Below the pieces are notes generated by a model. That model saw nothing but the letters and a program-made list of their open reading frames with translations, ran no database searches and was not told the DNA's origin. From Alphaproteobacteria bacterium (GTDB lineage Bacteria > Pseudomonadota > Alphaproteobacteria > Micavibrionales > Micavibrionaceae): a stretch of DNA of 63,592 nucleotides. Below, piece by piece: positions 1 to 63,592 of the stretch (the first letter of the stretch is position 1; each line of letters begins with the position of its first letter). Location: assembly GCA_039808785.1 (NCBI GenBank), contig JBDHTT010000001.1:1-63592 (forward strand), given 5' to 3'. Position numbers and translations under genes: made by a program.

Positions 1-370
1 ATCATCAAGAATACCTGCACCTGGTCTTTGAGCAAGGACATATTGTCAACTTGCCTTCCGTTATCGAAGTCAACGCATCATCTTCGAAAGTTACAATAGG
101 CGGTCATGCCAAAATAATGATTGAGGGCCATTTATATTGTTAGCATCACAACATATGTAAGTTTATGTGGTGTTTTCAATGCTCGGTGGATCAAGACCTG
201 AACTCAGTTCGTTCCCAAGCTTTTGGATGATTGAGAGCGGAGAGCGTGGATTTTTGCTCTTTGCGCTCTTATATCCAACTCAATAAATACTGGTAATATA
301 GATAGAGGTGTTCATCAGATTTATGGGCACGGGTACCGGTGAATTAGAGCAGTTCAAAGAGCTTCTTTAA

Positions 371-402
371 TAAAAAAACGGTATATTAAAAAAATATACC
401 GT
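371..402 (-). terminator. Rho-independent terminator-like hairpin
   Basis: Perfect 9-bp stem ACGGTATAT/ATATACCGT (378-386 / 394-402) with a 7-nt loop. The A-run at 371-377 on the plus strand is a T-run after the hairpin on the minus strand. It lies downstream of the IS30-like relic ORF. Confidence 0.4.
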
Positions 403-464
403 AAAATCCATTGCGTTTTTGTGTGGAAATATTAGGTGAATACCCCTTAAGGTGCGCGTGATGC

Positions 465-705
465 CTAAACTCTTGGCCATGATCGAAGTAATGGCTCTTC
501 TTTTGTTTTCAGGTAGTTGGCGGAATATATCCGTCCCTGCCAGTGCATTTTAATTCGCGACTGATTGTCGATGGGGATCGTCCCAAAGATTTTGCGGTAA
601 AGCTCTATTCGCTCTGTAAGGTTGAGCTGACCATATCTTTTCCTTTCCATTGCAACTCCTGTATAAGGTGTTGCACTTGATCCGTGAACTTATACGGGGT
701 CATGG
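465..705 (-). pseudogene. IS30-family transposase N-terminal relic (frameshifted and truncated, no catalytic domain)
   Basis: The minus-strand ORF starts MERKRYGQLNLTERIEL (HTH of the LTLEERIEI type). Shifting one frame gives FTAKSLGRSPSTISRELK, the IS30-family HTH signature. No DDE region follows. About 130 nt of it, including the start codon, is repeated at 31272-31415. Confidence 0.65.
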
Positions 706-821
706 TGCAGTCGCCGGACCCTGTATATGCGAAAAAGCCTCACAAGTTCGACTTTTTCTACTACGGGGGTTCGGAACAATTTGAAATTTGGGAGCTATTA
801 AGTTCCCGTTTTAAATCATCG

Positions 822-848
822 TAAAAAATACCCCGCTTGCGCGGGGGT
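822..848 (-). terminator. Rho-independent terminator downstream of fliL
   Basis: GC hairpin CCCCGC-TTGC-GCGGGG (831-847). The plus-strand A-run at 823-828 is a T-run after the hairpin on the minus strand. It lies about 100 nt after the fliL stop. Confidence 0.6.
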
Positions 849-950
849 AAAGGTTCAGAGGGCTCACACTATGTGGAAACATAGAAAGAGTAACAAAGGA
901 GAAATAAACTCTAAGGAAAAACAGACAAGGAAATCCGCAAGATCATAACC

Positions 951-1457
951 TTAAACCCGGCGTTGTTGAACGGATTGCAACAGCACATCACGCACTTTTT
1001 CCTCGCCTAAAATTTTGGTGGTAATCATATGAAGCCGTTCTTTGACATGATTGACCTCAACCACGCCATTGGCATCAATCGCACCAGCAGGGCCTTTTTT
1101 ACCCAGCAAGCCATACATATTTTGGATATAGGCATCTTTAAGTCGTGGCGCAAAACGCTCAATATCTTTGGCGGCTTCGGCATCAACGGCTTCCAGCGTT
1201 ACGGAAATATTAATAATTTGAACCACACCCTGATCATTCACCACCGGCAGAGTGAGCGGGTCCATTTTCACAAAGGCAACCTTAGCATCCTCTTCGGATT
1301 TTTTCTTATCTACAGCTGCTTTCTTCGCTTCAGAGGAAAGGTTTTCTGCGCTCACCGAAGCCTGGGCAGGCTTGCCGAAAAACAAATAAGCCGTAGTCCC
1401 CACACCGCCAATCAAGATCAGTGCCACTATCGTCAAAAGAATCTTTTTCATTATCAC
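951..1457 (-). CDS. fliL: Flagellar basal-body-associated protein FliL
   Basis: 168 aa with a single N-terminal TM helix (ILLTIVALILIGGVGTTAYLFF). It has a charged linker and a FliL-like C-terminal domain (MDPLTLPV...INISVTLE...RLKDAYIQ). Confidence 0.65.
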   Translation of the reverse strand: MIMKKILLTIVALILIGGVGTTAYLFFGKPAQASVSAENLSSEAKKAAVDKKKSEEDAKVAFVKMDPLTLPVVNDQGVVQIINISVTLEAVDAEAAKDIERFAPRLKDAYIQNMYGLLGKKGPAGAIDANGVVEVNHVKERLHMITTKILGEEKVRDVLLQSVQQRRV

Positions 1458-1645
1458 CCACGCCGTTTGTCACGTTTTGTTGTTCTGCAATATTAAGAAT
1501 ATCATTGCTTATGTTAATGTCCAGTAAGGATTATGTGCAATTTTATATGTTATAAAAATAAATTAATGGGGAAATTTAAGCGCAGAAAAAGATGAATTTT
1601 TTCAATGCTCTGGGCTATAGTTCATCCCAAAAGGAGCAAATCAGG

Positions 1646-2491
1646 ATGGAAAAAATTCTAAAAGCCGGAGTCATCGGGCATCCGATTGCGCATAGTAGAT
1701 CGCCGATCATTCACGGCTATTGGTTAAAAAAATACGGAATTGCGGGTGAATATCTGCGGTACGATATCGCGCCACAGCACTTGAGATCAGAGGTCGCGCG
1801 GTTGGTGGATTCGGGGTTACGTGGCTTTAACGTGACATTGCCGCACAAAGAATCGATTTTGGAGTTATGCGTGAGCCGAAGCAAGCTGGCGCAAAAAATC
1901 GGTGCAGCCAATACGATTACCATTGATGACACTGGCCGTCTTCATGCGGACAGCACAGACGGATTCGGATTTTTGCAAAATATGGCCGCGCATGTGCCGG
2001 ATTTGAGCTGGCGAAATAAAACAATCATGATTTTGGGCGCGGGCGGCGCCGCGCGGGCTATTGTAGGGGCGCTGATGACAGGGGATGTCGAGCAAATCAT
2101 TTTGGTCAACCGTACCTATGATAAGGCGGTGGCCTTATCCGCAGAATTGACAAATCAATATGACGGGATGAGTGAGATAATCCCCAGCCACTGGTCCGAA
2201 ATCCCTGACTTCTTGCCGCGTTGCGATGTGGTGGTGAATACGACCTCGCTCGGCATGAAGGAACAGGCTGCGTTAGAGATTGATTTGGACCCATTGCCCG
2301 CAAACGCGGTGGTGAGTGATATTGTTTATGCGCCGCTGGAAACTGAGTTACTAAAACAAGCGCGGTGCAGGGGACTGACCGCAGTCACCGGAATTGGGAT
2401 GCTCCTCCATCAGGCTCGCCCGGGTTTTGAGCGATGGTTTGGTGTTAAGCCCGATGTAACACCCGAGCTGGAGGCCTTGGTGTTATCGTAA
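1646..2491 (+). CDS. aroE: Shikimate dehydrogenase
   Basis: Motifs GVIGHPIAHSRSPIIHGYW, GFNVTLPHKE, GAANTI, TDGFGF and ILGAGGAARA. I prefer the ATG at 1646 because AAGGAG lies 9 nt upstream at 1631-1636. The ORF track starts at 1592. Confidence 0.85.
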   Translation: MEKILKAGVIGHPIAHSRSPIIHGYWLKKYGIAGEYLRYDIAPQHLRSEVARLVDSGLRGFNVTLPHKESILELCVSRSKLAQKIGAANTITIDDTGRLHADSTDGFGFLQNMAAHVPDLSWRNKTIMILGAGGAARAIVGALMTGDVEQIILVNRTYDKAVALSAELTNQYDGMSEIIPSHWSEIPDFLPRCDVVVNTTSLGMKEQAALEIDLDPLPANAVVSDIVYAPLETELLKQARCRGLTAVTGIGMLLHQARPGFERWFGVKPDVTPELEALVLS

Positions 2492-2536
2492 CCTCAGAGG
2501 TTGGTTGCAACCTTTCAGCACACAGATGGCTGAGTT

Positions 2537-4981
2537 TTAAAAATCAGGCTTACGAGCTTTTCTGCTGCGTTGGGGGCTGCGTTTTTGGGGGCGAGATGAG
2601 GAGGTATGAGAGTCGCGGTACTTGTTGTCGTCACGCTGCGCGGTATGGGATTGAGAGGAGTCTGCGTTGGAGCGTTTTTTATGAGATGACTTTTTTTGAT
2701 CTCTCGCTCCGTTGGTCTGGGCCTTTTCCTTACTGTTCTTTTGGTGATAATTCTTATTACCTCTATTGCCGCCCGTCTTACCTCTCGTCTTAACCCTCAT
2801 GGTACCATTGGATTGATACCCCTCAACATCCGCGCCGAATTGCGCCCCAACCAGTTCAAAAATGGAACTGCCGGTCATCGGGTCGGCCTCTAACACCCGG
2901 ATCAACACCGGCGCGCCAAGGCGAAAGATGCGGGCCGTTCGCGTGCCAATCAACGCATGTTGGGATTCCTCATGCACATAATAATCGCTCGGCAGCGACC
3001 GGATCGGCACCAACCCGTCCGCGCCAATGGTGTTCAATTTGATAAAGAGTCCAAAGCGTGTTACGCCGCTGATCCGCCCTTCAAACTCCATCGAAATTTT
3101 ATCGCGCAAATAGGCGGCGGTGAACCTGTCAACGGCATTGCGCTCCGCTTCGGCCGATGTGCGCTCAGTTCCTGAGATATGTTCGGCGATTTCTGCCATT
3201 TTCACCATTTCGTGATCGGTCAGCCCTCCATCACCCAGATGATAGGCGCGAATAAGACCACGGTGAACCATCAAATCCGCATAGCGGCGAATGGGCGAGG
3301 TAAAATGCGCATAGCGTGTCAAAGCCAGCCCGAAATGCCCGATATTTTCGGGGTCATAGACTGCCTGGGCTTGTGATCGCAAAATAATTTCTGATACCAA
3401 AAACCCCATCGGAAGTTTTTTCGCCTTTTCCAACAGATGATTGAGCTGGTGCGCCCCTGCCACCCCCCCTTTGGGTAAGGAGAGCCCGAACGCATCCAGA
3501 AAACTATTGGCCGAGAGCAGCTTTTCCCCCGTGGGGCGGTCATGGATGCGGTAGATACAAGGGGTGGTTTTGGCCTCCAACGCTTCCGCCGCCGCGACAT
3601 TGGCCAGAATCATAAATTCCTCAATGAGTTTATGGGAGTCGAGGCGTTCACGCACCGCAACGCCCGTCATCTCACCTTGATCATTGACGATGATTTTGCG
3701 CTCCGGCAAATCAAGATCAAGCGCGCCACGTTTGATGCGGGCCTGATCCAATATTTTCCAGGCTTGATAAAGCGGGGTGATAACGCGGTCCATCAGCGGT
3801 TGCGTGGTGTCATCGGGTGCGCCCTCACGCGCACGCTGCACCTGTTCATAGGTCAGGCGCGCGCGAGAGAGCATCAGCCCGCGCACAAATTTATGGCGCA
3901 GCAATTTGCCCGCATCATCAATCCACATATGAACGGCCAGTGTGGCGCGCGGTTCATTGGGCCGCAAGGAACATACGTCATTAGAGAGCTTTTCGGGCAA
4001 CATCGGCAAAACGCGGTCGGGGAAATAGGTCGAGTTACCGCGCAGATAGGCTTCCTTATCCAACGCCGACCCCGCCCGCACATAATGCGCGACATCGGCA
4101 ATCGCCACAATCAAATGATAACCGTTTGGGTTTTTCGGGTCTGGATCGGGTTCGGCAAACACGGCATCATCGAAATCGCGCGCGTCCGCCCCGTCAATTG
4201 TCACCAACGGATAGTCGCGCAAATCGGTGCGTTTACCCAGTTGCGGCACATCCATATCCGTTGTTTCGTCAATAACATTTTCGGGGAAAAACGGGCGCAG
4301 ATTGGCTTCATACAGTGCCATCAGGCTGATGGCTTTGGGGTCGTTGGCCTGCCCCACAATCTCAATGATCTTGACTTTTTTACGCAGCGGCGCCCCGCGC
4401 ACGGGTTGAATTTCCGCCACCACAATTTGACCGTTGCACGCGCCGTTTAAATGATTTTCCGGGATATCGTAATCATGTTTGGCGCGGCGATCAATCGGGG
4501 AGAGAATATAGCCATTCTTATTTTTCTGGATAAAGCCAACCACGCGCGCGCTGGCCGTGTCAATTTTCTTGAGAATTGTGGCGGTATAAAGATTGCCGGC
4601 GATTTTTTGCACCCGCACCATGGCCTTGTCCCCCACCATCAAGGCCGGATGACCGGATTTTTGCGGCATAATTTCAATGCGCGGGGGAGCCCCTTGGGTA
4701 TCAAGATCCCATTCCAATGGCTGGCCGAACATATCGCCGTCAATATCAATATCGGTGATCATCAGGGCGCAAACCGGCGGGAGGCTTTGGGCAATTTTAA
4801 ACGTCTTACCGCCTGCCGACTCTATCAGCCCATCGGCAACCATGGATTTGAGCAAGGATTTAAAGGCGATCCGCGCCCCTTCACCGCGTATGTCAAAAGC
4901 ATCAATCAATTCACGCTGCGTCATCGCCACCCCGAATTTTTCGAGCAGCCGTAGTATTTTTTGGGAATCAGGAAATTTCAT
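2537..4981 (-). CDS. rnr: Ribonuclease R (RNB exoribonuclease with S1 domain and a basic C-terminal tail)
   Basis: 814 aa with RNB-domain motifs (TIDGADARDFDDAVF, YFPDRVLPMLPE, HFGLALTRYAHFTSPIRRYADL), an S1-like segment (FEGRISGVTRFGLFIKL) and a Lys/Arg/Ser-rich tail. Confidence 0.9.
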   Translation of the reverse strand: MKFPDSQKILRLLEKFGVAMTQRELIDAFDIRGEGARIAFKSLLKSMVADGLIESAGGKTFKIAQSLPPVCALMITDIDIDGDMFGQPLEWDLDTQGAPPRIEIMPQKSGHPALMVGDKAMVRVQKIAGNLYTATILKKIDTASARVVGFIQKNKNGYILSPIDRRAKHDYDIPENHLNGACNGQIVVAEIQPVRGAPLRKKVKIIEIVGQANDPKAISLMALYEANLRPFFPENVIDETTDMDVPQLGKRTDLRDYPLVTIDGADARDFDDAVFAEPDPDPKNPNGYHLIVAIADVAHYVRAGSALDKEAYLRGNSTYFPDRVLPMLPEKLSNDVCSLRPNEPRATLAVHMWIDDAGKLLRHKFVRGLMLSRARLTYEQVQRAREGAPDDTTQPLMDRVITPLYQAWKILDQARIKRGALDLDLPERKIIVNDQGEMTGVAVRERLDSHKLIEEFMILANVAAAEALEAKTTPCIYRIHDRPTGEKLLSANSFLDAFGLSLPKGGVAGAHQLNHLLEKAKKLPMGFLVSEIILRSQAQAVYDPENIGHFGLALTRYAHFTSPIRRYADLMVHRGLIRAYHLGDGGLTDHEMVKMAEIAEHISGTERTSAEAERNAVDRFTAAYLRDKISMEFEGRISGVTRFGLFIKLNTIGADGLVPIRSLPSDYYVHEESQHALIGTRTARIFRLGAPVLIRVLEADPMTGSSIFELVGAQFGADVEGYQSNGTMRVKTRGKTGGNRGNKNYHQKNSKEKAQTNGARDQKKSSHKKRSNADSSQSHTAQRDDNKYRDSHTSSSRPQKRSPQRSRKARKPDF

Positions 4982-5030
4982 GAGTATAGTCTATCCTAAT
5001 TCGCGCACCATGTCATTGCGTATGTTTTAA

Positions 5031-7145
5031 TCAAATCTGCCCGATGGTTTTAATACGCGCTTTGGCATGGATTTCGTTTTGCGACATGACCGAGGTTTGA
5101 GGACGGAAACGTTCAATCACCGAGCGCACATAGGGCCGGATCATGGGCGAGGTCAGCAGCACCGGCGACTCGCCCGTTTGGGCAAATTTATCAAAACTGC
5201 CCCGCACCGCCAGAATAAATTCCTGTAACGCCGAAGGTGCCATCGCCAGCTGGCGCTCTTCGCGTTCGCCAATCAGCGATTCGGCAAAAGCTTGCTCCCA
5301 TTTCGGGGTGAGAGTCACGAGCGGCACAAAGCCCTGACCGTTCAAATTTTGCTCACAAATCTGGCGGGCAAGGCGCGAGCGCACATGTTCGGTGATCAGC
5401 ATGACATTTTTGGTATAGGTGGTGGCTTCGGCAATTCCTTCCAAAATCGTGGTGAGATCGCGGATAGAGATCCGTTCATTCACCAGATTTTGCAATACGC
5501 GCTGCAACCCACCCGTGGAGATTTGGGATGGAATCACATCGCCGACCAGCTTCTGATAGTCCTTCGGCAACTCATCCAACAGACGCTGCGTTTCAGTATA
5601 GGACAATAAATCGGCCATATTATCCTTAATAATTTCGGTTAGGTGGGTCGTGACCACGGTTGCGGCATCAACCACCGTATAGCCTTTAAAATGCGCCTCT
5701 TCCCGATATCGTTGGTCCACCCACATGGCGGGAAGGCCGAAGGTCGGTTCCACCGTATTTTCGCCCGGTAGGCTGATCTGCTCCCCCGTTGGGTCCATGC
5801 ACAGCAACATGCCGGGGCGGACCTCGCCGCGTCCTGACTCAATTTCCTTGATGCGCACGACATAGCTACCAGCCGGGAGTTGCAAATTATCCTGAATCCG
5901 TACACTGGGCAAGATATAGCCCATTTCCTCAGCCAATTGGCGGCGCAGGCCCTTGATTTGGTCGGGGAGTTTGACGGAGTTTTCGCTCCCATGCACCAAC
6001 GGCAGCAAAGCATAGCCTAATTCCAACCGAATCGTATCCATGGCGAGGGATTTTGAGATTGGGTCCTCAGCCGGTTTTGCGGCCTGAGTTTGCGCGCGGA
6101 CTTCTGCCTGCTTGCGCTCGGCCTCCACCGCGTTGCGCTTGAATGAAAAGAATGAAATCACGCCCGCAACCCCGCCCAGCACCAAAAACGGCAGGATCGG
6201 CATGCCGGGCATTAAACCAATCGCAATGATCAGCGCAGACGACATGGCGGTGGCACGCGGATAGCGGCTGAATTGATCGAGCAATGCTTCATCCGCCGAA
6301 CTTTCGATCCCGGCTTTGGAGACCAATAAACCGGCAGCCACCGAGACAATAAGGGCAGGAATTTGCGACACAAGCCCGTCACCGATAGTCAGCAAAGAAT
6401 AATAATTCGCGGCCTCCGCCAGACTCAACCCCTTCGCGGCGGTACCGATAATAATGCCGCCAATCAGATTGATAAACGTGACCAAAAGCCCGGCGATGGC
6501 GTCCCCACGCACGAATTTGGCCGCCCCGTCCATGGCCCCAAAAAAACTGCTTTCCTGTTGCAATTCCGCGCGTTTTTTCTTGGCTTCATCTTCGGTGATC
6601 AACCCGGCGGACATGTCTGAGTCAATCGCCATTTGCTTTCCCGGCATCGCGTCCAATGAAAAACGCGCCGCGACCTCGGCAATACGGCCCGACCCCTTGG
6701 TAATCACGATAAAATTGACGATGATCAAAATCGCGAAAACGATGGCCCCGACCACATAATTGCCCTGAATCATAAATACGCCAAAGGCCTCAATAATCTT
6801 GCCCGCGGCCTCATGCCCCTGATCACCGTTTGAGAGAATAAGCCGGGTGGAGGCAAGATTAAGACCCAATCGTAAAGCGGTCGAGATCAGCAAAATAGTG
6901 GGAAAAGTTGAAAATTCCAAAGGCTTGCGGATAAAAAGCGTGATCATCAAAATCATCACCGAAAAAGTGATGGAAATGGACAGACCCACATCGACCAAGG
7001 CCGGCGGCATCGGCACCAACATAAACATCAAAATGATGATAATACCGGCAGCCAGCGCAAAATCCCCGCGCAAGATGCTGCGCAGGGCCGATTTTCCGGT
7101 CATCCCGGCCAAGGGAGAGCTATTCGGAGAGCTATTTGACGCCAT
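5031..7145 (-). CDS. flhA: Flagellar type III export apparatus protein FlhA
   Basis: 704 aa. The N-terminal polytopic membrane domain contains FPTILLISTALRLGLNLASTRLIL and the FHIPEP-type motif MPGKQMAIDSD. A large cytoplasmic C-terminal domain follows. Confidence 0.92.
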   Translation of the reverse strand: MASNSSPNSSPLAGMTGKSALRSILRGDFALAAGIIIILMFMLVPMPPALVDVGLSISITFSVMILMITLFIRKPLEFSTFPTILLISTALRLGLNLASTRLILSNGDQGHEAAGKIIEAFGVFMIQGNYVVGAIVFAILIIVNFIVITKGSGRIAEVAARFSLDAMPGKQMAIDSDMSAGLITEDEAKKKRAELQQESSFFGAMDGAAKFVRGDAIAGLLVTFINLIGGIIIGTAAKGLSLAEAANYYSLLTIGDGLVSQIPALIVSVAAGLLVSKAGIESSADEALLDQFSRYPRATAMSSALIIAIGLMPGMPILPFLVLGGVAGVISFFSFKRNAVEAERKQAEVRAQTQAAKPAEDPISKSLAMDTIRLELGYALLPLVHGSENSVKLPDQIKGLRRQLAEEMGYILPSVRIQDNLQLPAGSYVVRIKEIESGRGEVRPGMLLCMDPTGEQISLPGENTVEPTFGLPAMWVDQRYREEAHFKGYTVVDAATVVTTHLTEIIKDNMADLLSYTETQRLLDELPKDYQKLVGDVIPSQISTGGLQRVLQNLVNERISIRDLTTILEGIAEATTYTKNVMLITEHVRSRLARQICEQNLNGQGFVPLVTLTPKWEQAFAESLIGEREERQLAMAPSALQEFILAVRGSFDKFAQTGESPVLLTSPMIRPYVRSVIERFRPQTSVMSQNEIHAKARIKTIGQI

Positions 7146-7181
7146 AAATTTGTTTAAAATTGGTTGAGCAATTGATCATCT

Positions 7182-7203
7182 GATTTCATCTTATCATGAA
7201 ATC
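7182..7203. promoter_or_regulatory. Perfect inverted repeat GATTTCAT-N6-ATGAAATC in the flhA / nuclease divergent region
   Basis: Read directly: 7182-7189 GATTTCAT, spacer CTTATC, 7196-7203 ATGAAATC. It lies 37-58 nt upstream of the flhA start codon. Confidence 0.4.
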
Positions 7204-7311
7204 TTAAAAATCTTGCGGATTTTTTCGGGGTGTTTTTTAGGGGGATTTTTTCGCTTTTTTTCGCTTTTTTTTCGCTAGGGCGGATGAATGGCGACGTGCT
7301 ATACATGATCC

Positions 7312-8322
7312 ATGATTTTGCGCCCTTTTTATTTCCTGAATTTGTGCATTTTCCTGTGCAGCATTTTGTGCAGTATATTTTTTGCATCACCAACAGCGCG
7401 GGCGGAGAATGACAAGCCCGTACAATCTGATCTTAACGGCCTCATGCGCTCTCCGCTGTCGATGAAATATTCTGCGGTGATTGAGGGCACGAAATTGCTG
7501 GGCCAAGATCAGAAAATTTACAAATTTCCGGTGCTTTCTATCCCCGAAAATTTCCCCGATATTGAGGAAAAGGCCCAAAAGAGGGTGCAGGAATTGGTTC
7601 TGGGGCAAAAATGTACGCTTTACCTCACGCGCAAATCCGATTTTGGGCGCATGAATTATTTGGGTGAATCGCTGGTTGAATTGGTCTGCGGCCCGCAAAA
7701 TATATGGGTTTCCGGGCAGTTGGTGAGTGAAGGTCTGGCCCTGGTCGCCCCCAACATCTCCAACCCCGAAATGGTTACGGAGCTTTTGAAGATTGAGGCC
7801 CAAGCGCGTGCGGCCAAAATCGGGATTTGGGGCGGGGATAATCCTTGGCCCGTTTTAACGCCCGCGGCGGCCGCGCAGCATCTTAATTCGTGGCAAATCA
7901 TCTCTGGCCAAATTCAGAATGTCGGCATGACCAAGGATATGGTTTTCCTTAATTTTGGCAAAAATTGGAAGGATGATTTCACGGTGAGCATCCCCAATGA
8001 TTTGCGGCGTGAGATGATGAAAAACCGTGTCAATCCGCAATCCCTGCGTGGACAAATGATCCGCGTGCGCGGATGGGTGCGGGATTATAACGGCCCGATG
8101 ATTGATCTGGAAAGCCTGACGCAACTGGAAATTTTGCCGCAAACTACGCCTAAGCATATGCCCAAATCTGCGTCGGCCGATGGGACCGCGGGTGAAATTG
8201 AACAAGACAATACCAATGCTCAAGATAATGCCCCACACAACACCATGCACACCATCAAAAACAGTCATGTGCAGGATCAAGCCCCCCCTGGCGCACCGAC
8301 CGATCACAATTTTTTGCAATAA
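7312..8322 (+). CDS. Secreted thermonuclease (SNase)-like family protein
   Basis: Signal-peptide-like N-terminus (..IFFASPTARA/END). SNase-like segment (LYLTRKSDFGRMNYLGESLVELV...WVSGQLVSEGLALV...LLKIEAQARAAKIGIWG). The canonical GIDAPE-type motif is not obvious (LSIPEN), so activity is uncertain. Confidence 0.5.
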   Translation: MILRPFYFLNLCIFLCSILCSIFFASPTARAENDKPVQSDLNGLMRSPLSMKYSAVIEGTKLLGQDQKIYKFPVLSIPENFPDIEEKAQKRVQELVLGQKCTLYLTRKSDFGRMNYLGESLVELVCGPQNIWVSGQLVSEGLALVAPNISNPEMVTELLKIEAQARAAKIGIWGGDNPWPVLTPAAAAQHLNSWQIISGQIQNVGMTKDMVFLNFGKNWKDDFTVSIPNDLRREMMKNRVNPQSLRGQMIRVRGWVRDYNGPMIDLESLTQLEILPQTTPKHMPKSASADGTAGEIEQDNTNAQDNAPHNTMHTIKNSHVQDQAPPGAPTDHNFLQ

Positions 8323-8375
8323 GGTGTAAAGGTCAGCTTAAATACTGACTTTTGCATATAAATTGGGTAATTCTT

Positions 8376-8413
8376 CCTAAAATCCTGTACCACGGCAAAA
8401 TCATGAACAAGTT
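8376..8413 (-). repeat. Solo terminal inverted repeat of the IS30-like/MITE family (terminus at 8413)
   Basis: CCTAAAATCCTGTACCACGGCAAAATCATGAACAAGTT matches 31452-31489 at 27 of 38 positions by hand alignment. ATCATGAACAAGTT matches the reverse complement of the MITE left end (ATCATGAACAGGTT) at 13/14. Confidence 0.6.
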
Positions 8414-8496
8414 CTAAGTCAAAGCCCGGTCTATACTAGACAAGCATCCTTCTTTTAGATAGTAGGAATGAGTAAACAACCTAGGCGGAAATTGGT

Positions 8497-9525
8497 ATGA
8501 TTTCAAAATTTAGGGTTTTCCTAACTGGAGCAGATGGATATCAATGGGCTTTGCGGGAGGATTACAATCAAACAATTGCAGCAGCAAGCGGATGTACGGA
8601 TTTTGTTGCCTTCCCGGAAGCAGATTTGATTCACACTGTCTATTGGGAGGCCTTAAAATCAATTCCTGCTAAAGAGCTGTTGAAACGTCCTGTCATCTGC
8701 AACTTGTCCGGAGAATGGCCGCGGTATGAGCAAGATGCCGGTCAAGTTTTTCTTGATATGGCGTCAAAGGTGGATATCTGGATTGTGCGCTCACGTCAGG
8801 CAGAAAGAACCTTGCAGCAAAAAGGCTACAATGTTTTTTTTATTCCCTATACCGTGAACACATCTATCTTTCGCCCGCAGCAAAACACTGATAAACAAAT
8901 GATACGTAAGCAATTAAAAATCCCACAAGATGCTTATGTGATCGGAAATTTTATGCGCGATAGCACCGCAGGTAAAATTTGTGCCCCTAAACTGGTCAAG
9001 GGCCCGGATATTTTTGTAGAGATTGTCAGTCGTCTCCAAAAAAATGGTCACGCCATCCATGTTCTGCTGGCAGGACCTCGCCGGCATTGGGTCAGAAAGC
9101 GCCTCAGAGAAAAGTCTATCCCATTCACCTTTGCTGGATGGAAACTATGGTTCGATGATATGCGAATAAATACCCTCCATCGGACGCGCCTGAATGAACT
9201 ATACAATGTATTGGACTTGTCACTTGTTAGCAGCAGGAGCGAAGCGGGGCCACACGCCATTCTGGAGGCCGCCGCTGCGAAATGTCCACAATTATCGTCC
9301 CGCGTCGGGATTGCTGAAGACGTTCTGTTGCCATCACAGATATATGATTATGATGATGTGGATACCGCTGTGGCAAAGATTGAGGATGATATCTTGACCG
9401 GAAACCTTAAAGTTAACTGCCCAGAGAATTATGCGACAGTTCTCTCTCGTCATACGGCTGAGTCTTGTGCTAAGAGTTATCAAGAAGTTTACAGTATGGC
9501 TCTTGCTATTGGAGAAGAAAAATAA
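8497..9525 (+). CDS. Glycosyltransferase (GT-B fold, GT1/GT4-like)
   Basis: 342 aa. C-terminal GT-B signature (KGPDIFVEIV...HVLLAGP...SRSEAGPHAILEAAAAKCPQLSSRVGIAEDV). First gene of the low-GC cluster. Confidence 0.6.
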   Translation: MISKFRVFLTGADGYQWALREDYNQTIAAASGCTDFVAFPEADLIHTVYWEALKSIPAKELLKRPVICNLSGEWPRYEQDAGQVFLDMASKVDIWIVRSRQAERTLQQKGYNVFFIPYTVNTSIFRPQQNTDKQMIRKQLKIPQDAYVIGNFMRDSTAGKICAPKLVKGPDIFVEIVSRLQKNGHAIHVLLAGPRRHWVRKRLREKSIPFTFAGWKLWFDDMRINTLHRTRLNELYNVLDLSLVSSRSEAGPHAILEAAAAKCPQLSSRVGIAEDVLLPSQIYDYDDVDTAVAKIEDDILTGNLKVNCPENYATVLSRHTAESCAKSYQEVYSMALAIGEEK

Positions 9526-10187
9526 TGCTGAAGAAGATAGCTTACTTATTCAAACCCAGAATGATAACGCACTGCATACGGTATTTTTTCTCGGCCGATA
9601 AGATTATCAAGGTGAGAGATTACGCGAATGAGCAAGAGTACTATGCGCACCAAAAGGAAAAAACGAACGATCCAGTACGCCGCAAGATTTGGCTAAATGA
9701 AGAATGGGATGTTAAACTGAACGGGTTTAAAGAGATTTTCGCGCGTCATCCCTCGGTCGTTCAGCCTGGAATGAAAGCAATATGCCTTGGTGCACGCACA
9801 GGGCAAGAGGTACAGGCTCTTCGTGATATGGGGCTGGAGGACGCAATCGGGATAGACTTGGTTGCTATGCCACCACTGGTCATTGAGGGGGACGTCCATA
9901 ATTTACCGTTCGAAGATAATACATTTGATGTAGCCTTCTCAAATATTTTCGACCATTTGTTAGAACCTCAAAAATTTGTGGCAGAGGTAGAGCGCGTTCT
10001 AAAACCAGGGGGACATTTTATCCTGCACATTGGAACCGGACCGCAAATGGATCAGTTTTCTGTGCAGTTACTAAAAGATTCAAAACCCGCCGAAGCGTGC
10101 TTCAAAAAAAGCGATATTGTCAAAAGTCATAAAATCAAAAACTCGTTCGATCCAATGAATTGGGAAATTGTGGCGAGGAAGAGATAG
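9525..10187 (+). CDS. Class I SAM-dependent methyltransferase
   Basis: Motif I-like AICLGARTGQEVQAL and the Methyltransf_11-like tail DVAFSNIFDHLLEPQKFVAEVERVLKPGGHFIL. The start overlaps the upstream stop (ATAATG). Confidence 0.7.
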   Translation: MLKKIAYLFKPRMITHCIRYFFSADKIIKVRDYANEQEYYAHQKEKTNDPVRRKIWLNEEWDVKLNGFKEIFARHPSVVQPGMKAICLGARTGQEVQALRDMGLEDAIGIDLVAMPPLVIEGDVHNLPFEDNTFDVAFSNIFDHLLEPQKFVAEVERVLKPGGHFILHIGTGPQMDQFSVQLLKDSKPAEACFKKSDIVKSHKIKNSFDPMNWEIVARKR

Positions 10188-10191
10188 CGCG

Positions 10192-11193
10192 ATGTGTACA
10201 CATAATATTGAATACAGGCAGGCAAAAGTAAGTGATGTAAATGAAATCATAGCTCTTTTTAGGGCTGTCTTTGGAAGTTCTTCTGAGGAAAAATTATTAA
10301 CTTGGCTGTTAAAAAAAAATGATATTGAGATCAATGGGTATGTTGCTGCATACAATAATAATGTTGTTGGCTTTGTAGGATACATACTGAACAACTATAG
10401 TGCATATGGGAAAATGCTCGAAGGAATCCATCCAGTTTTATGGTCGGTACATCCAGAATATACAGGACTGGGAATTGGAAAAGAACTATATAAGAGGGTT
10501 CTTGAGTGTTGTAATTTTAGTGTGATATTTGAAGGAACGGATAAAGCTAAAAGAATGTATCCCACATTGGGGTATCGCAAGATTGGTAACGCCGTAATAC
10601 TGAAGTTCTTTTTTATCAAAGATTTTTTCCCTCACAATATACAAGATTTAATAAAAATTTCATCGCTATTTCTTAATAAGCTGACTGAGTTCGTGTTATC
10701 TAGAGTATTGCGTGGCTGTAGGATGGATGTTGAGCGGTGTGATGGCAATGTTCCAGTGGAATTTCCAGAGTTTCTAAAATCAGATGTACAAAAGGTTTGT
10801 AATCTTCCATCAACAAACAAGATTCTTTGGCTACAAGAGTATCCTTTTGCAGAAAAATTTTTTTTAAGAGTCTATAAAGATAAAGAGCAAATAGGATGGG
10901 TCTTTTTGTATAGAAGCAATCAAGAAAAGAAATATGGAAGAATTATTTATCAGAGTCCTATGGAACTCTCTACCTGGGAGTGGATTTTTTTAATGATCAA
11001 AATAAAGGATTTTGCTTCTGGATTGGGTATTGAAACTGTTTCAGCTTTATCAACAAACAAGAAAAATATATTTGCGATGTTATGTTTAGGGTTTGTGCCT
11101 ATAGCGTTTAGACCTATCTGGGCTAATAAATTTATAGACAAAGGTTTTGATCTAAGCTTTCTTGAAGGGGATGCGTTCTACAGGGGGATATAA
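10192..11193 (+). CDS. GNAT-family N-acetyltransferase with a C-terminal extension
   Basis: IEYRQAKVSDVNEIIALFRAVFG ... HPEYTGLGIGKELYKRVLE is an acetyl-CoA-binding-type motif. I prefer the ATG at 10192 because GAGGAAGAG lies upstream and it sits after the preceding stop. The ORF track starts at 10168. Confidence 0.6.
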   Translation: MCTHNIEYRQAKVSDVNEIIALFRAVFGSSSEEKLLTWLLKKNDIEINGYVAAYNNNVVGFVGYILNNYSAYGKMLEGIHPVLWSVHPEYTGLGIGKELYKRVLECCNFSVIFEGTDKAKRMYPTLGYRKIGNAVILKFFFIKDFFPHNIQDLIKISSLFLNKLTEFVLSRVLRGCRMDVERCDGNVPVEFPEFLKSDVQKVCNLPSTNKILWLQEYPFAEKFFLRVYKDKEQIGWVFLYRSNQEKKYGRIIYQSPMELSTWEWIFLMIKIKDFASGLGIETVSALSTNKKNIFAMLCLGFVPIAFRPIWANKFIDKGFDLSFLEGDAFYRGI

Positions 11194-12140
11194 TGGATAT
11201 ACTTTTTACCATTGATACAGAATGGGATAGACTCCCTCAGCATTCTGAGGAAAGTATGCAGTGTAAAAATTTGCTTGCTATGACTCAATTGTGGAAGGTC
11301 TTCGATGACGTAGGGGCAAAGGCAACTTTTTTTTGTGCGAATGAGGTTATTGGCAAATCCGAGTTTGAAAAATTTGCTTCTAATTTGGTATCTCTTGGCA
11401 AAGCCGAGATAGGGACTCATTTGCATCCTTGGACAACTCCCCCATACAATGAATTTGAAAAAGCCTTCCCCTACAAGGGTAGTTTTCCAACAGAGTTGTC
11501 CTTAAGTATATTTGAGGAGAAACTCCTTCATCTTAAGAATAATTTAGAAAAAAGGTTTCATAAGCAATATGTTTATCGTGCCGGAAGATTCGGAATTTCA
11601 GAAGACCACATCGGAATTTTAGCTAAACACGGTTATCTTTACGATAGCTCAATCACCCCATATGTAGACTGGAGCAGAACTGCTGGTATGTCACCTGAGG
11701 CTGGTCCGAATCATTCATCATATAGTCCTTTTCCATTTGAATGGATTGTTGATGGTGCCTGCATTGATGAGTTTCCTATAACAATCTTAAGAAGAAGCCC
11801 TGAAAGCTATTTGGGGAAATTATATAATAGTCTGATAAAAGGGAAGCGTAATGGTGACGTCTTATGGCTACGTCCATTGCCTGAAAATCGATTTTCGGAT
11901 TTTAAAAGGATCGTTAGAAGATCGAAAGAAATGGGGTTATCAACATTAGTAATGTTTATGCATTCTAATGAATTCGATCCCAAAAGAAACCCGTATTTTG
12001 ATTCTGAAATTAAGGTTGAAAGAATGGTAAAAGATTTAATAAATTTCTTTATCTGGATACAAAACGAAGGATACAATTTCCGGCTTTTTAAAGATATTGC
12101 CTCATCAAAAGTTGCTATTATTAATGAGAAAGTATCATGA
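11193..12140 (+). CDS. Polysaccharide deacetylase-like (carbohydrate esterase 4-like) protein
   Basis: N-terminal FTIDTEWD and GAKATFFC...EIGTHLHPW, reminiscent of deacetylase/WalW-like proteins. Translationally coupled to both neighbours. Confidence 0.4.
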   Translation: MDILFTIDTEWDRLPQHSEESMQCKNLLAMTQLWKVFDDVGAKATFFCANEVIGKSEFEKFASNLVSLGKAEIGTHLHPWTTPPYNEFEKAFPYKGSFPTELSLSIFEEKLLHLKNNLEKRFHKQYVYRAGRFGISEDHIGILAKHGYLYDSSITPYVDWSRTAGMSPEAGPNHSSYSPFPFEWIVDGACIDEFPITILRRSPESYLGKLYNSLIKGKRNGDVLWLRPLPENRFSDFKRIVRRSKEMGLSTLVMFMHSNEFDPKRNPYFDSEIKVERMVKDLINFFIWIQNEGYNFRLFKDIASSKVAIINEKVS

Positions 12141-13156
12141 AACTTTATATCAATTTCCCCGTTCAGAATAAACCATGGGGTGGGGGAGCTCAGTTCCTTA
12201 ATGCTTTGAATCATGAGCTAAAGGAAAGAGGTTGTTTGGCAGACTCGCCATTGGAAGCAGATTGCATTCTGGTAAATAGCCACCACTTTCTTCTTGAAGC
12301 AGCTAGAATAAAACTTTCATATCCCCAGATTCGTTTGATCCATCGTTTGGATGGACCTATTTCCGTAGGTAGAAAGAACGGATTTATTACAGATAAATTC
12401 ATCTATTTTTTCAATAGGTATTTCTCTGATGGAACCATCTTTCAATCCGAATGGTCGAAAAATGAAAATATAAAGAGGGGATTACGTTTTCCTGATTTAA
12501 ACGCAACTATTATTAATGCGGTTACTAGCTCTATTTTTTTTTCGCAAGAAAAAGGAAAGGGTGAGCATGCTCCAAGAATAAAGATCATTAGTGCTACTTG
12601 GTCACCTGCCTATACCAAAGGTTTTGATATTTACGCCTATCTCGATAACCATCTGGATTTTTCTAAATATGAATACACATTTGTTGGAAATACACCGATA
12701 TCATTCAAAAATATAAAAATCTTGTCACCAATGAACAGCGTTGACCTTTCTAGGCTTCTAAGAGAGCAAGATATTTATATTACTGCAAGTTTAAACGATC
12801 CGTGCTCTAATTCTTTATTGGAGGGGCTGGCTTCAGGACTGGCGTGTTTGGCAAGAAACTCAGGTGGACACCCAACTATACTAACCTCAAATCGCGGAGT
12901 TTTATTCAATGGAGAACAAGACATCATAGAACGTATTGATTATCTATCCAATAATTTGTCTAAATTTCAATTTAAGGAGAATCCTATAAGTATGAAGGAT
13001 ACATGCAACGCTTATTTAGGTTTTTTTCAGCATAGTTTGAATAATTCCAATAAAACACCATTGTTTTTTTCATATTGTACATTGATGTTATTACATTTTA
13101 TTAATGAGCTTGTTAATGTGGGATGTTTAAAAAGATTTTTTGACAAATTTTTTTAG
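12137..13156 (+). CDS. Glycosyltransferase (GT-B fold)
   Basis: 339 aa. C-terminal motif DIYITASLNDPCSNSLLEGLASGLACLARNSGGHP is typical of the GT1/GT4 E-x7-E region. ATGA overlap with the upstream gene. Confidence 0.6.
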   Translation: MKLYINFPVQNKPWGGGAQFLNALNHELKERGCLADSPLEADCILVNSHHFLLEAARIKLSYPQIRLIHRLDGPISVGRKNGFITDKFIYFFNRYFSDGTIFQSEWSKNENIKRGLRFPDLNATIINAVTSSIFFSQEKGKGEHAPRIKIISATWSPAYTKGFDIYAYLDNHLDFSKYEYTFVGNTPISFKNIKILSPMNSVDLSRLLREQDIYITASLNDPCSNSLLEGLASGLACLARNSGGHPTILTSNRGVLFNGEQDIIERIDYLSNNLSKFQFKENPISMKDTCNAYLGFFQHSLNNSNKTPLFFSYCTLMLLHFINELVNVGCLKRFFDKFF

Positions 13157-13290
13157 TTGGCGTGGATTAAAAAAATAACTTTTAATTTCTTAAGTATTAC
13201 AACAGCTAACCATTAATATAAAATTTTCACGCTACAAGAGCAACTGGCAATCAAAAGTTTGTTTTTAAAATTGATAGCAAAGGTAAAAAG

Positions 13291-14007
13291 ATGACAGCAC
13301 AATATTCCATACCGGATAAAGCGGTTCCTTATATTCTGTTTCAAAGAACTGCATATCTAAAATATACCCATTCGTTGTTGTACAGGGCGCTCAGGAAAGT
13401 AAGTCCGTTCTCGTTGTATAAAAAAACTGTTCATCTGGAGTCTTGTGTTCGCGGTAATAAAATTAAAGCGATGTACATGGATGATATGACGCATGAATAT
13501 AATGTGATTAAAGGGGATTTGCCGGAAAACTGCCAGTCAGTCCTTGATATTGGTTGCGGAATTGCAGGAATTAATATTCTTGTGAACCAACACTATAAAA
13601 ATCTAGATATAAAGTTCTACCTTTTGGATAAGAGCGAAATTGAGAATAATGTCTTCTATCTTTTTAATTCGAAAGGAGCTTTCTACAATTCTCTGGAGCT
13701 AGCTTGTGATACGCTTTCAACTAACGGAATCTTAAGGAAAAACATTATTCCTATCGTTGCAAATGAAAAGAACGAGATTGCAATAGATGAAAAAATAGAC
13801 CTGATTATATCTCTTATTTCTTGGGGATTTCATTATCCTGTTTCAACCTATCTTGACCGGGCGTATGAAATCTTGTCAGAAAACGGTCGTTTAATTATAG
13901 ATGTTCGTAAAGACACGGACGGTCTTGATTTACTAATATCCAAGTTTGCTCATGTGGACGTAATTGAAGAAAACACAACTCGCAAACGGGTTGTTTGCTC
14001 CAAATAA
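13291..14007 (+). CDS. Putative SAM-dependent methyltransferase
   Basis: Gly-rich motif I VLDIGCGIAGINILV, an acidic residue after beta-2 (FYLLDKSE) and a later DLIISLISWGFHY segment. Confidence 0.5.
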   Translation: MTAQYSIPDKAVPYILFQRTAYLKYTHSLLYRALRKVSPFSLYKKTVHLESCVRGNKIKAMYMDDMTHEYNVIKGDLPENCQSVLDIGCGIAGINILVNQHYKNLDIKFYLLDKSEIENNVFYLFNSKGAFYNSLELACDTLSTNGILRKNIIPIVANEKNEIAIDEKIDLIISLISWGFHYPVSTYLDRAYEILSENGRLIIDVRKDTDGLDLLISKFAHVDVIEENTTRKRVVCSK

Positions 14008-14021
14008 GGAAAGTGAAGTAA

Positions 14022-14786
14022 ATGATGAAACAAAAGATTCTTAATGTATTGGGCCTGCAGCCAACCAGCCGTCGTCATGTGATTGATGAATTCGCAGACA
14101 AGCTATTCCTTGTAGATGAGCAAAGACAAAGAGAAATCTATGCCCAGATCAAAAACCGGACCATGATTGGTGGTTTAGGAATTTTGGCAAACATGGATGC
14201 GATTGATTATCTGTGCCAAAATAAAATTTCGGGCGCAATTGTCGAATGTGGCGTTTGGAAAGGCGGGTCAGTTGCCGCCATGCTCTCACGCTTAATGGAT
14301 AACAATGACAAGACAAGACAAGTATTTCTTTTTGACACATTCGCAGGAATGACGGCTCCGACTGCGTTCGATAAGAAAGGCTCAGTCAATGTTGTCAAGA
14401 AATTCGAAGACTGCCAAAAAAGTGACCACAACGAATGGTGTTATTCCCCGTTGACAACGGTCAAAGAGACGATTTCTATGACAGGTTATCCGAACAGCAA
14501 TATTTCTTATGTGCAGGGTGATGTATTGAAAACACTACCTGAAACAAACACAGGTGAGATTGCCTTGCTGCGGCTTGATACTGATTGGTATGAAAGCACC
14601 AAATGCGAAATGGAGTATCTTTTTCCAAAAGTTGTTCACGGTGGTGTTATTATCATTGATGACTACGGTGCATGGGAAGGAGCTCGCAAAGCAGTAGATG
14701 AGTATTTTGCTGAACGAAATATCCATCCCTTGATGTTCCGAATCGACCAAACCCGTAGAATGTTTGTCAAAATGGACAGCAAATAA
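14022..14786 (+). CDS. TylF/MycF-family (macrocin-type) O-methyltransferase
   Basis: GAIVECGVWKGGS, LFDTFAGM and LRLDTDWYESTK...GGVIIIDDYGAWEGARKAVDEYF are characteristic of the TylF methyltransferase family. Confidence 0.75.
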   Translation: MMKQKILNVLGLQPTSRRHVIDEFADKLFLVDEQRQREIYAQIKNRTMIGGLGILANMDAIDYLCQNKISGAIVECGVWKGGSVAAMLSRLMDNNDKTRQVFLFDTFAGMTAPTAFDKKGSVNVVKKFEDCQKSDHNEWCYSPLTTVKETISMTGYPNSNISYVQGDVLKTLPETNTGEIALLRLDTDWYESTKCEMEYLFPKVVHGGVIIIDDYGAWEGARKAVDEYFAERNIHPLMFRIDQTRRMFVKMDSK

Positions 14787-15493
14787 TGTCAAAAGTTCTG
14801 CTGCCAACCCGAATGGGACTGGGTATGGGGATTTCCTCTTCCGCGAGACGGTATTTCGTGGACAGGTTTTATGATTCTTATTCCGAGGAATTTTCCCGAG
14901 CCAAATCAATTCTGGACGTCGGCGGAACCAGAGACAAAAAGCGCGGCCAGTTTGATATTTCTAAACATAGCCAGAATGTGATGGTCCTAAATATTGATGA
15001 TGGAAAGGGAGCGGATATCGTTTGTAACGCATCATCTATGCCAATTGCTGACGCAACCTATGATATAATTATTTGCGCGGAAGTTCTCGAGCACGTCGAA
15101 TCCCCCGAAAAAGTCCTCTCCGAAATTTCGCGTGTCTGCGCCGAGGGGGGGTATATCTATCTGACGGCGCCGTTCCTTTTTCCGGTGCATGCCGACCCTT
15201 ACGATTTCAGAAGATTTACATCCGCCTGCTGGCAAAAAATGATAGCCGATGCGGGTCTGGAAGTTGTCAAGATCCAACCACAGGGGAATTTCTATACTGT
15301 CTTAGCCGATATGCTCAGAATGTGGGTATATAAAAAAGTCAAAAACAAACTTTTGCGCTTCGGCTTATACGTTGTGCTGCGCCCATTCATCACGTGGTCG
15401 ATAAAGGCTGCTGATAGTCATGTTGATGAATTTACGGTTTCTTTCACAAGCGGTTATGGCGTAGTTGCACGAAAACCACTTAATGTAGGGTAA
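14786..15493 (+). CDS. Class I SAM-dependent methyltransferase
   Basis: ILDVGG motif I and the Methyltransf_11-like DIIICAEVLEHVESPEKVLSEISRVCAEGGYIYLTAP. Confidence 0.7.
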   Translation: MSKVLLPTRMGLGMGISSSARRYFVDRFYDSYSEEFSRAKSILDVGGTRDKKRGQFDISKHSQNVMVLNIDDGKGADIVCNASSMPIADATYDIIICAEVLEHVESPEKVLSEISRVCAEGGYIYLTAPFLFPVHADPYDFRRFTSACWQKMIADAGLEVVKIQPQGNFYTVLADMLRMWVYKKVKNKLLRFGLYVVLRPFITWSIKAADSHVDEFTVSFTSGYGVVARKPLNVG

Positions 15494-15717
15494 AAAAGTA
15501 CTCTTAACTGCTCGGCCCCAAAAGTCGAGATGTGCCCACCATTGTAATACAGACTTCTACCATCTTTAGAGATATTGCAGCGATTTACGTCGCAGAAATA
15601 ATTTATGGGGTCAAGAATGCTGAGATTTTGGTTTCCTTCATTCATACGTGAGATGAACAAAATCGGCTGGCGTACTGCCCGTAATCCATCAATGTCTGCC
15701 CTGTATTGTAACGACAT
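15454..15717 (-). pseudogene. Internally deleted O-acyltransferase (OafA/YrhL acyltransferase-3 plus SGNH type) relic
   Basis: The 87-codon ORF joins an acyltransferase-3 N-terminus (YRADIDGLRAV) directly to an SGNH-domain-like C-terminus (ILDPINYFCD..C....DGRSLYYNGGHISTFGAEQL). The roughly 500-600 aa in between are missing. Its 3' end overlaps the convergent methyltransferase gene. Confidence 0.55.
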
Positions 15718-15729
15718 ACCTAAGGTATC

Positions 15730-17433
15730 TTAAATCCATTTTGACTTATTTTGACTGGAAACTTCATAGATCTTGTCTGCATAGGCTTTTATAGCGGGGT
15801 TATGTGTGACCATGATGACAATCATCTTCCGGGACAATTCTTTGAATGTATCAAGAAGATTAATTTCTGTTTTGGTATCTAGCGCGCTGGTGGCTTCGTC
15901 CAGCAACAGAATTTTCGGATGGCTAACAATTGCCCGCGCAATGGAGATTCTCTGTTTCTGTCCGCCTGAGAGTTTCCGCCCATTCTCTCCTGCCGAAGTA
16001 TAGATTCCATCGGGAAGTTTACGAACAAAATCTTCTGCTCCAGCTGCCCGTAAGGACTCCCAGACTTCATCATCAGTTATACCGTCTCGCCCCATGAGAA
16101 CATTCGCCTTAATACTGTCATTAAATAAAAAGGTTTCTTGGTGAACAAACCCAATATTCTGCCGCCATTGACATAACTCAATATCCCTAAGATTGAGACC
16201 TTCTATAAGAATATTACCGCTCTCCGGCTGATAAAATCCGCTGAGCATGTCAAGGATGGTAGTTTTCCCTGATCCAGACTCACCAACAATAATCGAGAAT
16301 TCGCCCCGTTTAAATTCCATGTTATGCTTGTCGAATATCTTCTTCTGCCCATGGGAAAAAGTTACATTATTGAATGTAATATGCTGAACATCGACAGGGG
16401 AGCACAATGTTCCGGAATTGATCTCTTTAGCAGCCTCAACGGTTTTTTGAGCATCAACCAATGACCACAAAGCACTTTCTTCACTTCCCAATCGTTGATA
16501 TTCGGTTTGGGCAGCATTCAGGCCAGACATGATGCGAATGAACATAACCATCATCAGGATGAGTTGCGCTCCGCTCAATCCACCCAGAGACATAGTCAAA
16601 TAAATACCAATGACGGCGCTGATCGCCATAATTGGTTCGTGAAAAATCCGCAAAGATTGGGTGGAGACAAGCTGCTTGACACGAGCATCCTTCATTCTGT
16701 TCGAGTATCCACGCAGAATATCACCAAATTTGTTTTCAAGCGACATGGCACGCAATGGCTTAATACCTTGCAGAATCTCGGCCATATCAACCATCATCGC
16801 TTTAATGGTCTGCGTCTCGTTCTCACCCGCAGCTCTGGCAATGCGAATAAAAACTTTTAAGGAAACGGCAGTTACCGCGCCAACTAAAATAATCCCGAGA
16901 GATACTTTCCAACTGAGGATGGCTGCCCCAGTAACATAGATGAAGAACTGGATCAGATAGGCAAAAAACCTAGTCAATGAGACAAAGGTAAGAGCGCCTC
17001 TATGGGTTTCGGTTGACACAGCATTGAGAATTTCTCCGAGAGGGTGTGTCGAAAAGAATTTCCAATCGGCCTTAAGGAGGTCTGCCAGGTAATTGTCCCT
17101 GAAATCCGTTGAAATCTTGGCAACAGTTGCCCCAACCTTTTTCATGGCAAACCAGAGAATAACGGATTTGCACGCAATCATTGAGCAGATAAAAACCGCC
17201 AAAGTGATGAAATCGATCTTTAGATTATATACCTTTAAAAAATTATCAAGGGGCTTGAAAGGAACGGAATCGATATGGTCTTTCCCTTGAATGAAAATCT
17301 GCAAAAAAGGCAAAAAAGCCGCAATCCCGAAGGCCTCCATAACTCCCGAGAAGAAAAGCAGGATAATAACGATGAAGGTACTATTGGGATAGTTTTTTAA
17401 ATAAAAGAGCAGAGTCTTGCTGATACTTTTCAT
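15730..17433 (-). CDS. Fused TMD-NBD ABC exporter (MsbA/PglK/Wzk-like)
   Basis: 567 aa. Six-helix N-terminal membrane domain, Walker A GESGSGKTT, signature LSGGQKQR and Walker B ILLLDEATSALD. Confidence 0.85.
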   Translation of the reverse strand: MKSISKTLLFYLKNYPNSTFIVIILLFFSGVMEAFGIAAFLPFLQIFIQGKDHIDSVPFKPLDNFLKVYNLKIDFITLAVFICSMIACKSVILWFAMKKVGATVAKISTDFRDNYLADLLKADWKFFSTHPLGEILNAVSTETHRGALTFVSLTRFFAYLIQFFIYVTGAAILSWKVSLGIILVGAVTAVSLKVFIRIARAAGENETQTIKAMMVDMAEILQGIKPLRAMSLENKFGDILRGYSNRMKDARVKQLVSTQSLRIFHEPIMAISAVIGIYLTMSLGGLSGAQLILMMVMFIRIMSGLNAAQTEYQRLGSEESALWSLVDAQKTVEAAKEINSGTLCSPVDVQHITFNNVTFSHGQKKIFDKHNMEFKRGEFSIIVGESGSGKTTILDMLSGFYQPESGNILIEGLNLRDIELCQWRQNIGFVHQETFLFNDSIKANVLMGRDGITDDEVWESLRAAGAEDFVRKLPDGIYTSAGENGRKLSGGQKQRISIARAIVSHPKILLLDEATSALDTKTEINLLDTFKELSRKMIVIMVTHNPAIKAYADKIYEVSSQNKSKWI

Positions 17434-18233
17434 TTTCTCCCCTGTTTTGCCGCGATCACACTGTCAGGCAATAGAGAAATAAGCAGGCTTCTGAATGTGT
17501 GATACATAGCCCCAATTCTACGATTTGGATTGTGAATCCAGCGTGCGCGAAAAGCGTCATAGGTTTGCCTCCACCGACGTTTTATACTAACTGATGATGA
17601 AAGGATATGTCGTTTGACAAGCGGCTCCGCCAGCATCACAACCCGTCCTTGTTCGGATAGTCGTATCCAGAATTCCATATCCTGTGATGTCACAAAGCTT
17701 TCATCATAACCACCAAGTTGTCTGGCTGTATCTGCTCTAAACATAGCGGTGCTATGGGCAAAAGGTGTTTTAAAGGAAATACTGTCTTTAAGATTTTCTT
17801 CGGTTTTATATCCCCATTCCGATGTCATCCCATTGCCGAAAATATTATCGCAGTTTGTTCCACATAGAACGATATCTGGATTTTCTTCCATCAGTTCAAC
17901 TTGTTTTTCCAAACGCCTAGGGCAAGCATGGTCATCTGCATCCAACCGAGCGATAAATTTTCCTTTGGCGACCTGTAACCCTGTGTTCAAAGAACAGGTA
18001 AGTCCCATATTCTTTTGAGAAATAAGATGGATACGGTCATCTTGTGCAACAAAATTTCTGAGAATATCCGCAGTCCCATCCGTTGAACCGTCATCAATCA
18101 AGATCAATTCAAAATGCGGATATGTCTGCTTCAGAATAGTTTTAATAGCTTCAGCAACGGTTTGTTCAGCATTATAGACGGCCATAACAACGGAAATAAG
18201 AGGTTGGGATCTTGGAGAAATATTTTTTTGCAT
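17430..18233 (-). CDS. Family 2 glycosyltransferase
   Basis: ISVVMAVYNAEQTVAEAIKTILKQTYPHFELILIDDGSTDGT plus the DxD-like RLDADD. Typical GT2 (GT-A fold). Confidence 0.85.
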   Translation of the reverse strand: MQKNISPRSQPLISVVMAVYNAEQTVAEAIKTILKQTYPHFELILIDDGSTDGTADILRNFVAQDDRIHLISQKNMGLTCSLNTGLQVAKGKFIARLDADDHACPRRLEKQVELMEENPDIVLCGTNCDNIFGNGMTSEWGYKTEENLKDSISFKTPFAHSTAMFRADTARQLGGYDESFVTSQDMEFWIRLSEQGRVVMLAEPLVKRHILSSSVSIKRRWRQTYDAFRARWIHNPNRRIGAMYHTFRSLLISLLPDSVIAAKQGRK

Positions 18234-18247
18234 TTTGTATTGAATAC

Positions 18248-19096
18248 TTAACCTTTGATACGTTTGGCTATCACATATTTCCTGTTCTTACCACTTTCGA
18301 TGATTTCTTTACTGTAACCGAATGAATCACAGCCATCATCTACGGCTTGGACAAGGCCCGGAAAATCAGCCATATTGTAATCATCAAAGACTATAATATC
18401 GCCAATCTTTTGTTTGCGGGCTACCGTTTCAAATTCAAACAAAACATCGTCATAACCGTGGGCACCATCAAGGAACGCAAAGCCAATATGATCTGCACAC
18501 ACCCGTGAAAGATTTATGCGGCTATCGCCCTCTATAAACAGGATAGAAAAGCCCGAAAGTTCACCCCATGGTTGAAGCAAATCTTTCCGCGATTTTGAAC
18601 CTTCGTGATCATCAATACAATTCCAATACATAGAAACATTGTGCGGCAAAATATCAAACGTAACAATCTTGCCATTTGCAGAGTGATCTGAAAGAGCTTT
18701 TGCCATGACGATAGAAGAAAAACCTCGTGCGGTTCCCGTTTCAAAAATTGTCAGGGGTGCAGATGACGCTCGCTGAGAAAGATATTTCCTAAGAATCGTA
18801 TAAAGAATGCGACCATGTTGATAGCACAAAGGTGAAGATTTGATAACAATTTGTGTGTGCAAAGCCAAATCATCCAACCAGTCTTTTTCAACAGAAAACC
18901 CCATCTCTTTTTCAAGTCGGTCAATTTCAGGGTAGGTAGATGATTTCTCATTTTGCCAAAGGGCAAGATACTCTTCCTTACTTGCGCGAATCGTTTTTCC
19001 AAACGGATAATCATGCCAGAATTTTTTGGACCAAGTATCTGCAAACTTATGTAACTTTCTTGCCAATGTACCGATCATATGATGTAGGGTCGTCAT
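18248..19096 (-). CDS. Class I SAM-dependent methyltransferase (Methyltransf_24-like)
   Basis: IFETGTARGFSSIVMAKAL ... FAFLDGAHGYDDVLFEFE ... GDIIVFDDY. Confidence 0.55.
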   Translation of the reverse strand: MTTLHHMIGTLARKLHKFADTWSKKFWHDYPFGKTIRASKEEYLALWQNEKSSTYPEIDRLEKEMGFSVEKDWLDDLALHTQIVIKSSPLCYQHGRILYTILRKYLSQRASSAPLTIFETGTARGFSSIVMAKALSDHSANGKIVTFDILPHNVSMYWNCIDDHEGSKSRKDLLQPWGELSGFSILFIEGDSRINLSRVCADHIGFAFLDGAHGYDDVLFEFETVARKQKIGDIIVFDDYNMADFPGLVQAVDDGCDSFGYSKEIIESGKNRKYVIAKRIKG

Positions 19097-19104
19097 TTCA
19101 AAAC

Positions 19105-20274
19105 CTATTTGTTCCCAATCAAAAGCACATAATCATCAATTTCGCGCACGATTAAGGAATTGATACTTTGTGTTTCAACAATTTGCTGTCGAGCAGCAGA
19201 TCCCATTTCTTTTCTTAAAAGAGGATTGATCATCAGTTTATTGAGGAAGTTCTTGACGGAGTCCACAGTTTTTTCACACAAGACCCCATTTTTCCCCGAT
19301 ATAATGACCGAATTTATACCCTCAACATTTGTCCCCAATACAGCACATCCGCATGACATGGCTTCCAGCAGGGATTTAGGGTTTCCTTCATAATGAGAGA
19401 GAAGTACAAATATAGGGTAGTGGCTGTAAATATTTGGAAGTTCATCATTTTGAATATTTCCTAAAAAACGGACATCTGCCTGTTTTTGGGTAGCCTCAGC
19501 TTCAAGCACTTGGCGCAATTCTCCGCTCCCCACAATATCCACCCCCCAGTCAGTTCCCGAAATGGCATCAATTAATAATGATATATTCTTTTGTTCAGTG
19601 AGGCGCCCAACAAACAGCACACGATTTGGGTATGAAGTCACATCATGGACCGGAGAAAATTTTTCTGTATCTATCCAGTTTGGTCTAACTTGAATTCTTT
19701 CGGCAGGGATCTTAAAAGTTTTGATTACAAAATTTCTGTCATTATCTGTTGCCACATATATAATATTTGCTGATTTATAGGTCACGTAGCTGATCATCCA
19801 CGTAAAAACTCTTCGCAGCAATCCTTTTCTTTGCAGGCATGTAAACCGATAAAGTTCAAACCCCGTGCGAACGAGAAGAGGCTTGCCAAAAATAAACTTT
19901 GCAAGAACGGCAATCCATCCACCCCACATTTGGTTGGTCTTGATAAGACCAGCTGCCCCGAAGGCTGAACGTGCCACCCATAGTGAGAGCGGCGAAACAA
20001 CAGCGCGCAGAAATTGATTTTTTGGGCAAGGTATAAAATCATAAATAGGGAATGTGCGGATACCGGGATGAAGTGTCTTGCCTATCTCTAAATCTGCCTT
20101 ATCCCCCCATGTGAGGAAACAAATCTCAACTCCTCGTTCAGCAAGGCGTGTGTAATACAGCACTTCTCTTTGCAAAAGCCCCTTCTCCTCCCAAATTTTC
20201 AACGAAACATCCCATGTAAATAAAACAAGGAGTTTGATAGGATGCAAAGATTTTGAATGGAGTGGATAGGTCAT
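19105..20274 (-). CDS. Glycosyltransferase family 4 (GT-B fold)
   Basis: 389 aa. VLFVGRLTEQKNI ... IFVLLSHYEGNPKSLLEAMSCGCAVLGTNVEG is the E-x7-E region. Confidence 0.8.
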   Translation of the reverse strand: MTYPLHSKSLHPIKLLVLFTWDVSLKIWEEKGLLQREVLYYTRLAERGVEICFLTWGDKADLEIGKTLHPGIRTFPIYDFIPCPKNQFLRAVVSPLSLWVARSAFGAAGLIKTNQMWGGWIAVLAKFIFGKPLLVRTGFELYRFTCLQRKGLLRRVFTWMISYVTYKSANIIYVATDNDRNFVIKTFKIPAERIQVRPNWIDTEKFSPVHDVTSYPNRVLFVGRLTEQKNISLLIDAISGTDWGVDIVGSGELRQVLEAEATQKQADVRFLGNIQNDELPNIYSHYPIFVLLSHYEGNPKSLLEAMSCGCAVLGTNVEGINSVIISGKNGVLCEKTVDSVKNFLNKLMINPLLRKEMGSAARQQIVETQSINSLIVREIDDYVLLIGNK

Positions 20275-20441
20275 ATTGATTGAAGTCTATTTCTTTCTCC
20301 AGACGAACCCTAGAGCTGTTTCACAAGCAACCTTTAACATTATTTTTTCTTCATTATTTGTTTTTATTGTATTATCTGATGATCCGCAACTTGATTTCTC
20401 CTATTTGAGTACAGATCAACCGTAAGAGGAAGTGAAATACC

Positions 20442-21350
20442 ATGAAGAAAATCCTCTTTTTACGAAGGGAAAATGTCTATTTGCCGGAGATAAATGCCTA
20501 TATGGCGTATCTTCGGCAAAGAATGCCGCTCTTTGAAGCCTATGATCTTACTGATTCTGCAGAGACAAAGAAAAATTACTCCGAATCTGATTTTGATGTG
20601 ATTTGGAAATTTATGGGATTTGACCGACAGATTCATCCCGATCGGTTTGTTGTGCATGAATATGGGTCTTTATCTGTGGGGCATCTCCCTAGAGTGAAGA
20701 ATTTTATTAAAAGAGTGATCAACTCAAAACCATCTATGCGTGTTTTTTTAAACGAAGCTGTGCGTCAGGAAATGGGATTCAAAGACAATACAGATTATAG
20801 ACTAAGGGATATGGGTGTTAGTTCTCATTTCTTTAGGGGGTTTCCCAATCCGAATCCTGAATTTGATTGTGTGTATTCTGGAAGTCTTAATCGTGGAAAA
20901 ATTATCTTTTCTATGCTTGAGCATTTCAAAACCACCATGAAAGGTTCAAAATTATTGGTTGTGGGGGCTGTTCCGGATGATATTCATGAGATGTTCGGGA
21001 ATGCATCAAATATTCACTTTACCGGAAGGCTAAAATACGGAGACGTTCCTGGGGCTATCACTCAGGCCAAGTATGGGCTGAATGTGATGCCCGATATCTA
21101 TCCGTTCAATATTCAGACATCGACCAAGGTTTTGGAATATTGCGCCGCGCATATGCCCGTTATTAGTACAAGTTACAAATGGGTGAGAGAGTTTGAAAAA
21201 GATACCAAAGGAAAATTTTTCTACATTGAGAATTCTTTCAGTAACCTGAATATCGGTAATATTGAGAAATATCCATTTGTCGTGCCTTCAATGGCAGATT
21301 ATGAGTGGGACAAGATTATCGAGAAATCAAAGTTATTTGATTCGCTTTAA
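20442..21350 (+). CDS. Putative glycosyltransferase (GT-B C-terminal domain-like)
   Basis: VYSGSLNRGK ... LLVVGAVPDD ... IHFTGRLKYGD ... TSTKVLEYCAAHMPVISTS resembles a GT4-like nucleotide-sugar-binding half. The N-terminal half was not recognised. Confidence 0.4.
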   Translation: MKKILFLRRENVYLPEINAYMAYLRQRMPLFEAYDLTDSAETKKNYSESDFDVIWKFMGFDRQIHPDRFVVHEYGSLSVGHLPRVKNFIKRVINSKPSMRVFLNEAVRQEMGFKDNTDYRLRDMGVSSHFFRGFPNPNPEFDCVYSGSLNRGKIIFSMLEHFKTTMKGSKLLVVGAVPDDIHEMFGNASNIHFTGRLKYGDVPGAITQAKYGLNVMPDIYPFNIQTSTKVLEYCAAHMPVISTSYKWVREFEKDTKGKFFYIENSFSNLNIGNIEKYPFVVPSMADYEWDKIIEKSKLFDSL

Positions 21351-21351
21351 A

Positions 21352-21392
21352 AACCTGTTCATGACGATTGCCATGCCTTACAGAATTACCCC
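21352..21392 (+). repeat. Solo terminal inverted repeat of the IS30-like/MITE family (terminus at 21352)
   Basis: AAAACCTGTTCATGA (21350-21364) is an exact 15-mer match to the MITE left end at 47168-47182. Downstream similarity is weaker (..TTGCCATGCCTTACAGAATT vs ..TCGCTGCGGCACAGGATT). It starts immediately after the stop codon at 21348-21350. Confidence 0.55.
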
Positions 21393-21455
21393 CGCTCTGC
21401 TTCGATACAATTTCAAATAAGAGCAGGAGGTCACAAATCTTGATAGGGAAGGTTC

Positions 21456-24400
21456 CTATTGCCCCAGTAAATTGCCCAGGGCTTTGGCGGCTTCGTTTTT
21501 GAGAATATCTTTTGGTTTGGATTCCGCCGGCGATGCGGATTGAACCGTTCCATCTGTAGATCCCCCACTTGTCGCCCCCGCAGTGCCATTATTTGCCCCA
21601 TTATTTGAGCTTTCAGCCGGGAGCTTTAAGAGCTTATTGATTTGTTTATCAATGACCTTATCCAATTTATTTTGTAATTTTCCACGCAGGTAATTTTCAA
21701 TCGCTGCGCCGCCAGCCTGAGTCGGACTATCCAACGGTCCCTTGATCGTGAAATCAAATGGCGGAATATCAGTATTTTTGACAGTCATACTATTATTCAG
21801 CTCAATCCACCATTGCGGCAAATTCACGGTTCCCGTGCTGTTGAGGGATGCTTGATCACCGTCAAACAAGATTTTGGAAAAATTCACCACCCCGTTTTGG
21901 GCGGTAAAGAGTGACTCAAAGGTGGCGAACTGAGTTTGTCCATTGGCGAAGGACCCGAATAAACTTCCCGCCCGTTCCAACGGTTTGAAGCTTCCCCGTG
22001 CCGCCGTGGCGAGCTGGGCCGCGTCAATGCCCTTCACAATAATATTTTCCCCGGTGATAGAACCTGCACCGTTGAGGGTTTGCACCAAAGCCGCCGGCGA
22101 AATTCCCGTGGCCGAGAGATTGACATCTGCCTTGCGGAAATTTCCGGAAACAATATCTTTGGTTTTACCCAAAGCAGCGGAGAGTAAAGGACCGGCAGCG
22201 ATATTTTCCCCTTTGAAATCCGCCTTAACACTCAGCGGATCATGCGCGCCGGCACCCGATTTAACCTCTCCGGTTAACAGCACCCGACCGCCAAAAATTC
22301 CTGCACCGGCATCGGCGATGGTCAACGTACCGTTTGTCAGGGCGAAATCGAGATTAGCCTGATTGAGCGTCCATAAATCATAGATAATGGTTTCTGCCTT
22401 AATTCTTAACTGCGCATCAAAATTCCGCATCCAATCCACATTGATTGCCTCACGCGACCATTTAGAGCTGCCTGCATTTTGAGTGGAGGCGGCTTTGGCG
22501 GTTGATTTTGTGCCTGACGCTGAATTCGCGGACGAGCCAGAGTTTTGCGACAACACCACCCGGCCCAAATTGACAGCACCCTTAACCGCAAGCTTAGGAG
22601 CCGTCGTCACGTCAAGATGCCCGTTCAACGTGGTTTTACCCAAAAGCCCCTGCACATCACTCAGGTGATATTCATTATTTTCCCACACGGCATTTCCAGA
22701 GAGTTGAAAAGGCCCGTCAAAGCCGCTCGTGGCCGTAAATTCAGGTTGCACCAATCGCACCGATTGCACGAAGTTCGGTGAAGATAACGCAAATTTGATT
22801 TGATTGATGATCGGCGTTTCGAGCAGATTTGCAACCGATCCTATTCCCGAAACCGACAAGCCCCACAGGGTGGTGGTCAGGTCAAAAGAGAGTTGCTTAA
22901 GACTTCCCGAAACCGTCCCCTTGATACTAGACGGCCCAATCTTGCGCGATAATTGCGGCAAAGTGAGGTGATAAGCCTGCGCCAATGATTCGGTGTCCGG
23001 CGCGGATAACGAAAAGGTCAGGTTTAAATCGGATAAATCATCAGTTTTGCCGATAGCACCCTGAGCCGAGATTTCCGCGGATTGGGGTAATTGCGCCGCA
23101 AACTTATCAATCTTAAGGCTCTGGCCATTTAAAATCAGGGTGGAATGAATGTTTTGATAGCTCAAGCCCTGATATTTCACCTGGGCCAAATCGGCCTGAA
23201 TTTGGCCGTTGAACGGCAGAGCAAAACCCATGGACTGTGGGACATCAGAGGACTGGGACGGGTCTAAAGTGCCGTTACCCGCAGAATCCCCCTTGTTGCC
23301 CAATTTTTCCAATATTTGGTCTATATCCAATCGTTGAGATTGCAGTGAAAGATGCATGTCTTTTTGCGACAATCCGATGCTTCCCGTGAGGGAGAGGTCA
23401 TTATTATCCAGCAAAAATCGACTCTCGCGCAGTTGGATTGTGCCATTCTGTAGTGAGCCGCGCGCTTCAATGCTCAAATCATCAAGAAATTTTTCCAACA
23501 CAGACGAATCATTAGGCACCTTATCGGCAGAGTTTAAGGAAAAGGAAATCTCAGGCGCGGCTTGCCCTGTCCCCGATAACGGCGCGAGAGAAAAATTCCC
23601 CAGATAGGACAAATTGCCGTTTTCAAGCCGTAAATTGCTGAGGAGGATTTTTTCCGAATCATAAGAGAGCTTACCATCGAGCGTGGTTCTGCCACTTAAC
23701 TCCCCAGGAATGGAGGAGCTTTGATCAGGGCTCAGGCCAGACACGGCCTTACCCAAATTATCAATGGTCAGATTAATGTCACCATCCACCGCAATCTTGT
23801 CCTGTTGCATCCGAATCGTGCCGCCATAGCTGGCAATCACATTGCTCTCGGGCAAGGCCATTTGAATTTTAATGGGATAAAGCGAATTTTTAAAATCCAA
23901 TGTCGAGATGGTGATTTTCGATTCAATCTTACGACCATTCCACACCAAACCGCCATTCACGTCAAAGGGCCCGTGTAAACTATCGGCTTTGGCCGTGATA
24001 TCCACATCCTCAAATTTTTGCAGGTTTGAGCTTGATTGATCATCCCAGATCAGTACGCCGTTGATAATTTGCAGCATATTTAAAGAAAAATCATAGCCGG
24101 GAGCAGATGCAGAATCGGCAGTAGGTTTTGAATCGGCGGCATTCACATTGTCAGGCGATTGTTTTTTGGATAGAGTCGCGCTCATCCAACCCTGGCGGCC
24201 ATCCTTATGGGTTGTCAGGGTGATTTGCGGCTCGCTCAAGGTCACATTTTCAATATTGATCTTCTTAGAAAGCAAGGGCCACAATTCAAGTTCAATATCC
24301 GCATCCCTAACCGTGATAAAATTTTCCCCTTCATTGGAGAGTTTGAGGTCATGCACCGTAGCGTGCGGAAGAGGAAGGAGCGAGATCGCAATATCTCCGC

Positions 24401-24656
24401 GCCAATCCACCTTATACCCTGTGCTATGCTCCAATTTTTCAACGATGATTTGTTTATATGCGGATTGGTCAATGAATTTTGTGGCCACCACTCCCGCACC
24501 CGCAATTACCAACACAAGGCCGAGCGCCGTTCCACCCAGATATTTGGCCCATTTGGGAAAATGCTTTTCCTCCGCCCGATCCTCACCAAATGGATCCGCA
24601 GAATTCAAGCTGTCTGTTACAGCTTGAGAGGGTGATTCTCGATTTTGATCAATCAT
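21456..24656 (-). CDS. AsmA-family outer-membrane biogenesis protein
   Basis: 1066 aa. N-terminal TM anchor (LGGTALGLVLVIAGAGVVATKF) followed by a long beta-rich, Ser/Gly/Asn-rich repetitive body typical of AsmA/TamB-like proteins. Confidence 0.6.
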   Translation of the reverse strand: MIDQNRESPSQAVTDSLNSADPFGEDRAEEKHFPKWAKYLGGTALGLVLVIAGAGVVATKFIDQSAYKQIIVEKLEHSTGYKVDWRGDIAISLLPLPHATVHDLKLSNEGENFITVRDADIELELWPLLSKKINIENVTLSEPQITLTTHKDGRQGWMSATLSKKQSPDNVNAADSKPTADSASAPGYDFSLNMLQIINGVLIWDDQSSSNLQKFEDVDITAKADSLHGPFDVNGGLVWNGRKIESKITISTLDFKNSLYPIKIQMALPESNVIASYGGTIRMQQDKIAVDGDINLTIDNLGKAVSGLSPDQSSSIPGELSGRTTLDGKLSYDSEKILLSNLRLENGNLSYLGNFSLAPLSGTGQAAPEISFSLNSADKVPNDSSVLEKFLDDLSIEARGSLQNGTIQLRESRFLLDNNDLSLTGSIGLSQKDMHLSLQSQRLDIDQILEKLGNKGDSAGNGTLDPSQSSDVPQSMGFALPFNGQIQADLAQVKYQGLSYQNIHSTLILNGQSLKIDKFAAQLPQSAEISAQGAIGKTDDLSDLNLTFSLSAPDTESLAQAYHLTLPQLSRKIGPSSIKGTVSGSLKQLSFDLTTTLWGLSVSGIGSVANLLETPIINQIKFALSSPNFVQSVRLVQPEFTATSGFDGPFQLSGNAVWENNEYHLSDVQGLLGKTTLNGHLDVTTAPKLAVKGAVNLGRVVLSQNSGSSANSASGTKSTAKAASTQNAGSSKWSREAINVDWMRNFDAQLRIKAETIIYDLWTLNQANLDFALTNGTLTIADAGAGIFGGRVLLTGEVKSGAGAHDPLSVKADFKGENIAAGPLLSAALGKTKDIVSGNFRKADVNLSATGISPAALVQTLNGAGSITGENIIVKGIDAAQLATAARGSFKPLERAGSLFGSFANGQTQFATFESLFTAQNGVVNFSKILFDGDQASLNSTGTVNLPQWWIELNNSMTVKNTDIPPFDFTIKGPLDSPTQAGGAAIENYLRGKLQNKLDKVIDKQINKLLKLPAESSNNGANNGTAGATSGGSTDGTVQSASPAESKPKDILKNEAAKALGNLLGQ

Positions 24657-24705
24657 TTAAAATTCCTAAGATTTAAAATTCCCAAGCCAAGGCGTTTGCG
24701 CCCGG

Positions 24706-24746
24706 TGAAACAAAACCAACGCCGCAGGTGAGATCACGAACAGGTT
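24706..24746 (-). repeat. Solo terminal inverted repeat of the IS30-like/MITE family (terminus at 24746)
   Basis: GTGAAACAAAACCAACGCCGCAGGTGAGATCACGAACAGGTT matches the MITE right arm (47270-47311) at 31 of 42 positions by hand alignment, and at 26 of the last 31. Confidence 0.6.
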
Positions 24747-25209
24747 CTAACACACGGGCATTATAAGGAGTATGGTCCATCTTCCGAAAAAGTCAAAAGC
24801 AAAAAACATATTTTTGACACCGCCAAGGGGGAACAGGTTTCACAGGAGCAAAAAAATCACGAGAGCCAGAATATTTTCAAAGTTATTGACTACGTGCAGG
24901 GCAATATAGTTATTATATTATGTAATAATATCGTTATATAATGCTCGATTTTTAAAATTCATAAATATCCATTTTCGAAACTATTTTGCAATTATTAAGT
25001 AATTGCAATTATTTCTTTTTAAAGTTTTACAATATTTGGCTATATTTACTAGTAAATATAAAATATTTACTTTGATATTGAATATATACTGAATATTTAT
25101 TTAAAAATATTACTAGTAAGTAATAGTTATTATTTTTAATAGTTTCGCTTTTGGAAAAAAATTTCATTTTTCTCTTGCATATAAAATTTACTTCGCGTAT
25201 AAATAACTT

Positions 25210-25268
25210 ACACACCCTCTATTACCGCCGTTTGTCCGGAGCACCGCAAGGTCTCCGGACCTTTTTTG
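25210..25268 (+). ncRNA. Candidate small RNA (orphan promoter plus intrinsic terminator)
   Basis: TTGCAT (25175-25180), a 17-nt spacer, then TATAAA (25198-25203). About 25 nt later comes an 8-bp GC stem GTCCGGAG/CTCCGGAC (25234-25241 / 25253-25260) followed by CTTTTTTG. No plus-strand gene lies upstream that it could terminate. Confidence 0.35.
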
Positions 25269-25376
25269 TTTCAATTTCATCGTGCGTTTACATTATAAAC
25301 TGACTTAAAATGGCCAATTCGGCTACCTGCATAAACTCTCTTTGACAGGCTTTTAATATCTTGCTACCTAGCATCT

Positions 25377-25898
25377 ATGACCAAAATATCTTCAGATTCA
25401 ACCGAGATTTCAAACAATTTTGACTCTCTCCCCTATCGCCCCTGTGTGGGGATTGCGCTGTTTAACCCGCAGGGCCACGTGTTCGTGGGCGAGAGAATCG
25501 ACACGCCCCAAGCCTGGCAAATGCCGCAAGGGGGTATTGATGAGGGCGAAGATTTGATTGAGGCAGCCTTTCGCGAATTGAAAGAGGAAACGGGCATTAC
25601 CGAAGCCGAATTGCTCCATATCGTTCCCAAAACCATATGTTATGATGTGCCGCGTGAATTGTCGGTGAAGCATTGGGGCGGACGTTTCCGCGGCCAGGAG
25701 CAACATTGGGTCGCCCTTAAATTTCTGGGCGATGATCGTTTGATTGATTTAAAACACCATGAACCACATGAATTTTTGCAATGGCAATGGGTGGATTTAA
25801 GCCATACAGTGGATTTAATCGTGCCGTTTAAGCGTGAAGTATACCGTGAAGTCATCGCTGCGCTGTCCCATCTGGTGCCGATGATTAGGATAGAGTGA
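25377..25898 (+). CDS. rppH: RNA pyrophosphohydrolase (Nudix)
   Basis: YRPCVGIALFN...WQMPQGGIDEGEDLIEAAFRELKEETG is a Nudix box in RppH/NudH context, with HWGGRFRGQEQHWV. Confidence 0.85.
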   Translation: MTKISSDSTEISNNFDSLPYRPCVGIALFNPQGHVFVGERIDTPQAWQMPQGGIDEGEDLIEAAFRELKEETGITEAELLHIVPKTICYDVPRELSVKHWGGRFRGQEQHWVALKFLGDDRLIDLKHHEPHEFLQWQWVDLSHTVDLIVPFKREVYREVIAALSHLVPMIRIE

Positions 25899-26021
25899 TT
25901 TGAAATAAGAATTGGACACAATTTTTATTTCAAATTGTACCGAGCAAGACGAGGCAGGCTTGCCCGGAAGCATAAACAGCGTATGAGAGCTTTCATTAAA
26001 AATATTCTATTTTTAATGAAA
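25899..26021 (+). repeat. Two-hairpin intergenic element, copy A (upstream of tmk)
   Basis: Hairpin 1 is TTTGAAATAA/TTATTTCAAA (25899-25908 / 25925-25934). A GC-rich core follows. Hairpin 2 is TTTCATTAAAAAT-ATTCT-ATTTTTAATGAAA (25991-26021, perfect). Its paralog is at 62895-63006. Confidence 0.55.
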
Positions 26022-26055
26022 ATAACTAAATATAATTAGGGGTAAGCTAAAATCC

Positions 26056-26703
26056 ATGAACGGACTCTTCATCACGCTTGAAGGCGGCGAAGGCGCAGGC
26101 AAAACCACGCAATGCCGATTGCTGCATGATTATTTTAAGGGCCGCGGGCGCGATGTGGTCTTAACGCGCGAACCCGGCGGCACCCCAGAAGGCGAGAAAA
26201 TCCGCAATTTACTGGTACAACGTGATGGCGGCCAATGGACCCCGATGGCCGAATGTTTATTATTTTTTGCCGCGCGCCAGATGCATGTGGAAAAATTGAT
26301 CAAACCGGCTTTGGCGGCGGACAAAATCGTGATTTGCGACCGCTTTAGCGACTCAACCTTAGCTTATCAGGGTTATGGCCACGGCTTTGATCATGACACG
26401 ATTCGCACGCTCGACCGCGTGACGTTGCAACATTTTACCCCGCATCTGACATTTTTGCTTGATATCGCACCGGATCAGGGATTGAAGCGTTCTTTGGCCC
26501 ACAACCAAAGCGCCCAGGGCAGCCAAAGCACCGAAGATCGGTTTGAGCATCTCAAGCTCGAATTTCATGAAAAATTACGCGCAGGATTTTTGGACATTGC
26601 GCAGCAAAACCCGGGGCGTATTCATGTGATTGATGCCACCCAAAGCGCCGACCAAATTTATTTCGCTATCATCAAGATTGTTGAGGAATTCCATGCTCTT
26701 TGA
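26056..26703 (+). CDS. tmk: Thymidylate kinase
   Basis: FITLEGGEGAGKTTQ P-loop, REPGGT and DRFSDSTLAYQG motifs. Confidence 0.92.
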   Translation: MNGLFITLEGGEGAGKTTQCRLLHDYFKGRGRDVVLTREPGGTPEGEKIRNLLVQRDGGQWTPMAECLLFFAARQMHVEKLIKPALAADKIVICDRFSDSTLAYQGYGHGFDHDTIRTLDRVTLQHFTPHLTFLLDIAPDQGLKRSLAHNQSAQGSQSTEDRFEHLKLEFHEKLRAGFLDIAQQNPGRIHVIDATQSADQIYFAIIKIVEEFHAL

Positions 26704-27988
26704 CGATTTGGGAGATGACCTGGAAGATGAGCGCGAGGATGAAAGCGAGGATGATCGCGGGGACGAATCCGAAAGCGGTGAAGATTTATTCGGCGGTGAT
26801 TTTGCCGCGCCCGGGTCTTACGCCCAAAATTTTGAACATGAGGATTTGGACGCACATAAACTCTGCGAATCACGCGCCAACCGTCATCTGATCGGACATA
26901 CGGAACTAGAACAGCAATTGCTGCAAATGATTGAAATTGGCCGACTTCCCCACGGGTTGATTTTTTCAGGACCGAGCGGCGTAGGAAAAAGCGTGATGGC
27001 CTACCGGCTTGCGCGATTTTTGCTTGCGGGATTGGGGGATACTTCATCACCGGAGCCAACCATGTTCGGGGATTTATTGCCCCCTGCCCCCCGCCCGAAA
27101 AATCTGGAAGTTGCACAAAGCCACGCTGTTTTCGCACAGGTTGCAAGCGGCGGGCACCCTGATTTGCTCAGCATCACACGATTAAAAGATGAAGCCACAG
27201 GCGGACTCAAAGCCAGCCTTCAGGTGGACGAAATCAGAAAAATCGCCCCGTTTTTCCGCCGCACCGCCGCGAATGAAGGCGGATGGCGCATTGTTATCAT
27301 TGATGATGCCGATACCATGACGCGATCATCGCAAAATTCATTGTTAAAAATTTTAGAGGAACCGCCAGAAAAATCGCTCATCATCCTCATCACTCACCGC
27401 GCCGGCGCCCTTCTCCCCACGATTTATTCGCGCGTCCATCACATGATTTTTTCACCGCTAGGGGACGAAGATATCAAATCCGCTTTGCGCCATAAAATTG
27501 ACTCCACAATCTTGCCCCCTGCACTCTTACCCAATGTCTTAAATATCGCCGAAGGATCATTGGGCCGCGCGCTTCAATTTGCCGATGCTGAAAAGATAGA
27601 AATTTTACAAACCATCCTGAATATTTTTTCTCTTTTCCCTCACTGGCAATGGTCGGATATTTTGAATATGGCCGAGCTGTGGGGCAGTAAATCTCATAAT
27701 GAGTCCTTGCAACTTTTCAAAGATATTATCCTCTATTTTGTGCGTGCCGCCATTCGCCGCAGCGCATTACAAGGACCTGAAGATCACGAGGCATTCAATC
27801 CAACCGGGCAAACCGCACACCACCACGAACCAGATTTCGTATGGCGACTTGCTCAATCCTTCCCGCTCAACCAACTCCTCAATTTATATGATGAGTTGCA
27901 AGATCATTTCCTGCGGTGTCAAGTTGGCAACCTTGACAAAAAATTCATTATTTTGGGAGCGTTTACGGTGTTTGAAAAAATATTGTGA
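26693..27988 (+). CDS. holB: DNA polymerase III subunit delta-prime with an acidic N-terminal extension
   Basis: LIGHTELEQQLLQMIEIGRLPHGLIFSGPSGVGKSVMAYRLARFLL and IVIIDDADTMTRSSQNSLLKILEEPP. The ATG at 26693 (MLFDDLGDD..) overlaps the tmk stop by 11 nt. The ORF track start at 26630 lies inside tmk. Confidence 0.8.
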   Translation: MLFDDLGDDLEDEREDESEDDRGDESESGEDLFGGDFAAPGSYAQNFEHEDLDAHKLCESRANRHLIGHTELEQQLLQMIEIGRLPHGLIFSGPSGVGKSVMAYRLARFLLAGLGDTSSPEPTMFGDLLPPAPRPKNLEVAQSHAVFAQVASGGHPDLLSITRLKDEATGGLKASLQVDEIRKIAPFFRRTAANEGGWRIVIIDDADTMTRSSQNSLLKILEEPPEKSLIILITHRAGALLPTIYSRVHHMIFSPLGDEDIKSALRHKIDSTILPPALLPNVLNIAEGSLGRALQFADAEKIEILQTILNIFSLFPHWQWSDILNMAELWGSKSHNESLQLFKDIILYFVRAAIRRSALQGPEDHEAFNPTGQTAHHHEPDFVWRLAQSFPLNQLLNLYDELQDHFLRCQVGNLDKKFIILGAFTVFEKIL

Positions 27989-28114
27989 ACAAACGAAACA
28001 CTTCATGATGCTTTAAAATATTTTTAAACTTTTATCCGCACCATAAAACTGCCAACTTAGCCTAAGGATGTAGTGGTGCACCACAACACGTTGTCAAACC
28101 TCAAGGATATGGAT

Positions 28115-28249
28115 TCATAAAATAGAGGAGATATGATTGAGTGGTGATGGAGGTATCACCTTGCGTGCCTGCGACACATTCCCCAGTTGCTTGGCCAATT
28201 CCAAAACACCCAACTTCGGTTTGATGATCTTTTCTTGATAGCTACTCAT
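28115..28249 (-). pseudogene. Transposase N-terminal relic (IS481-family-like HTH), about 30 homologous codons
   Basis: The minus-strand mini-ORF MSSYQEKIIKPKLGVLELAKQLGNVSQARKV.. resembles the KxKLGLLELAxxLGNVSQACKxMG N-terminus I associate with IS481-family transposases. Homology is lost after about 30 aa and a stop follows at codon 45. Confidence 0.4.
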
Positions 28250-28317
28250 GATGACATTCCTGTCTTCTTTCTCATCAGTTTGTATCAGAATGTCAGATCA
28301 AATGTTAATTAATACAG

Positions 28318-29226
28318 CTAATTCAAATAGTCATGTAAATTAAGATTTAGAATGCGGACAGAGGCCGAGTATGAGGCCTCGATTTGCGTTTGCACCTCGG
28401 TCAGCAGGACAGAAGCCGAAGGGATGTCGGCCTCTTTAATGCTTGAAACCAACTCACTTAAATTAACTTTATCCTTATCATTTTGATCAACTTGATTTTG
28501 CAATGTATTAGCATCAAGCGACAAAGTTCCTTGAATGGTGGCCATCCCGTCAATGGCTTGGCGAATCAAAGCAGATGCTTCTTGTAGGGCAGTTTTATTG
28601 CTGGGGTTATTATAGGCCAAATTATAACTGCGTAGGAGCTGTTCAAACGCCGGATTGCTGGCCAACACACCATAGGTCACAGTCATGCTTTCCGATGATT
28701 GCACACTGTTGATCGTAGAGTTTCCTTGATAATAAGATGAGTTTGCAGTGGAGGGTGTTGTCTGTGGCACCCAGGCCGGATCGGTTAAATCCACAGGCGC
28801 AGTTTCAATATCACTTCCCGAAAATAAATAACGATTGCCAATTTTAAGATTAAGCAGGGATTGGGTTTCTTGTAACGCATTATCGGCCTGGGCCTGTGTT
28901 ACCGTGGGGTCCACAATATCTCCACCCAAGGCGGCAGTGAGGGCGGTAATCATACTATTGGCCAGATCAATCATTTGCCCCACCGAATCAAACATGGTGT
29001 TGACATGCGCAAGCACTGTGTTGGAATTTCCAGTATAGGTGGTAAGGCGCCGCGCGACGCTCTCAAGTGAGAGAAGATTCTGAGAATCCGTGGCAATCCC
29101 CTTATAATCCTGTGATTTCAGGCCGGAGCTGATTTGCGTATTGACATCGGCATACTTGGTTTGCAGACGCATGTTATCGGCAATCATTTGATTGGTGAAT
29201 GGATAGGTCGCGACACGATTAACCAT
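28318..29226 (-). CDS. flgL: Flagellar hook-associated protein 3 (hook-filament junction, flagellin-like)
   Basis: 302 aa. Flagellin-type N-terminus (MVNRVATYPFTNQMIADNMRLQTKYADVNTQISSGLK) and C-terminus (EADIPSASVLLTEVQTQIEASYSASVRILNLNLHDYL). Sits directly downstream of flgK. Confidence 0.8.
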   Translation of the reverse strand: MVNRVATYPFTNQMIADNMRLQTKYADVNTQISSGLKSQDYKGIATDSQNLLSLESVARRLTTYTGNSNTVLAHVNTMFDSVGQMIDLANSMITALTAALGGDIVDPTVTQAQADNALQETQSLLNLKIGNRYLFSGSDIETAPVDLTDPAWVPQTTPSTANSSYYQGNSTINSVQSSESMTVTYGVLASNPAFEQLLRSYNLAYNNPSNKTALQEASALIRQAIDGMATIQGTLSLDANTLQNQVDQNDKDKVNLSELVSSIKEADIPSASVLLTEVQTQIEASYSASVRILNLNLHDYLN

Positions 29227-29244
29227 GATATTCTCCTAATTCTT

Positions 29245-30984
29245 CTACCTCATCGCATTGATCAAATCATCCAACATTTTTTGAATGGTGGAAACAACTT
29301 GGGCAGCGGCTGCATACTGATTCTGATACACCAACATTTTCGCCGTTTCTTCATCAATATTGACCCCAGACACACTAGTGAGCATGTCGCTACTGGCTTT
29401 ATAGACTGTTTGTGCCGTATCACTTTCACTTTGTGCAATGCTTGCTTGGTTGGCAGCATTGGCAATATAGGCTTGGGCATATCCCAACAACGTATTGGAT
29501 TGCGCCGCAAAATTTCCGGCGGCTGCGAAACTATTGCTTGAGATCAGCATATTGGCCAGTGCGTCAGCTACCGACCCATCTCCCTTCGCTACACCGCGAT
29601 CGCCAACCGCCAAGGTTGCACTGGAACTCAGAACACCCGTGCTCAGATAATCGGGATTAGACAGAAGGTAGCTAGAGATCTGAATATCCTCTGCACTTGT
29701 CCCCACAAAGAGATCATTGAGCCCGAAATATTGTGAGAAACTTTCGTTTGATGAACTCGTGACTTGGCTGCCAAGCGGGTTGATGACAACACCGTTGGAT
29801 AATGGCATCACAGCCAAATTCAACTGTCCCGAAGAATTCAATGTGGCCGTTAATCCGGGAACAGTGTTGAGCGCAGTCAACACATCATTGACCGTGGTCA
29901 TCGCAGCCAAATTGATATCGGAATAATTTTGGATGGTGCCGTTCCCATCCGTAATCGCCACACGAATCGTGCCTGTGGCGGTAAAGGCCGTGCCAGCCGT
30001 CAACCCTGCGAGCGACCCCGTCATCACGTTGCGCGGCGGGTTGGAAGCACCGGTGTTGAGCAAAGTATTCACCTGAGCTTGCAGGACGCTCGCCAGCTCA
30101 TTGAGCTTTTCTTGCTCATCAACATAGGTCTGGTCACGCAATTGAATATTGGCGCCGATATTGCCGTCCACAATCGAATTGGTGATGTCAACCCCATCCA
30201 AATTAATGGCGGAAAACCCGGTCGGATACGTAATTGACCCATTGACGATATTGGTCACGTTGTAACTTAAATGATGAACATCGGAAAGCAGCAACGCCTG
30301 ACCCGCCGATGTATAAATCTGCATGATGTTATTGCTGTTGTAAAAATACTGAATATTCATTTCCGCCGAAAGTTTTTGAATTTCAGTATTCCGCTGATCT
30401 TCATATTCCGCCATGCTCGCATCTTGGGCATGGGTGGAAGCGATTTTGTTATTCAGCGCATCAATTCGATCCAAAATTGCATTTACATTATCAATGGATG
30501 TTGCAATTTTTTTCTCGGCTTCTACTCTCTGGGTTTGAATGGTGTCAGACATACCGCGTAACGACCCCGCCAGATAATTCGCGGTACTTACAGTATCCGC
30601 TTTATTTGAAGCCACTTCAGGCGTGGTGGACAGAGCCTTCAGTGATGAATACATATGATCAATATAAGTGCTCAAACTATTATTACCGTCCGCACTTCCC
30701 AACTGAGTATTGTAATAGTTGAGCGACTGGCTCACTGTACTGGCCTTGCTATAGGTACTCGTATCATCGGAAAGGGCCTTGGTTAGAAAAGCGTTGCCTG
30801 ACCCAACGACCAAACCGGATACAGGCACCGACCCGATATTGGTCGTGATATAACGTGTATCGAGCGATTTGCGGGTATAACCTTCCTTATCCGCATTGGT
30901 AATATTCTGAGATGACAAGTTGGTTTTGAGCTCTGTCGTCATCATCCCGCTGAGGGTCATATTCAGGGCGCTGGTTAATGCCAT
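29245..30984 (-). CDS. flgK: Flagellar hook-associated protein 1
   Basis: 579 aa. N-terminus MALTSALNMTLSGMMTTELKTNLSSQNITNADKEGYTRK and C-terminus SGVNIDEETAKMLVYQNQYAAAAQVVSTIQKMLDDLI are both FlgK hallmarks. Confidence 0.88.
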   Translation of the reverse strand: MALTSALNMTLSGMMTTELKTNLSSQNITNADKEGYTRKSLDTRYITTNIGSVPVSGLVVGSGNAFLTKALSDDTSTYSKASTVSQSLNYYNTQLGSADGNNSLSTYIDHMYSSLKALSTTPEVASNKADTVSTANYLAGSLRGMSDTIQTQRVEAEKKIATSIDNVNAILDRIDALNNKIASTHAQDASMAEYEDQRNTEIQKLSAEMNIQYFYNSNNIMQIYTSAGQALLLSDVHHLSYNVTNIVNGSITYPTGFSAINLDGVDITNSIVDGNIGANIQLRDQTYVDEQEKLNELASVLQAQVNTLLNTGASNPPRNVMTGSLAGLTAGTAFTATGTIRVAITDGNGTIQNYSDINLAAMTTVNDVLTALNTVPGLTATLNSSGQLNLAVMPLSNGVVINPLGSQVTSSSNESFSQYFGLNDLFVGTSAEDIQISSYLLSNPDYLSTGVLSSSATLAVGDRGVAKGDGSVADALANMLISSNSFAAAGNFAAQSNTLLGYAQAYIANAANQASIAQSESDTAQTVYKASSDMLTSVSGVNIDEETAKMLVYQNQYAAAAQVVSTIQKMLDDLINAMR

Positions 30985-31238
30985 GTTGCAAAGTCCTTAT
31001 GCGTGAAAACATTCAAAACATTATCGGCAGAATTTAAAAAATCGCGCAACAAAATTTCTAATTTTTGAGTAATATCATCGCGAATTTCTTGATCCATATC
31101 TCTCGTATTCATTGCACCCTCCATCTGTACACCCATCAAAAAATCTTGGTTTTCCATGACGTTCTTACTCTCCCTGCCCTCTTCCATCATTCTTTGCAAT
31201 ATTCTTGCCAATTTTTGATGATAAGGTGTTTTTGTCAT
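30975..31238 (-). CDS. Small hypothetical protein translationally coupled to flgK (possible flagellar chaperone)
   Basis: The ORF overlaps the flgK start by 10 nt and is acidic and helical-looking (MTKTPYHQKLARILQRMMEEG...). No family was recognised. The longer start at 31286 would run into the IS30 relic, so 31238 is preferred. No clear RBS. Confidence 0.3.
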   Translation of the reverse strand: MTKTPYHQKLARILQRMMEEGRESKNVMENQDFLMGVQMEGAMNTRDMDQEIRDDITQKLEILLRDFLNSADNVLNVFTHKDFATWH

Positions 31239-31271
31239 CAAAAAAGACTCGTTTTGGCTATTTTTCGGTAA

Positions 31272-31489
31272 AATCAAAGGCCGCATTCGCGGCTGATTGT
31301 CGATGGGGATCTGCGGTAAAGCTCTATTCGCTCTGTAATGTTGAGCTAACCATATCTTTTCCTTTCCATTGCAACTCCTGTATAAGGTATTGCACTTGAT
31401 CCGTGAACTTATACCCTTAAAGTACGTTTCGGAACGGTTCTCGAAAAAGCCGCAAAAATCCTGTGCCGCAGCGAGATTCTGAATAGGTT
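31272..31489 (-). mobile_element. IS30-like element left-end relic (terminal repeat, 5' UTR and the first 7 transposase codons)
   Basis: 31284-31415 repeats 558-705 with a 13-nt deletion and a stop after MERKRYG. 31416-31489 continues to a terminus (..CTGAATAGGTT). This stretch is the best match to both arms of the MITE at 47170-47311. Confidence 0.65.
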
Positions 31490-31559
31490 GTATAACGTCA
31501 ATCTTGAAATTTTAATTTTTTCTGCTATACTGAATGATGTCGGATTTATCTGACTATGA

Positions 31560-31955
31560 TGCTAAACGCTTTGTGAAATAGGCGTCGTGGACCCGGGGGC
31601 AGTGCCCGGCGGCTCCACCATAAGCTGAGAGGTTATAGTGGGGAGGGCGAATCGCCCTTGGGTGGTTTAAACTCCCCACTCGCGCCTCTCATCTTACGAT
31701 GGGGCCGAAACAGGATCGACACGCGTAATAAAGATAGAGTCTGTATCCGTTTGAGGTACGGTCGTATCCGTCCAAATTTGATAAATGCAAATGATAATGC
31801 AAAAACCGTAGTTGCCGCCAATGACAACGTCTTCGTTGCCGCTGAGGAAAAAGCCGCTGCTTAATTGCACCGGTAAAACTACATAATCCCTCTTGCATCA
31901 GCGAGGGGTGGGGCGCGGGGCGGCCTAGCAACAGAACCGCCCCGATTTTATTTTA
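31560..31955 (+). ncRNA. ssrA: Two-piece (circularly permuted) tmRNA
   Basis: The acceptor piece ends CCGGG-GGCAGTG-CCCGG-CGGCTCCACCA at 31620. The coding piece starts GGGGCCGAAACAGGATCGAC at 31701. GGGGCCG pairs with CGGCTCC, including a G3:U wobble (Ala identity). The tag reading frame 31817-31864 encodes ANDNVFVAAEEKAAA plus stop. The terminator hairpin is GGGGCGG/CCGCCCC (31917-31943) followed by GATTTTATTTT. The 5' boundary of the acceptor piece is approximate. Confidence 0.8.
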
Positions 31956-32073
31956 AATCTCTACTTGGAATACTGAACTCTTGGGCGTTGTCACTTCGGG
32001 CCTAGCGTAGTCTCCTTCTGCTTCGTCGCTTGAGCCGTCACCAGCAATTCAGTCTTCCTAGTATCCATCATTC

Positions 32074-33384
32074 CTACCCAGTGCTTTTTTCCAGGGATTT
32101 TTCGATGATAAAATCGGCATGGGCGATGTAGGGCGCATAATCAAAGATTTTATCAAAGTCGGAGTGTGTGAGCTTGGTTGAGACGTCTTTATCCGCTTCT
32201 AAAAGCGCGCGCAATGTCGTGTGGCCATTGGATTTCCATACCTCCATCGCGTTGCGTTGAACAATCCGATAGGCGTCTTCGCGGGAAATTCCCGCCTGAG
32301 TGAGGGCCAGCAAAGTGCGTTGGGAAAACACCAATCCGCCCATGATTTCCAGATTGTGCATCATGCGGTCAGGATAGATCAAAAGATTTTCAATCACATT
32401 GGCCAAACGATTGAGCGCAAAATCAAGCGCAATGCAGGTATCGGGCGCCATGACCCGTTCCACCGCCGAATGCGAAATATCGCGTTCATGCCAGAGTGCT
32501 ACGTTTTCCAGCGCAGGCGTTACCGCCGCCCGCACAATCCGCGCCAAACCCGTCAAATTTTCGGTCAAAATCGGGTTGCGTTTATGCGGCATGGCCGAGG
32601 AACCTTTTTGTTTTTCTGAGAAAAACTCTTCTACCTCCCGCACTTCGGTGCGTTGCAAATGGCGGATTTCAATCGCAAAATTTTCAATTGAGGAGGCTAT
32701 CACGCCAAGTGTGGCAAAAAACATCGCATGGCGATCGCGCGGAATGACCTGGGTTGACACGGTCTCAGGCATAAGGCCCAATTTCTGCGCCACATAATTT
32801 TCAATGTCGGGGGAAACGGTGGCATAGGTGCCCACCGCGCCCGAAATTGCGCAGATTGAGATTTCCCGTTGAGCCAGTTCCAGCCGCGCGCGTGCGCGGG
32901 CAAAGGCCGCATAATGCCCCGCCAATTTTACGCCAAAACTGGTGGGTTCGGCATGGATTCCGTGGCTCCGGCCAATGCACAGCGTATGTTTATGCGCCAA
33001 AATTTTTTGCCGAAGTGCGGTCAAAATTTTATCGATCCCCCCCAATAATAGATTTGCCGCCTCGCGCAATTGGACAGAGAATGTGGTATCCAGCACATCG
33101 GATGACGTCATGCCCTGATGCATAAATCGGGCTTCGTCGCCCACATATTCGGCGACATTGGTTAAAAACGCGATGACATCATGTTTGACTTCGCGTTCAA
33201 TTTCTTCAATTCGTTCGGCGTTGAATTGTCCGCGTTCGCGCAAAGCCTTGGCCACCCCGGGGGGGATAATTCCCACCTGTTCCATTGCTTCGGCGGCGAG
33301 GGTTTCAACCTCTAACATAATTGCAAATTTATGGTCATTGTCCCATATGCGGGCCATATCGGGTCGGGTATAACGCGGTATCAT
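32074..33384 (-). CDS. purB: Adenylosuccinate lyase
   Basis: MIPRYTRPDMARIWDNDHKF..., the fumarate-lyase signature GSSAMPHKRNP, and 436 aa in length. Confidence 0.92.
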   Translation of the reverse strand: MIPRYTRPDMARIWDNDHKFAIMLEVETLAAEAMEQVGIIPPGVAKALRERGQFNAERIEEIEREVKHDVIAFLTNVAEYVGDEARFMHQGMTSSDVLDTTFSVQLREAANLLLGGIDKILTALRQKILAHKHTLCIGRSHGIHAEPTSFGVKLAGHYAAFARARARLELAQREISICAISGAVGTYATVSPDIENYVAQKLGLMPETVSTQVIPRDRHAMFFATLGVIASSIENFAIEIRHLQRTEVREVEEFFSEKQKGSSAMPHKRNPILTENLTGLARIVRAAVTPALENVALWHERDISHSAVERVMAPDTCIALDFALNRLANVIENLLIYPDRMMHNLEIMGGLVFSQRTLLALTQAGISREDAYRIVQRNAMEVWKSNGHTTLRALLEADKDVSTKLTHSDFDKIFDYAPYIAHADFIIEKSLEKSTG

Positions 33385-34094
33385 TCGGGAAAAAGTCCTT
33401 TGTTTTTCATAGAGGTTATGCCGCTCTTGGCCACGATCAGGTGATCATGAATCACGATCCCCAAGGGGCGGGCGGCGTTGATGATGTGAAGGGTGAGATC
33501 AATATCCGCGCGGCTGGGGGTTGAATCTCCGCTTGGGTGATTATGCACCAAAATAATCGCAGTGGCGGATAGTTCAAGCGCGCGTTTGACAATCTCACGC
33601 GGGTAGGCCGGCGTATGGTCCACAGTCCCTGATTGCTGGATTTCATCGGCGATCAGCTGGTTTTTTTTATTGAGGAAAAGAATGCGAAAATGCTCCTTTT
33701 TCTCATGGGCCATCGTGGCCTGAAGATAATCCAGCAAACGTGGCCAATTATTCAAGACAGGTTGATTAAGTACATCCTGTTTCATCATTTGGAACGCTGC
33801 GGCGCGGATAATTTTCAGTGCGGTGATGGAATTATCACTTAAACCGTTGAGGCGTAAATCCTCCGGGCTCGCATGGAACAGTGCGCTAATTGTGCCGAAT
33901 TTTTTCAGCAATGATTTGGCAAGCGGCTTTACATCACGGCGCGGAATGGCCATGAATAAAATGAGTTCGAGCAATTCATACTCCGCCAAACCATCAACCC
34001 CGCCCGCCAAAAACCGATCCCGCAAGCGGTCACGATGCCCCTTATAATGAGGGTCTTTACCCGGCGCATCGGCTTGATGTGGAGAAAGATTCAT
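33381..34094 (-). CDS. radC: RadC-family JAB-domain protein
   Basis: HYKGHRDRLRDRFL..., HhH-like ELLELILFMAIPRRDVKPLAKSLL and the JAMM motif ILVHNHPSGDSTPSRADI. Confidence 0.85.
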   Translation of the reverse strand: MNLSPHQADAPGKDPHYKGHRDRLRDRFLAGGVDGLAEYELLELILFMAIPRRDVKPLAKSLLKKFGTISALFHASPEDLRLNGLSDNSITALKIIRAAAFQMMKQDVLNQPVLNNWPRLLDYLQATMAHEKKEHFRILFLNKKNQLIADEIQQSGTVDHTPAYPREIVKRALELSATAIILVHNHPSGDSTPSRADIDLTLHIINAARPLGIVIHDHLIVAKSGITSMKNKGLFPE

Positions 34095-34948
34095 CCCTGT
34101 GACCCCTGATAAGGCGGTTTGGTGAGGCCAATGGGCGAGAGGGTGAAAATCTCAAACCCGGTTTCGGTCACGGCCAGGGAATGCTCAAACTGTGCCGATA
34201 ACCCCTTATCCCGCGTGACGGCGGTCCATCCATCGGCCAGCGTTTTGGTTTCATAGGTGCCGGTGTTGATCATCGGCTCAATCGTAAAGAACATGCCGGG
34301 TTCCAGAACAATCCCGTCACTATGAGGATCATAATAATGCAAAACCTGAGGTGCCGCATGGAACGTTTGCCCCAGACCGTGGCCGCAGAAATCGCGCACC
34401 ACTGAAAATTTTTCACCCTCGGCGATGTGTTGAATGACCTTGCCGATATCGCCCAATCGGGCGCCAGGTCTTACGGTTTCAATTGCCGCCATCATTGATT
34501 GATAAGTGATATCAATCAATTTGCGCGCCTTGATATTGGTGTCACCCGCAATATACATACGGCTGGTATCGCCATACCAACCATCCAGAATCACTGTAAC
34601 ATCGATGTTGATGATATCGCCCTTCATTAATTTTTTGGGGCCAGGAATGCCGTGACACACAACATGATTGATCGATGTACAGATGGATTTTGGAAATCCG
34701 CGATAATTGAGTGGCGCAGGAATGGCCCCGTTTCCAACGATAAATTCATGGCAAATACGGTCCAGTTCCTCGGTTGTTACGCCCACACGCACATGATCGG
34801 TGATCATATCCAGCGTTTCCGCCGCCAATCGCCCTGCGCGGCGCATACCCTCAAACCCTTCGGGGCCATAAATGGGAATCCCATGACCGGTCATGCGCAA
34901 CGGCTTAACTGTCGTGGCGGAATTTTGTGAACTGAGCTGTTCTCTCAC
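34091..34948 (-). CDS. map: Type I methionine aminopeptidase
   Basis: SINHVVCHGIPG, DIINIDVTV, GHGLG.FH and FTIEPM metal-ligand motifs. Confidence 0.9.
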   Translation of the reverse strand: MREQLSSQNSATTVKPLRMTGHGIPIYGPEGFEGMRRAGRLAAETLDMITDHVRVGVTTEELDRICHEFIVGNGAIPAPLNYRGFPKSICTSINHVVCHGIPGPKKLMKGDIINIDVTVILDGWYGDTSRMYIAGDTNIKARKLIDITYQSMMAAIETVRPGARLGDIGKVIQHIAEGEKFSVVRDFCGHGLGQTFHAAPQVLHYYDPHSDGIVLEPGMFFTIEPMINTGTYETKTLADGWTAVTRDKGLSAQFEHSLAVTETGFEIFTLSPIGLTKPPYQGSQG

Positions 34949-35034
34949 TTGACCATACTCCTTAGACCCAATAAGATTTCATAAACGAAACCTAGGCATT
35001 ACCCTTAACCTATCTACAGAAATTTGGCAATATT

Positions 35035-35805
35035 ATGGTGCAAACCTATCGCGCGGCAATTTTAATCATTGGTAATGAAATCTTATCGGGACGAACCCAG
35101 GATACCAACACATCCTGGATCGCGACCAAATTATCCGAACGCGGCATAGAATTGTTTGAAGTGCGGGTGGTCCCCGATATCGAAGATCGGATCATCGCCG
35201 CGGTGAATGAATTGCGCGGGCGCGTGGATTACCTCTTTACCACCGGCGGCATCGGCCCCACCCATGATGATATCACCAGTGCCACCATGGCCAAATTATT
35301 CCAGCGCGACTTGGCCCTGAACCCCCAGGCCCGCACCATGCTGTTAAATCATTATAAGGCTGAATCAGAACTCACGCCTGCACGGCTGCGGATGGCGCAT
35401 ATCCCTCAGGGCGCTAGGTTGATCCCCAACCCGATTTCTGGTGCACCGGGATTTCAGGTTGAAAATGTCTATGTCATGGCCGGCGTGCCGAGCATTATGA
35501 AATGCATGTTGGATCATATTTTGCCTGAACTAAAGGGTGGTGACCCGATTCTCTGCAATTCGGTGACGTTTGATCTGGCTGAAAGCGTGATTGCCGAGGA
35601 ATTGGGGGAACTGCAGAAAATCCACCCGCAGGTAAATATCGGCAGCTACCCTTATCTGCGCGCGGGGGAGGTCGGCGTGTCCATCGTCCTGCGCAGCCCC
35701 GATAATGATCCGCTTCACCAGGCATCACTTGATGTAATTAATATGATCGAACGCAGCGGCGGGAAAATCCATGCCGCTTCACTTCAATCATCCGCGCCGG
35801 CCTAA
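35035..35805 (+). CDS. CinA-like molybdopterin-binding (MoCF_biosynth) domain protein
   Basis: AAILIIGNEILSGRTQDTNTSWIATKLSERGIEL ... LFTTGGIGPTHDDITS. Confidence 0.75.
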   Translation: MVQTYRAAILIIGNEILSGRTQDTNTSWIATKLSERGIELFEVRVVPDIEDRIIAAVNELRGRVDYLFTTGGIGPTHDDITSATMAKLFQRDLALNPQARTMLLNHYKAESELTPARLRMAHIPQGARLIPNPISGAPGFQVENVYVMAGVPSIMKCMLDHILPELKGGDPILCNSVTFDLAESVIAEELGELQKIHPQVNIGSYPYLRAGEVGVSIVLRSPDNDPLHQASLDVINMIERSGGKIHAASLQSSAPA

Positions 35806-36711
35806 AAATTCTTTGAGCAGTCCATCGCGCACACCAGCAGTGGAGGTGATAAAAACTCTTGGCTTTAGGCTGTGCATCAGGAGGCGCAGCGCAAGTGCGC
35901 TTAAAGGCGCATATTTCGCGCGGTGCCCTTCGAGCCCGTAAAGCTGTTTAATTTCTTCCTCACTCGCCCCTTCGATCAACTCACAAAAACGGATAATATC
36001 GGCCAGCAAGATTTCATAGCCCTGTAGCCCTTTGCTTTGGCCGGTATATTTCATCAAATGGGCCTGAGCCAGCGCCCGCCAAGCCCCGCCGATGGAGTAA
36101 AACATCTCACTGCGGCCAAATTGCGGGACCAGAGCATCAAAACTTCCCCGCAATTGATTTTCGGCTTCGCGCCCCATGGCCTCAATGCGGAAGGCCCCGA
36201 CAGGTAGGCTCACGGTATTTTTAATTTTGCCGTTGGTAATGCGCGCCAACTCTAACGATCCGCCGCCGAAATCCGCTACTACGCCCTCCGCCCCCGGCTC
36301 CAACGCCAGCACGCCCATGGCCGCATAAACCGCCTCTTCATCGCCGCCGAGCACGCGTATATCAAGCGCCGTTTCACGCTTCACCGCCTCAATAAACTCC
36401 GCCGCGTCTTGCGCTTCACGCAGCGGGGCGGTACCGACAATGCGCACATTGGACACGCGAAAATCGGCAATCACGCCCAAATAATTGGCAATGGTTTTGA
36501 TGGCATGGTCAATCCCGTCACGGTCCAGTAACCCTGTGCGGTCCAAATCGCGGCCCAATGCGCAAAAAGATTTGTTATTATAAACCTGAACCGGGATTTT
36601 GCGCGTGATGTCGTAAATGACCATACGCACAGAGTTTGACCCGATATCAATCACGGCAAAGCCATTATTGCCCAAACGAAGTCCCGCAGTGGGATTACCG
36701 GTATAATGCAT
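35788..36711 (-). CDS. Ppx/GppA-family phosphatase (N-terminal domains only)
   Basis: FAVIDIGSNSVRMVIYD, GTAPLREAQDAAEF and DFGGGSLEL, which are actin-like ATPase fold motifs of Ppx/GppA. 307 aa. Confidence 0.75.
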   Translation of the reverse strand: MHYTGNPTAGLRLGNNGFAVIDIGSNSVRMVIYDITRKIPVQVYNNKSFCALGRDLDRTGLLDRDGIDHAIKTIANYLGVIADFRVSNVRIVGTAPLREAQDAAEFIEAVKRETALDIRVLGGDEEAVYAAMGVLALEPGAEGVVADFGGGSLELARITNGKIKNTVSLPVGAFRIEAMGREAENQLRGSFDALVPQFGRSEMFYSIGGAWRALAQAHLMKYTGQSKGLQGYEILLADIIRFCELIEGASEEEIKQLYGLEGHRAKYAPLSALALRLLMHSLKPRVFITSTAGVRDGLLKEFLGRRG

Positions 36712-36722
36712 AGTCTAGAGTC

Positions 36723-38120
36723 CTATTTTTCATTCAGGGAGTTTTGCGCAGTTTTAAGAATCGGCTTCATCAAATACTCCATCACGGTTTTATGCCCGGT
36801 GACAATATCCACCGTGGCAATCATACCGGGAATAATCGGCAAAGGCTTGCCGTCGCGATGAAGCGCATTTTCATCCGTCCGCACCAAAACGCGGTAAAAA
36901 CTCTCGCCCTTTTCGTTGCGAATCGTGTCAGGTGAGATATCTTTGACCTTACCCTTTAATCCGCCATAGATGGTAAAATCATAGGCGGTGATTTTCACCA
37001 TTGCCTCCATATCGGGGCGCAACCGCGCGATGTCGGATGGTTTAATTTTTACCTCCACCAACAAATTATCATCCACGGGCACAATTTCAACAATCGGATC
37101 ACCCGGGCGCACAACCCCGCCCACAGTGTTGATTTTGTAATCCTTAATGGTGCCGTTGACGGGTGAACGGATTTCGGTGCGATCCTTTTTATCCTCTAAA
37201 GCCCCCAGAGATTGTTTGACGGTATTGAGTTCAATGGTCTTAATCGCGAGGTCAGATTGCGCCGTGGCCACCGCATCTTTTTTCATGCCGGCGATTCGTG
37301 CCTCGGCCTCCGCAATTGCTGATTTTGCGCGGGGGATCGCCTGATACACACCATTTAATTCGGTTTGTTTTTCCTTGATGCCGCGCTCCAATTGAATGAG
37401 TTCGATTCTAGGGGCGGAGCCCTTGGCCACCAAAGGCTCGATCATACTGAGTTCTTGTTTCGAGAGGTTGATGACGCCCTGTAAATCGCCCGCGCGGGTG
37501 CTGAGCTCATTAACTTCTTGTCGGCGTTGCGAGAGTTGTTGTTGCAGCACGTCAATCTCACCCTGTTGTTTCGCGCGATTGGCCTTAAAGGCGTTGAGTT
37601 CCTCAATCACGCTTTGCGGCGCGGATTTTGAGACATCGTCGGGAAAGCTCACGCTGTCCTTGCCGTCCACCTCGGCCTGAAGCCGCGTGATGGTGGCAAG
37701 CAACCCCAAATAGCGCGCCTGATTCGTGCCCAAATCCGAGTTCGCGCCGACATCGCGCAGCCGCATGACGATTTCATCTTTTTTGACCGATTCGCCCTCT
37801 TTTTTCAGGAACGCATCGACGATCCCGCCCTCCAGATTTTGAATCACCTGAACTTCACCCGCGGGAATGATTTGCCCCTCACCGCGCGCGGTTTCATTGA
37901 TTTTGGCAAAGGATGCCCACACCACAAAGGCCGTGAAAAAGATGAAGGTCGTGACCAAAATCAAATGTTTATGGAGCGGCATGTCTTCATCACTCATGAA
38001 GAATTTTTCGGCGCGCGCAATGGCTTTGTCGGCCTGAATATTGCGGTGATGTTGTGCCTTTTCTTGTGCTTTTTCCTGGGCTTTTTTTGGGGCGGATGCC
38101 TGATTCGGATTTGTACTCAT
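36723..38120 (-). CDS. HlyD-family type I secretion periplasmic adaptor
   Basis: 465 aa with an N-terminal TM, a long coiled-coil centre and a C-terminal PGMIATVDIVTGHKTVMEYLMKPI motif. ATGA overlap with the upstream ABC gene. Confidence 0.85.
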   Translation of the reverse strand: MSTNPNQASAPKKAQEKAQEKAQHHRNIQADKAIARAEKFFMSDEDMPLHKHLILVTTFIFFTAFVVWASFAKINETARGEGQIIPAGEVQVIQNLEGGIVDAFLKKEGESVKKDEIVMRLRDVGANSDLGTNQARYLGLLATITRLQAEVDGKDSVSFPDDVSKSAPQSVIEELNAFKANRAKQQGEIDVLQQQLSQRRQEVNELSTRAGDLQGVINLSKQELSMIEPLVAKGSAPRIELIQLERGIKEKQTELNGVYQAIPRAKSAIAEAEARIAGMKKDAVATAQSDLAIKTIELNTVKQSLGALEDKKDRTEIRSPVNGTIKDYKINTVGGVVRPGDPIVEIVPVDDNLLVEVKIKPSDIARLRPDMEAMVKITAYDFTIYGGLKGKVKDISPDTIRNEKGESFYRVLVRTDENALHRDGKPLPIIPGMIATVDIVTGHKTVMEYLMKPILKTAQNSLNEK

Positions 38121-40474
38121 ACGGCACCCCCCTGTTGGCCCATCGGTTGACCCGCTTGTTGTCCCGCTTGTTGGCCCCCGCCGAATTCGCGGTTTTGCAG
38201 ACGGCGAATAATTTCATCCCGCGGACCAAAGGCCAAAATTTTACCGCGATCAATCAGGATAATTTTATCCACCAATTCTAACATCGCGCCCTTATGGGTG
38301 ATTAAAATCGTGGTTTTGCTGCGTGAAATCACCCGCAAACGTTCGCGCAATTTAATCTCAAAATTCGGGTCCATTGAGGCTGTGGGCTCATCGAGCAGTA
38401 AGATCGGCGGATCATAAAGCAACGACCGCGCAATCGCCACGGCCTGGCGTTGACCGCCGGAGAGAGCCTCCCCCCGCTCGCCGACCTGGGTATCCAATCC
38501 TTTTTCCGAATCTTGCAAAAACTCCATTACTCCAGCGAGTTCAGCGGCGCGCACCACCGCGCGATCAGGCGCAGTTTCATGCCCCATCGTGATATTTTCA
38601 CGAATCGATCCGTAAAATAAATTCGGGCTTTGTTGGACTGCCCCGATTGAACGGCGCAAATCACCCGGATCAATTTGGCGCACATCGGTGCCATCGAGTA
38701 AAACCGCCCCGTTGCTGGGTTGATACAGATTAACCAGCAAACGGGCCAAAGTGGTTTTCCCCGATCCCACCGCGCCGATAATCCCGATATGATCCCCCGG
38801 CTCAATGGTCAAATTTAACCCCTTGACCGCCGGATAGGTTTGGCCCGGATATTTGAAATCCACATCGCGGAATTCAATGCGCCCCTCTAACCGCGGCATT
38901 GAGATAAAATGCTTGCCCGCCGGGCGTTCCACGGGGCGGCGCATGAGTTCTTCCAATTGCTTCAAGGCCTCAAGACTTTGATTATAACGCGTCATAAGCC
39001 CCGCAACCTGGGAAAGCGGCCCAAGTGCGCGCCCAACCAGCAATACGCTCCCCACCAACGCCCCTTGAGTGATTTGCGCATCCGCAATCATGAACACGCC
39101 CGCAATCACCATCCCCACCACCGTGATTTGCTGGATAAAATAAGAAAAATTCAGCGCAAAAGCCGCAATACGCTTGGTTTTCACCGATATGCGCGATCCT
39201 TTGTCCACCAATTCTTCCCAACGCCGCTGGATATGGCCTTCGGCGGCTTGAGTTTTAATCGTCTCCAGCCCCGTAATGGTTTCAAAGAGCAGCGCGTTTT
39301 TGAGCGCGCTTTCCTGCATCGATTGCCGAATCACTTTTTGCATCGGCTTTTGCAACAACCATCCGCACGCCACAACGATAGGAATGGCAACCAGCGCAAT
39401 AATCGCCAGCGGCCCGGCAATCACCGCGATGATCAGAATAAAGAAAAATGAAAACGGCAGATCAATCAGTGCCGCCATCGTGGCCGAGGTAAAAAAGTCG
39501 CGAATCGTTTCAAATTCGCGCATATTATTGGCCAAAACCCCTGCACTGGCGGGGCGGGCGGTTAGGGTCATCCCCAGCAATTGTTCAAATAATTTGGATG
39601 ATATTTTCACATCGGCCTTACGCCCCGCGACATCGAGAAAATAAGCGCGCATATTTTTCATCACCAGATCGAAAATATACACAATCATCGCCCCGATTGA
39701 GAGCACCCAAAGCGTTTCATAGGATGAATTGGGAATGACGCGGTCATAGACGTTCATGATATAAAGCGTGCTGACCAACGCAAAGCAATTGATCATCACC
39801 GTACCCAGAATCACTTCGCGGTAGAGCGCCCAATTTTCCTTGATCGACCCCCAAAACCAATCGCGCGCCGTGTCAATTTCCGCCGGTCCCGCGCGGTCAT
39901 CCACCCGCGCAACCGGGCGCAGGAAAAAACAATATTCGGTATAAATCGGCTTAATGTCGGAAAAACGCACGGATTTTTTATCGCCGGCATTTTCGGGGAA
40001 TTCGACCAATAATTGATATTCGTCATCACCCTGTGGGCCAAAATCTTCGCTTTTTTTCGCGGATTTTTTGCCCGATTTCCCCCCGGCCTTTTTCAGCTTT
40101 TTCACCGCCCATAAAATACAGGCCTGACCATGCTCCAACACCAAAATACACGGTAAATTGGGGGCAATCATCAACGCCTCTAAACTCCGCGCCTGCATAC
40201 GCGAATTCATATCGGCGCGCATCGCCGCGCGTTCAAACAGGGCGGGCGTAATGCCCTGCGGGGGGATCGGCAAACCGGCAATCAGCGAATTTTCACTGGT
40301 GCGGCGGCCATAATGCCCCGCCAAAATCCGCAGACATTCAACAAGCGGGGAATGCATCGCCGCGCGATCAGCCTCCAACGGCCATCCATCGACAATATTC
40401 GTGGAAACGGTTTGTTGATCAGGGGAAGATTGAGGCCGATTGGTAAAATTTGCAGGATTTTCAGGATTCATCAT
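38117..40474 (-). CDS. Type I secretion system permease/ATPase (HlyB/LssB-type with an N-terminal C39-like domain)
   Basis: 785 aa. N-terminal PLVECLRILAGHYGR...AGLPIP...RAAMRADM..LPCILVLEHGQACIL. Six-TM domain, Walker A GAVGSGKTT, signature LSGGQRQ and Walker B ILLLDEPTASMD. Confidence 0.85.
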   Translation of the reverse strand: MMNPENPANFTNRPQSSPDQQTVSTNIVDGWPLEADRAAMHSPLVECLRILAGHYGRRTSENSLIAGLPIPPQGITPALFERAAMRADMNSRMQARSLEALMIAPNLPCILVLEHGQACILWAVKKLKKAGGKSGKKSAKKSEDFGPQGDDEYQLLVEFPENAGDKKSVRFSDIKPIYTEYCFFLRPVARVDDRAGPAEIDTARDWFWGSIKENWALYREVILGTVMINCFALVSTLYIMNVYDRVIPNSSYETLWVLSIGAMIVYIFDLVMKNMRAYFLDVAGRKADVKISSKLFEQLLGMTLTARPASAGVLANNMREFETIRDFFTSATMAALIDLPFSFFFILIIAVIAGPLAIIALVAIPIVVACGWLLQKPMQKVIRQSMQESALKNALLFETITGLETIKTQAAEGHIQRRWEELVDKGSRISVKTKRIAAFALNFSYFIQQITVVGMVIAGVFMIADAQITQGALVGSVLLVGRALGPLSQVAGLMTRYNQSLEALKQLEELMRRPVERPAGKHFISMPRLEGRIEFRDVDFKYPGQTYPAVKGLNLTIEPGDHIGIIGAVGSGKTTLARLLVNLYQPSNGAVLLDGTDVRQIDPGDLRRSIGAVQQSPNLFYGSIRENITMGHETAPDRAVVRAAELAGVMEFLQDSEKGLDTQVGERGEALSGGQRQAVAIARSLLYDPPILLLDEPTASMDPNFEIKLRERLRVISRSKTTILITHKGAMLELVDKIILIDRGKILAFGPRDEIIRRLQNREFGGGQQAGQQAGQPMGQQGGAV

Positions 40475-40591
40475 GACTTACGGCCTCGTTTTCGCCCGAT
40501 CAAAGTCTTCTGTTCGTTATAGGCGCAGAGCGTTAGATCGAAAACGCTCCACTCACCAAAATTAATAGCAAAAATTCTTGCGCAGAAAGCT

Positions 40592-42265
40592 TTAACCTTG
40601 GCGTTTGATTTCACCGCGGCTGGTTTTCACCGGATTCACCTCACGCGGATAGGATACGCCCAAACTCGGCAATAACGCACCTTTCAACGCCAACAAACGA
40701 TAGGTCGAAAACATCTGAAGATATTCGTTATTAATCGCATTGCTGCGGGAAACAAACCACTCATTTTGCGAATCAAGAACATCCAAAAGCGTCCGGCGAT
40801 CAAGGTTAAATTGATCTTTATACGCCTGAACCACCATCGCATTGGCATCGGCCTGGGCGCGGAATTGTTTGGCGCGTTCGGACGCCGCAATCATCGTGGC
40901 CCAGGTTTGGCGCACATCACGTTCCACGACGCGGGCGGTGGCGTTACGCTCACTCTTCGCTTGGGCTTGGCGATAGGTAAATTCACGGCCGCGCGCAATA
41001 TCCCCGCCACCGCGATAAAGATTCCAGTTGGCCACGAGCAGGGCGGAAGCATCCTGCGTGCGCCCTTCAACCCCATCCAGATCATGCCCGGCGGAGGCCC
41101 CGGCCTGGAAATTCAATTGTGGATAAAGTGTGGATTGCGATTGCTTGCGTTCGGCCTCGGCCACATTCACATCCGCCTCACGAATATCAAGGGTCGGACT
41201 TTGGGTGAGCGTATCTTTCACCTCAGCATCCACATCCTGCGCCAATAAATTGAGTGGGGTAAGCGGGCGTTGCAAATCCGGCTGCGGATCATCGCCCACG
41301 CGGCGTCTGAAGTTTGACTCAGCCGTGCGCAGGGCTTCCCGTACGGCGGATTCTTGGGCTTCGGCGGCAAACACACGCGCCTTGGTTTGTTCAATATCAG
41401 CCCCAGTGGAACGTCCCGCCCCGGTGCTGTCCTGAATTTGTGCAAGGATTGAGCGGTGCTGAGCCAAATTTTCCTCGGCAATTTTCAACAACTCGCGTTG
41501 ACGCAACACATCGACATAAAATTCGATAATATCCAACCCAACAAATTCCGCGGTTTCGCGTACGCGGTGCGATGCCGATCGCACACGTTGGCGTTGACGT
41601 TCATTCTCATAGTACGAATCAAACCCGTCAAAAATTCGTTGGGTTAAGGTGATGGATGCCTGTGATCGCCATAAATCGGAATGCCCCTCGGGTGCGTTTT
41701 CGGGATCGCTATTAATGCTTTGATATCCCGTATCCCCACGGAAATCAATGGATGGTAAATAGAGCGCCTTGGCCTGTTGAAATTCTTCGTCCGTCGCGCG
41801 GCGATTATTTTGAACGGTTTCGGTTTCCGGATTGGTCAAAACCCCAACAGCCACAGCATCGCGCAGCGTCGTAATCCTGTCCCCGTTCGGGCGGTTGGTG
41901 GCCGACATAATTTGTGTCACTTGGCCAGGGCCGTTGCCCAAATTTTGATCAGGCGATGTGACGGACAAAATCGGCGCGGCAGGGCGCGAAAGCTCAACAT
42001 CATTGGCATATGCCCTGTTATCACCGCCCATCACGGGCATGGGGGCTGCGGGTTGCGCATAGGGGCTGGGGGCATAATTGCCAACGGGCGCGCCCGTGGG
42101 TTGTCTGCCCATGGGTTGTCCTGTGGGAACGGGCAAATCTTGCGATGCGTCAGGTGCATAACCGCCGCCATATCCCATATCCTGCGCCTTGACATTCAAA
42201 GGACATAATGAAAGGGACAGAGCCGCAGCACATACGGATAAGAATTTTAATTGATTTCGTTTCAT
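40592..42265 (-). CDS. tolC: TolC-family outer membrane channel with a Pro/Gly-rich N-terminal extension
   Basis: Signal peptide, about 100 aa of low-complexity P/G/A-rich sequence, then two TolC repeats (LRDAVAVGVLTNPE..., ...NEYLQMFSTYRLLALKGALL). Confidence 0.8.
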   Translation of the reverse strand: MKRNQLKFLSVCAAALSLSLCPLNVKAQDMGYGGGYAPDASQDLPVPTGQPMGRQPTGAPVGNYAPSPYAQPAAPMPVMGGDNRAYANDVELSRPAAPILSVTSPDQNLGNGPGQVTQIMSATNRPNGDRITTLRDAVAVGVLTNPETETVQNNRRATDEEFQQAKALYLPSIDFRGDTGYQSINSDPENAPEGHSDLWRSQASITLTQRIFDGFDSYYENERQRQRVRSASHRVRETAEFVGLDIIEFYVDVLRQRELLKIAEENLAQHRSILAQIQDSTGAGRSTGADIEQTKARVFAAEAQESAVREALRTAESNFRRRVGDDPQPDLQRPLTPLNLLAQDVDAEVKDTLTQSPTLDIREADVNVAEAERKQSQSTLYPQLNFQAGASAGHDLDGVEGRTQDASALLVANWNLYRGGGDIARGREFTYRQAQAKSERNATARVVERDVRQTWATMIAASERAKQFRAQADANAMVVQAYKDQFNLDRRTLLDVLDSQNEWFVSRSNAINNEYLQMFSTYRLLALKGALLPSLGVSYPREVNPVKTSRGEIKRQG

Positions 42266-42559
42266 CGATGTCTCCTAAAAATATGGACCGCAATCCGACC
42301 ACCCAAACACATTCCCAGCCGATCACCTGCGATTACTCGCAACAGTTATGAGCCATTTTATGATAAAAATCAAGATTATGCTTAACTTTTATCGAAAAAA
42401 CTTTTATGACGGAAAGAAGTTAAGATTTGATAAAATGCATTGAGTTTTATTTTGCATACTATGCTCTACCCCGCTATTAGCTATAATAATTACGAAACAA
42501 ATTATAAGCTTTAATAAAAAGCTTGAGACTCCATAGCAGAGACAACAAGAAATCTAAAA

Positions 42560-43204
42560 ATGACAGATATAAAAATTTGTGGAATTAAAGCCCCTGAACA
42601 TATAGCCCTTTTAGGTGAACTCGGCGTGGCCTATGCAGGGTTGGTCTTTTATCCTAAGTCGCCGCGCTATATTCACACCGAATTGGCGTCTCAACTGAGC
42701 ACGCAAAAACCGCGCGCGCTTAATCTCGTGGGGTTATTTGTCAATCCGAGTGATGAGGAGATTGCGCGTAGTCTGACCAAAGTAAAATTGGATATGATTC
42801 AGCTCCATGGCGATGAGTCACCCGCGCGCGTACAATCCATCCGCTCAAGCTTTCATTTGCCGGTGATGAAGGCTCTAAGCCTTGCCGATGAAGATGATTT
42901 ATCTTGTGTTCCCACGTTTGAACAGGTGGCGGATTGGCTATTGTTCGATGCCAAAGCCCCCACGAATTCCCATATCCCCGGTGGCAATGGCCGCGCCTTT
43001 GACTGGACCATATTAAAAAACAAAAAATTTAATCGCCCGTGGATGCTTTCGGGCGGATTAAATAGCCGCAACGTCACCGCGGCTCTCGATCAGTTGCGCG
43101 ACAATCCCCCAGCGGCAGTTGATGTCTCTAGCGGAGTAGAAGTCGATCGCGGGGTGAAGGATTTAGATAAGATTAAAGAATTCGTTAGCTCCGTGCGCGC
43201 CTAG
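42560..43204 (+). CDS. trpF: Phosphoribosylanthranilate isomerase
   Basis: IKICGI..., QLHGDES and GLSGGLN motifs. 214 aa. No trpB or trpA follows it here. Confidence 0.85.
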   Translation: MTDIKICGIKAPEHIALLGELGVAYAGLVFYPKSPRYIHTELASQLSTQKPRALNLVGLFVNPSDEEIARSLTKVKLDMIQLHGDESPARVQSIRSSFHLPVMKALSLADEDDLSCVPTFEQVADWLLFDAKAPTNSHIPGGNGRAFDWTILKNKKFNRPWMLSGGLNSRNVTAALDQLRDNPPAAVDVSSGVEVDRGVKDLDKIKEFVSSVRA

Positions 43205-43275
43205 ACCATTTTTCGGTTATGCGGAATCGAAAAAATCGCCGCGGGACGGGGGTTTTTTTGAAGTGTCCTATACAA

Positions 43276-44676
43276 TTACGCCTCCATCGCTTTCACGATA
43301 TCTTCGGTCATTTTTTTGGCATCGCCCAGCAGCATCAAAGTGTTTTCCGCGAAAAACAGCGGGTTATCAACCCCCGAATAGCCTGATCCCATTGATCGTT
43401 TGACAAAGAGCACGGTTTTCGCCCGCTCAACATCCAAAACCGGCATACCGTAGATGGGGGATGAAGAATCGCTGCGTGCCGATGGGTTGGTAATGTCATT
43501 CGCCCCGATCACATAGGCTACATCGGCCTGCGCAAATTCGCGGTTAATATCCTCCAATTCAAACACTTCGTCATAGGGCACATTGGCCTCGGCCAACAAC
43601 ACGTTCATATGGCCGGGCATACGGCCCGCCACCGGATGAATAGCAAATTTCACATCCACCCCGTGGGATTTCAACGTGTCGGAAAGCTCGCGCACCACGT
43701 GCTGGGCTTGGGCCACCGCCATACCGTATCCTGGGACAATAATCACCCGCGCAGCATTTTTCATGATGAATGCCGCATCATCGGCCGAACCGATTTTCGC
43801 GGATTTTTCTCCGCTGCCATAGCTTACGCTGCCGCCCTGTTCGGCACCAAAACCGCCCAGAATCACACTGAGAAAGGAACGATTCATACCCTTGCACATA
43901 ATATAGGACAAAATCGCGCCCGATGCCCCGACCAATGCTCCCGTGATAATCAGCAATGGATTTTGCAACGTAAAGCCAATGCCCGCCGCCGCCCATCCCG
44001 AATAGGAATTGAGCATAGACACAATCACCGGCATATCAGCCCCGCCAATGGGGATAATCAGCAGAATGCCCAGCAACAGGGAGAGCGCAATAATACCCCA
44101 GAAATACATGGCACCTTCAGAGAGGCAGAGCAAAATAATGAGCCCCAGGATCAAAATAACCAATCCCGCATTCAAAAGATGCTGTCCTGAAAACGTGACC
44201 GGTTTGCCAGAAATCACACCCTGTAATTTTCCCCATGCAATCACCGATCCGGTAAAGGTAATGGCACCGATCGCTACGCCCAAAGCCATTTCAATAAGTG
44301 AGGACAATTTAACTTCACCCGGGGCGCCAATGCCGTAAGATTGCGGATTGTGAAACGCCGCCACCGCAACACATACCGCCGCCAACCCCACCAGTGAGTG
44401 AAAGGCCGCCACCAATTGCGGCAACGCCGTCATTTTGATTTTGAGTGCGGTAATGGTCCCGATCAGTCCGCCAATGATGATCCCCGTTACGATCATGCCA
44501 TAAGAGGCAATGGACGGGGTGAGGATGGTCGTGAGAATAGCCAACATCATCCCTAAAATCCCTAAATTAAGCCCCCCGCGTGCGCTTTCGGGGTGCGATA
44601 GTCCGCGCAACGCCAATATAAACAAAACAGCGGAAAACAGATAAAGGATAGGGGCAATGGAGGCAATCATGATCAC
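43276..44676 (-). CDS. pntB: NAD(P) transhydrogenase subunit beta
   Basis: 466 aa. Polytopic N-terminal half and the dIII domain (IIVPGYGMAVAQAQH...FAIHPVAGRMPGHMNVLLAEA...VIGANDITNP). Confidence 0.92.
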   Translation of the reverse strand: MIMIASIAPILYLFSAVLFILALRGLSHPESARGGLNLGILGMMLAILTTILTPSIASYGMIVTGIIIGGLIGTITALKIKMTALPQLVAAFHSLVGLAAVCVAVAAFHNPQSYGIGAPGEVKLSSLIEMALGVAIGAITFTGSVIAWGKLQGVISGKPVTFSGQHLLNAGLVILILGLIILLCLSEGAMYFWGIIALSLLLGILLIIPIGGADMPVIVSMLNSYSGWAAAGIGFTLQNPLLIITGALVGASGAILSYIMCKGMNRSFLSVILGGFGAEQGGSVSYGSGEKSAKIGSADDAAFIMKNAARVIIVPGYGMAVAQAQHVVRELSDTLKSHGVDVKFAIHPVAGRMPGHMNVLLAEANVPYDEVFELEDINREFAQADVAYVIGANDITNPSARSDSSSPIYGMPVLDVERAKTVLFVKRSMGSGYSGVDNPLFFAENTLMLLGDAKKMTEDIVKAMEA

Positions 44677-44748
44677 GATTTCACAAGGTTTAGAATTTCA
44701 TAAAATTTATTAGGGCGGAAACTCAGTAAGAGGTTTGGAACCTCCCCG

Positions 44749-45156
44749 CTATTTCTTCTTAAACATCTGTAACATACGGCGGGTGACTATAAACCCGCCA
44801 AAAATATTAATGGATACCAAAATCACCCCAAAAAAGCCGACAATTTTGGAAAAACTTGTCTCGCTCGGTCCCGCGGCAATTAACGCCCCCACAATAATCA
44901 CCGAGGAAATGGCATTGGTGATAGCCATAAGGGGAGAGTGCAAGGCCGGCGTCACGCGCCACACCACGTAATAACCGACAAAACAGGAAAGAATAAAAAT
45001 CGTAAGTCCGGTGGTGAGGAAATCGCTGCCGTGACCCATCGCAAAATTATAGGAGGTCACATCATTGGCCAGACGCTCAGCCTGTCCTGATAATTTGTGG
45101 GAAAGTTCAGAAATTTGTTGCGCTTGGTAAGCAATAGCACTTTGGGGATCAGACAT
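44749..45156 (-). CDS. pntAB: NAD(P) transhydrogenase subunit alpha part 2 (membrane dII piece)
   Basis: 135 aa with three or four TM helices (FVGYYVVWRVTPALHSPLMAITNAISSVIIVGAL). Lies between pntAA and pntB. Confidence 0.8.
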   Translation of the reverse strand: MSDPQSAIAYQAQQISELSHKLSGQAERLANDVTSYNFAMGHGSDFLTTGLTIFILSCFVGYYVVWRVTPALHSPLMAITNAISSVIIVGALIAAGPSETSFSKIVGFFGVILVSINIFGGFIVTRRMLQMFKKK

Positions 45157-45221
45157 GATTGGGACCTTTAGATAAATGAGGAAGAGCGATATTGTGTCAT
45201 AAAAAAATAAATCATGTAAGT

Positions 45222-46352
45222 TTATAACGTGGAAAATTGAGGATGCACAATTGCCCCTCCATCGGTGAGCATAATAGATTTAATGATTTCATCATCACGA
45301 TTGAGTATGACTTTGCCGCTCTGATCAACCATAATATTAATTAAATTGAGCAGGTTGCGAGCATAAAGGGCCGAAGAATCAGTGGCAATGTGCGAAGCAA
45401 TATTGCAAAATCCTAGAATTTTTACCCCGTCCACCTCAACAATTTGCCCGGGTTTTGAGAGCTCGCAATTCCCCCCTTGTTCAACTGCCATATCGACAAT
45501 GATGGATCCGCTTTTCATACTGCGCACCATGGCTTCGGTAATCAAACGCGGAGCGGGGCGGCCTGGGATCAATGCGGTGGTGATCACCACATCTTGTTTG
45601 ACGATGGTTTCTGCGACCAATCGCGCCTGTTTATCTTTGAAATCTTGTGACATTTCCTTGGCATAGCCGCCAGCCGTTTCGGCATTGCGAATTTCATCAC
45701 TATCGACCATGACAAAGCTAGCGCCCAGTGATTGCACCTGTTCCTTGGCTGCTGGCCGCACATCAGTGGCGGACACAATGGCCCCCAAACGTTTTGCCGT
45801 GGCGATCGCCTGTAGCCCTGCAACCCCTGCCCCCATAATAAAGACGCGGGCGGGGGCAACGGTCCCGGCTGCCGTCATCATCATCGGGAAGCTGCGAGAA
45901 TAATAATGGCAGGCCTCAAGCACCGCGCGATACCCCGCAAGGTTGGATTGCGAAGACAACACGTCCATCGCCTGGGCCCGCGTGATACGGGGGATCAGCT
46001 CCATAGAAAGAGTTGTCAATTGCCCATGCTTAAAGTGCTGCAACCGCGGATCAGGCGTATGCGGGGCTAGAAGCCCGATTAGAATCGCTCCGTTTTTAAG
46101 CGATGGCAACGGAAACGGGGCTTGTACACACAGAACAATATCTGCACTGATTAAGTCAGGGTCGCTTTCATCTACGATCTTGGCCCCTGCCGCTGCGTAA
46201 TCCGCGTCAGGATAAAAAGATGGTGCACCCGCACCACCGACCACCGCAACATCAAACCCCTTGGCAATATATTTCTTCACGGTCTCCGGCGTGGCCGCCA
46301 CACGCTGTTCACACTCCGCAGTTTCTTTTAAAACAGCAATTTTTAAACCCAT
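45222..46352 (-). CDS. pntAA: NAD(P) transhydrogenase subunit alpha part 1 (dI, alanine-dehydrogenase-like)
   Basis: MGLKIAVLKETAECEQRVA..., the NAD-binding VFIMGAGVAGLQAIATAKRLGA, and TTALIPGRPAP. The ATG at 46352 is preceded by AAGGGA. The ORF track start at 46472 adds 40 unlikely residues. Confidence 0.88.
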   Translation of the reverse strand: MGLKIAVLKETAECEQRVAATPETVKKYIAKGFDVAVVGGAGAPSFYPDADYAAAGAKIVDESDPDLISADIVLCVQAPFPLPSLKNGAILIGLLAPHTPDPRLQHFKHGQLTTLSMELIPRITRAQAMDVLSSQSNLAGYRAVLEACHYYSRSFPMMMTAAGTVAPARVFIMGAGVAGLQAIATAKRLGAIVSATDVRPAAKEQVQSLGASFVMVDSDEIRNAETAGGYAKEMSQDFKDKQARLVAETIVKQDVVITTALIPGRPAPRLITEAMVRSMKSGSIIVDMAVEQGGNCELSKPGQIVEVDGVKILGFCNIASHIATDSSALYARNLLNLINIMVDQSGKVILNRDDEIIKSIMLTDGGAIVHPQFSTL

Positions 46353-46565
46353 ATCGCGTCCCTTAATTCCATCTTCGGAAGCTTGCTCACCTGTTGCATT
46401 ATGATATGATGAGCATAATTTATAAATTTGAGTGCCCGTGCATTGGCATAAAAAAACCACGAACTTAGGCACGTCAATTTTGACTCGAAATTTTCAATTT
46501 GAAAAGAGGAGAATTGTAAGATTTTAACTTATCAACATGGAAAAATTTATTATGCCATTGGGCTA

Positions 46566-47873
46566 ATGTCGGGAACATCGTTGGACGGAGTTGATCTGGC
46601 CTATATTGCCACAGATGGCGCGGAATATGTCCAGCCATTGGCTTTTCGTACCTATGAATATGATGATGGATTACGTGCTCGGCTGCGCTTCTGTTTCGGC
46701 GCGCGGGAGACAACGGCGGAAATATCCGAAATTGAAGCCGAACTAACACACTTTCATGCCGATATCGTCAATGGTTTTATGGATGATTTGAAAACGCAAA
46801 CCCCAAACCCAGCACTTGATATTATTGGGTTCCATGGCCAAACTGTAATGCATGACCCAGCCCAGCAGTTTACCTGGCAATTGGGGGATGGCGAGTTGTT
46901 GCGCCGTCTTTGCCAGTGCGATGTTGTATATGATTTCAGGCAAGCGGATGTGGCTGCCGGTGGGCAGGGAGCCCCGCTCATTCCTATTTATCACGCAGCC
47001 CGCGTAGCATCGGCACGCCGCGTATGTTTGGAATCCGAGCAAACGCCAGACTCCCTCTCAGCCTCATGTCCTTTGTTGAACGATGCAGTAGCGATCGTGA
47101 ATATTGGCGGTGTTTCGAATATAACTTGGCTCGGAGCATCGGGCGCAAACATGGAGAATCTGACCTTAAAACCTGTTCATGATCTCGCTGCGGCACAAGG
47201 TTTTTGTGGTTTTCTGAGAACCGCACCGGAACGTACGTATAAGTACTTGAGGAGCGGAAGCACAGAAATGCCGCAAAAATCCAACGCCGCAGTAGAGAGC
47301 ATGAATAGGTTCTTATTAGCGTTTGATTGCGGGCCGGGCAATGCGTTGATGGATGATTATATGCTCACCCGTTTGGGCAAGAAATTCGATAAGGGTGGGA
47401 CCCTCGCCGCACGTGGATGTGTTGATGAAGAATTGGTAACAGGTTGGATGGACCATGAATTTTTTGCACTCACGCCACCGAAATCGCTTGACCGTAACGC
47501 ATGGAACTGCACCGACGTGGAGGAACTTTCTGCCGAAGATGCTCTAGCGACTCTCAATGAGTTTACGGCACGCAGCATCGCGCATGCGGCCAAATTTTTA
47601 CCTGTTCCTCCTCGAATATGGATGGTCACGGGCGGCGGGCGCCTTAATCATCATTTGATGGGAAGACTCTCCACTTTGCTTCACGTGCCGGTCAAATCTG
47701 TGGATGATCTGGGATGGAATGGCGATGCGCTGGAGGCCGAAGGGTTTGCCTATATGGCGGTGCGGCGGCTTTTAAACCTACCGATTTCTTTTCCTACAAC
47801 CACATCGGCCCCGCATCCCCTGTGTGGAGGAAAACTTGCTAAATCTCAATACTGGAGGAGCGATAGGCGTTAG
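46566..47873 (+). CDS. anmK: Anhydro-N-acetylmuramic acid kinase carrying an in-frame MITE insertion
   Basis: MSGTSLDGVDLAY, GFHGQTVMH, DFRQADVAAGGQGAPL, NIGGVSNIT and FDCGPGNALMD. About 60 aa lie between the NIGG and GPGN motifs where E. coli AnmK has about 8. Conserved residues continue upstream of the ATG (..KIYYAIGL-MSGTS), so the true start may be a non-ATG codon upstream. Confidence 0.85.
   Translation: MSGTSLDGVDLAYIATDGAEYVQPLAFRTYEYDDGLRARLRFCFGARETTAEISEIEAELTHFHADIVNGFMDDLKTQTPNPALDIIGFHGQTVMHDPAQQFTWQLGDGELLRRLCQCDVVYDFRQADVAAGGQGAPLIPIYHAARVASARRVCLESEQTPDSLSASCPLLNDAVAIVNIGGVSNITWLGASGANMENLTLKPVHDLAAAQGFCGFLRTAPERTYKYLRSGSTEMPQKSNAAVESMNRFLLAFDCGPGNALMDDYMLTRLGKKFDKGGTLAARGCVDEELVTGWMDHEFFALTPPKSLDRNAWNCTDVEELSAEDALATLNEFTARSIAHAAKFLPVPPRIWMVTGGGRLNHHLMGRLSTLLHVPVKSVDDLGWNGDALEAEGFAYMAVRRLLNLPISFPTTTSAPHPLCGGKLAKSQYWRSDRR
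47170..47311 (+). mobile_element. MITE derived from the IS30-like element, inserted in-frame in anmK
   Basis: The left arm AACCTGTTCATGATCTCGCTGCGGCACAAGGTTTTTGTGG and the reverse complement of the right arm AACCTATTCATGCTCTCTACTGCGGCGTTGGATTTTTGCG are terminal inverted repeats. The left 70 nt aligns with the reverse complement of 31420-31489 at roughly 85% identity by eye. Boundaries are uncertain by about 4 nt. Confidence 0.7.
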
Positions 47874-47888
47874 AATCATGAACAGGCT
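47850..47888 (-). repeat. Solo terminal inverted repeat of the IS30-like/MITE family, covering the anmK stop codon
   Basis: ATCATGAACAGGCT (47875-47888) matches the reverse complement of the MITE left end at 13/14. GTTAGAATCATGAACAGGCT matches the MITE right arm GTAGAGAGCATGAATAGGTT at about 15/19 with one gap. The TAG stop at 47871-47873 lies inside it. Confidence 0.5.
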
Positions 47889-48005
47889 CTGAGCAAAATT
47901 GTGTGGGCATGTCATTGGAAACGGCTGTTAAATCCCTTGAAACTTTCTATTTCCCACAGCATACTCCCGATCAAATGGAACCAAGTGAATGAAAGCCAGT
48001 GCGTT

Positions 48006-48647
48006 ATGATTGCTCCCGTTAAAAAAATTGTGCACGCCATGCTATTTATGTTCTGCCTGACATCATGTGTCGCAAACCCAAATAGCGACAGTCAACAGCA
48101 AGCCACATATGCTGCGCCGATTGAGCTGCCTCCCCAATCCGCATCACAGGGGGCGGCGTGGGCGATGTCTTCGCAACCATCGAGAGGTAACGAAAATGCT
48201 ACAGATAAAGCTCAATATTTTCAACAGGTTGATTATATCGTTATCCAAAAAAATATGCGACTTCTGACTTTGTGGAAGTCAGGACAGATTGTGAAGACCT
48301 ATCCCATTATGGCGATGGGGGCCAATCCTAAGGGGCATAAAATCTATGAAGGGGACGAACGTACGCCCGAAGGACTTTATAAAATCGAAGAAAAACATAT
48401 CAGCCAGAATTTTCAGAAATTTTTAGGAATTTCATACCCCAATAAGCATGATCAAGAATTTGCCGAAAAAATGGGCGTTTCTCCCGGTGGACATGTAGGA
48501 ATTCACGGGGATCGCGGTGGAATTTCGGGTTTTTTTCAACGGTTTGATAAAAATTGGACAAATGGATGCATCTCAATGCGCAATCACGACATTGAAGAAA
48601 TATATTCAATGGTGGATGCCGGAACGCCGATTATGATCATGCCGTAA
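48006..48647 (+). CDS. L,D-transpeptidase (YkuD domain) lipoprotein
   Basis: Lipobox-like MLFMFCLTSC. YkuD motifs LLTLWKSGQIVKTYPIMAMG...TPEGLY..., HVGIHGD and TNGCISMRN (catalytic Cys). I prefer the ATG at 48006. Confidence 0.8.
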   Translation: MIAPVKKIVHAMLFMFCLTSCVANPNSDSQQQATYAAPIELPPQSASQGAAWAMSSQPSRGNENATDKAQYFQQVDYIVIQKNMRLLTLWKSGQIVKTYPIMAMGANPKGHKIYEGDERTPEGLYKIEEKHISQNFQKFLGISYPNKHDQEFAEKMGVSPGGHVGIHGDRGGISGFFQRFDKNWTNGCISMRNHDIEEIYSMVDAGTPIMIMP

Positions 48648-48699
48648 GAACCTGTTTACAATCTCACCTCCGGTATTGGCTTTTTGTTATGAATATTCT

Positions 48700-49104
48700 C
48701 TACGCCTTATGATCTAGAGCTTTGGTCAGAGTTTCCTCCATTTCCTGCCCGGTTTTGAGGGAAATCGCGTTGGCTTTATAGGCATTTTCCGCTTGTTTGA
48801 GGGTGATTAGCTCCTCATCCGTACTCACATTCGGCGCATTGACCAGTCCGTCGGAATTAGCAAGCGGCGAATTCGGCTCATAACTCAGCACAAAAGGCGG
48901 GGAGCGATTCAATGAAACCGCTTCAACTGTACCACCCGTTTGGGAGAGGGTAAGAGCATCTTGTGGAGTATAACCACTATTTTGCCCCTTTGTAGAGGAT
49001 ATAGCCCCCACAGTGTCGGCATTGACAATATTTTGGGCGGCAATATCAGCCCTTTTGGCACTTGCCAAAAGCCCGCTTGTCGCGATAGAAATTGAATTTA
49101 TCAT
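48700..49104 (-). CDS. flgC: Flagellar basal-body rod protein, FlgC-like (isolated gene)
   Basis: 134 aa. N-terminus SGLLASAKRADIAAQNIVNADT and C-terminus YEPNSPLANSDGLVNAPNVSTDEELITLKQAENAYKANAISLKT align by eye with FlgC (YEPGNPLAD..G.V..PNV....EMV......R.Y.AN). Confidence 0.6.
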   Translation of the reverse strand: MINSISIATSGLLASAKRADIAAQNIVNADTVGAISSTKGQNSGYTPQDALTLSQTGGTVEAVSLNRSPPFVLSYEPNSPLANSDGLVNAPNVSTDEELITLKQAENAYKANAISLKTGQEMEETLTKALDHKA

Positions 49105-49154
49105 TTTATTAATATATCACAGCTAGATTAAAATATGATTAGGATGGGTGCGTT

Positions 49155-49667
49155 ATGAAGATTTATATGCATATTTTGTGGGGGCTTTTACTTTGCGCGC
49201 TCACTTTGGTTGTGAGCATTCCTGCGGCACAGGCTGGCCCCAAACTCGGGTCATCATGGTGGTGGTGGAATCACTGGGTTAACCAAGATTATATGCCCTA
49301 TTATGAAACCAGCATTAACCCCCATAACGGCCAATGGGATAGCGGATTGGGTGAGGTACAAGGCAATAATCCCGCCTGGCAACCATCGGACTGGATTTCC
49401 ATGAATGGCGGTACCGGAGTTGATTTAATCAATCGGTGGTATGTGGCCGATATTATTAAACGGCAATATTTGGATGATCATATCCCGTATTTGGATGTCG
49501 GGGTCAATTTTTATCACCTTTCGGGCTATGATCAACGGCGCGTGATGCAGACAGTGGATTATGTTTATCATATGACAAGCCGCCACCCGCGCATGTTTTA
49601 CCTCAAGGACGCTGATACCAATAAAATCATCGGATATTATGGCCCGGAAGGCCTCACGATGCAGTAA
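49155..49667 (+). CDS. Secreted Trp-rich hypothetical protein
   Basis: Signal peptide (..LVVSIPAAQA/GP), then GSSWWWWNHWVNQDYMPYY. No family recognised. Confidence 0.45.
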   Translation: MKIYMHILWGLLLCALTLVVSIPAAQAGPKLGSSWWWWNHWVNQDYMPYYETSINPHNGQWDSGLGEVQGNNPAWQPSDWISMNGGTGVDLINRWYVADIIKRQYLDDHIPYLDVGVNFYHLSGYDQRRVMQTVDYVYHMTSRHPRMFYLKDADTNKIIGYYGPEGLTMQ

Positions 49668-49945
49668 GCCTCTGAGAGTTTGTTTACAATTTCTAACAAC
49701 CCAATCTGATTTGCATCATCAGATTCTATGGCACATCACTATTTTGCCCTGCTATTTTGCACAGGGGCTTGTGGTTAATCTCATTGTTCATGCTGATGTT
49801 TGCGCTGGGGCGAAGATACCGTTCCAGTATGCTGGTAATTCTCATTTTAACAATTCCTCAGATTTTGTTAACTTTTAATTCCTACAATGGAATATAGTGT
49901 TTCTGTGCGCGCATTATGCGCGCTTTGCGTAGATGGTCTTTCAAT

Positions 49946-51469
49946 ATGAACAATCAGAGCGATGATTTCCTTTCTCATCAGCGTAGTGCCCAATGCAGCC
50001 GGTCGGCCTGTGTGTGCAAGGCTCAATTCTGTCACCAAAGCTCTAAAAATAGCGGATTTTCACTGATTGAGGTTTGTATCCTGCTTATACTCATCTCCCT
50101 CATTCTGACTCCGACCGTATATATGCTCAACCTCTACTATCAGCGATACAAAGAAGCCACGACGCAACAGGCAGTGGATACGGCTTCATCCGCACTCATG
50201 AAATATGCGTTGAAATTCGGCAAATACCCTCGCCCCGCCGATCCGTCACTGGCCCCCGGAAACGCTAATTTTGGACGGGAAGCAGCGGTTCCCGGTGCTG
50301 GATGGTTGGACTGTCAGGATGGAGCAACGCCGGCAAATGCTATTTGTCAAACTGTTGTAAATACATATCCCGTTGCAGCCCCTCCCGCCGTTATCATTGG
50401 AGCTCTCCCGTTTGCCGAGATAGGGGTTCCAATCACATCAGTGATGGATGAGAATGGCAATTTCCTGACCTATGCAGTGACGGCACCCTTAACAAATACT
50501 GCCACTTTTAACGAAAATGCAGGGGCCATTGACGTGCAAAATGCCGCGGGGCAATCCATTTTCTTTGTGGATGGGAATGGAGACGGGGTTGACGATTTTA
50601 CCATGCCGCGCGCGCATTTCATTGTTGCTAGCAATGGAGCGGATGGACTAGGTGCTTATTCTCCGGGTGGGCAGGTGGCCACGGCCTGTGCTGTGGCGGC
50701 GAATGGTGCAGATTCCGAGAATTGTAATCGGGATGGTCTGTTCCGCAATAATGCCGATCCAATCAGCCGAAAACGTCAGGTTGCGCTGGCGGTTGGGGCA
50801 GCCCATTTTGATGATCTGCTCTTTGCAACCAATAGTACCAGTTCAGGGTTATGGTCCAACACACCGGTCACGCCAGCTAACCCGAACTTAGGGATACGGG
50901 ATCGTTTGGGTGGCAATGTCGCGATTGGTGATTGTGGGGGGCGCACCCCCTGTGTCCCGGTTTCAAAGTTGGATGTTTACGGCTCTGTCAGGGCATCAGT
51001 GCAAGTGAAAGCCTTTCGTTTTAAAGGGCGTGGACCCGATACGGAAGGGACAGCTTGGTACGCCGTTGACGACCCGGGCAGGGTAGAAGATGGTAATGCC
51101 GCGACACGCGATGGCCGATGTACCTCCGCAACCGCTTGTCCCACAGTGGCGGCCAATGGTTGGGGTGGTGCAAATACGCCGCCCTTTCTTATGCCGAGCA
51201 CGATTGGAGGGGTTCCACCCGATCTTGATGTAGCCAGTGGCTATTATGTAGACGATACCGCAGGAACGCATGGGGCGTTTTTTCGCGGCAATGGCATAAA
51301 ATGCCCGAAAGATATGGCAATGACAGGAATCTTTGATAATGATGAGGCCTGTAATAGCACGAGTAGAGCAACACCAGGTTCAATTGCGCAAACAGGAAGT
51401 TGTTCCGTTCTCGGACAATACGCAATAGGAATTAACGCCGATGGATCGTTGAAATGCGGGTTTCCTTGA
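49946..51469 (+). CDS. Giant prepilin-type N-terminal cleavage/methylation domain protein, paralog 1
   Basis: Class III signal KNSG/FSLIEVCILLILISLIL. It shares motifs with the next two genes: KYPRPADP, LTYAVT, FIVASNGADGLGAYSPGG, GADSENC, HFDDLLF, NVAIGD...KLDVYGSVRA, and the Cys loops CPKDMAMTGIFDNDEAC and CSVLGQYAIGINADGSLKC. The start is uncertain (49916, 49946, or an internal GTG). Confidence 0.7.
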   Translation: MNNQSDDFLSHQRSAQCSRSACVCKAQFCHQSSKNSGFSLIEVCILLILISLILTPTVYMLNLYYQRYKEATTQQAVDTASSALMKYALKFGKYPRPADPSLAPGNANFGREAAVPGAGWLDCQDGATPANAICQTVVNTYPVAAPPAVIIGALPFAEIGVPITSVMDENGNFLTYAVTAPLTNTATFNENAGAIDVQNAAGQSIFFVDGNGDGVDDFTMPRAHFIVASNGADGLGAYSPGGQVATACAVAANGADSENCNRDGLFRNNADPISRKRQVALAVGAAHFDDLLFATNSTSSGLWSNTPVTPANPNLGIRDRLGGNVAIGDCGGRTPCVPVSKLDVYGSVRASVQVKAFRFKGRGPDTEGTAWYAVDDPGRVEDGNAATRDGRCTSATACPTVAANGWGGANTPPFLMPSTIGGVPPDLDVASGYYVDDTAGTHGAFFRGNGIKCPKDMAMTGIFDNDEACNSTSRATPGSIAQTGSCSVLGQYAIGINADGSLKCGFP

Positions 51470-51499
51470 GAGATATAATAGATTTTGGTTAATGTGAAA

Positions 51500-52765
51500 A
51501 TGTTTAAGAGTGGTTCAAAAAAGATCTATGTGCAACAAAGCCGTTCCACAGGGTTTACCTTAGTGGAAATTTCCATTGTTATGATGATAACAGGTTTGAT
51601 GCTCATCCCACTGCTCATGCTGTATTCTCAGTATGATTTGAATCGTAAAATCGAAACCACAAAATCAAATATGGCCAATGCCGAAACTGTGATGGCGGTT
51701 TTTTCGCCGCTGCGCTATCCGTGCCCTGCCGATCGTTCACTGCAGCCAGGTGATCCGAATTATGGTGTGGATATTTGCACGATAGCAGGGTTTACTCTGG
51801 CAGGGGTGCCGAATTGTGATGTTGGAGGTAATGAACAGGGATTTTGTAAAGTACCGGGGGCGCGTGACACCGATGATGATCCAGATGCCACGGTGGGAAA
51901 TAACAATGAATTTGTGTTAATCGGGGGGATTCCAACCATTTCAGCGGGACTAATCATTGCGGGCATGTCGGATGAAAAGACCCTTGATGGCTGGGGCAGG
52001 AAATTAAACTATGCCGTGAGTTATACGTCCTCGCGCCCCGACCGGACAGAAGGGTTTAACCGCTTTAAAAACGGTGTAATCAAAGTGGTGGATGAATTTG
52101 GTAATAATACGGCGGGTGTTAATGATGACGGGCAGTTTGTGATTTTTTCCTCTGGGGAAACTGGCTTGGGGGCTTATAATGCCAATGGGATTTCTACGCC
52201 CTGCGCTATCGTGACATCTGACGGAGAAAATTGTGACGGTGACTTCACGTTCCGCCAAGCTTTGGCGAATTCCGAAGGGGCAGGTAATGGCTTTTTTGAT
52301 GATCGGCTGCTGGCCTATAACGTGAGGGGGGGGGATTTATGGTTGACTGTCACTGATAATAATTTCCTTCCAACCACTCATATGCGTCCCTATTTTACTG
52401 GTGCGGTGGGTGTTGGCACCGCCACTCCGGCAGCTTTCCCCCCGACGGGGACCAATAATCTAATGCTTGATGTGGCCGGAAACTTGAGGGCCGGGGCGAT
52501 ACGAACCGACAATCTATGCAATCTGGATGGCAGTCTTTGCTTGAACATCAATTCAAACACCGGGTTTTTCGGCGATCGGCAACCAGGGATAAATAGCTGT
52601 GCCAATCCTGGCAATGTGATGACCGGCATCTCAGGCGGCCAAGTGGTCTGTAGCGCGCCGAGCATTGCCACCCCCGGTGTTGAGAAAACTTGTCCTCCAG
52701 GCTTTTTTTTAAAAGGTTTATTAAGTGATGGAAAAATCATTTGCAGTGATAATAATACGTATTGA
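51500..52765 (+). CDS. Giant prepilin-type N-terminal cleavage/methylation domain protein, paralog 2
   Basis: Class III signal RSTG/FTLVEISIVMMITGLML. Motifs RYPCPADR, DGWGRKLNYAVS (GspG-like), FVIFSSGETGLGAYNANG, DGENC, FFDDRLLAY, AVGVGTATP...MLDVAGNLRAGAIRTDNLC, and the loops CANPGNVMTGISGGQVVC and CPPGFFLKGLLSDGKIIC. Confidence 0.75.
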   Translation: MFKSGSKKIYVQQSRSTGFTLVEISIVMMITGLMLIPLLMLYSQYDLNRKIETTKSNMANAETVMAVFSPLRYPCPADRSLQPGDPNYGVDICTIAGFTLAGVPNCDVGGNEQGFCKVPGARDTDDDPDATVGNNNEFVLIGGIPTISAGLIIAGMSDEKTLDGWGRKLNYAVSYTSSRPDRTEGFNRFKNGVIKVVDEFGNNTAGVNDDGQFVIFSSGETGLGAYNANGISTPCAIVTSDGENCDGDFTFRQALANSEGAGNGFFDDRLLAYNVRGGDLWLTVTDNNFLPTTHMRPYFTGAVGVGTATPAAFPPTGTNNLMLDVAGNLRAGAIRTDNLCNLDGSLCLNINSNTGFFGDRQPGINSCANPGNVMTGISGGQVVCSAPSIATPGVEKTCPPGFFLKGLLSDGKIICSDNNTY

Positions 52766-52788
52766 AGTTAGTGGGAGGAACACCAAAC

Positions 52789-55620
52789 ATGTATCGAAAA
52801 TTGCCCCTGAGCGGTTCTGGCCGTAATGTTTGTGGTTTTACACTGATTGAAGTTGCGATCTCCATGATGATTCTGGGGGTCATTATGGCATCTGGTCTAT
52901 CGGCCTATCAGGTCTATAGACAAAAGCAAGAAATGACGAAAACCACCCAAGTGGTGCAAACGGTGAACCAGGCCCTACAAACCTTCAAAAGTAATTTTGG
53001 GCGTTATCCCTGCCCCGCCCCGATTTTGGAACCAAGAAACAGTGCCAATTACGGACGGGAGGTAAAGTGCGATGGATTTGTAGCCGGGAATGCAGTAGCA
53101 CCGCCTAACCCTCCAAATTTTTTTCCTGCGCCTCCACCTCTCCCTGCGAATGTCGGTAATATGACCGGTGTAGTGGCACAGAGCGAGGATATGACATGTT
53201 ATAGGTATCCCAACACACGAGGTGGTCAGCCGTGCTGCACTCTTACCGCAGCTGGTTTGGCAAAGGGTCTAAATAATTTAGGTCTAAACGATTTTGATGC
53301 GAATAGTGACTTCTCCTTCTATCTGCAATGGCTTGGCAGCACGAATCAACAGTTTCAATGTGCAATGGCGGGCCCCACCTACTATTTATGCGATTATGCA
53401 CCTCTTGCTGGCGCAATTACTCAACAAAACAACCAGCTGCAGGCAAATTTTGATGCTGCTGTGGTTGCGGCCAATGCCGCAAATGCCGCAAATGCCGGAG
53501 ATGACGACCCAGGCATAGCACTGACTCCCGGGCAGTGTCTCTCGGGTGGTACACCTGCGGCCCCGACGGTAAATGGCATTTGCGTGGAGCAGAGCGATCG
53601 ACTTGATATCCCGAGCCGCAATGTTCGGGTCGGGACCATTCCATTTCGGGATATGCAACTGGATGAAAAAGACACACTTGATGGTTATGGCAACCGATTA
53701 GTATATGCCGTTACTCAGGATATGGCCAACGTTGGCACATTTAGAGAAGATGGCGGCGGGATACGCATTATAGATAGTACCGGCGCAGATTTATCGAACG
53801 GCCCCCAATCGGCCGCCTATGTTGTCTTCAGTTCAGGGAAAAATGGCAATGGGGCAGTGAATGCTAATGGCATTGCCAATGCCTGTAATGGCAATGGGGG
53901 CGATTCTGAAAATTGCCGTAATTACTCATTTGGGGCGGCGGGGCCGGGTGCCAATATGGCCGCAACCTATCGCATGGATGTCACGGGTAATAATTTTGAT
54001 GATACGATGGCCTATTTCGTCGCCAGTGAAAACCCGTTATGGCGGCGCACAGCCCCGACGTCAGAGAGCGTGACAGATTTAAGCCAAGGGAATGTAGGTG
54101 TTGGGATATTTGATCCCGCCCAGATTACCGACACCTTAACCGTGGGGCAGAGTTCGGTTAACTATACGAACGATTCCGCGCAATATGGGCGTTTGGCCAA
54201 TGTGAACGGGGATGTGGCATTCCAAACTGGCTCGCTAAGGGTCGGTGACGGCAACACGGCCAACAATAAAATTTTTGCACCACAATATTGCGACCAAAAC
54301 GGAGCAAATTGTTTTAGGGTGGAGAATATTGCCGCACCCTATGACCCGGCCCAACCAGGTCGTGGAATGGGTGGATGTCCCGCAGGACAATATATGACGA
54401 GCATTGAAGCCGGAAACGCCAAGTGCGCCGCCATTCGTTTTTACTGTACCAATCCCGATGAAGTTTTTATAGGCTTTAATGCTGATGGGACGCCAAACTG
54501 TACTTTACCTAATAATAAGTGTACTGCAGGGATCGGGGAATTATGTGGCGTATCTTATTCACTGACCATGGGAGGTCACAATACTCCCCACACTTTAACA
54601 GCACCCAACAATTGTGCCAAAAAAACGTACACTTGTAATAATGGTACCTGGCAGGTTAATTCTGGGCCTGGTTATCCTGCCAGTGCCTATGATAGCGCGC
54701 ATTGTAGCTATAATCAGAATTCGGCAATGGCAAATACCCAAACTAAATCCGTGAGTTGTTCTCTTACACTTGGCGAAGGATACACCGGAAATGCTACGCA
54801 AGATTACTATATTGGCTGTGATGGTGAGCAAGTTAATGCCGGTGCGCCGAACAACTCCGCATGTCTATGTCAACCCGTTTACAAAACTGAAGAGTACCCA
54901 TGTTCAGGGAACTTAACATCCAAAGGCACCATCCATAGGATAAAATATAAACTGTGCAATGGCAATCAATTGGCCTCTGAATGGTCATACAAACCATGGC
55001 AAGTAGGCGGGACCGTATCCGAGGATGGACAATCAATTACTGGAGGGACATTATTATCAAGTTTGGGCACTGATGACCCAAGTGGTGCCTGTAGTTGCAA
55101 TATTCCGGACAAAATTGAATTTGCCAGTTGTGATGGGGGTGGAACAAGGCAATCATCTCCTAGTCCTTCCAGTTTTTCCGTTGATCCATATAGTTGGCCA
55201 GCAGATACGAGTATAGGAAAATGGCGTCATCTTAGTGCTAATATAAACCAATGCAAATATAATGACTCTGCCTGGAACGACTCAAACTGTACCAAAATGG
55301 AGGAATCTGATCCGGATTGTGCGGTGGGCTGTTATAAAACTCAAACCAAGAAAAAAGTACGGAAAGTTCGTTCCGGGAATGGCTGGATCGATGATCCGGA
55401 CACAAGCGGAAATACGGACGGAACCTGTATCGCCCGGACTTATATTTGGAAACCCGGAAGCGATCCAACCAACAGTGGAACCGGCGCCTATACCGGCCAG
55501 GCCTACCCCCATCCTAATGATGCATGTAGCTGTGACCAGGTGGAAAAAGTATCCGCATGTCTTGTTACCACGACAACCGGGTATACTTTCTTTGCCTGCA
55601 CCTGTCGTGAGTCGAATTAA
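52789..55620 (+). CDS. Giant prepilin-type N-terminal cleavage/methylation domain protein, paralog 3, with a Cys-rich C-terminal extension of about 400 aa
   Basis: GGGAGG lies 10 nt before the ATG at 52789. Class III signal [22 protein letters not shown]. Motifs [62 protein letters not shown]...SLRVGD, and the loops [17 protein letters not shown] and [20 protein letters not shown] long Cys/Asn/Gly/Thr-rich tail follows. Confidence 0.75.
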
Positions 55621-55676
55621 TTGTTCTTTCAATCTCATACTTGACGTATGGCGCAAATCGCGCCATATGTTGGGGT

Positions 55677-56240
55677 ATGACAAATCCATATAATCCTTCT
55701 GATAAATCCAATTGGCATTCCACCACCATTCTGGCGCTGCGGCGCGGGAAAGAGATTGTGGTGGCGGGTGACGGGCAGGTAACGCTCGGTGCCACCATCC
55801 TGAAATCCAACGCGCGCAAGGTTCGCCGACTGGGTAAGGGCGGCCAAGTTGTTGCCGGCTTTGCCGGGGCCACTGCCGATGCCTTTACGTTGTTTGAGCG
55901 GCTGGAAGCCAAGCTGGAGGCTCATCCCGGGCAATTGCTGCGGGCGTGTGTGGAACTCGCCAAGGACTGGCGCACCGATAAATATTTGCGCAAATTAGAG
56001 GCGATGATGGCCGTGTGCGACAGCTCAACCTCCCTCATTCTCTCAGGAACGGGCGATGTGGTGGAACCCGAAGACGGGGTGATCGGCATCGGGTCGGGCG
56101 GGAATTACGCACTTTCCGCCGCGCGTGCCTTGATTGAAAACACCGATATGAAACTCGAAGACATTGCCCAAAAAGCCATGAAAATTGCGGGTGATATCTG
56201 TATTTATTCCAACCATAATATTGTGATTGAAAAAATTTAA
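55677..56240 (+). CDS. hslV: ATP-dependent protease subunit HslV
   Basis: [38 protein letters not shown] and [15 protein letters not shown] prefer the ATG at 55677. Confidence 0.9.
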
Positions 56241-56241
56241 C

Positions 56242-57648
56242 ATGACCGACATACCCAAAGTTTCGCATGATGACCAAGCGGGCCGCGATGCGCGTGCGAG
56301 CGAACAAGATAACAGCCGCGATATTTCCGCGCGCATTCTCGATATTCCGGCCTTCACCCCGCGTGAGATTGTCTCTGAACTTGATCGCTTTATCATCGGG
56401 CAAACTGCCGCCAAAAAAGCCGTGGCGATTGCCCTGCGTAATCGCTGGCGTCGGCAACAACTTGATCCTGCCCTTCAGGAGGAAATCTATCCCAAAAACA
56501 TCCTGATGATTGGCCCGACCGGCGTGGGAAAAACCGAAATTGCGCGCCGCTTGGCGAAATTGGCGCAGGCCCCGTTCCTCAAGGTCGAAGCCACAAAATT
56601 CACCGAAGTCGGTTATGTGGGAAAAGACGTGGAGAGCATCATCCGCGATTTGATGGAAATCGGATTGCGCCAAACCCGCGAGAAAATGCGCAAAAATGTA
56701 GAAGCGCAGGCCGAACTGGCGGCGGAAAACCGTGTGCTCTCTGCACTGGTGGGGGAGGATGCGGGGGAGTCCACCCGCCAAATTTTCCGCAAACAATTGC
56801 GCGAAGGCAGCCTGAATGACAAGGAAATTGAGATTGAAGTTCAAGATGCCGGCAGCGGCATTCCCAGTTTTGATATCCCCGGCATGCCCGGCGCGTCCAT
56901 GAGCATGGTAAGCCTCGGTGATATGCTGGGCAAAATCGGCAACCGCACCAAACGCCGCAAAATGAAGGTGGACGCGGCGATGAAATTGGTGTTGACGGAG
57001 GAAGCCGATAATTTGCTGGATGAAGACAAAATTCTCGATATCGCGCGGGAATTGGTGCAACAAAACGGAATTGTGTTTATTGATGAGATTGACAAAATCG
57101 CGGCGCGTCAGGATGTGCGCGGCGGGGATGTTAGCCGTGAAGGGGTCCAGCGTGATTTGTTGCCATTGATTGAGGGAACAGTCGTGTCCACCAAACATGG
57201 CCCCGTCAATACGGATCATATTCTCTTTATCGCATCGGGGGCCTTTCACTATGCGAAACCGTCGGATTTGCTGGCGGAACTCCAAGGGCGGCTGCCCATT
57301 CGGGTGGAGCTTTCCTCTCTCACTGAGGCCGATTTCCGCCGGATTTTGACCGATACCGAGGTTTGCTTGCTGCGGCAATATAGTGCGCTGATGGAAACCG
57401 AGCAGTTGAAATTGGAATTTGAGTCGGATGCGATTGACGAAATTGCACGCATCGCGTTTGAAGTCAATGAAACCGTGGAAAATATTGGAGCGCGGCGACT
57501 GCAAACTGTGATGGAAAAATTGCTGGAGGATATCAGTTTCAACGCCACCGATCGCGGCGGTGAAAGCGTTGCGATTACGGCAGAGTATGTGAAATCTCAG
57601 GTCTCTGAACTCTCGAAAAATCGTGACCTCAGCCAGTTTGTGTTGTAG
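56242..57648 (+). CDS. hslU: ATP-dependent protease ATPase subunit HslU (with an N-terminal extension of about 35 aa)
   Basis: [16 protein letters not shown], Walker [16 protein letters not shown], and [11 protein letters not shown]. The conserved core starts about 35 residues after the first available ATG (56242), and no in-frame ATG, GTG or TTG lies closer. Confidence 0.9.
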
Positions 57649-57699
57649 GATAGAGGGCTATTCCAACCATTTTTTCGGCATACCCCCTATTGTCCCTTC

Positions 57700-58518
57700 A
57701 TGTTGTCCAGCCCGCATCATTTTACCACCAGTGATTATGAGCATCTGATCAGCGAAGCCCTAGGGATTGCCGATGAAGCCGGCCGCGCCATTTTGCGCAT
57801 TTATGCGCAGCAAGTGATTGAGGTGACGCGCAAGAATGACCACAGCCCGGTGACAGAGGCTGATTACGCGGCGCATAGGGTGATTGTTCCCGCACTCCAA
57901 AAACTCACCCCCCATATTCCGGTGATATCCGAAGAATCACCTGAAAAACCCGAAGGGTTTGAGATCTTCTGGCTGGTTGATCCGCTGGATGGGACTCGGG
58001 AATTTTTAAAACGCAATGGAGAATTTAGCGTCAATATTGCCCTGATTTGTAACAGTAAACCGGTTCTGGGCGTGATTACGGCACCGGGGCAACCATTCGC
58101 AGATATGGCCCCGGATATGACTCCGGATTTGGCCTATACGGCCTCAATCAAAACTGCGGCCAAAAAGCGGCAGGCGGGAAACTGGACAGAGCTGCCCAGA
58201 CTCGCGAAAAATTCCATTCCTGACGCGCCCGTCATTCTGGGCCCGCAAACATTAGAAAATCCGCATTTGAAACTTTGGCAAGCGCAACATTATCCAAACG
58301 CCACGTGGTTGCGGGTTGGGTCTGCGCTCAAATTCGGGGTGTTGGCGGAGGGGCGCGCGCATCTTTATCCGCGCTTTGGAACGACCATGGAATGGGACAC
58401 CGCGGCGGGTCAGGCGATTTTGCATGCTGTGGGGGGCCAGATCACGGATTTTAACGGCGCACCCCTTACCTACGCCAAGCCAAACTACCTTAATCCGCAT
58501 TTCATCGCCAAAATTTGA
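57700..58518 (+). CDS. cysQ: 3'(2'),5'-bisphosphate nucleotidase (inositol monophosphatase family)
   Basis: SPVTEADYAAH, WLVDPLDGTREF and WDTAAGQAIL motifs. Confidence 0.8.
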   Translation: MLSSPHHFTTSDYEHLISEALGIADEAGRAILRIYAQQVIEVTRKNDHSPVTEADYAAHRVIVPALQKLTPHIPVISEESPEKPEGFEIFWLVDPLDGTREFLKRNGEFSVNIALICNSKPVLGVITAPGQPFADMAPDMTPDLAYTASIKTAAKKRQAGNWTELPRLAKNSIPDAPVILGPQTLENPHLKLWQAQHYPNATWLRVGSALKFGVLAEGRAHLYPRFGTTMEWDTAAGQAILHAVGGQITDFNGAPLTYAKPNYLNPHFIAKI

Positions 58519-58562
58519 ACGAGTCCCCCTTTGGGACGAGGCTATGATTGTTTTGAAACCTG

Positions 58563-59288
58563 CTACCCGTTGCACGGGCTTGTGTTCCCGCGCGTCTTGG
58601 CCCATTGGCCACCCAGATAGAGCGTAACAAAGTAATAGATAAACAGTTCCAGCACTTCGCTAATTCTCCAGAAAAAATGAAAAATGGAGATTCCCAATTT
58701 CATATCGGCCAGCGTATCAATGGTCTTAAGGACCAAGGCAATCAACGCGGTGGGTAGTAGCATCGCATCCCCGTAAATGGGTGCAAATCTTTGCGGCAAT
58801 TTGTGCGGGGCAAAGTGTTTGATCAGGGGAATGATGATGCCGCCGACCAAAACACCGATTTGCAGCAGGGCCTGAGGCTTTTGATCCAACCAAGTGGACA
58901 TATTATGAAGGTTGGTTTCGTTTTGGTCGTTCAGCCGCGCCCATTCCATAGGTGTCGTCCAATGAAAGAGCCATTGCCCCCAACTGATCTCCTCCCCCGC
59001 GATATAAAGACAGCCCAACGCCGCGATAAAATACCAGAGTTTGAGCCAGGGTGATCGCACGCGACTCAATAACCGCACGCCGATTACACAACCGATGAAG
59101 GCTATAATCGCCTGAAGCGATTCATGAATACCGCCCTCTTCTAATAGGATGGACTTCCACTCTTCGCTTGCGAGCCATTCGAACGCAATTTGCGCGACCA
59201 ACATCACACAGGGTATGATCAACCACCATATGCGGGATATGGGCACGATCGAATCGCAATGTGGAAATGTAGAAGTTTGCATCCGCAC
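58563..59288 (-). CDS. Hypothetical polytopic membrane protein
   Basis: 241 aa with about 6 hydrophobic segments and an AGEEISWGQW motif. No family recognised. Confidence 0.5.
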   Translation of the reverse strand: MRMQTSTFPHCDSIVPISRIWWLIIPCVMLVAQIAFEWLASEEWKSILLEEGGIHESLQAIIAFIGCVIGVRLLSRVRSPWLKLWYFIAALGCLYIAGEEISWGQWLFHWTTPMEWARLNDQNETNLHNMSTWLDQKPQALLQIGVLVGGIIIPLIKHFAPHKLPQRFAPIYGDAMLLPTALIALVLKTIDTLADMKLGISIFHFFWRISEVLELFIYYFVTLYLGGQWAKTRGNTSPCNG

Positions 59289-59291
59289 AAA

Positions 59292-61118
59292 TTACTCAAC
59301 TGTGACTGATTTTGCAAGGTTTCTCGGTTGGTCCACATCGGTTCCCTTGGCCACGGCTGCGTGATAGGCCAGCAATTGCACCGGGAGCGCATATAAAATC
59401 GGTGTGATCAAACTATGCATTTCCGGCAGGGTAATCACCCACGCACACTCAGACCCGATTTTTTGCGCGCCGTTTTCATCGGTAATCAAAAGGATTTTCC
59501 CACCGCGGGCTATAGTTTCCTGAATATTAGAGATATTTTTTTCCAGCATATGATCGCTCGGTGCCAGAAACACCACCGGAAGCCGATCATCAATCAGGGC
59601 AATGGGGCCGTGTTTCATTTCCCCCGCGGCATAGGCTTCGGCATGGATATAGGAAATTTCCTTGAGCTTCAACGCTCCCTCCAACGCCAGCGGATACAAC
59701 CCGCCACGCCCCAAATAGAGAACATGAGTGAAGGATTGAATGTCATTGGCAATGCGGATAATTTGTTCATTACGGCTGAAGATACTGGCGGCAATTTTGG
59801 GCATCGTGCGCAGTTCATAGGTATATTCGGCCTCTTTGGCTTCGGTGATCACGCCCTTGGCCGATGCCGCCGCCACCGCCATAGCCGCGAGGGTGGTGAG
59901 TTGAGTTGTGAAGGCTTTAGTAGACGCCACGCCAATCTCCGGCCCCGCCATGGTATGAAGGCACAGATGCGATTCGCGTTCAATCGTGCTTTCAATGGTG
60001 TTCACAATCGACAGGCACATTTGCCGCTCGCGCTTGCAGTATCTGAGCGCCTCCAAAGTGTCCAAGGTTTCCCCCGACTGTGAGACAAAAATCGCCATAC
60101 CGTTTGAGGGAAGCGGCGCTTCGCGATAACGGAATTCGGACGCGACATCGACTTCACACGGAATTTTGGCAATGGTTTCAAACCAATATTTGGCCACCAT
60201 ACAGGCGTAATAGGCCGTGCCGCACGCCACCAATGTCAGGCGCGGCGCGCGTAAGAGAGCCTCCAACACTTCGTTATGCAACGAAAGCCGATTGGTGGTG
60301 GGATTGATCAGCGTGTTGAGCGTTTCGGTCATCACCACCGGTTGTTCGTAAATTTCCTTGAGCATAAAATGCGGATAATCGCCCTTCCCCGCCGTTTGGC
60401 CCGATTGCGCGGTGAGCCGCACCGGGCGATCCACGGCTTTCAATTTCGCATCGGTGATTTTGATATTATCATTGGTCATGACCAAACGGTCGCCATCCTC
60501 CAGAAAGCTGATTTTTTTGGTAAAGGGAGAGAGGGCGTAGGAGTCGGAGGCAATGAGCATTTCCCCGTCCCCGTAACCCACCGCCAGCGGAGTCCCCTGC
60601 CGCGCGCCGATCAAACAATTTTCCAGCCCGCGAAACATCAGGACAATCGCAAATGTCCCGCGCAGCCGGTTGAAACATTTATGCGCCGCCTGTTCGGGGC
60701 TCTCACCCTGCTGCAGATAATAATCCACCAAATGCGCAATGACTTCGGTATCGGTGTCGGTTTCAAATGTGACGCCTTGTTCTTGCAGCTCGGCCTTGAG
60801 TTCTTGATAATTCTCAATAATGCCGTTATGCACGACCGCGACACGCTCTGTCATATGCGGGTGGGCGTTGCGTTCTGTGGGTTTTCCGTGTGTGGCCCAA
60901 CGTGTGTGACCAATGCCGATGGACCCGTTGAGCGGGTGGGATTTTAAGCGTTGCGCCAAATTATCCAGCTTGCCTTCGGCGCGCGCGCGCACCAAATGCT
61001 CCCCCTGAAGCGTGGCAACCCCGGCCGAATCATAACCGCGATATTCTAATCTGCGCAGACCCTCCACCAATTCGGGGACAATATTTTTATTTGAAACAAT
61101 CCCGATAATACCGCACAT
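59292..61118 (-). CDS. glmS: Glutamine--fructose-6-phosphate aminotransferase
   Basis: MCGIIGIV N-terminal nucleophile, two SIS domains, and a C-terminal ..DVDQPRNLAKSVTVE. Confidence 0.95.
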   Translation of the reverse strand: MCGIIGIVSNKNIVPELVEGLRRLEYRGYDSAGVATLQGEHLVRARAEGKLDNLAQRLKSHPLNGSIGIGHTRWATHGKPTERNAHPHMTERVAVVHNGIIENYQELKAELQEQGVTFETDTDTEVIAHLVDYYLQQGESPEQAAHKCFNRLRGTFAIVLMFRGLENCLIGARQGTPLAVGYGDGEMLIASDSYALSPFTKKISFLEDGDRLVMTNDNIKITDAKLKAVDRPVRLTAQSGQTAGKGDYPHFMLKEIYEQPVVMTETLNTLINPTTNRLSLHNEVLEALLRAPRLTLVACGTAYYACMVAKYWFETIAKIPCEVDVASEFRYREAPLPSNGMAIFVSQSGETLDTLEALRYCKRERQMCLSIVNTIESTIERESHLCLHTMAGPEIGVASTKAFTTQLTTLAAMAVAAASAKGVITEAKEAEYTYELRTMPKIAASIFSRNEQIIRIANDIQSFTHVLYLGRGGLYPLALEGALKLKEISYIHAEAYAAGEMKHGPIALIDDRLPVVFLAPSDHMLEKNISNIQETIARGGKILLITDENGAQKIGSECAWVITLPEMHSLITPILYALPVQLLAYHAAVAKGTDVDQPRNLAKSVTVE

Positions 61119-61167
61119 AAATTTAAACTCCCATTTTTGAATATGTGATAAGATTTTTTGATCTGAA

Positions 61168-62550
61168 TTACGATCTTTTTAATCGTCCTTTGGCTTTTCC
61201 CGCAAGGCTGATTTGCTTACTGCGTCCAACCACCAACGCATCCGGTTCAACATTTTGCGTCACCGTGCTGCCCGCGGCGATATAGGCCCCGTCGCCGATT
61301 TCCACCGGCGCAATCAATGTGGCGTTTGATCCGACCATCACATAATCGCCAATCAAGGTTTTTGACTTATGTTGCCCGTCATAATTCACCGTAATTGCAC
61401 CGCATCCGAAATTGGCCTGTTCGCCCAATGCCGCATCGCCGATATACCCCAGGTGATTGGCCTTGGCTCCGCGTTTGATATGGCTGTTTTTAACCTCCAC
61501 AAAATTGCCGATTTTGGCACCTTCGTCAATATGGCTGTGCGGGCGGATGCGGGCAAAGGGGCCAATGCTCGCCCCGCTTTGAATGGTGGCCCCTTCAATA
61601 TGGCTGAATGGCTTGATGTCCACATTGGCTTCAATCCTAACTTGGGGGCCAAAGATCACATGCGGACCGATCACGCAATCCTGGCCAATCTGCGTATCAT
61701 GCGAAAAATATACCGTGGCTGGATCTTGGAGTGTCACACCACTCTCCATCATCTCCAACCGTTTCATCTCTTGCCAATACTGTTCCAATTCCGCCAATTG
61801 CGCGCGGGAATTCACGCCGCGCAATTCACGGTACGGCCCGCGAAACACGCCTGTGCCAATCTTTTTCGAGTTTAAAATTTTCGGAATATCGACCAAATAA
61901 TATTCACCCTGACGGTTATTTTTGCCCAATTGGCCCAGATATTTGAGGAAATTTTTGCTGCGAAACACGCCGATGCCGCTATTCACCAAGCGCACCAATT
62001 TTTGCTCGGGATTTGCGTCTTTTTCTTCGATAATATCTTTCAACGTGCCATCTGCATTTTGAAAGATCCGGCCAAAACCCGTAGGATCTGGCGGCACCAT
62101 CGCCATAAAACTTGCACCAAAACCGGAATGCGCGTTAAAATCCGCCAAGAAATCCTTGAGGCAGTCAGCCCCCACCAGCGGCACATCACCGCACAGCACC
62201 AGCACATTGCCGCAAAATTCAGGATACGCCCGCTCTAACTCCTCCACCGCGCATTTGACCGCATGACCGGTTCCCAATTGTTCGGTTTGAATAGCAAAAA
62301 AACTTTGGCTTGTGGAGCCATCCAATTCCTTTTGTGCGGTCTCCCTCACATCCTCCATCTGCGGCGCGATGACCGGGATAATATAGTCGGGGTTGAGCCG
62401 AATGACAGTACGCACGACATGCGACACCATCGGCAAATCCGCAATTTGATGCAGCAATTTGGGCAGGTTGGAGCGCATGCGCGTGCCCTTACCTGCGGCC
62501 AAAATAATCACGGCCAGTGGCGTGGAATGGGAAAGTTCAGATGCGCTCAT
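61168..62550 (-). CDS. glmU: Bifunctional UDP-N-acetylglucosamine pyrophosphorylase / GlcN-1-P acetyltransferase
   Basis: AVIILAAGKGTRMRSNLPKLLH and C-terminal left-handed beta-helix hexapeptide repeats. 460 aa. Confidence 0.93.
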   Translation of the reverse strand: MSASELSHSTPLAVIILAAGKGTRMRSNLPKLLHQIADLPMVSHVVRTVIRLNPDYIIPVIAPQMEDVRETAQKELDGSTSQSFFAIQTEQLGTGHAVKCAVEELERAYPEFCGNVLVLCGDVPLVGADCLKDFLADFNAHSGFGASFMAMVPPDPTGFGRIFQNADGTLKDIIEEKDANPEQKLVRLVNSGIGVFRSKNFLKYLGQLGKNNRQGEYYLVDIPKILNSKKIGTGVFRGPYRELRGVNSRAQLAELEQYWQEMKRLEMMESGVTLQDPATVYFSHDTQIGQDCVIGPHVIFGPQVRIEANVDIKPFSHIEGATIQSGASIGPFARIRPHSHIDEGAKIGNFVEVKNSHIKRGAKANHLGYIGDAALGEQANFGCGAITVNYDGQHKSKTLIGDYVMVGSNATLIAPVEIGDGAYIAAGSTVTQNVEPDALVVGRSKQISLAGKAKGRLKRS

Positions 62551-62747
62551 GATACCTGCTCAAAAAACTATTTTACAAGAGAATAAGAAGAGAGTCTTAG
62601 GGCAATCTCAGTCATTTTGCCACAGAAAAATCATAAATCCATTCACCAAATGTTGCATAAGATTGCAGAATTTGTCTTTAAATCTATATAGGCACCTTCA
62701 TTCGCTCAAACAACGTCTTTGTTACACAAGACTCTCTCATGTTCTTC

Positions 62748-62756
62748 TGTGGATAA
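62748..62756 (-). promoter_or_regulatory. Consensus DnaA box (TTATCCACA on the minus strand) upstream of gcrA
   Basis: The plus strand reads TGTGGATAA at 62748-62756, about 280 nt upstream of the gcrA ATG at 63037. Confidence 0.4.
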
Positions 62757-62894
62757 AATTGAAAAAAACACTCAGGATTCTTGAGTGCATCACCAAGCTA
62801 TGCGTAAAGTAAATCCATCGCCATACAAAAAACTTTAAAAGAAGTGCAGCATTTTTTGGGGCGATGCGCAGCAAAATTCTGCGCAATGCAAGAG

Positions 62895-63006
62895 TTTGGA
62901 ATAATATTTTTATTTCAAATTATACGGCACTAAGCGCGGCGGACCTTGTTCAAAAGCCGGCCCCGTATGTGAGGGCTTTCATTAAGAATGAAAATTTTTA
63001 ATGAAG
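62895..63006 (+). repeat. Two-hairpin intergenic element, copy B (upstream of gcrA)
   Basis: TTTGGAATAA..TTATTTCAAA (62895-62919), a GC-rich core, then CGTATGTGAGGGCTTTCATTAAGAAT..ATTTTTAATGAAG. It shares ATTTTTATTTCAAATT-TAC-G and CGTATG-GAG-GCTTTCATTAA-AAT blocks with copy A at 25899-26021. Confidence 0.55.
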
Positions 63007-63036
63007 AAATTATACATGACTCTGGAGGAGAAAAAT

Positions 63037-63567
63037 ATGAGCTGGACCAATGATCGAATTGACCTTTTAATGAAATTATGGGGAGAAGGTAAAACTGCAG
63101 CCGAGATTGCTAAATCATTGGGCGGAGTTACCAGAAATGCCGTTATCGGCAAGGCTCATCGACTTAAGCTTTCTGGTCGGATCGCCAACACTCAAGAAGA
63201 AAGCTCAACGAAATCAGTTCAGAAATCCTCTAAATCCAAATCAGACTCCAAATCATCCCAATCTCGCCGTATCTCTAAACATCATGAAAGTGACATCGCG
63301 GCCCCTGTCGTTGCAGTTGCATTGCTTGAAGATGATTATTGCGCAGGTGAAGGTATTCAATTGGTTGAATTAAAAGAAGGTTTATGCCGTTGGCCAATTG
63401 GTGATCCTAAAGAAGCCGGGTTTAAATTTTGTGGTTCCAAAGTTCAAGGCGGTATGATTTATTGCACTCACCACTGCCATGTGGCGTATCAGGCTCCTGC
63501 AAAAAGCAAATTGCGGGTTGAGGAATTGGCCAAAATCGATGCGGATATTATTCGCAAAAAAGCATAG
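63037..63567 (+). CDS. gcrA: Cell-cycle transcriptional regulator GcrA
   Basis: MSWTNDRIDLLMKLWGEGKTAAEIAKSLGGVTRNAVIGKAHRLKLSGR and C-terminal CRWPIGDP...FCG...YCTHHCHVAYQ. GGAGGAG lies 7 nt before the ATG at 63037. The ORF-track ATG at 63001 lies inside hairpin 2 of the upstream repeat. Confidence 0.9.
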   Translation: MSWTNDRIDLLMKLWGEGKTAAEIAKSLGGVTRNAVIGKAHRLKLSGRIANTQEESSTKSVQKSSKSKSDSKSSQSRRISKHHESDIAAPVVAVALLEDDYCAGEGIQLVELKEGLCRWPIGDPKEAGFKFCGSKVQGGMIYCTHHCHVAYQAPAKSKLRVEELAKIDADIIRKKA

Positions 63568-63592
63568 CGCGGAAAGCACGGCGCGACTGGAT

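Follow-up and report, generated by a model that had tools for sequence, protein, structure and literature searches.

Small palindromic mobile elements that reside in frame within bacterial genes are well established and include the Rickettsia palindromic elements (RPEs), intragenic ERIC sequences, QMITE1 and the MITEs of Anabaena (PMC10969869). Nearly half of the 44 RPE copies in R. conorii lie inside ORFs, according to the account of Ogata et al. 2000 that is given in PMC10969869. A second system is the IS1031 subgroup of the IS5 family, represented by ISLrh, which possesses 17-bp terminal repeats, GAACCTGTCTAGTATCT; the subgroup exhibits a preference for TNA targets and an exclusive 3-bp direct repeat (PMC12016507). 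The window analysed here, a 63,592-nt stretch of DNA from an Alphaproteobacteria bacterium (GCA_039808785.1, JBDHTT010000001.1:1-63592), contains a 144-bp MITE inserted in anmK, and the gene is probably still selected, with the extra loop a tolerated and dispensable passenger. As far as RPEs are described in the account cited above, the anmK element shares with them a palindromic repeat of about 150 bp, an alphaproteobacterial host, and a position in frame in a housekeeping enzyme gene, where an extra peptide is added at a site compatible with the fold. Unlike the RPEs of that account, its family is overwhelmingly intergenic, with about one in 28 full-length copies in a gene, and its clear terminal repeats and TNA duplication link it to transposition of the IS1031 type. 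The anmK case works like an RPE in its mode of residence, but need not be one. ERIC, QMITE1 of Coxiella and the Anabaena MITEs are likewise short, non-autonomous elements found as in-frame fusions or insertions in ORFs (PMC10969869, PMC5896051), but the anmK element belongs to a different sequence family and a different host clade, and differs further in that one locus documents the empty site, the complete insertion and an intermediate of decay.

An ORF of 435 aa is present at 46566..47873 on the plus strand, as originally predicted, and encodes AnmK, the anhydro-N-acetylmuramic acid kinase (Pfam PF03702, E 6e-73), with a match to P. aeruginosa AnmK in the PDB (phmmer, E 1e-47; aligned to 8BRE/3QBW). 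Besides the PF03702 profile, the ORF possesses the ATP-binding MSGTSLDG loop and the Asp in FDxGPGN, and the window protein keeps each of the 75 columns found to be invariant in 70 AnmK sequences. The annotated start is ATG 46566, but anmK likely starts at ATT 46521, because a conserved N-terminal strand, KIYYAIGL, is encoded in frame upstream of that ATG. The resulting coding region, 46521..47873 (+), draws on the ORF list, Pfam, PDB matches, the 3QBW fold and an N-terminal alignment. No ATG, GTG or TTG occurs at the conserved N-terminus in the ORF list or the upstream DNA, and the ATT start is common to three relatives, with a strong Shine-Dalgarno sequence. A conserved N-terminus that lacks a canonical start codon was counted against the tolerated-loop reading. 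A 9-codon coupled upstream ORF at 46537-46566, with a TAATG overlap, was dropped because it is not conserved in the relative L075.

The unusual feature of the protein is the spacing between two conserved motifs, N.GG..N and FD.G.GN, for which the original prediction had given about 60 residues. The count is 67 residues, or 65 from the longer NIGGVSNIT, whereas the spacing is 13 in 49 of 69 other AnmK proteins and reaches a maximum of 38 among them. Spacings of 17-38 in other AnmKs (38 in P0050 and 25 in P0059) represent independent expansions of the same hairpin, and because of these the hairpin tip before the catalytic Asp would appear to be a length-variable, permissive site in AnmK.

The DNA of the extra segment had been proposed to be a 142-bp MITE at 47170-47311, inserted in frame. 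The MITE, its insertion and the open frame all hold, but an alignment of 28 copies with their flanks moves the boundaries, the element being 144 bp in length at 47169-47312 (+), with ends AAACCTGTTCATGATCTC...GAGAGCATGAATAGGTTC, a profile match of E 2e-44, 70-90% identity to 27 copies, and a hairpin structure; its first base is a G in the family consensus. The element is flanked by a TTA duplication. The left copy, at 47166..47168 (+), is the original Leu codon of ..T-L-L-A-F-D, as placed by the flank alignment and by empty sites, and the right copy lies at 47313..47315 (+), as placed by the flank alignment and a triplet shuffle test. The left terminal inverted repeat (47169..47187, +) and the right one (47294..47312, +) pair with each other and follow the family consensus, and the right one is also kept in a deletion allele, L001. 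The inverted-repeat arms of the original prediction are borne out, with 88% complementary pairs between 47170-47186 and 47295-47311 and 73% between 47188-47209 and 47271-47292. As a single strand, segment 47170-47311 folds into one long hairpin with a dG of -72.9 kcal/mol, compared with -38.5 +/- 4.0 kcal/mol for its shuffles (z -8.6), none of 200 of which folds as well. A hairpin of about -73 kcal/mol in a coding region could hinder translation or attract RNases, and this was also counted against the tolerated-loop reading. The insertion comprises the element and one TTA, 144 + 3 = 147 nt or 49 codons, which resolves why a length of 142, not divisible by three, seemed to leave the frame intact, and which replaces the earlier figure of about 47 aa with 49 aa. 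The MITE proper translates to 48 residues, KPVHDLAAAQ...ESMNRF, and no stop occurs in the anmK frame through the 147-nt insertion, in agreement with the original reading.

Alignment with orthologues, which had been suggested as a check on whether the loop is absent from relatives, revealed an empty site in two of them. The sequence is CTA CCA TTA TTG GCA TTT GAT in L075 and ATA CCC TTA TTG GCG TTT GAT in L072; the empty-site AnmK orthologues, P0003 and P0004, are 66% and 64% identical to the window protein and belong to the nearest distinct species. Without 47169-47315, the window reads ..CTG ACC TTA TTA GCG TTT GAT.. and encodes GASGANMENLTLLAFDCG. The empty sites thus lie at the predicted point, indicating that the element entered the first Leu codon of L-L-A-F-D. 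No homologous, insert-sized loop was seen among the 69 AnmK proteins or, by match length, among the best 80 JGI metagenome relatives, which are 36-47% identical, the best being 47%. That the segment is not a mobile insertion at all, but an ancestral lineage-specific palindromic loop or an assembly chimera at a repeat, is scarcely credible. In its favour, the window was assembled as part of a MAG, and assemblers can be misled by repeats; however, such an origin is contradicted by the exact empty site in relatives and by the target duplication, 27 other copies are present at unrelated and mostly intergenic loci, both flanks are halves of one gene in frame, and the same right junction occurs on an independent contig from another sample.

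The element is one of a family of repeats. The arm pattern CCGCAGN{1,2}GAGANNNNGAAYAGGTT has 4 matches in the window, versus 0 expected, and matched 69 stretches in a species-representative genome collection, about 35 of them from one genome, 'Alphaproteobacteria bacterium new MAG-96' (JAEUKN01), and nearly all the rest being single matches in unrelated genomes, as by chance. MAG-96 is a relative and not the same species, because its orthologous genes are about 80% identical to those of the window in DNA. A copy search with the 142 nt had also been suggested, and BLAST against the 69 stretches returned 27 further full-length copies with 70-90% identity, among them copies in two other MAGs, L019 and L046. 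Of the 28 copies, 17 measure 144 bp and 27 fall within 142-145 bp, the one exception being a copy of 161 bp, and the consensus ends, GAACCTGTTCATGATCTC...GAGATCATGAACAGGTTC, are conserved in 27 copies. Identical triplets flank 22 of the 28 copies and covary between sides (TTA/TTA, TAA/TAA, TCA/TCA), whereas random re-pairing of left and right flanks yielded a mean of 9.2 identical pairs and a maximum of 18, with 0 of 10,000 trials reaching 22. On the left, the triplet is TTA in 13 copies, TAA in 9, TCA in 3 and TGA in 1. The triplets are direct and not inverted repeats, and they therefore represent a target-site duplication at TNA as opposed to part of the terminal repeat. Terminal inverted repeats, a target-site duplication, small size, the lack of a transposase and dispersed copies of constant length are the features of a MITE, and all are found in this family. 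The other copies are almost all intergenic and at unrelated loci, anmK accounting for the approximately one in 28 inside a gene. Two other copies were considered as candidates for residence in a gene and rejected: a long open frame runs through the L046 copy, but this frame is the stretch preceding a trpG/pabA-like gene that begins MLLLIDNYDSF, and there is no credible gene at the L047 copy.

The MITE ends, GAACCTGTTCATGATCT, are identical to those of ISLrh, GAACCTGTCTAGTATCT, at 13 of 17 positions including the first 8, in a comparison with this one published member. The anmK element shares with the IS1031 subgroup (ISLrh, PMC12016507) a terminal repeat starting GAACCTGT, a TNA target and a 3-bp direct repeat, but it is only 144 bp in length and lacks a transposase, making it a deletion derivative or mimic and not an IS. 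Because its ends and its TNA 3-bp duplication match those of the IS1031 subgroup, the element is best described as an IS1031-type MITE (IS5 family). The parent IS was not found beside solo ends of the family in L033, L050 and L031, where there is no transposase ORF and only ordinary genes are present. A related transposase presumably mobilised this 144-bp non-autonomous element in trans, and the element entered anmK at a Leu codon, TTA, which was duplicated in the process. Tourist-type MITEs of eukaryotes, which belong to the PIF/Harbinger superfamily, also produce a 3-bp TWA/TNA duplication and have a transposase lineage related to IS5; the resemblance is one of mechanism only, as Tourist elements are eukaryotic and unrelated in sequence.

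Further traces of the family are present in the window. A half copy at 31415..31490 on the minus strand, comprising the left half cut at the palindrome centre, is detected by the MITE profile (nhmmer E 5e-17, profile positions 4-78) and by blastn, in which 31422-31489 matches the anmK element in reverse complement with 82% identity over 68 nt (E 9e-14). It sits just upstream of a two-piece tmRNA gene (31500-31947), in the 240-bp spacer that separates this gene from a flagellar gene. The original prediction had noted the similarity of the anmK element to 31420-31489, which holds, but had ascribed the site to an IS30-like relic; IS30 was rejected at 31.4 kb, since there is no transposase remnant, the sequence matches the MITE profile, and the ends and TNA are of the IS1031/IS5 type, and no transposase-like ORF was found in the 240-bp spacer. 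Three solo ends are also present: a right end of about 38 nt at 24712..24749 (+; nhmmer E 6e-6, with an exact match to the arm pattern), an end at 48646..48686 (-; nhmmer E 3e-4) that abuts the TAA stop of the downstream L,D-transpeptidase (YkuD) gene, and a degenerate end at 8377..8416 (-; nhmmer E 1e-3). The candidate second trace after the anmK stop, ATCATGAACAGGCTCT at 47875-47891, was discarded as not significant (profile E 0.6-1.2). The solo ends are about 40 nt in length, the same extent as the remnant in the L001 allele, and on this match the usual fate of elements in this genome seems to be loss of most of the palindrome with one end left.

Every one of the six frames of the family consensus contains stops; those in the anmK frame are a TAG at codon 25 and a TGA at codon 37, where the window copy has TAT AAG and CAA, respectively. 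The closest relative copy, L059 from MAG-96, is 90% identical, lies in non-coding DNA, and possesses the same open codons as the window copy. Since L059 is already open at both stop positions, no repair after insertion need be assumed, and the copy that entered anmK therefore came from a sub-lineage in which this frame was already almost free of stops. The canonical element and its duplication total 147 nt, and so the downstream frame is kept by length alone; with no stop in the landing frame of this copy, the gene still encodes a full AnmK with 49 extra residues.

A structural model, likewise among the checks initially suggested, was obtained with AlphaFold2 from the 70-sequence alignment, using a 450-aa numbering from 46521 in which the insert is residues 217-265. 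The model has a mean pLDDT of 86.9 and a pTM of 0.86, exhibits the two-domain ASKHA fold, and matches PDB 3QBW_B in Foldseek with E 2e-32, a TM of 0.91 and an rmsd of 2.6 A; the AnmK core fold is therefore predicted to be intact despite the insert. A pLDDT below 50 is confined to residues 1-5 and 216-251, the latter constituting most of the insert, which is predicted to be disordered, and a short helix is predicted at 253-263, with normal strands on either side. The insert occupies a beta-hairpin tip, where the NIGGVSN strand turns into the LAFD strand carrying the catalytic Asp, in keeping with the surface loop originally proposed, though close in sequence to the active site. The Asp is the D of FDCGPGN, encoded by GAT at 47325..47327 (+), and its counterpart in the P. 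aeruginosa enzyme, by phmmer alignment (8BRE/3QBW), is Asp182, which acts as catalytic general base (PMC10570956). The last residue of the insert precedes this Asp by four, a proximity that was counted against the tolerated-loop reading.

The closest protein to the window AnmK is P0002, of 388 aa, from Logan contig L001 (run SRR25435875), the sister allele being represented by this one contig of 1.8 kb from a single run. The DNA of L001 matches that of the window at 99.3% and 98.5% identity on the two sides of the element, and L001 retains only the right 33 nt of the MITE with the TTA, 111 of the 144 nt of the MITE having been lost. The loss is a 135-nt deletion, in frame, between the native GCAAAC and the GCCAAC of the MITE. 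In the window, the left microhomology is GCAAAC at 47145..47150 (+) and the right one is TCCAAC at 47280..47285 (+), for which the consensus is GCCAAC; the two lie exactly 135 nt apart, and both were located from the window and L001 codons. The window allele in turn lacks 12 nt that are present in L001, GAC CTT ACG GAA (DLTE), also in frame, and the outgroup counterparts of DLTE are ELAE and DLEE. Both alleles can be derived from an ancestor with the sequence ..TCG KGC GAC CTT ACG GAA GCA AAC ATG GAG AAT CTG ACC TTA [MITE] TTA... A model in which L001 arose by three separate deletions was replaced by one of a single 135-nt deletion together with a 12-nt deletion in the window lineage, on alignment of the outgroup codons. 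The length of each of the three independent indels at this site across the two alleles (147, 12 and 135 nt) is divisible by three. Outside the indels, the window and L001 are separated by 6 synonymous differences and 4 non-synonymous ones, which are too few for a firm dN/dS, and a Trp/stop difference shifts the C-terminus by six residues. Neither allele possesses any other stop or frameshift in 1.35 kb of anmK.

The original prediction left two outcomes side by side, a tolerated loop and a cryptic pseudogene. The in-frame indels, the intact invariant columns, the predicted intact core fold and the substitution pattern together favour the first, in which anmK would still be under selection and the insert would be tolerated but dispensable. 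In the predicted structure, the bulk of the added residues forms a floppy surface loop while the kinase core folds normally, and the sister strain has lost most of this passenger through an in-frame, microhomology-mediated deletion. From these features we infer that the AnmK protein with the insert is made and active. In the alternative, anmK would be crippled or a young pseudogene, open only by the length multiple and a lucky stop-free copy, with its protein absent or inactive. This is unlikely, though it merits consideration, given that the insert lies only four residues away from the catalytic Asp, that the mRNA hairpin in the coding region is very stable, that ATG, GTG and TTG are absent at the conserved N-terminus, that the length of a canonical insertion by itself suffices to keep the frame, and that other bacteria can do without AnmK in culture, a viable anmK mutant of P. 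aeruginosa being an example (PMC10570956). However, the further 12-nt and 135-nt indels at the same spot are both in frame, all invariant family residues are kept, both alleles extend over 1.35 kb without other stops or frameshifts, non-synonymous changes do not outnumber synonymous ones, the ATT start with its strong Shine-Dalgarno sequence is conserved in three relatives, and the core is predicted to be folded.

A different departure from the tolerated passenger is that the insert has been recruited, either as a protein loop for gating, dimerisation or partner binding or as an RNA hairpin that regulates anmK. The window copy is free of stops, in contrast to the consensus with its stops in every one of the six frames, and the right-arm peptide ..ESMNRFL is predicted to be helical and is retained in both alleles. 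Recruitment is nonetheless exceedingly improbable: the sister strain deleted 111 of the 144 nt and kept its ORF, residues 216-251 are predicted to be disordered, and the closest copy, L059, was already open at both stop positions. At the RNA level, no Rfam family matched the element even at E 10, and no promoter-like or terminator-like site was found within it. The terminal stem persists in a consensus fold of the 27 copies, yet covariation contributes next to nothing (-0.18 kcal/mol), as expected for young transposon copies, and hence provides no evidence for a selected RNA. A bolder proposal is that the IS1031-type MITE family is a source of new protein segments in a little-studied lineage of alphaproteobacteria and that the right-arm ..ESMNRFL is now a working part of AnmK. 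This is very improbable, and it draws on the L001 allele, in which ..ESMNRFL replaces the native strand that leads in to the catalytic Asp. If true, a transposon-derived sequence would have been caught in the process of being domesticated into an enzyme.

With the insert read as a tolerated passenger, the value of the locus is that of a clean, fully documented example and not of a new principle, in-frame MITEs being already known from RPEs, ERIC and QMITE1. For annotation, it serves as a warning that a long, odd loop in a 435-aa AnmK does not signal a misassembly, nor does it necessarily mean a pseudogene. The AnmK hairpin before the catalytic Asp appears to tolerate large insertions, which would be useful for protein engineering as well as for annotation. 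At this one locus, the whole life of the element can be followed, from the empty target in relatives, through the intact in-frame insertion in the window, to microhomology-mediated in-frame decay in the sister allele.

The conserved N-terminus of anmK, within positions 46500-46570 of the window, is encoded without an ATG, GTG or TTG, and the residues KIYYAIGL are encoded in frame 5' of the first ATG of the gene (46566). A candidate start codon is the ATT at 46521, which lies 9 nt 3' of a GAGGAG Shine-Dalgarno sequence (46506-46511) and falls, in the alignment, at the GTG that opens the orthologous gene at L072, a relative locus with an empty site. An ATT is also kept at this position in the sister-strain contig L001 and at L075, a second relative locus with an empty site. 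Sequence comparison points to initiation of anmK at a rare AUU as the likely arrangement, and the annotated AnmK (435 aa) is probably short by 15 residues. The anmK leader, of approximately 85 nt, is nearly identical between the window and L075, yet the proteins are just 66% identical. At the other end of the gene, the stop codon is a TAG at 47871 in the window, whereas L001 terminates at a TGA six codons earlier. The final codons and the bases past the stop (47853-47891, ..TACTGGAGGAGCGATAGGCGTTAGAATCATGAACAGGCTCTGA) are similar to the right end of the MITE, with a profile E-value of only 0.6-1.2. Two unrelated AnmK proteins, P0050 and P0059, carry their own expansions of 12-25 residues (e.g. 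..GPSSCHPHAGGDLGERGQEVPVSTGTADFSEILAFD) at the hairpin tip where the MITE sits in the window.

Partial copies of the MITE are present elsewhere in the window. A half element, broken at the centre of the palindrome (31415-31490), lies approximately 10 nt upstream of a two-piece alphaproteobacterial tmRNA gene (31500-31947; Rfam RF01849, 197 bits), and a solo MITE end (48645-48686) abuts the TAA stop of a YkuD-type L,D-transpeptidase gene (..ATG CCG TAA GAACCTGTTTAC..). Two stop codons, TAA and TGA, fit the TNA target of the MITE, so the element may insert preferentially at the ends of genes.

In the related genome MAG-96, one copy (L035, 6175-6333) has been lengthened to 161 bp by an internal tandem duplication of 17 nt, in which ACCGCATCGGATCGTAC is repeated. 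Further afield, approximately 58 nt at the centre of the MITE consensus (TCGAGAACCG..CGTAC....GTACGTGAG..CGGAAGCGCAGAAAT) exhibit 79-88% identity to unannotated intergenic DNA of other alphaproteobacterial replicons, from Agrobacterium/Allorhizobium, Phyllobacterium, Bosea, and Sphingobium. The match on Agrobacterium vitis pRvVAR031a (L076, 1458-1600) has a similar palindrome to that of the MITE family but different ends (GACAGTCTGTTCAAGA..). The MITE seems to share its core with a broader alphaproteobacterial superfamily, whose members differ more at their ends than in this conserved centre.

Follow-up and report, generated by a model that had tools for sequence, protein, structure and literature searches.

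Modular pilins are widespread (PMC8179133). In S. sanguinis PilA/PilB/PilC, ETEC CofB, V. cholerae TcpB and T2SS GspI-J-K, a pilin module carries grafted functional modules, with a predicted position at the tip, a role in priming assembly and an organization as hetero- or homotrimers (PMC8179133; PMC12075869). The KilLMN Tips of the Myxococcus Kil system, a Tad-like predation pilus, are encoded by dispersed three-gene cassettes and form disulfide-rich heterotrimers in which the largest subunit is the extremity (Herrou et al., 2025, PMC12075869). The MAT fibres of Bdellovibrio bacteriovorus are homotrimers and are not pilins: their Sec signal is followed by a conserved β-rich N-terminal domain of 130 aa and by about 1000 residues of repeated fibre, often with an S74 chaperone, and the β-helix has faces to which several chains contribute (Caulton et al., 2024, PMC10769870).

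The cassette of three genes (A, B and C) described here lies in the window, i.e., the whole 63.6-kb stretch of DNA analysed. Its oversized pilin-like products most likely make up the adhesive end of a retractable filament on the surface of an uncultured bacterium related to the predator Micavibrio. Our preferred reading, which we regard as reasonably probable, is that A, B and C are modular minor pilins that jointly form the tip of a type IV filament, acting as a priming complex and as an adhesin, with the assembly machinery encoded elsewhere in the genome. Systems of this general kind have precedents, since earlier work describes both modular minor pilins and predatory pili tipped with three minor pilins (PMC8179133; PMC12075869). 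The claim of the preliminary description that the proteins are of an uncharacterized kind applies to the family itself, which, apart from its N_methyl signal, has no Pfam, NCBIfam, PDB or viral fold match. The observation as a whole was confirmed and all its main points hold; within its interpretation, the pilin N-terminus, the fibre-like motif and the pilus-tip adhesins are supported, whereas the GspG-like core is not.

The proposed three-subunit tip parallels KilLMN, although sequence homology to KilLMN is absent. In both cases, the cassettes of three minor-pilin genes are dispersed, several per genome being present in some relatives, the subunits are modular and disulfide-rich, and the large one carries a distal domain without PDB homolog; both occur in predatory bacteria, and some of the related cassettes abut a Tad locus. 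In contrast, KilL, KilM and KilN are homologs of TadE, TadF and TadG, whereas the present family has no TadE match and displays a T4a/T2SS-type signal (G/FTLIE) matching N_methyl. In addition, its three subunits are mutual paralogs sharing one domain order, each with Cys hairpins and a fibre motif of MAT type, and a locus of the pilT/pilU/pilQ type, rather than Tad, adjoins eight of the related cassettes. With the MAT fibres the cassette shares a capping-loop unit and the proposed role of a prey- or ligand-recognition device of a predator lineage, with variable distal domains; unlike them, it consists of three different chains that have a pilin N-terminus, carry the unit once each and lack S74. 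Unlike the modular type IV minor pilins and tip trimers cited above, all three subunits are large and have no detectable sequence or fold similarity to them past α1, and the grafted modules are a core domain, the fibre motif, Cys hairpins and Cys-rich repeats instead of vWA, lectin or β-repeat modules.

Organization and conservation of the cassette

Gene A (49916..51469, + strand) encodes a small subunit as a 517-aa ORF (470 aa after predicted cleavage; 13 Cys), and its translation could start from the ATG at 49916 or the one at 49946. The second small subunit is encoded by gene B (51485..52765, + strand), a 426-aa ORF whose called start at 51500 gives 421 aa (mature length 403 aa; 12 Cys), and the large subunit by gene C (52762..55620, + strand), a 952-aa ORF whose called start at 52789 gives 943 aa (mature length 927 aa; 41 Cys). 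These sizes are close to the 507, 421 and 944 aa initially reported. The three genes are co-directional, with a spacing of 15 nt between A and B and an overlap of 4 nt between B and C, an operon-like arrangement. Their paralogy, first seen by eye, is statistically supported by BLASTP (A-B 2e-24, A-C 7e-15, B-C 3e-15). Gene annotation also bears out the neighbours previously listed, with hslVU downstream and, upstream, a 170-aa Trp-rich protein, a FlgC-like gene and a YkuD L,D-transpeptidase.

The gene family is common in Micavibrio-like bacteria but has never been studied. It comprises 2,329 cluster representatives at E<=1e-30, and the homologs all come from Alphaproteobacteria/Micavibrio. Complete three-gene runs were found 33 times across 80 related loci of Micavibrio-like Alphaproteobacteria, a sample biased by having been drawn with one peptide pattern (ENC[DN][NG]Dx[TMI]F), and consist of two subunits of ~400-470 aa and one of ~750-950 aa. 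Each cassette of the core clade has a single gene of every class (A, B and C), assigned with margins of 140-720 bits; gene A of the window falls cleanly in class A, 401 bits above the other classes. Outside the core clade, cassettes invariably combine a single large subunit of class C with two small ones. Some genomes contain runs of 1, 2, 4 or 6 family genes, and one locus (L035) has two cassettes in tandem. The alphaproteobacterial origin guessed in the preliminary description is supported by GcrA, by a permuted tmRNA, which is typical of Alphaproteobacteria, and by the source of these homologs.

Prepilin signals and subunit composition

The three class III (prepilin) signals, each followed by a hydrophobic helix, that were originally noticed are recovered by the motif scan, and each protein has a long N-terminal helix, of 47-52 residues in the AF2 models of B and C. 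These signals are G/FSLIEV in A (50054..50074, + strand; predicted cleavage after Gly47, with G-1, F+1 and E+5 present), G/FTLVEI in B (51551..51571, + strand) and G/FTLIEV in C (52834..52854, + strand), and they are the sole motifs of this kind in the entire window. Against the Pfam N_methyl cut-off of 21.2 bits, C passes (26.0), B stands just below (19.4) and A is weak (11.6); the domain is found in 25/28 B-class and 29/32 C-class orthologs. The family profile matches the α1 helices of type IV pilins in the PDB (1.8e-9 to 1e-3), in agreement with the pilin N-terminus first proposed. In B, 28 orthologs all keep G18, F19 and E23, and this conservation of Gly-1, Phe+1 and Glu+5 is the signature of peptidase processing and filament packing. 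Accepting a minor-pilin tip, each of the three proteins would enter the inner membrane via its hydrophobic α1N, an A24 prepilin peptidase would cut after the conserved Gly, and a bundle of three α1 helices would seed the filament. We infer a hetero-oligomer of A, B and C, for which we favour, as a hypothesis, a heterotrimer with one copy of each (1:1:1).

Several lineages have replaced Glu5 in just one subunit, namely C within the Micavibrio clade and A in other lineages. Such a replacement is expected of the first-assembled subunit, as in GspK-type tip pilins, and may be counted as a tip-subunit signature. In the window, all three proteins keep Glu5, a point against the preferred reading, so that any of them could sit beneath another subunit. 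This would fit independent modular pilins without a common complex, that is, three alternative homotrimeric tips (CofB/TcpB-like) or scattered low-abundance subunits of the shaft, an arrangement in which the filament would gain three different binding specificities. Indeed, homotrimers are known from MAT fibres and from CofB, a type IVb tip pilin, and the runs of 1, 2, 4 or 6 family genes point in the same direction. Nevertheless, we regard this alternative as unlikely: one gene of each class, or one large and two small, is kept across deep divergence, whereas interchangeable alternatives would be expected to show independent gain and loss; moreover, the gene overlaps suggest coupled expression and the distal domain is present on C only.

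Linkage to filament machinery

The preliminary description mentioned that no assembly machinery is nearby, which is true of the window but not of the family. The Pfam scan covered 45 ORFs of the window, made up of A, B and C, their four closest neighbours and 38 other main ORFs of >=150 aa, leaving aside hslV, hslU, glmS and nested ORFs; it gave no match to T2SSE, T2SSF, Peptidase_A24, Secretin or any Tad family, and phmmer probes from related Tad and T4aP loci had no match in its 63.6 kb. In relatives, however, the cassette directly follows pilD-pilT-pilU-pilQ-x1-(x2)-araC-pilin (1-3 pilin copies) in 8 loci, stands immediately beside cpaC-D-E-F-tadB-tadC-TPR-pilN in 4 (L021, L025, L038 and L044) and adjoins a CpaF-like or PilC gene in 3 more, so that 15/80 loci are machinery-linked and 65/80 unlinked. 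Our rough estimate of the linkage expected by chance is a few percent per 20-kb window in a genome of ~2.4 Mb. The linked loci carry PilT/PilU retraction ATPases and pilins of 250-290 aa, or are Tad, and GspC/L/M are never present in them.

The pilin-like helix could alternatively be an anchor or export signal that never enters a filament, the proteins being membrane-anchored fibres of the envelope or surface and an alphaproteobacterial counterpart of MATs in function. The absence of machinery from the window, the unlinked state of most cassettes, the globular domains without detectable pilin fold and the motif in common with MAT fibres, which are not pilins, are all consistent with this idea. 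In contrast, no B-class ortholog departs from Gly-1, Phe+1 and Glu+5, pilin and machinery genes lie directly next to the cassette in 12 species, and an inner-membrane anchor would be unable to span the periplasm and the outer membrane to reach the surface, which makes this explanation quite improbable.

The direct abutment of T4aP or Tad loci in these 12 species agrees with the pilus-tip adhesins first suggested. The presence of two kinds of linked machinery leaves the assembly route ambiguous between Tad and T4aP. Within the clade of the window itself (95% bootstrap in a simple NJ tree of one subunit class), a single member is linked to machinery; it is one of the four Tad-linked cases and is located at the end of a Tad/Cpa locus, as opposed to the signals of the window, which are of T4a/T2SS type, and to the eight related cassettes that come after T4aP pilin genes. 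Micavibrio aeruginosavorus ARL-13 contains both T4aP genes (a secretin, two PilT-type ATPases and PilD) and a Tad locus that includes a peptidase of its own. In the proposed tip complex, the prepilin peptidase, ATPases, platform, secretin and major pilin would be encoded elsewhere in the genome; the major pilin would polymerize beneath the tip, pushing it through the secretin, and retraction, suggested by pilT/pilU in related loci, may draw the cell onto its target.

Core domain, fibre motif and distal region

The AF2 model of B shows a helix (21-67), a confident globular domain (70-280) and a low-confidence C-terminal part; that of C has an overall pLDDT of 72. A canonical pilin globular fold was not confirmed by Foldseek or HMMs. 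The GspG-like pseudopilin core formerly proposed fails every HMM test: the similarity to GspG (NCBIfam TIGR01710 and hhalign) ends at the α1 helix, the best globular alignment reaches only 14% probability, in a block different from the one first named, and the isolated core region matches neither T2SSG nor any other Pfam family even at E<=10. The proteins are therefore very unlikely to be divergent T2SS pseudopilins replacing GspG/H/K and driving the secretion of hydrolytic enzymes, despite the database names of the homologs ("type II secretion system protein"), the N-terminal similarity to TIGR01710 and the lack of GspC/G/H/K in the Micavibrio genome annotation (Wang et al., 2011). Indeed, the linked machinery is of PilT/PilU or Tad type, and a periplasmic piston has no obvious need for Cys-rich extensions of 400-900 residues with a fibre motif.

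The shared motif series reported earlier is present in order in a MAFFT alignment of A, B and C, although A lacks DGWG and LDV.G..R is degenerate in C. The MAT-type fibre (β-helix capping-loop) motif is GGNVAIG...P...KLDVYGSVRAS in A (50909..50998, + strand; paralog alignment) and GAVGVGTATP...LMLDVAGNLRAGA in B (52391..52498, + strand), where profile positions 280-320 match Bd2133 and other MAT structures; the corresponding segment of C (54058..54288, + strand; residues 424-500) has a pLDDT <50 in the monomer model. The C-terminal fibre sub-profile matches five Bdellovibrio MAT crystal structures via this capping-loop unit, V-G-x-G-x-x-P-x-x-x-L...G (8ond 4.2e-9, 8oml 2e-5, 8ol4 2.9e-4, 8ojn 1.3e-3, and 8on4). 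The tail-fibre-like motif thus stands as a significant MAT match, whereas no tail-fibre or S74 domain as such was found in Pfam, PHROG and BFVD comparisons. We read this unit as a probable oligomerizing element, in keeping with the multi-chain faces of the MAT fibres and with the low confidence of its segment in the two monomer models; against this, the motif is short (~35 residues) and occurs once per chain, whereas MAT fibres have several copies. An origin as prophage remnant or phage-derived tail-fibre genes is effectively refuted: although the VGIGT..P...LDV.G unit is also present in phage S74-type tail fibres (PMC10769870), there is no PHROG tail-fibre match, no BFVD fold match, no relative in 2.9 million viral contigs and no phage gene in the flanks, and the GC content of the cassette (0.49) matches that of the window (0.47).

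The two Cys-loop copies previously described are located at 51302..51457 in A (+ strand; C463-C479 and C496-C514; paralog alignment), 52598..52744 in B (+ strand; C367-C384 and C398-C415 in the 421-aa numbering) and 54376..54501 in C (+ strand; C530-C546 and C553-C571; alignment). In B, these disulfide-stapled modules have invariant Cys and are β-hairpins in the AF2 model; modules 1 and 2 align by hhalign with 95% probability (E 3.4e-8) and conserved loops of 15-16 residues, supporting an internal duplication. In a tip complex, the post-globular regions may join via the MAT/tailspike-type capping-loop unit and the two stapled hairpins into a short fibre.

The C-terminal extension of C, estimated earlier at about 400 Cys/Asn/Gly/Thr-rich residues, comprises ~370 residues with 24 Cys (6.5%) and is enriched in N/G/T/S relative to housekeeping proteins. 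This β-rich region, found in C only (54514..55620, + strand; residues 576-943; pLDDT 75-90), is conserved in length in 32 orthologs, contains internally repeated modules (probability 94%, E 1.4e-7) and has no fold match in PDB or BFVD. We propose that it is the ligand-binding extremity, which would project furthest and bind the surface of prey or host cells. C also contains a lineage-specific insert (53074..53574, + strand; residues 96-262 in the 943-aa numbering), which the AF2 model shows as helical in part and of low confidence and which has 167 residues in the window vs 22 in the median ortholog.

Architecture of the three proteins and their fibre motif

The cassette comprises three plus-strand genes, A (49916-51469, an ORF of 517 aa), B (51485-52765, 426 aa, publicly called at 421 aa) and C (52762-55620, 952 aa, publicly called at 943 aa), with 15 nt between A and B, a 4-nt overlap between B and C, and no convincing internal terminator. 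Each protein starts with a class III signal (GFSLIEV in A, GFTLVEI in B, and GFTLIEV in C) followed by a hydrophobic stretch, so that the leader Gly, Phe at +1, Glu at +5 and the hydrophobic run expected of a pilin signal are present in all three. These are the only class III signals of the whole 63.6-kb window, from which the Flp-type motif is absent. The Pfam N_methyl family (PF07963) scores C at 26.0 bits, above its cut-off of 21.2, B at 19.4, just under it, and A at 11.6, below it; C is also the only one of the three to pass the TIGR02532 cut-off. Among orthologs, N_methyl is matched at E ≤ 0.01 by 25 of 28 B-class and 29 of 32 C-class sequences, which match no other Pfam family, and G18, F19 and E23 are invariant in the 28 B orthologs.

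The three proteins are paralogs (BLASTP E-values of 2e-24, 7e-15 and 3e-15 for the three pairs). The three co-directional prepilin-signal genes proposed in a preliminary description of this DNA are confirmed, and the ordered motif series that it had read across A, B and C can be traced, with slight departures, in a MAFFT alignment. Its two Cys-loop modules are indeed a duplication, as module 1 and module 2 align as profiles (probability 95%, E 3.4e-8) with conserved loops of 15-16 residues, and the large Cys-rich extension exclusive to C amounts to about 370 residues beyond the other two proteins, with 24 cysteines.

A profile of the 28 B orthologs matches the α1 helix of pilins in the PDB (geopilin, 1.8e-9; PilA, 7.5e-6; PilE, 1.4e-5; GspG, 1e-3), and the AlphaFold2 models of B and C (mean pLDDT of 73 and 72) have N-terminal helices of 47-52 residues (positions 21-67 in B and 19-70 in C), which together establish the homology of this segment to the α1 of solved pilins. 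In both models the helix is followed by a confident globular domain, the low-confidence segment coincides exactly with the fibre motif, and the Cys loops are modelled as β-hairpins. Residues 576-943 of C are β-rich and Cys-rich and modelled fairly confidently; repeats are detected within this C-terminal region (probability 94%), the length of which is conserved in 32 orthologs, while a 167-residue insert (96-262) is lineage-specific. Foldseek searches with the B and C models retrieved no match in the PDB (best E of 0.7 and 0.18, respectively), none for the globular pilin head and no viral fold in BFVD. The strand order, a long α-β loop followed by four sequential strands, is compatible with a pilin head.

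The GspG-like core suggested in the preliminary description was not recovered. The similarity to GspG in NCBIfam and hhalign comparisons ends with α1: the TIGR01710 alignment spans profile positions 1-61 only, and hhalign against the genuine Escherichia coli GspG covers α1 and nothing beyond. T2SSG (PF08334) matches neither the whole A, B and C proteins nor their isolated cores at E ≤ 10, and the core regions of ten family members have no Pfam match of any kind at the same threshold. The best alignment of the globular half to E. coli GspG reaches a probability of 14%, through the block GVIxVxDEFGN...FVxxSxGxxG and not through the DGWG..L.YAV block originally singled out. Following these comparisons (NCBIfam, Pfam, and hhalign against E. 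coli GspG/H/I/J/K), the GspG-like core cannot be regarded as a supported claim and survives only as a hint.

Positions 280-320 of the B-ortholog profile match, in the PDB, bd2133 of Bdellovibrio and a "cell wall surface anchor family protein", both of which are mosaic adhesive trimer (MAT) fibres involved in prey recognition (PMC10769870). A sub-profile restricted to the last 160 residues matches 8ond (4.2e-9), 8oml (2e-5), 8ol4 (2.9e-4), 8ojn (1.3e-3) and 8on4 (0.029), and weakly MyRF (0.36), an outlier also met in the motif search of the MAT authors (PMC10769870). The family and the MAT fibres share about 35 residues (...GnVGIgT.tP..kLdV.G.i.a), which match the capping loops of an intertwined trimeric β-helix, with the consensus V-G-G/N-pi-x-x-P-x-x-x-L (PMC10769870). 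The "tail-fibre-like" motif noted earlier thus exists, and among solved structures it is closest to predator fibres. A tail-fibre or chaperone-of-endosialidase (S74) domain was looked for and rejected, with no match to Peptidase_S74 (Pfam, E ≤ 1), PHROG or BFVD.

This capping-loop motif is common to MAT fibres and cassette proteins, which otherwise differ in their organization. MAT fibres, homotrimers by definition (Caulton et al. 2024), have a conserved β-rich N-terminal domain of about 130 aa directly after a Sec signal, whereas the cassette proteins have a class III signal and a pilin helix; their fibre is a repeated structure of about 1000 aa, compared with one motif copy per chain in A, B and C; and they end in an S74 chaperone, which the cassette proteins lack, or in an alternative trimeric tip. 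The exhaustive profile search also retrieved P0100, a 5,875-aa protein with 51 matches to profile positions 274-320, showing that, beyond pilins, giant repetitive fibres are built from the capping-loop unit as well.

Distribution and composition of the cassette family

Word-indexed searches retrieved 42 homologs for B and 42 for C; the named ones all come from uncultured Alphaproteobacteria or Micavibrio, under names limited to "prepilin-type..." or "type II secretion system protein". An exhaustive profile search extended the family to 2,329 cluster representatives at 50% identity (E ≤ 1e-30), the top matches being full-length at about 400 aa. A genome scan with one genome per species yielded 80 loci, a sample drawn with one peptide pattern that was designed from 9 sequences, the 28-sequence alignment being too divergent for that. 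Nearly all are metagenome-assembled genomes (MAGs), with the labels Micavibrio, Alphaproteobacteria, Rhodospirillales, Rickettsiales, Midichloriaceae or "Pseudobdellovibrionaceae", the family to which NCBI assigns Micavibrio.

The composition of the cassette is fixed. The 80 loci hold 33 complete runs that consist of exactly three family genes, with the size orders small-small-Large (17), small-Large-small (10) and Large-small-small (2). According to class HMMs, each cassette of the core clade contains one A, one B and one C (margins of 140-720 bits), and beyond it there are always one large C-class and two small subunits. Locus L035 carries two tandem cassettes (1290-11227), and several cassettes per genome are also seen at L019 and in MAGs with two or three loci (L045, L048 and L052; L077 and L082; L078 and L085). 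Such tandem or dispersed multiple cassettes suggest a repertoire of alternative tips.

In Micavibrio aeruginosavorus CP066681 (L001/L013), the cassette lies between metK/trmB and rimP/nusA, whereas strain ARL-13 has just a 360-bp hypothetical ORF, GMV_1116, at the trmB-rimP position; this points to insertion or loss of the cassette within a species. Its flanks are not conserved: the hslVU/cysQ/glmS side of the window is shared by the closest relative, L010, alone (80% identical), and L010 differs in the upstream flank. The flanking genes were accordingly discarded as part of the system, and the neighbours are regarded as incidental. ARL-13 GMV_742-744 (391, 692 and 377 aa) were also considered as family members and rejected, as their pyrD/pgsA flanks, searched with E. 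coli probes, occur at no cassette locus; for this reason, the RNA-seq values of GMV_742-744 are not applicable here.

Filament machinery and the proposed pilus tip

As the preliminary description had stated, no pilus machinery was found in the window: none of 45 window ORFs matches a pilus, type II secretion (T2SS) or Tad family in Pfam, machinery probes taken from the related loci find no match in the window, and no prepilin peptidase gene lies there. The 45 ORFs comprised A, B and C, the four genes immediately next to them, and 38 further main ORFs (at least 150 aa) of the window, with the exception of hslV, hslU, glmS and nested ORFs.

Among the related loci, searches with genuine E. coli Gsp proteins and then with locus-derived probes showed that the cassette has a gene for type IV filament machinery no more than 10 kb away at 15 of the 80 loci, and in 12 related species the cassette directly adjoins pilin and machinery genes. 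Eight loci (L026, L030, L031, L036, L043, L047, L049 and L055) are of T4aP type, in the order pilD-pilT-pilU-pilQ-x1-(x2)-araC, one to three T4a pilin genes (250-290 aa) and the cassette, a cluster that is the counterpart of GMV_1530-1537 in M. aeruginosavorus ARL-13. All eight carry an AraC-family regulator and the 273-aa ABC-2-like membrane protein x1 between pilQ and the pilins, and conventional minor pilin genes (FimU/PilVWX type) and pilY1 were not seen in them. Four loci (L021, L025, L038 and L044) are of Tad type, with cpaC-cpaD-cpaE-cpaF-tadB-tadC-TPR, a pilN-domain gene and the cassette. In addition, a CpaF-like ATPase adjoins the cassette at L034, and PilC does so at L061 and L069. 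A uniformly T4aP machinery, in which T2SSE proteins of about 550 aa were read as PilB, was overturned by the Pfam analysis of L025, which identified a Tad/Cpa locus.

In a neighbour-joining tree of one subunit class (44 large subunits, 637 columns, 200 bootstraps), the window's clade groups with the Tad-linked L025 (95%), the eight T4aP-linked loci form a group with L024 and L021 (84%), and L038 and L044 branch together (92%). The signal, in turn, is of T4a/T2SS type in all cassettes, Tad- or T4aP-linked, and never of the Flp/Tad form G↓xxxxE-Y/F. As to the filament that would bear the window's cassette, the phylogeny leans towards Tad and the signal type towards T4aP. ARL-13 encodes T4aP genes, PilD among them, as well as a Tad locus that brings its own leader peptidase, and prepilin peptidases have been reported to be promiscuous (PMC12075869).

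Glu5 has been lost from C at L001, L012, L015, L017 and L039 (Micavibrio clade) and from A at L003, L009, L038 and L044. The loss affects exactly one subunit per such cassette, with Gln, Ser, Thr or Asp as the replacement, and the subunit varies by clade. By analogy with GspK-type pilins, loss of Glu5 is what the tip-most subunit should show.

Our preferred reading, which we hold to be probable, is that the cassette encodes a three-subunit modular minor-pilin complex whose role is to prime a type IV filament, to cap it and to carry its adhesin. A prepilin peptidase would process A, B and C, whose three α1 helices would bundle; the parts following the globular domains would associate through the capping-loop unit and the Cys hairpins, most plausibly as a 1:1:1 heterotrimer; the Cys-rich repeats of C would project as the ligand-binding end; and the tip would be extruded on the filament and then retracted. 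A more elaborate version, which as a whole is tentative and may well fail, describes a hybrid organelle, in which a type IV filament would be tipped by a heterotrimeric tailspike- or MAT-like β-helical fibre with one chain per paralog. Disulfide hairpins would staple this fibre, and the Cys-rich domain of the large subunit would form its cap. Carried on the pilus, such a "tail fibre" would serve as the prey or host recognition device of Micavibrio-like Alphaproteobacteria, exchangeable between Tad and T4aP machines and diversified to thousands of variants.

The closest functional parallel is provided by the KilLMN Tips of Myxococcus (PMC12075869; review PMC12428579), which are encoded by dispersed three-gene cassettes and form disulfide-rich heterotrimers, with an α1N bundle at the base, on a Tad predation pilus, with the large KilN at the extremity (PMC12075869). 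The cassette likewise has three minor-pilin genes, the largest subunit bearing a distal domain, and is disulfide-rich, with invariant cysteines. In contrast, Kil Tips are homologs of TadE/TadF/TadG, whereas the cassette proteins have a different signal type and lack such homology, with no TadE-like Pfam match in A, B and C (E ≤ 1) or in 60 orthologs (E ≤ 0.01). Kil Tips are also associated with Tad loci, an association seen for the cassette at four related loci, including L025, but not in the window, while eight others are T4aP-linked. The family fails the homology test that defines Kil Tips and TadE/F/G and would, at this level, lie outside them. It does fit among the modular type IV pilins in general. 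IPR030392 is presumably the S74 chaperone domain. More than 1,200 modular type IV pilins with 264 architectures have been described, one architecture including IPR030392 (PMC8179133).

The possibility that A, B and C are independent or alternative modular pilins, perhaps homotrimers, is compatible with the MAT and CofB precedents and with the Glu5 kept by all three window proteins, but is hard to square with the invariant class composition, and we consider it unlikely. Most loci are unlinked to machinery, as would be expected of pilin-anchored fibres that are never part of a filament; the invariant G/F/E signature and the cassettes that adjoin pilin genes fit this idea poorly and make it improbable. 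T2SS pseudopilins are a still poorer explanation, since the linked machinery is PilT/PilU or Tad and never GspC/L/M, and the GspG tests failed. A phage remnant can be dismissed, as there is no PHROG or BFVD match, no family relative was found on viral contigs, and the GC content of the cassette (0.49) is like that of the window (0.47).

A minor-pilin tip of this kind would bear on the way in which Micavibrio and other epibiotic predators recognise their prey and keep hold of it, and the cassette offers a concrete candidate for the prey-binding tip. The 2011 Micavibrio genome paper mentions "operons of prepilin-type proteins" and no more. Our analysis defines a large family that, beyond the signal peptide, has no Pfam, PDB or viral fold match, with a fixed three-subunit make-up and gene-neighbourhood ties to both Tad and T4aP machines, and that has a structural unit in common with the fibres by which Bdellovibrio, an unrelated predator, recognises prey. 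This suggests that predatory lineages reached three-pilin tips separately or exchanged fibre modules, and the family provides new modular pilin domains for structural work.

Other features of the window

The window also encodes a tmRNA (31525-31955, plus strand), which ARAGORN classes as permuted (two-piece), with the tag peptide ANDNAKTVVAANDNVFVAAEEKAAA. Permuted tmRNAs are typical of Alphaproteobacteria, and the finding agrees with the presence of a GcrA gene at 63001-63567. A low-GC island (about 8500-21350; 0.34-0.44 compared with about 0.5 elsewhere) contains genes for glycosyltransferases, SAM- and TylF-type methyltransferases, a GNAT protein and an ABC exporter, and is probably a horizontally acquired cluster for surface-glycan synthesis or flagellin glycosylation.

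The flagellar genes of the window, flhA (5031-7145), flgK with a flgL-like gene (28318-30984) and a flgC-like gene (48700-49104), are scattered as singles or pairs and form no large operons. The last of these encodes an orphan FlgC-like rod protein on the minus strand, divergent from the gene of a 170-aa secreted Trp-rich protein (49155-49667, plus strand) that matches no family. This pair is absent from L010, the closest relative, and recurs in another MAG, at L059 (11973-12938; E of 1e-24 and 5e-31), once more about 3 kb from a pilin cassette. Finally, a complete type I secretion set is found on the minus strand (36723-42265), with an HlyD-family adaptor, a 785-aa ABC transporter and a TolC-like OEP protein; in Micavibrio, type I secretion has been proposed to export RTX/hemolysin-like predation factors (PMC3189940).
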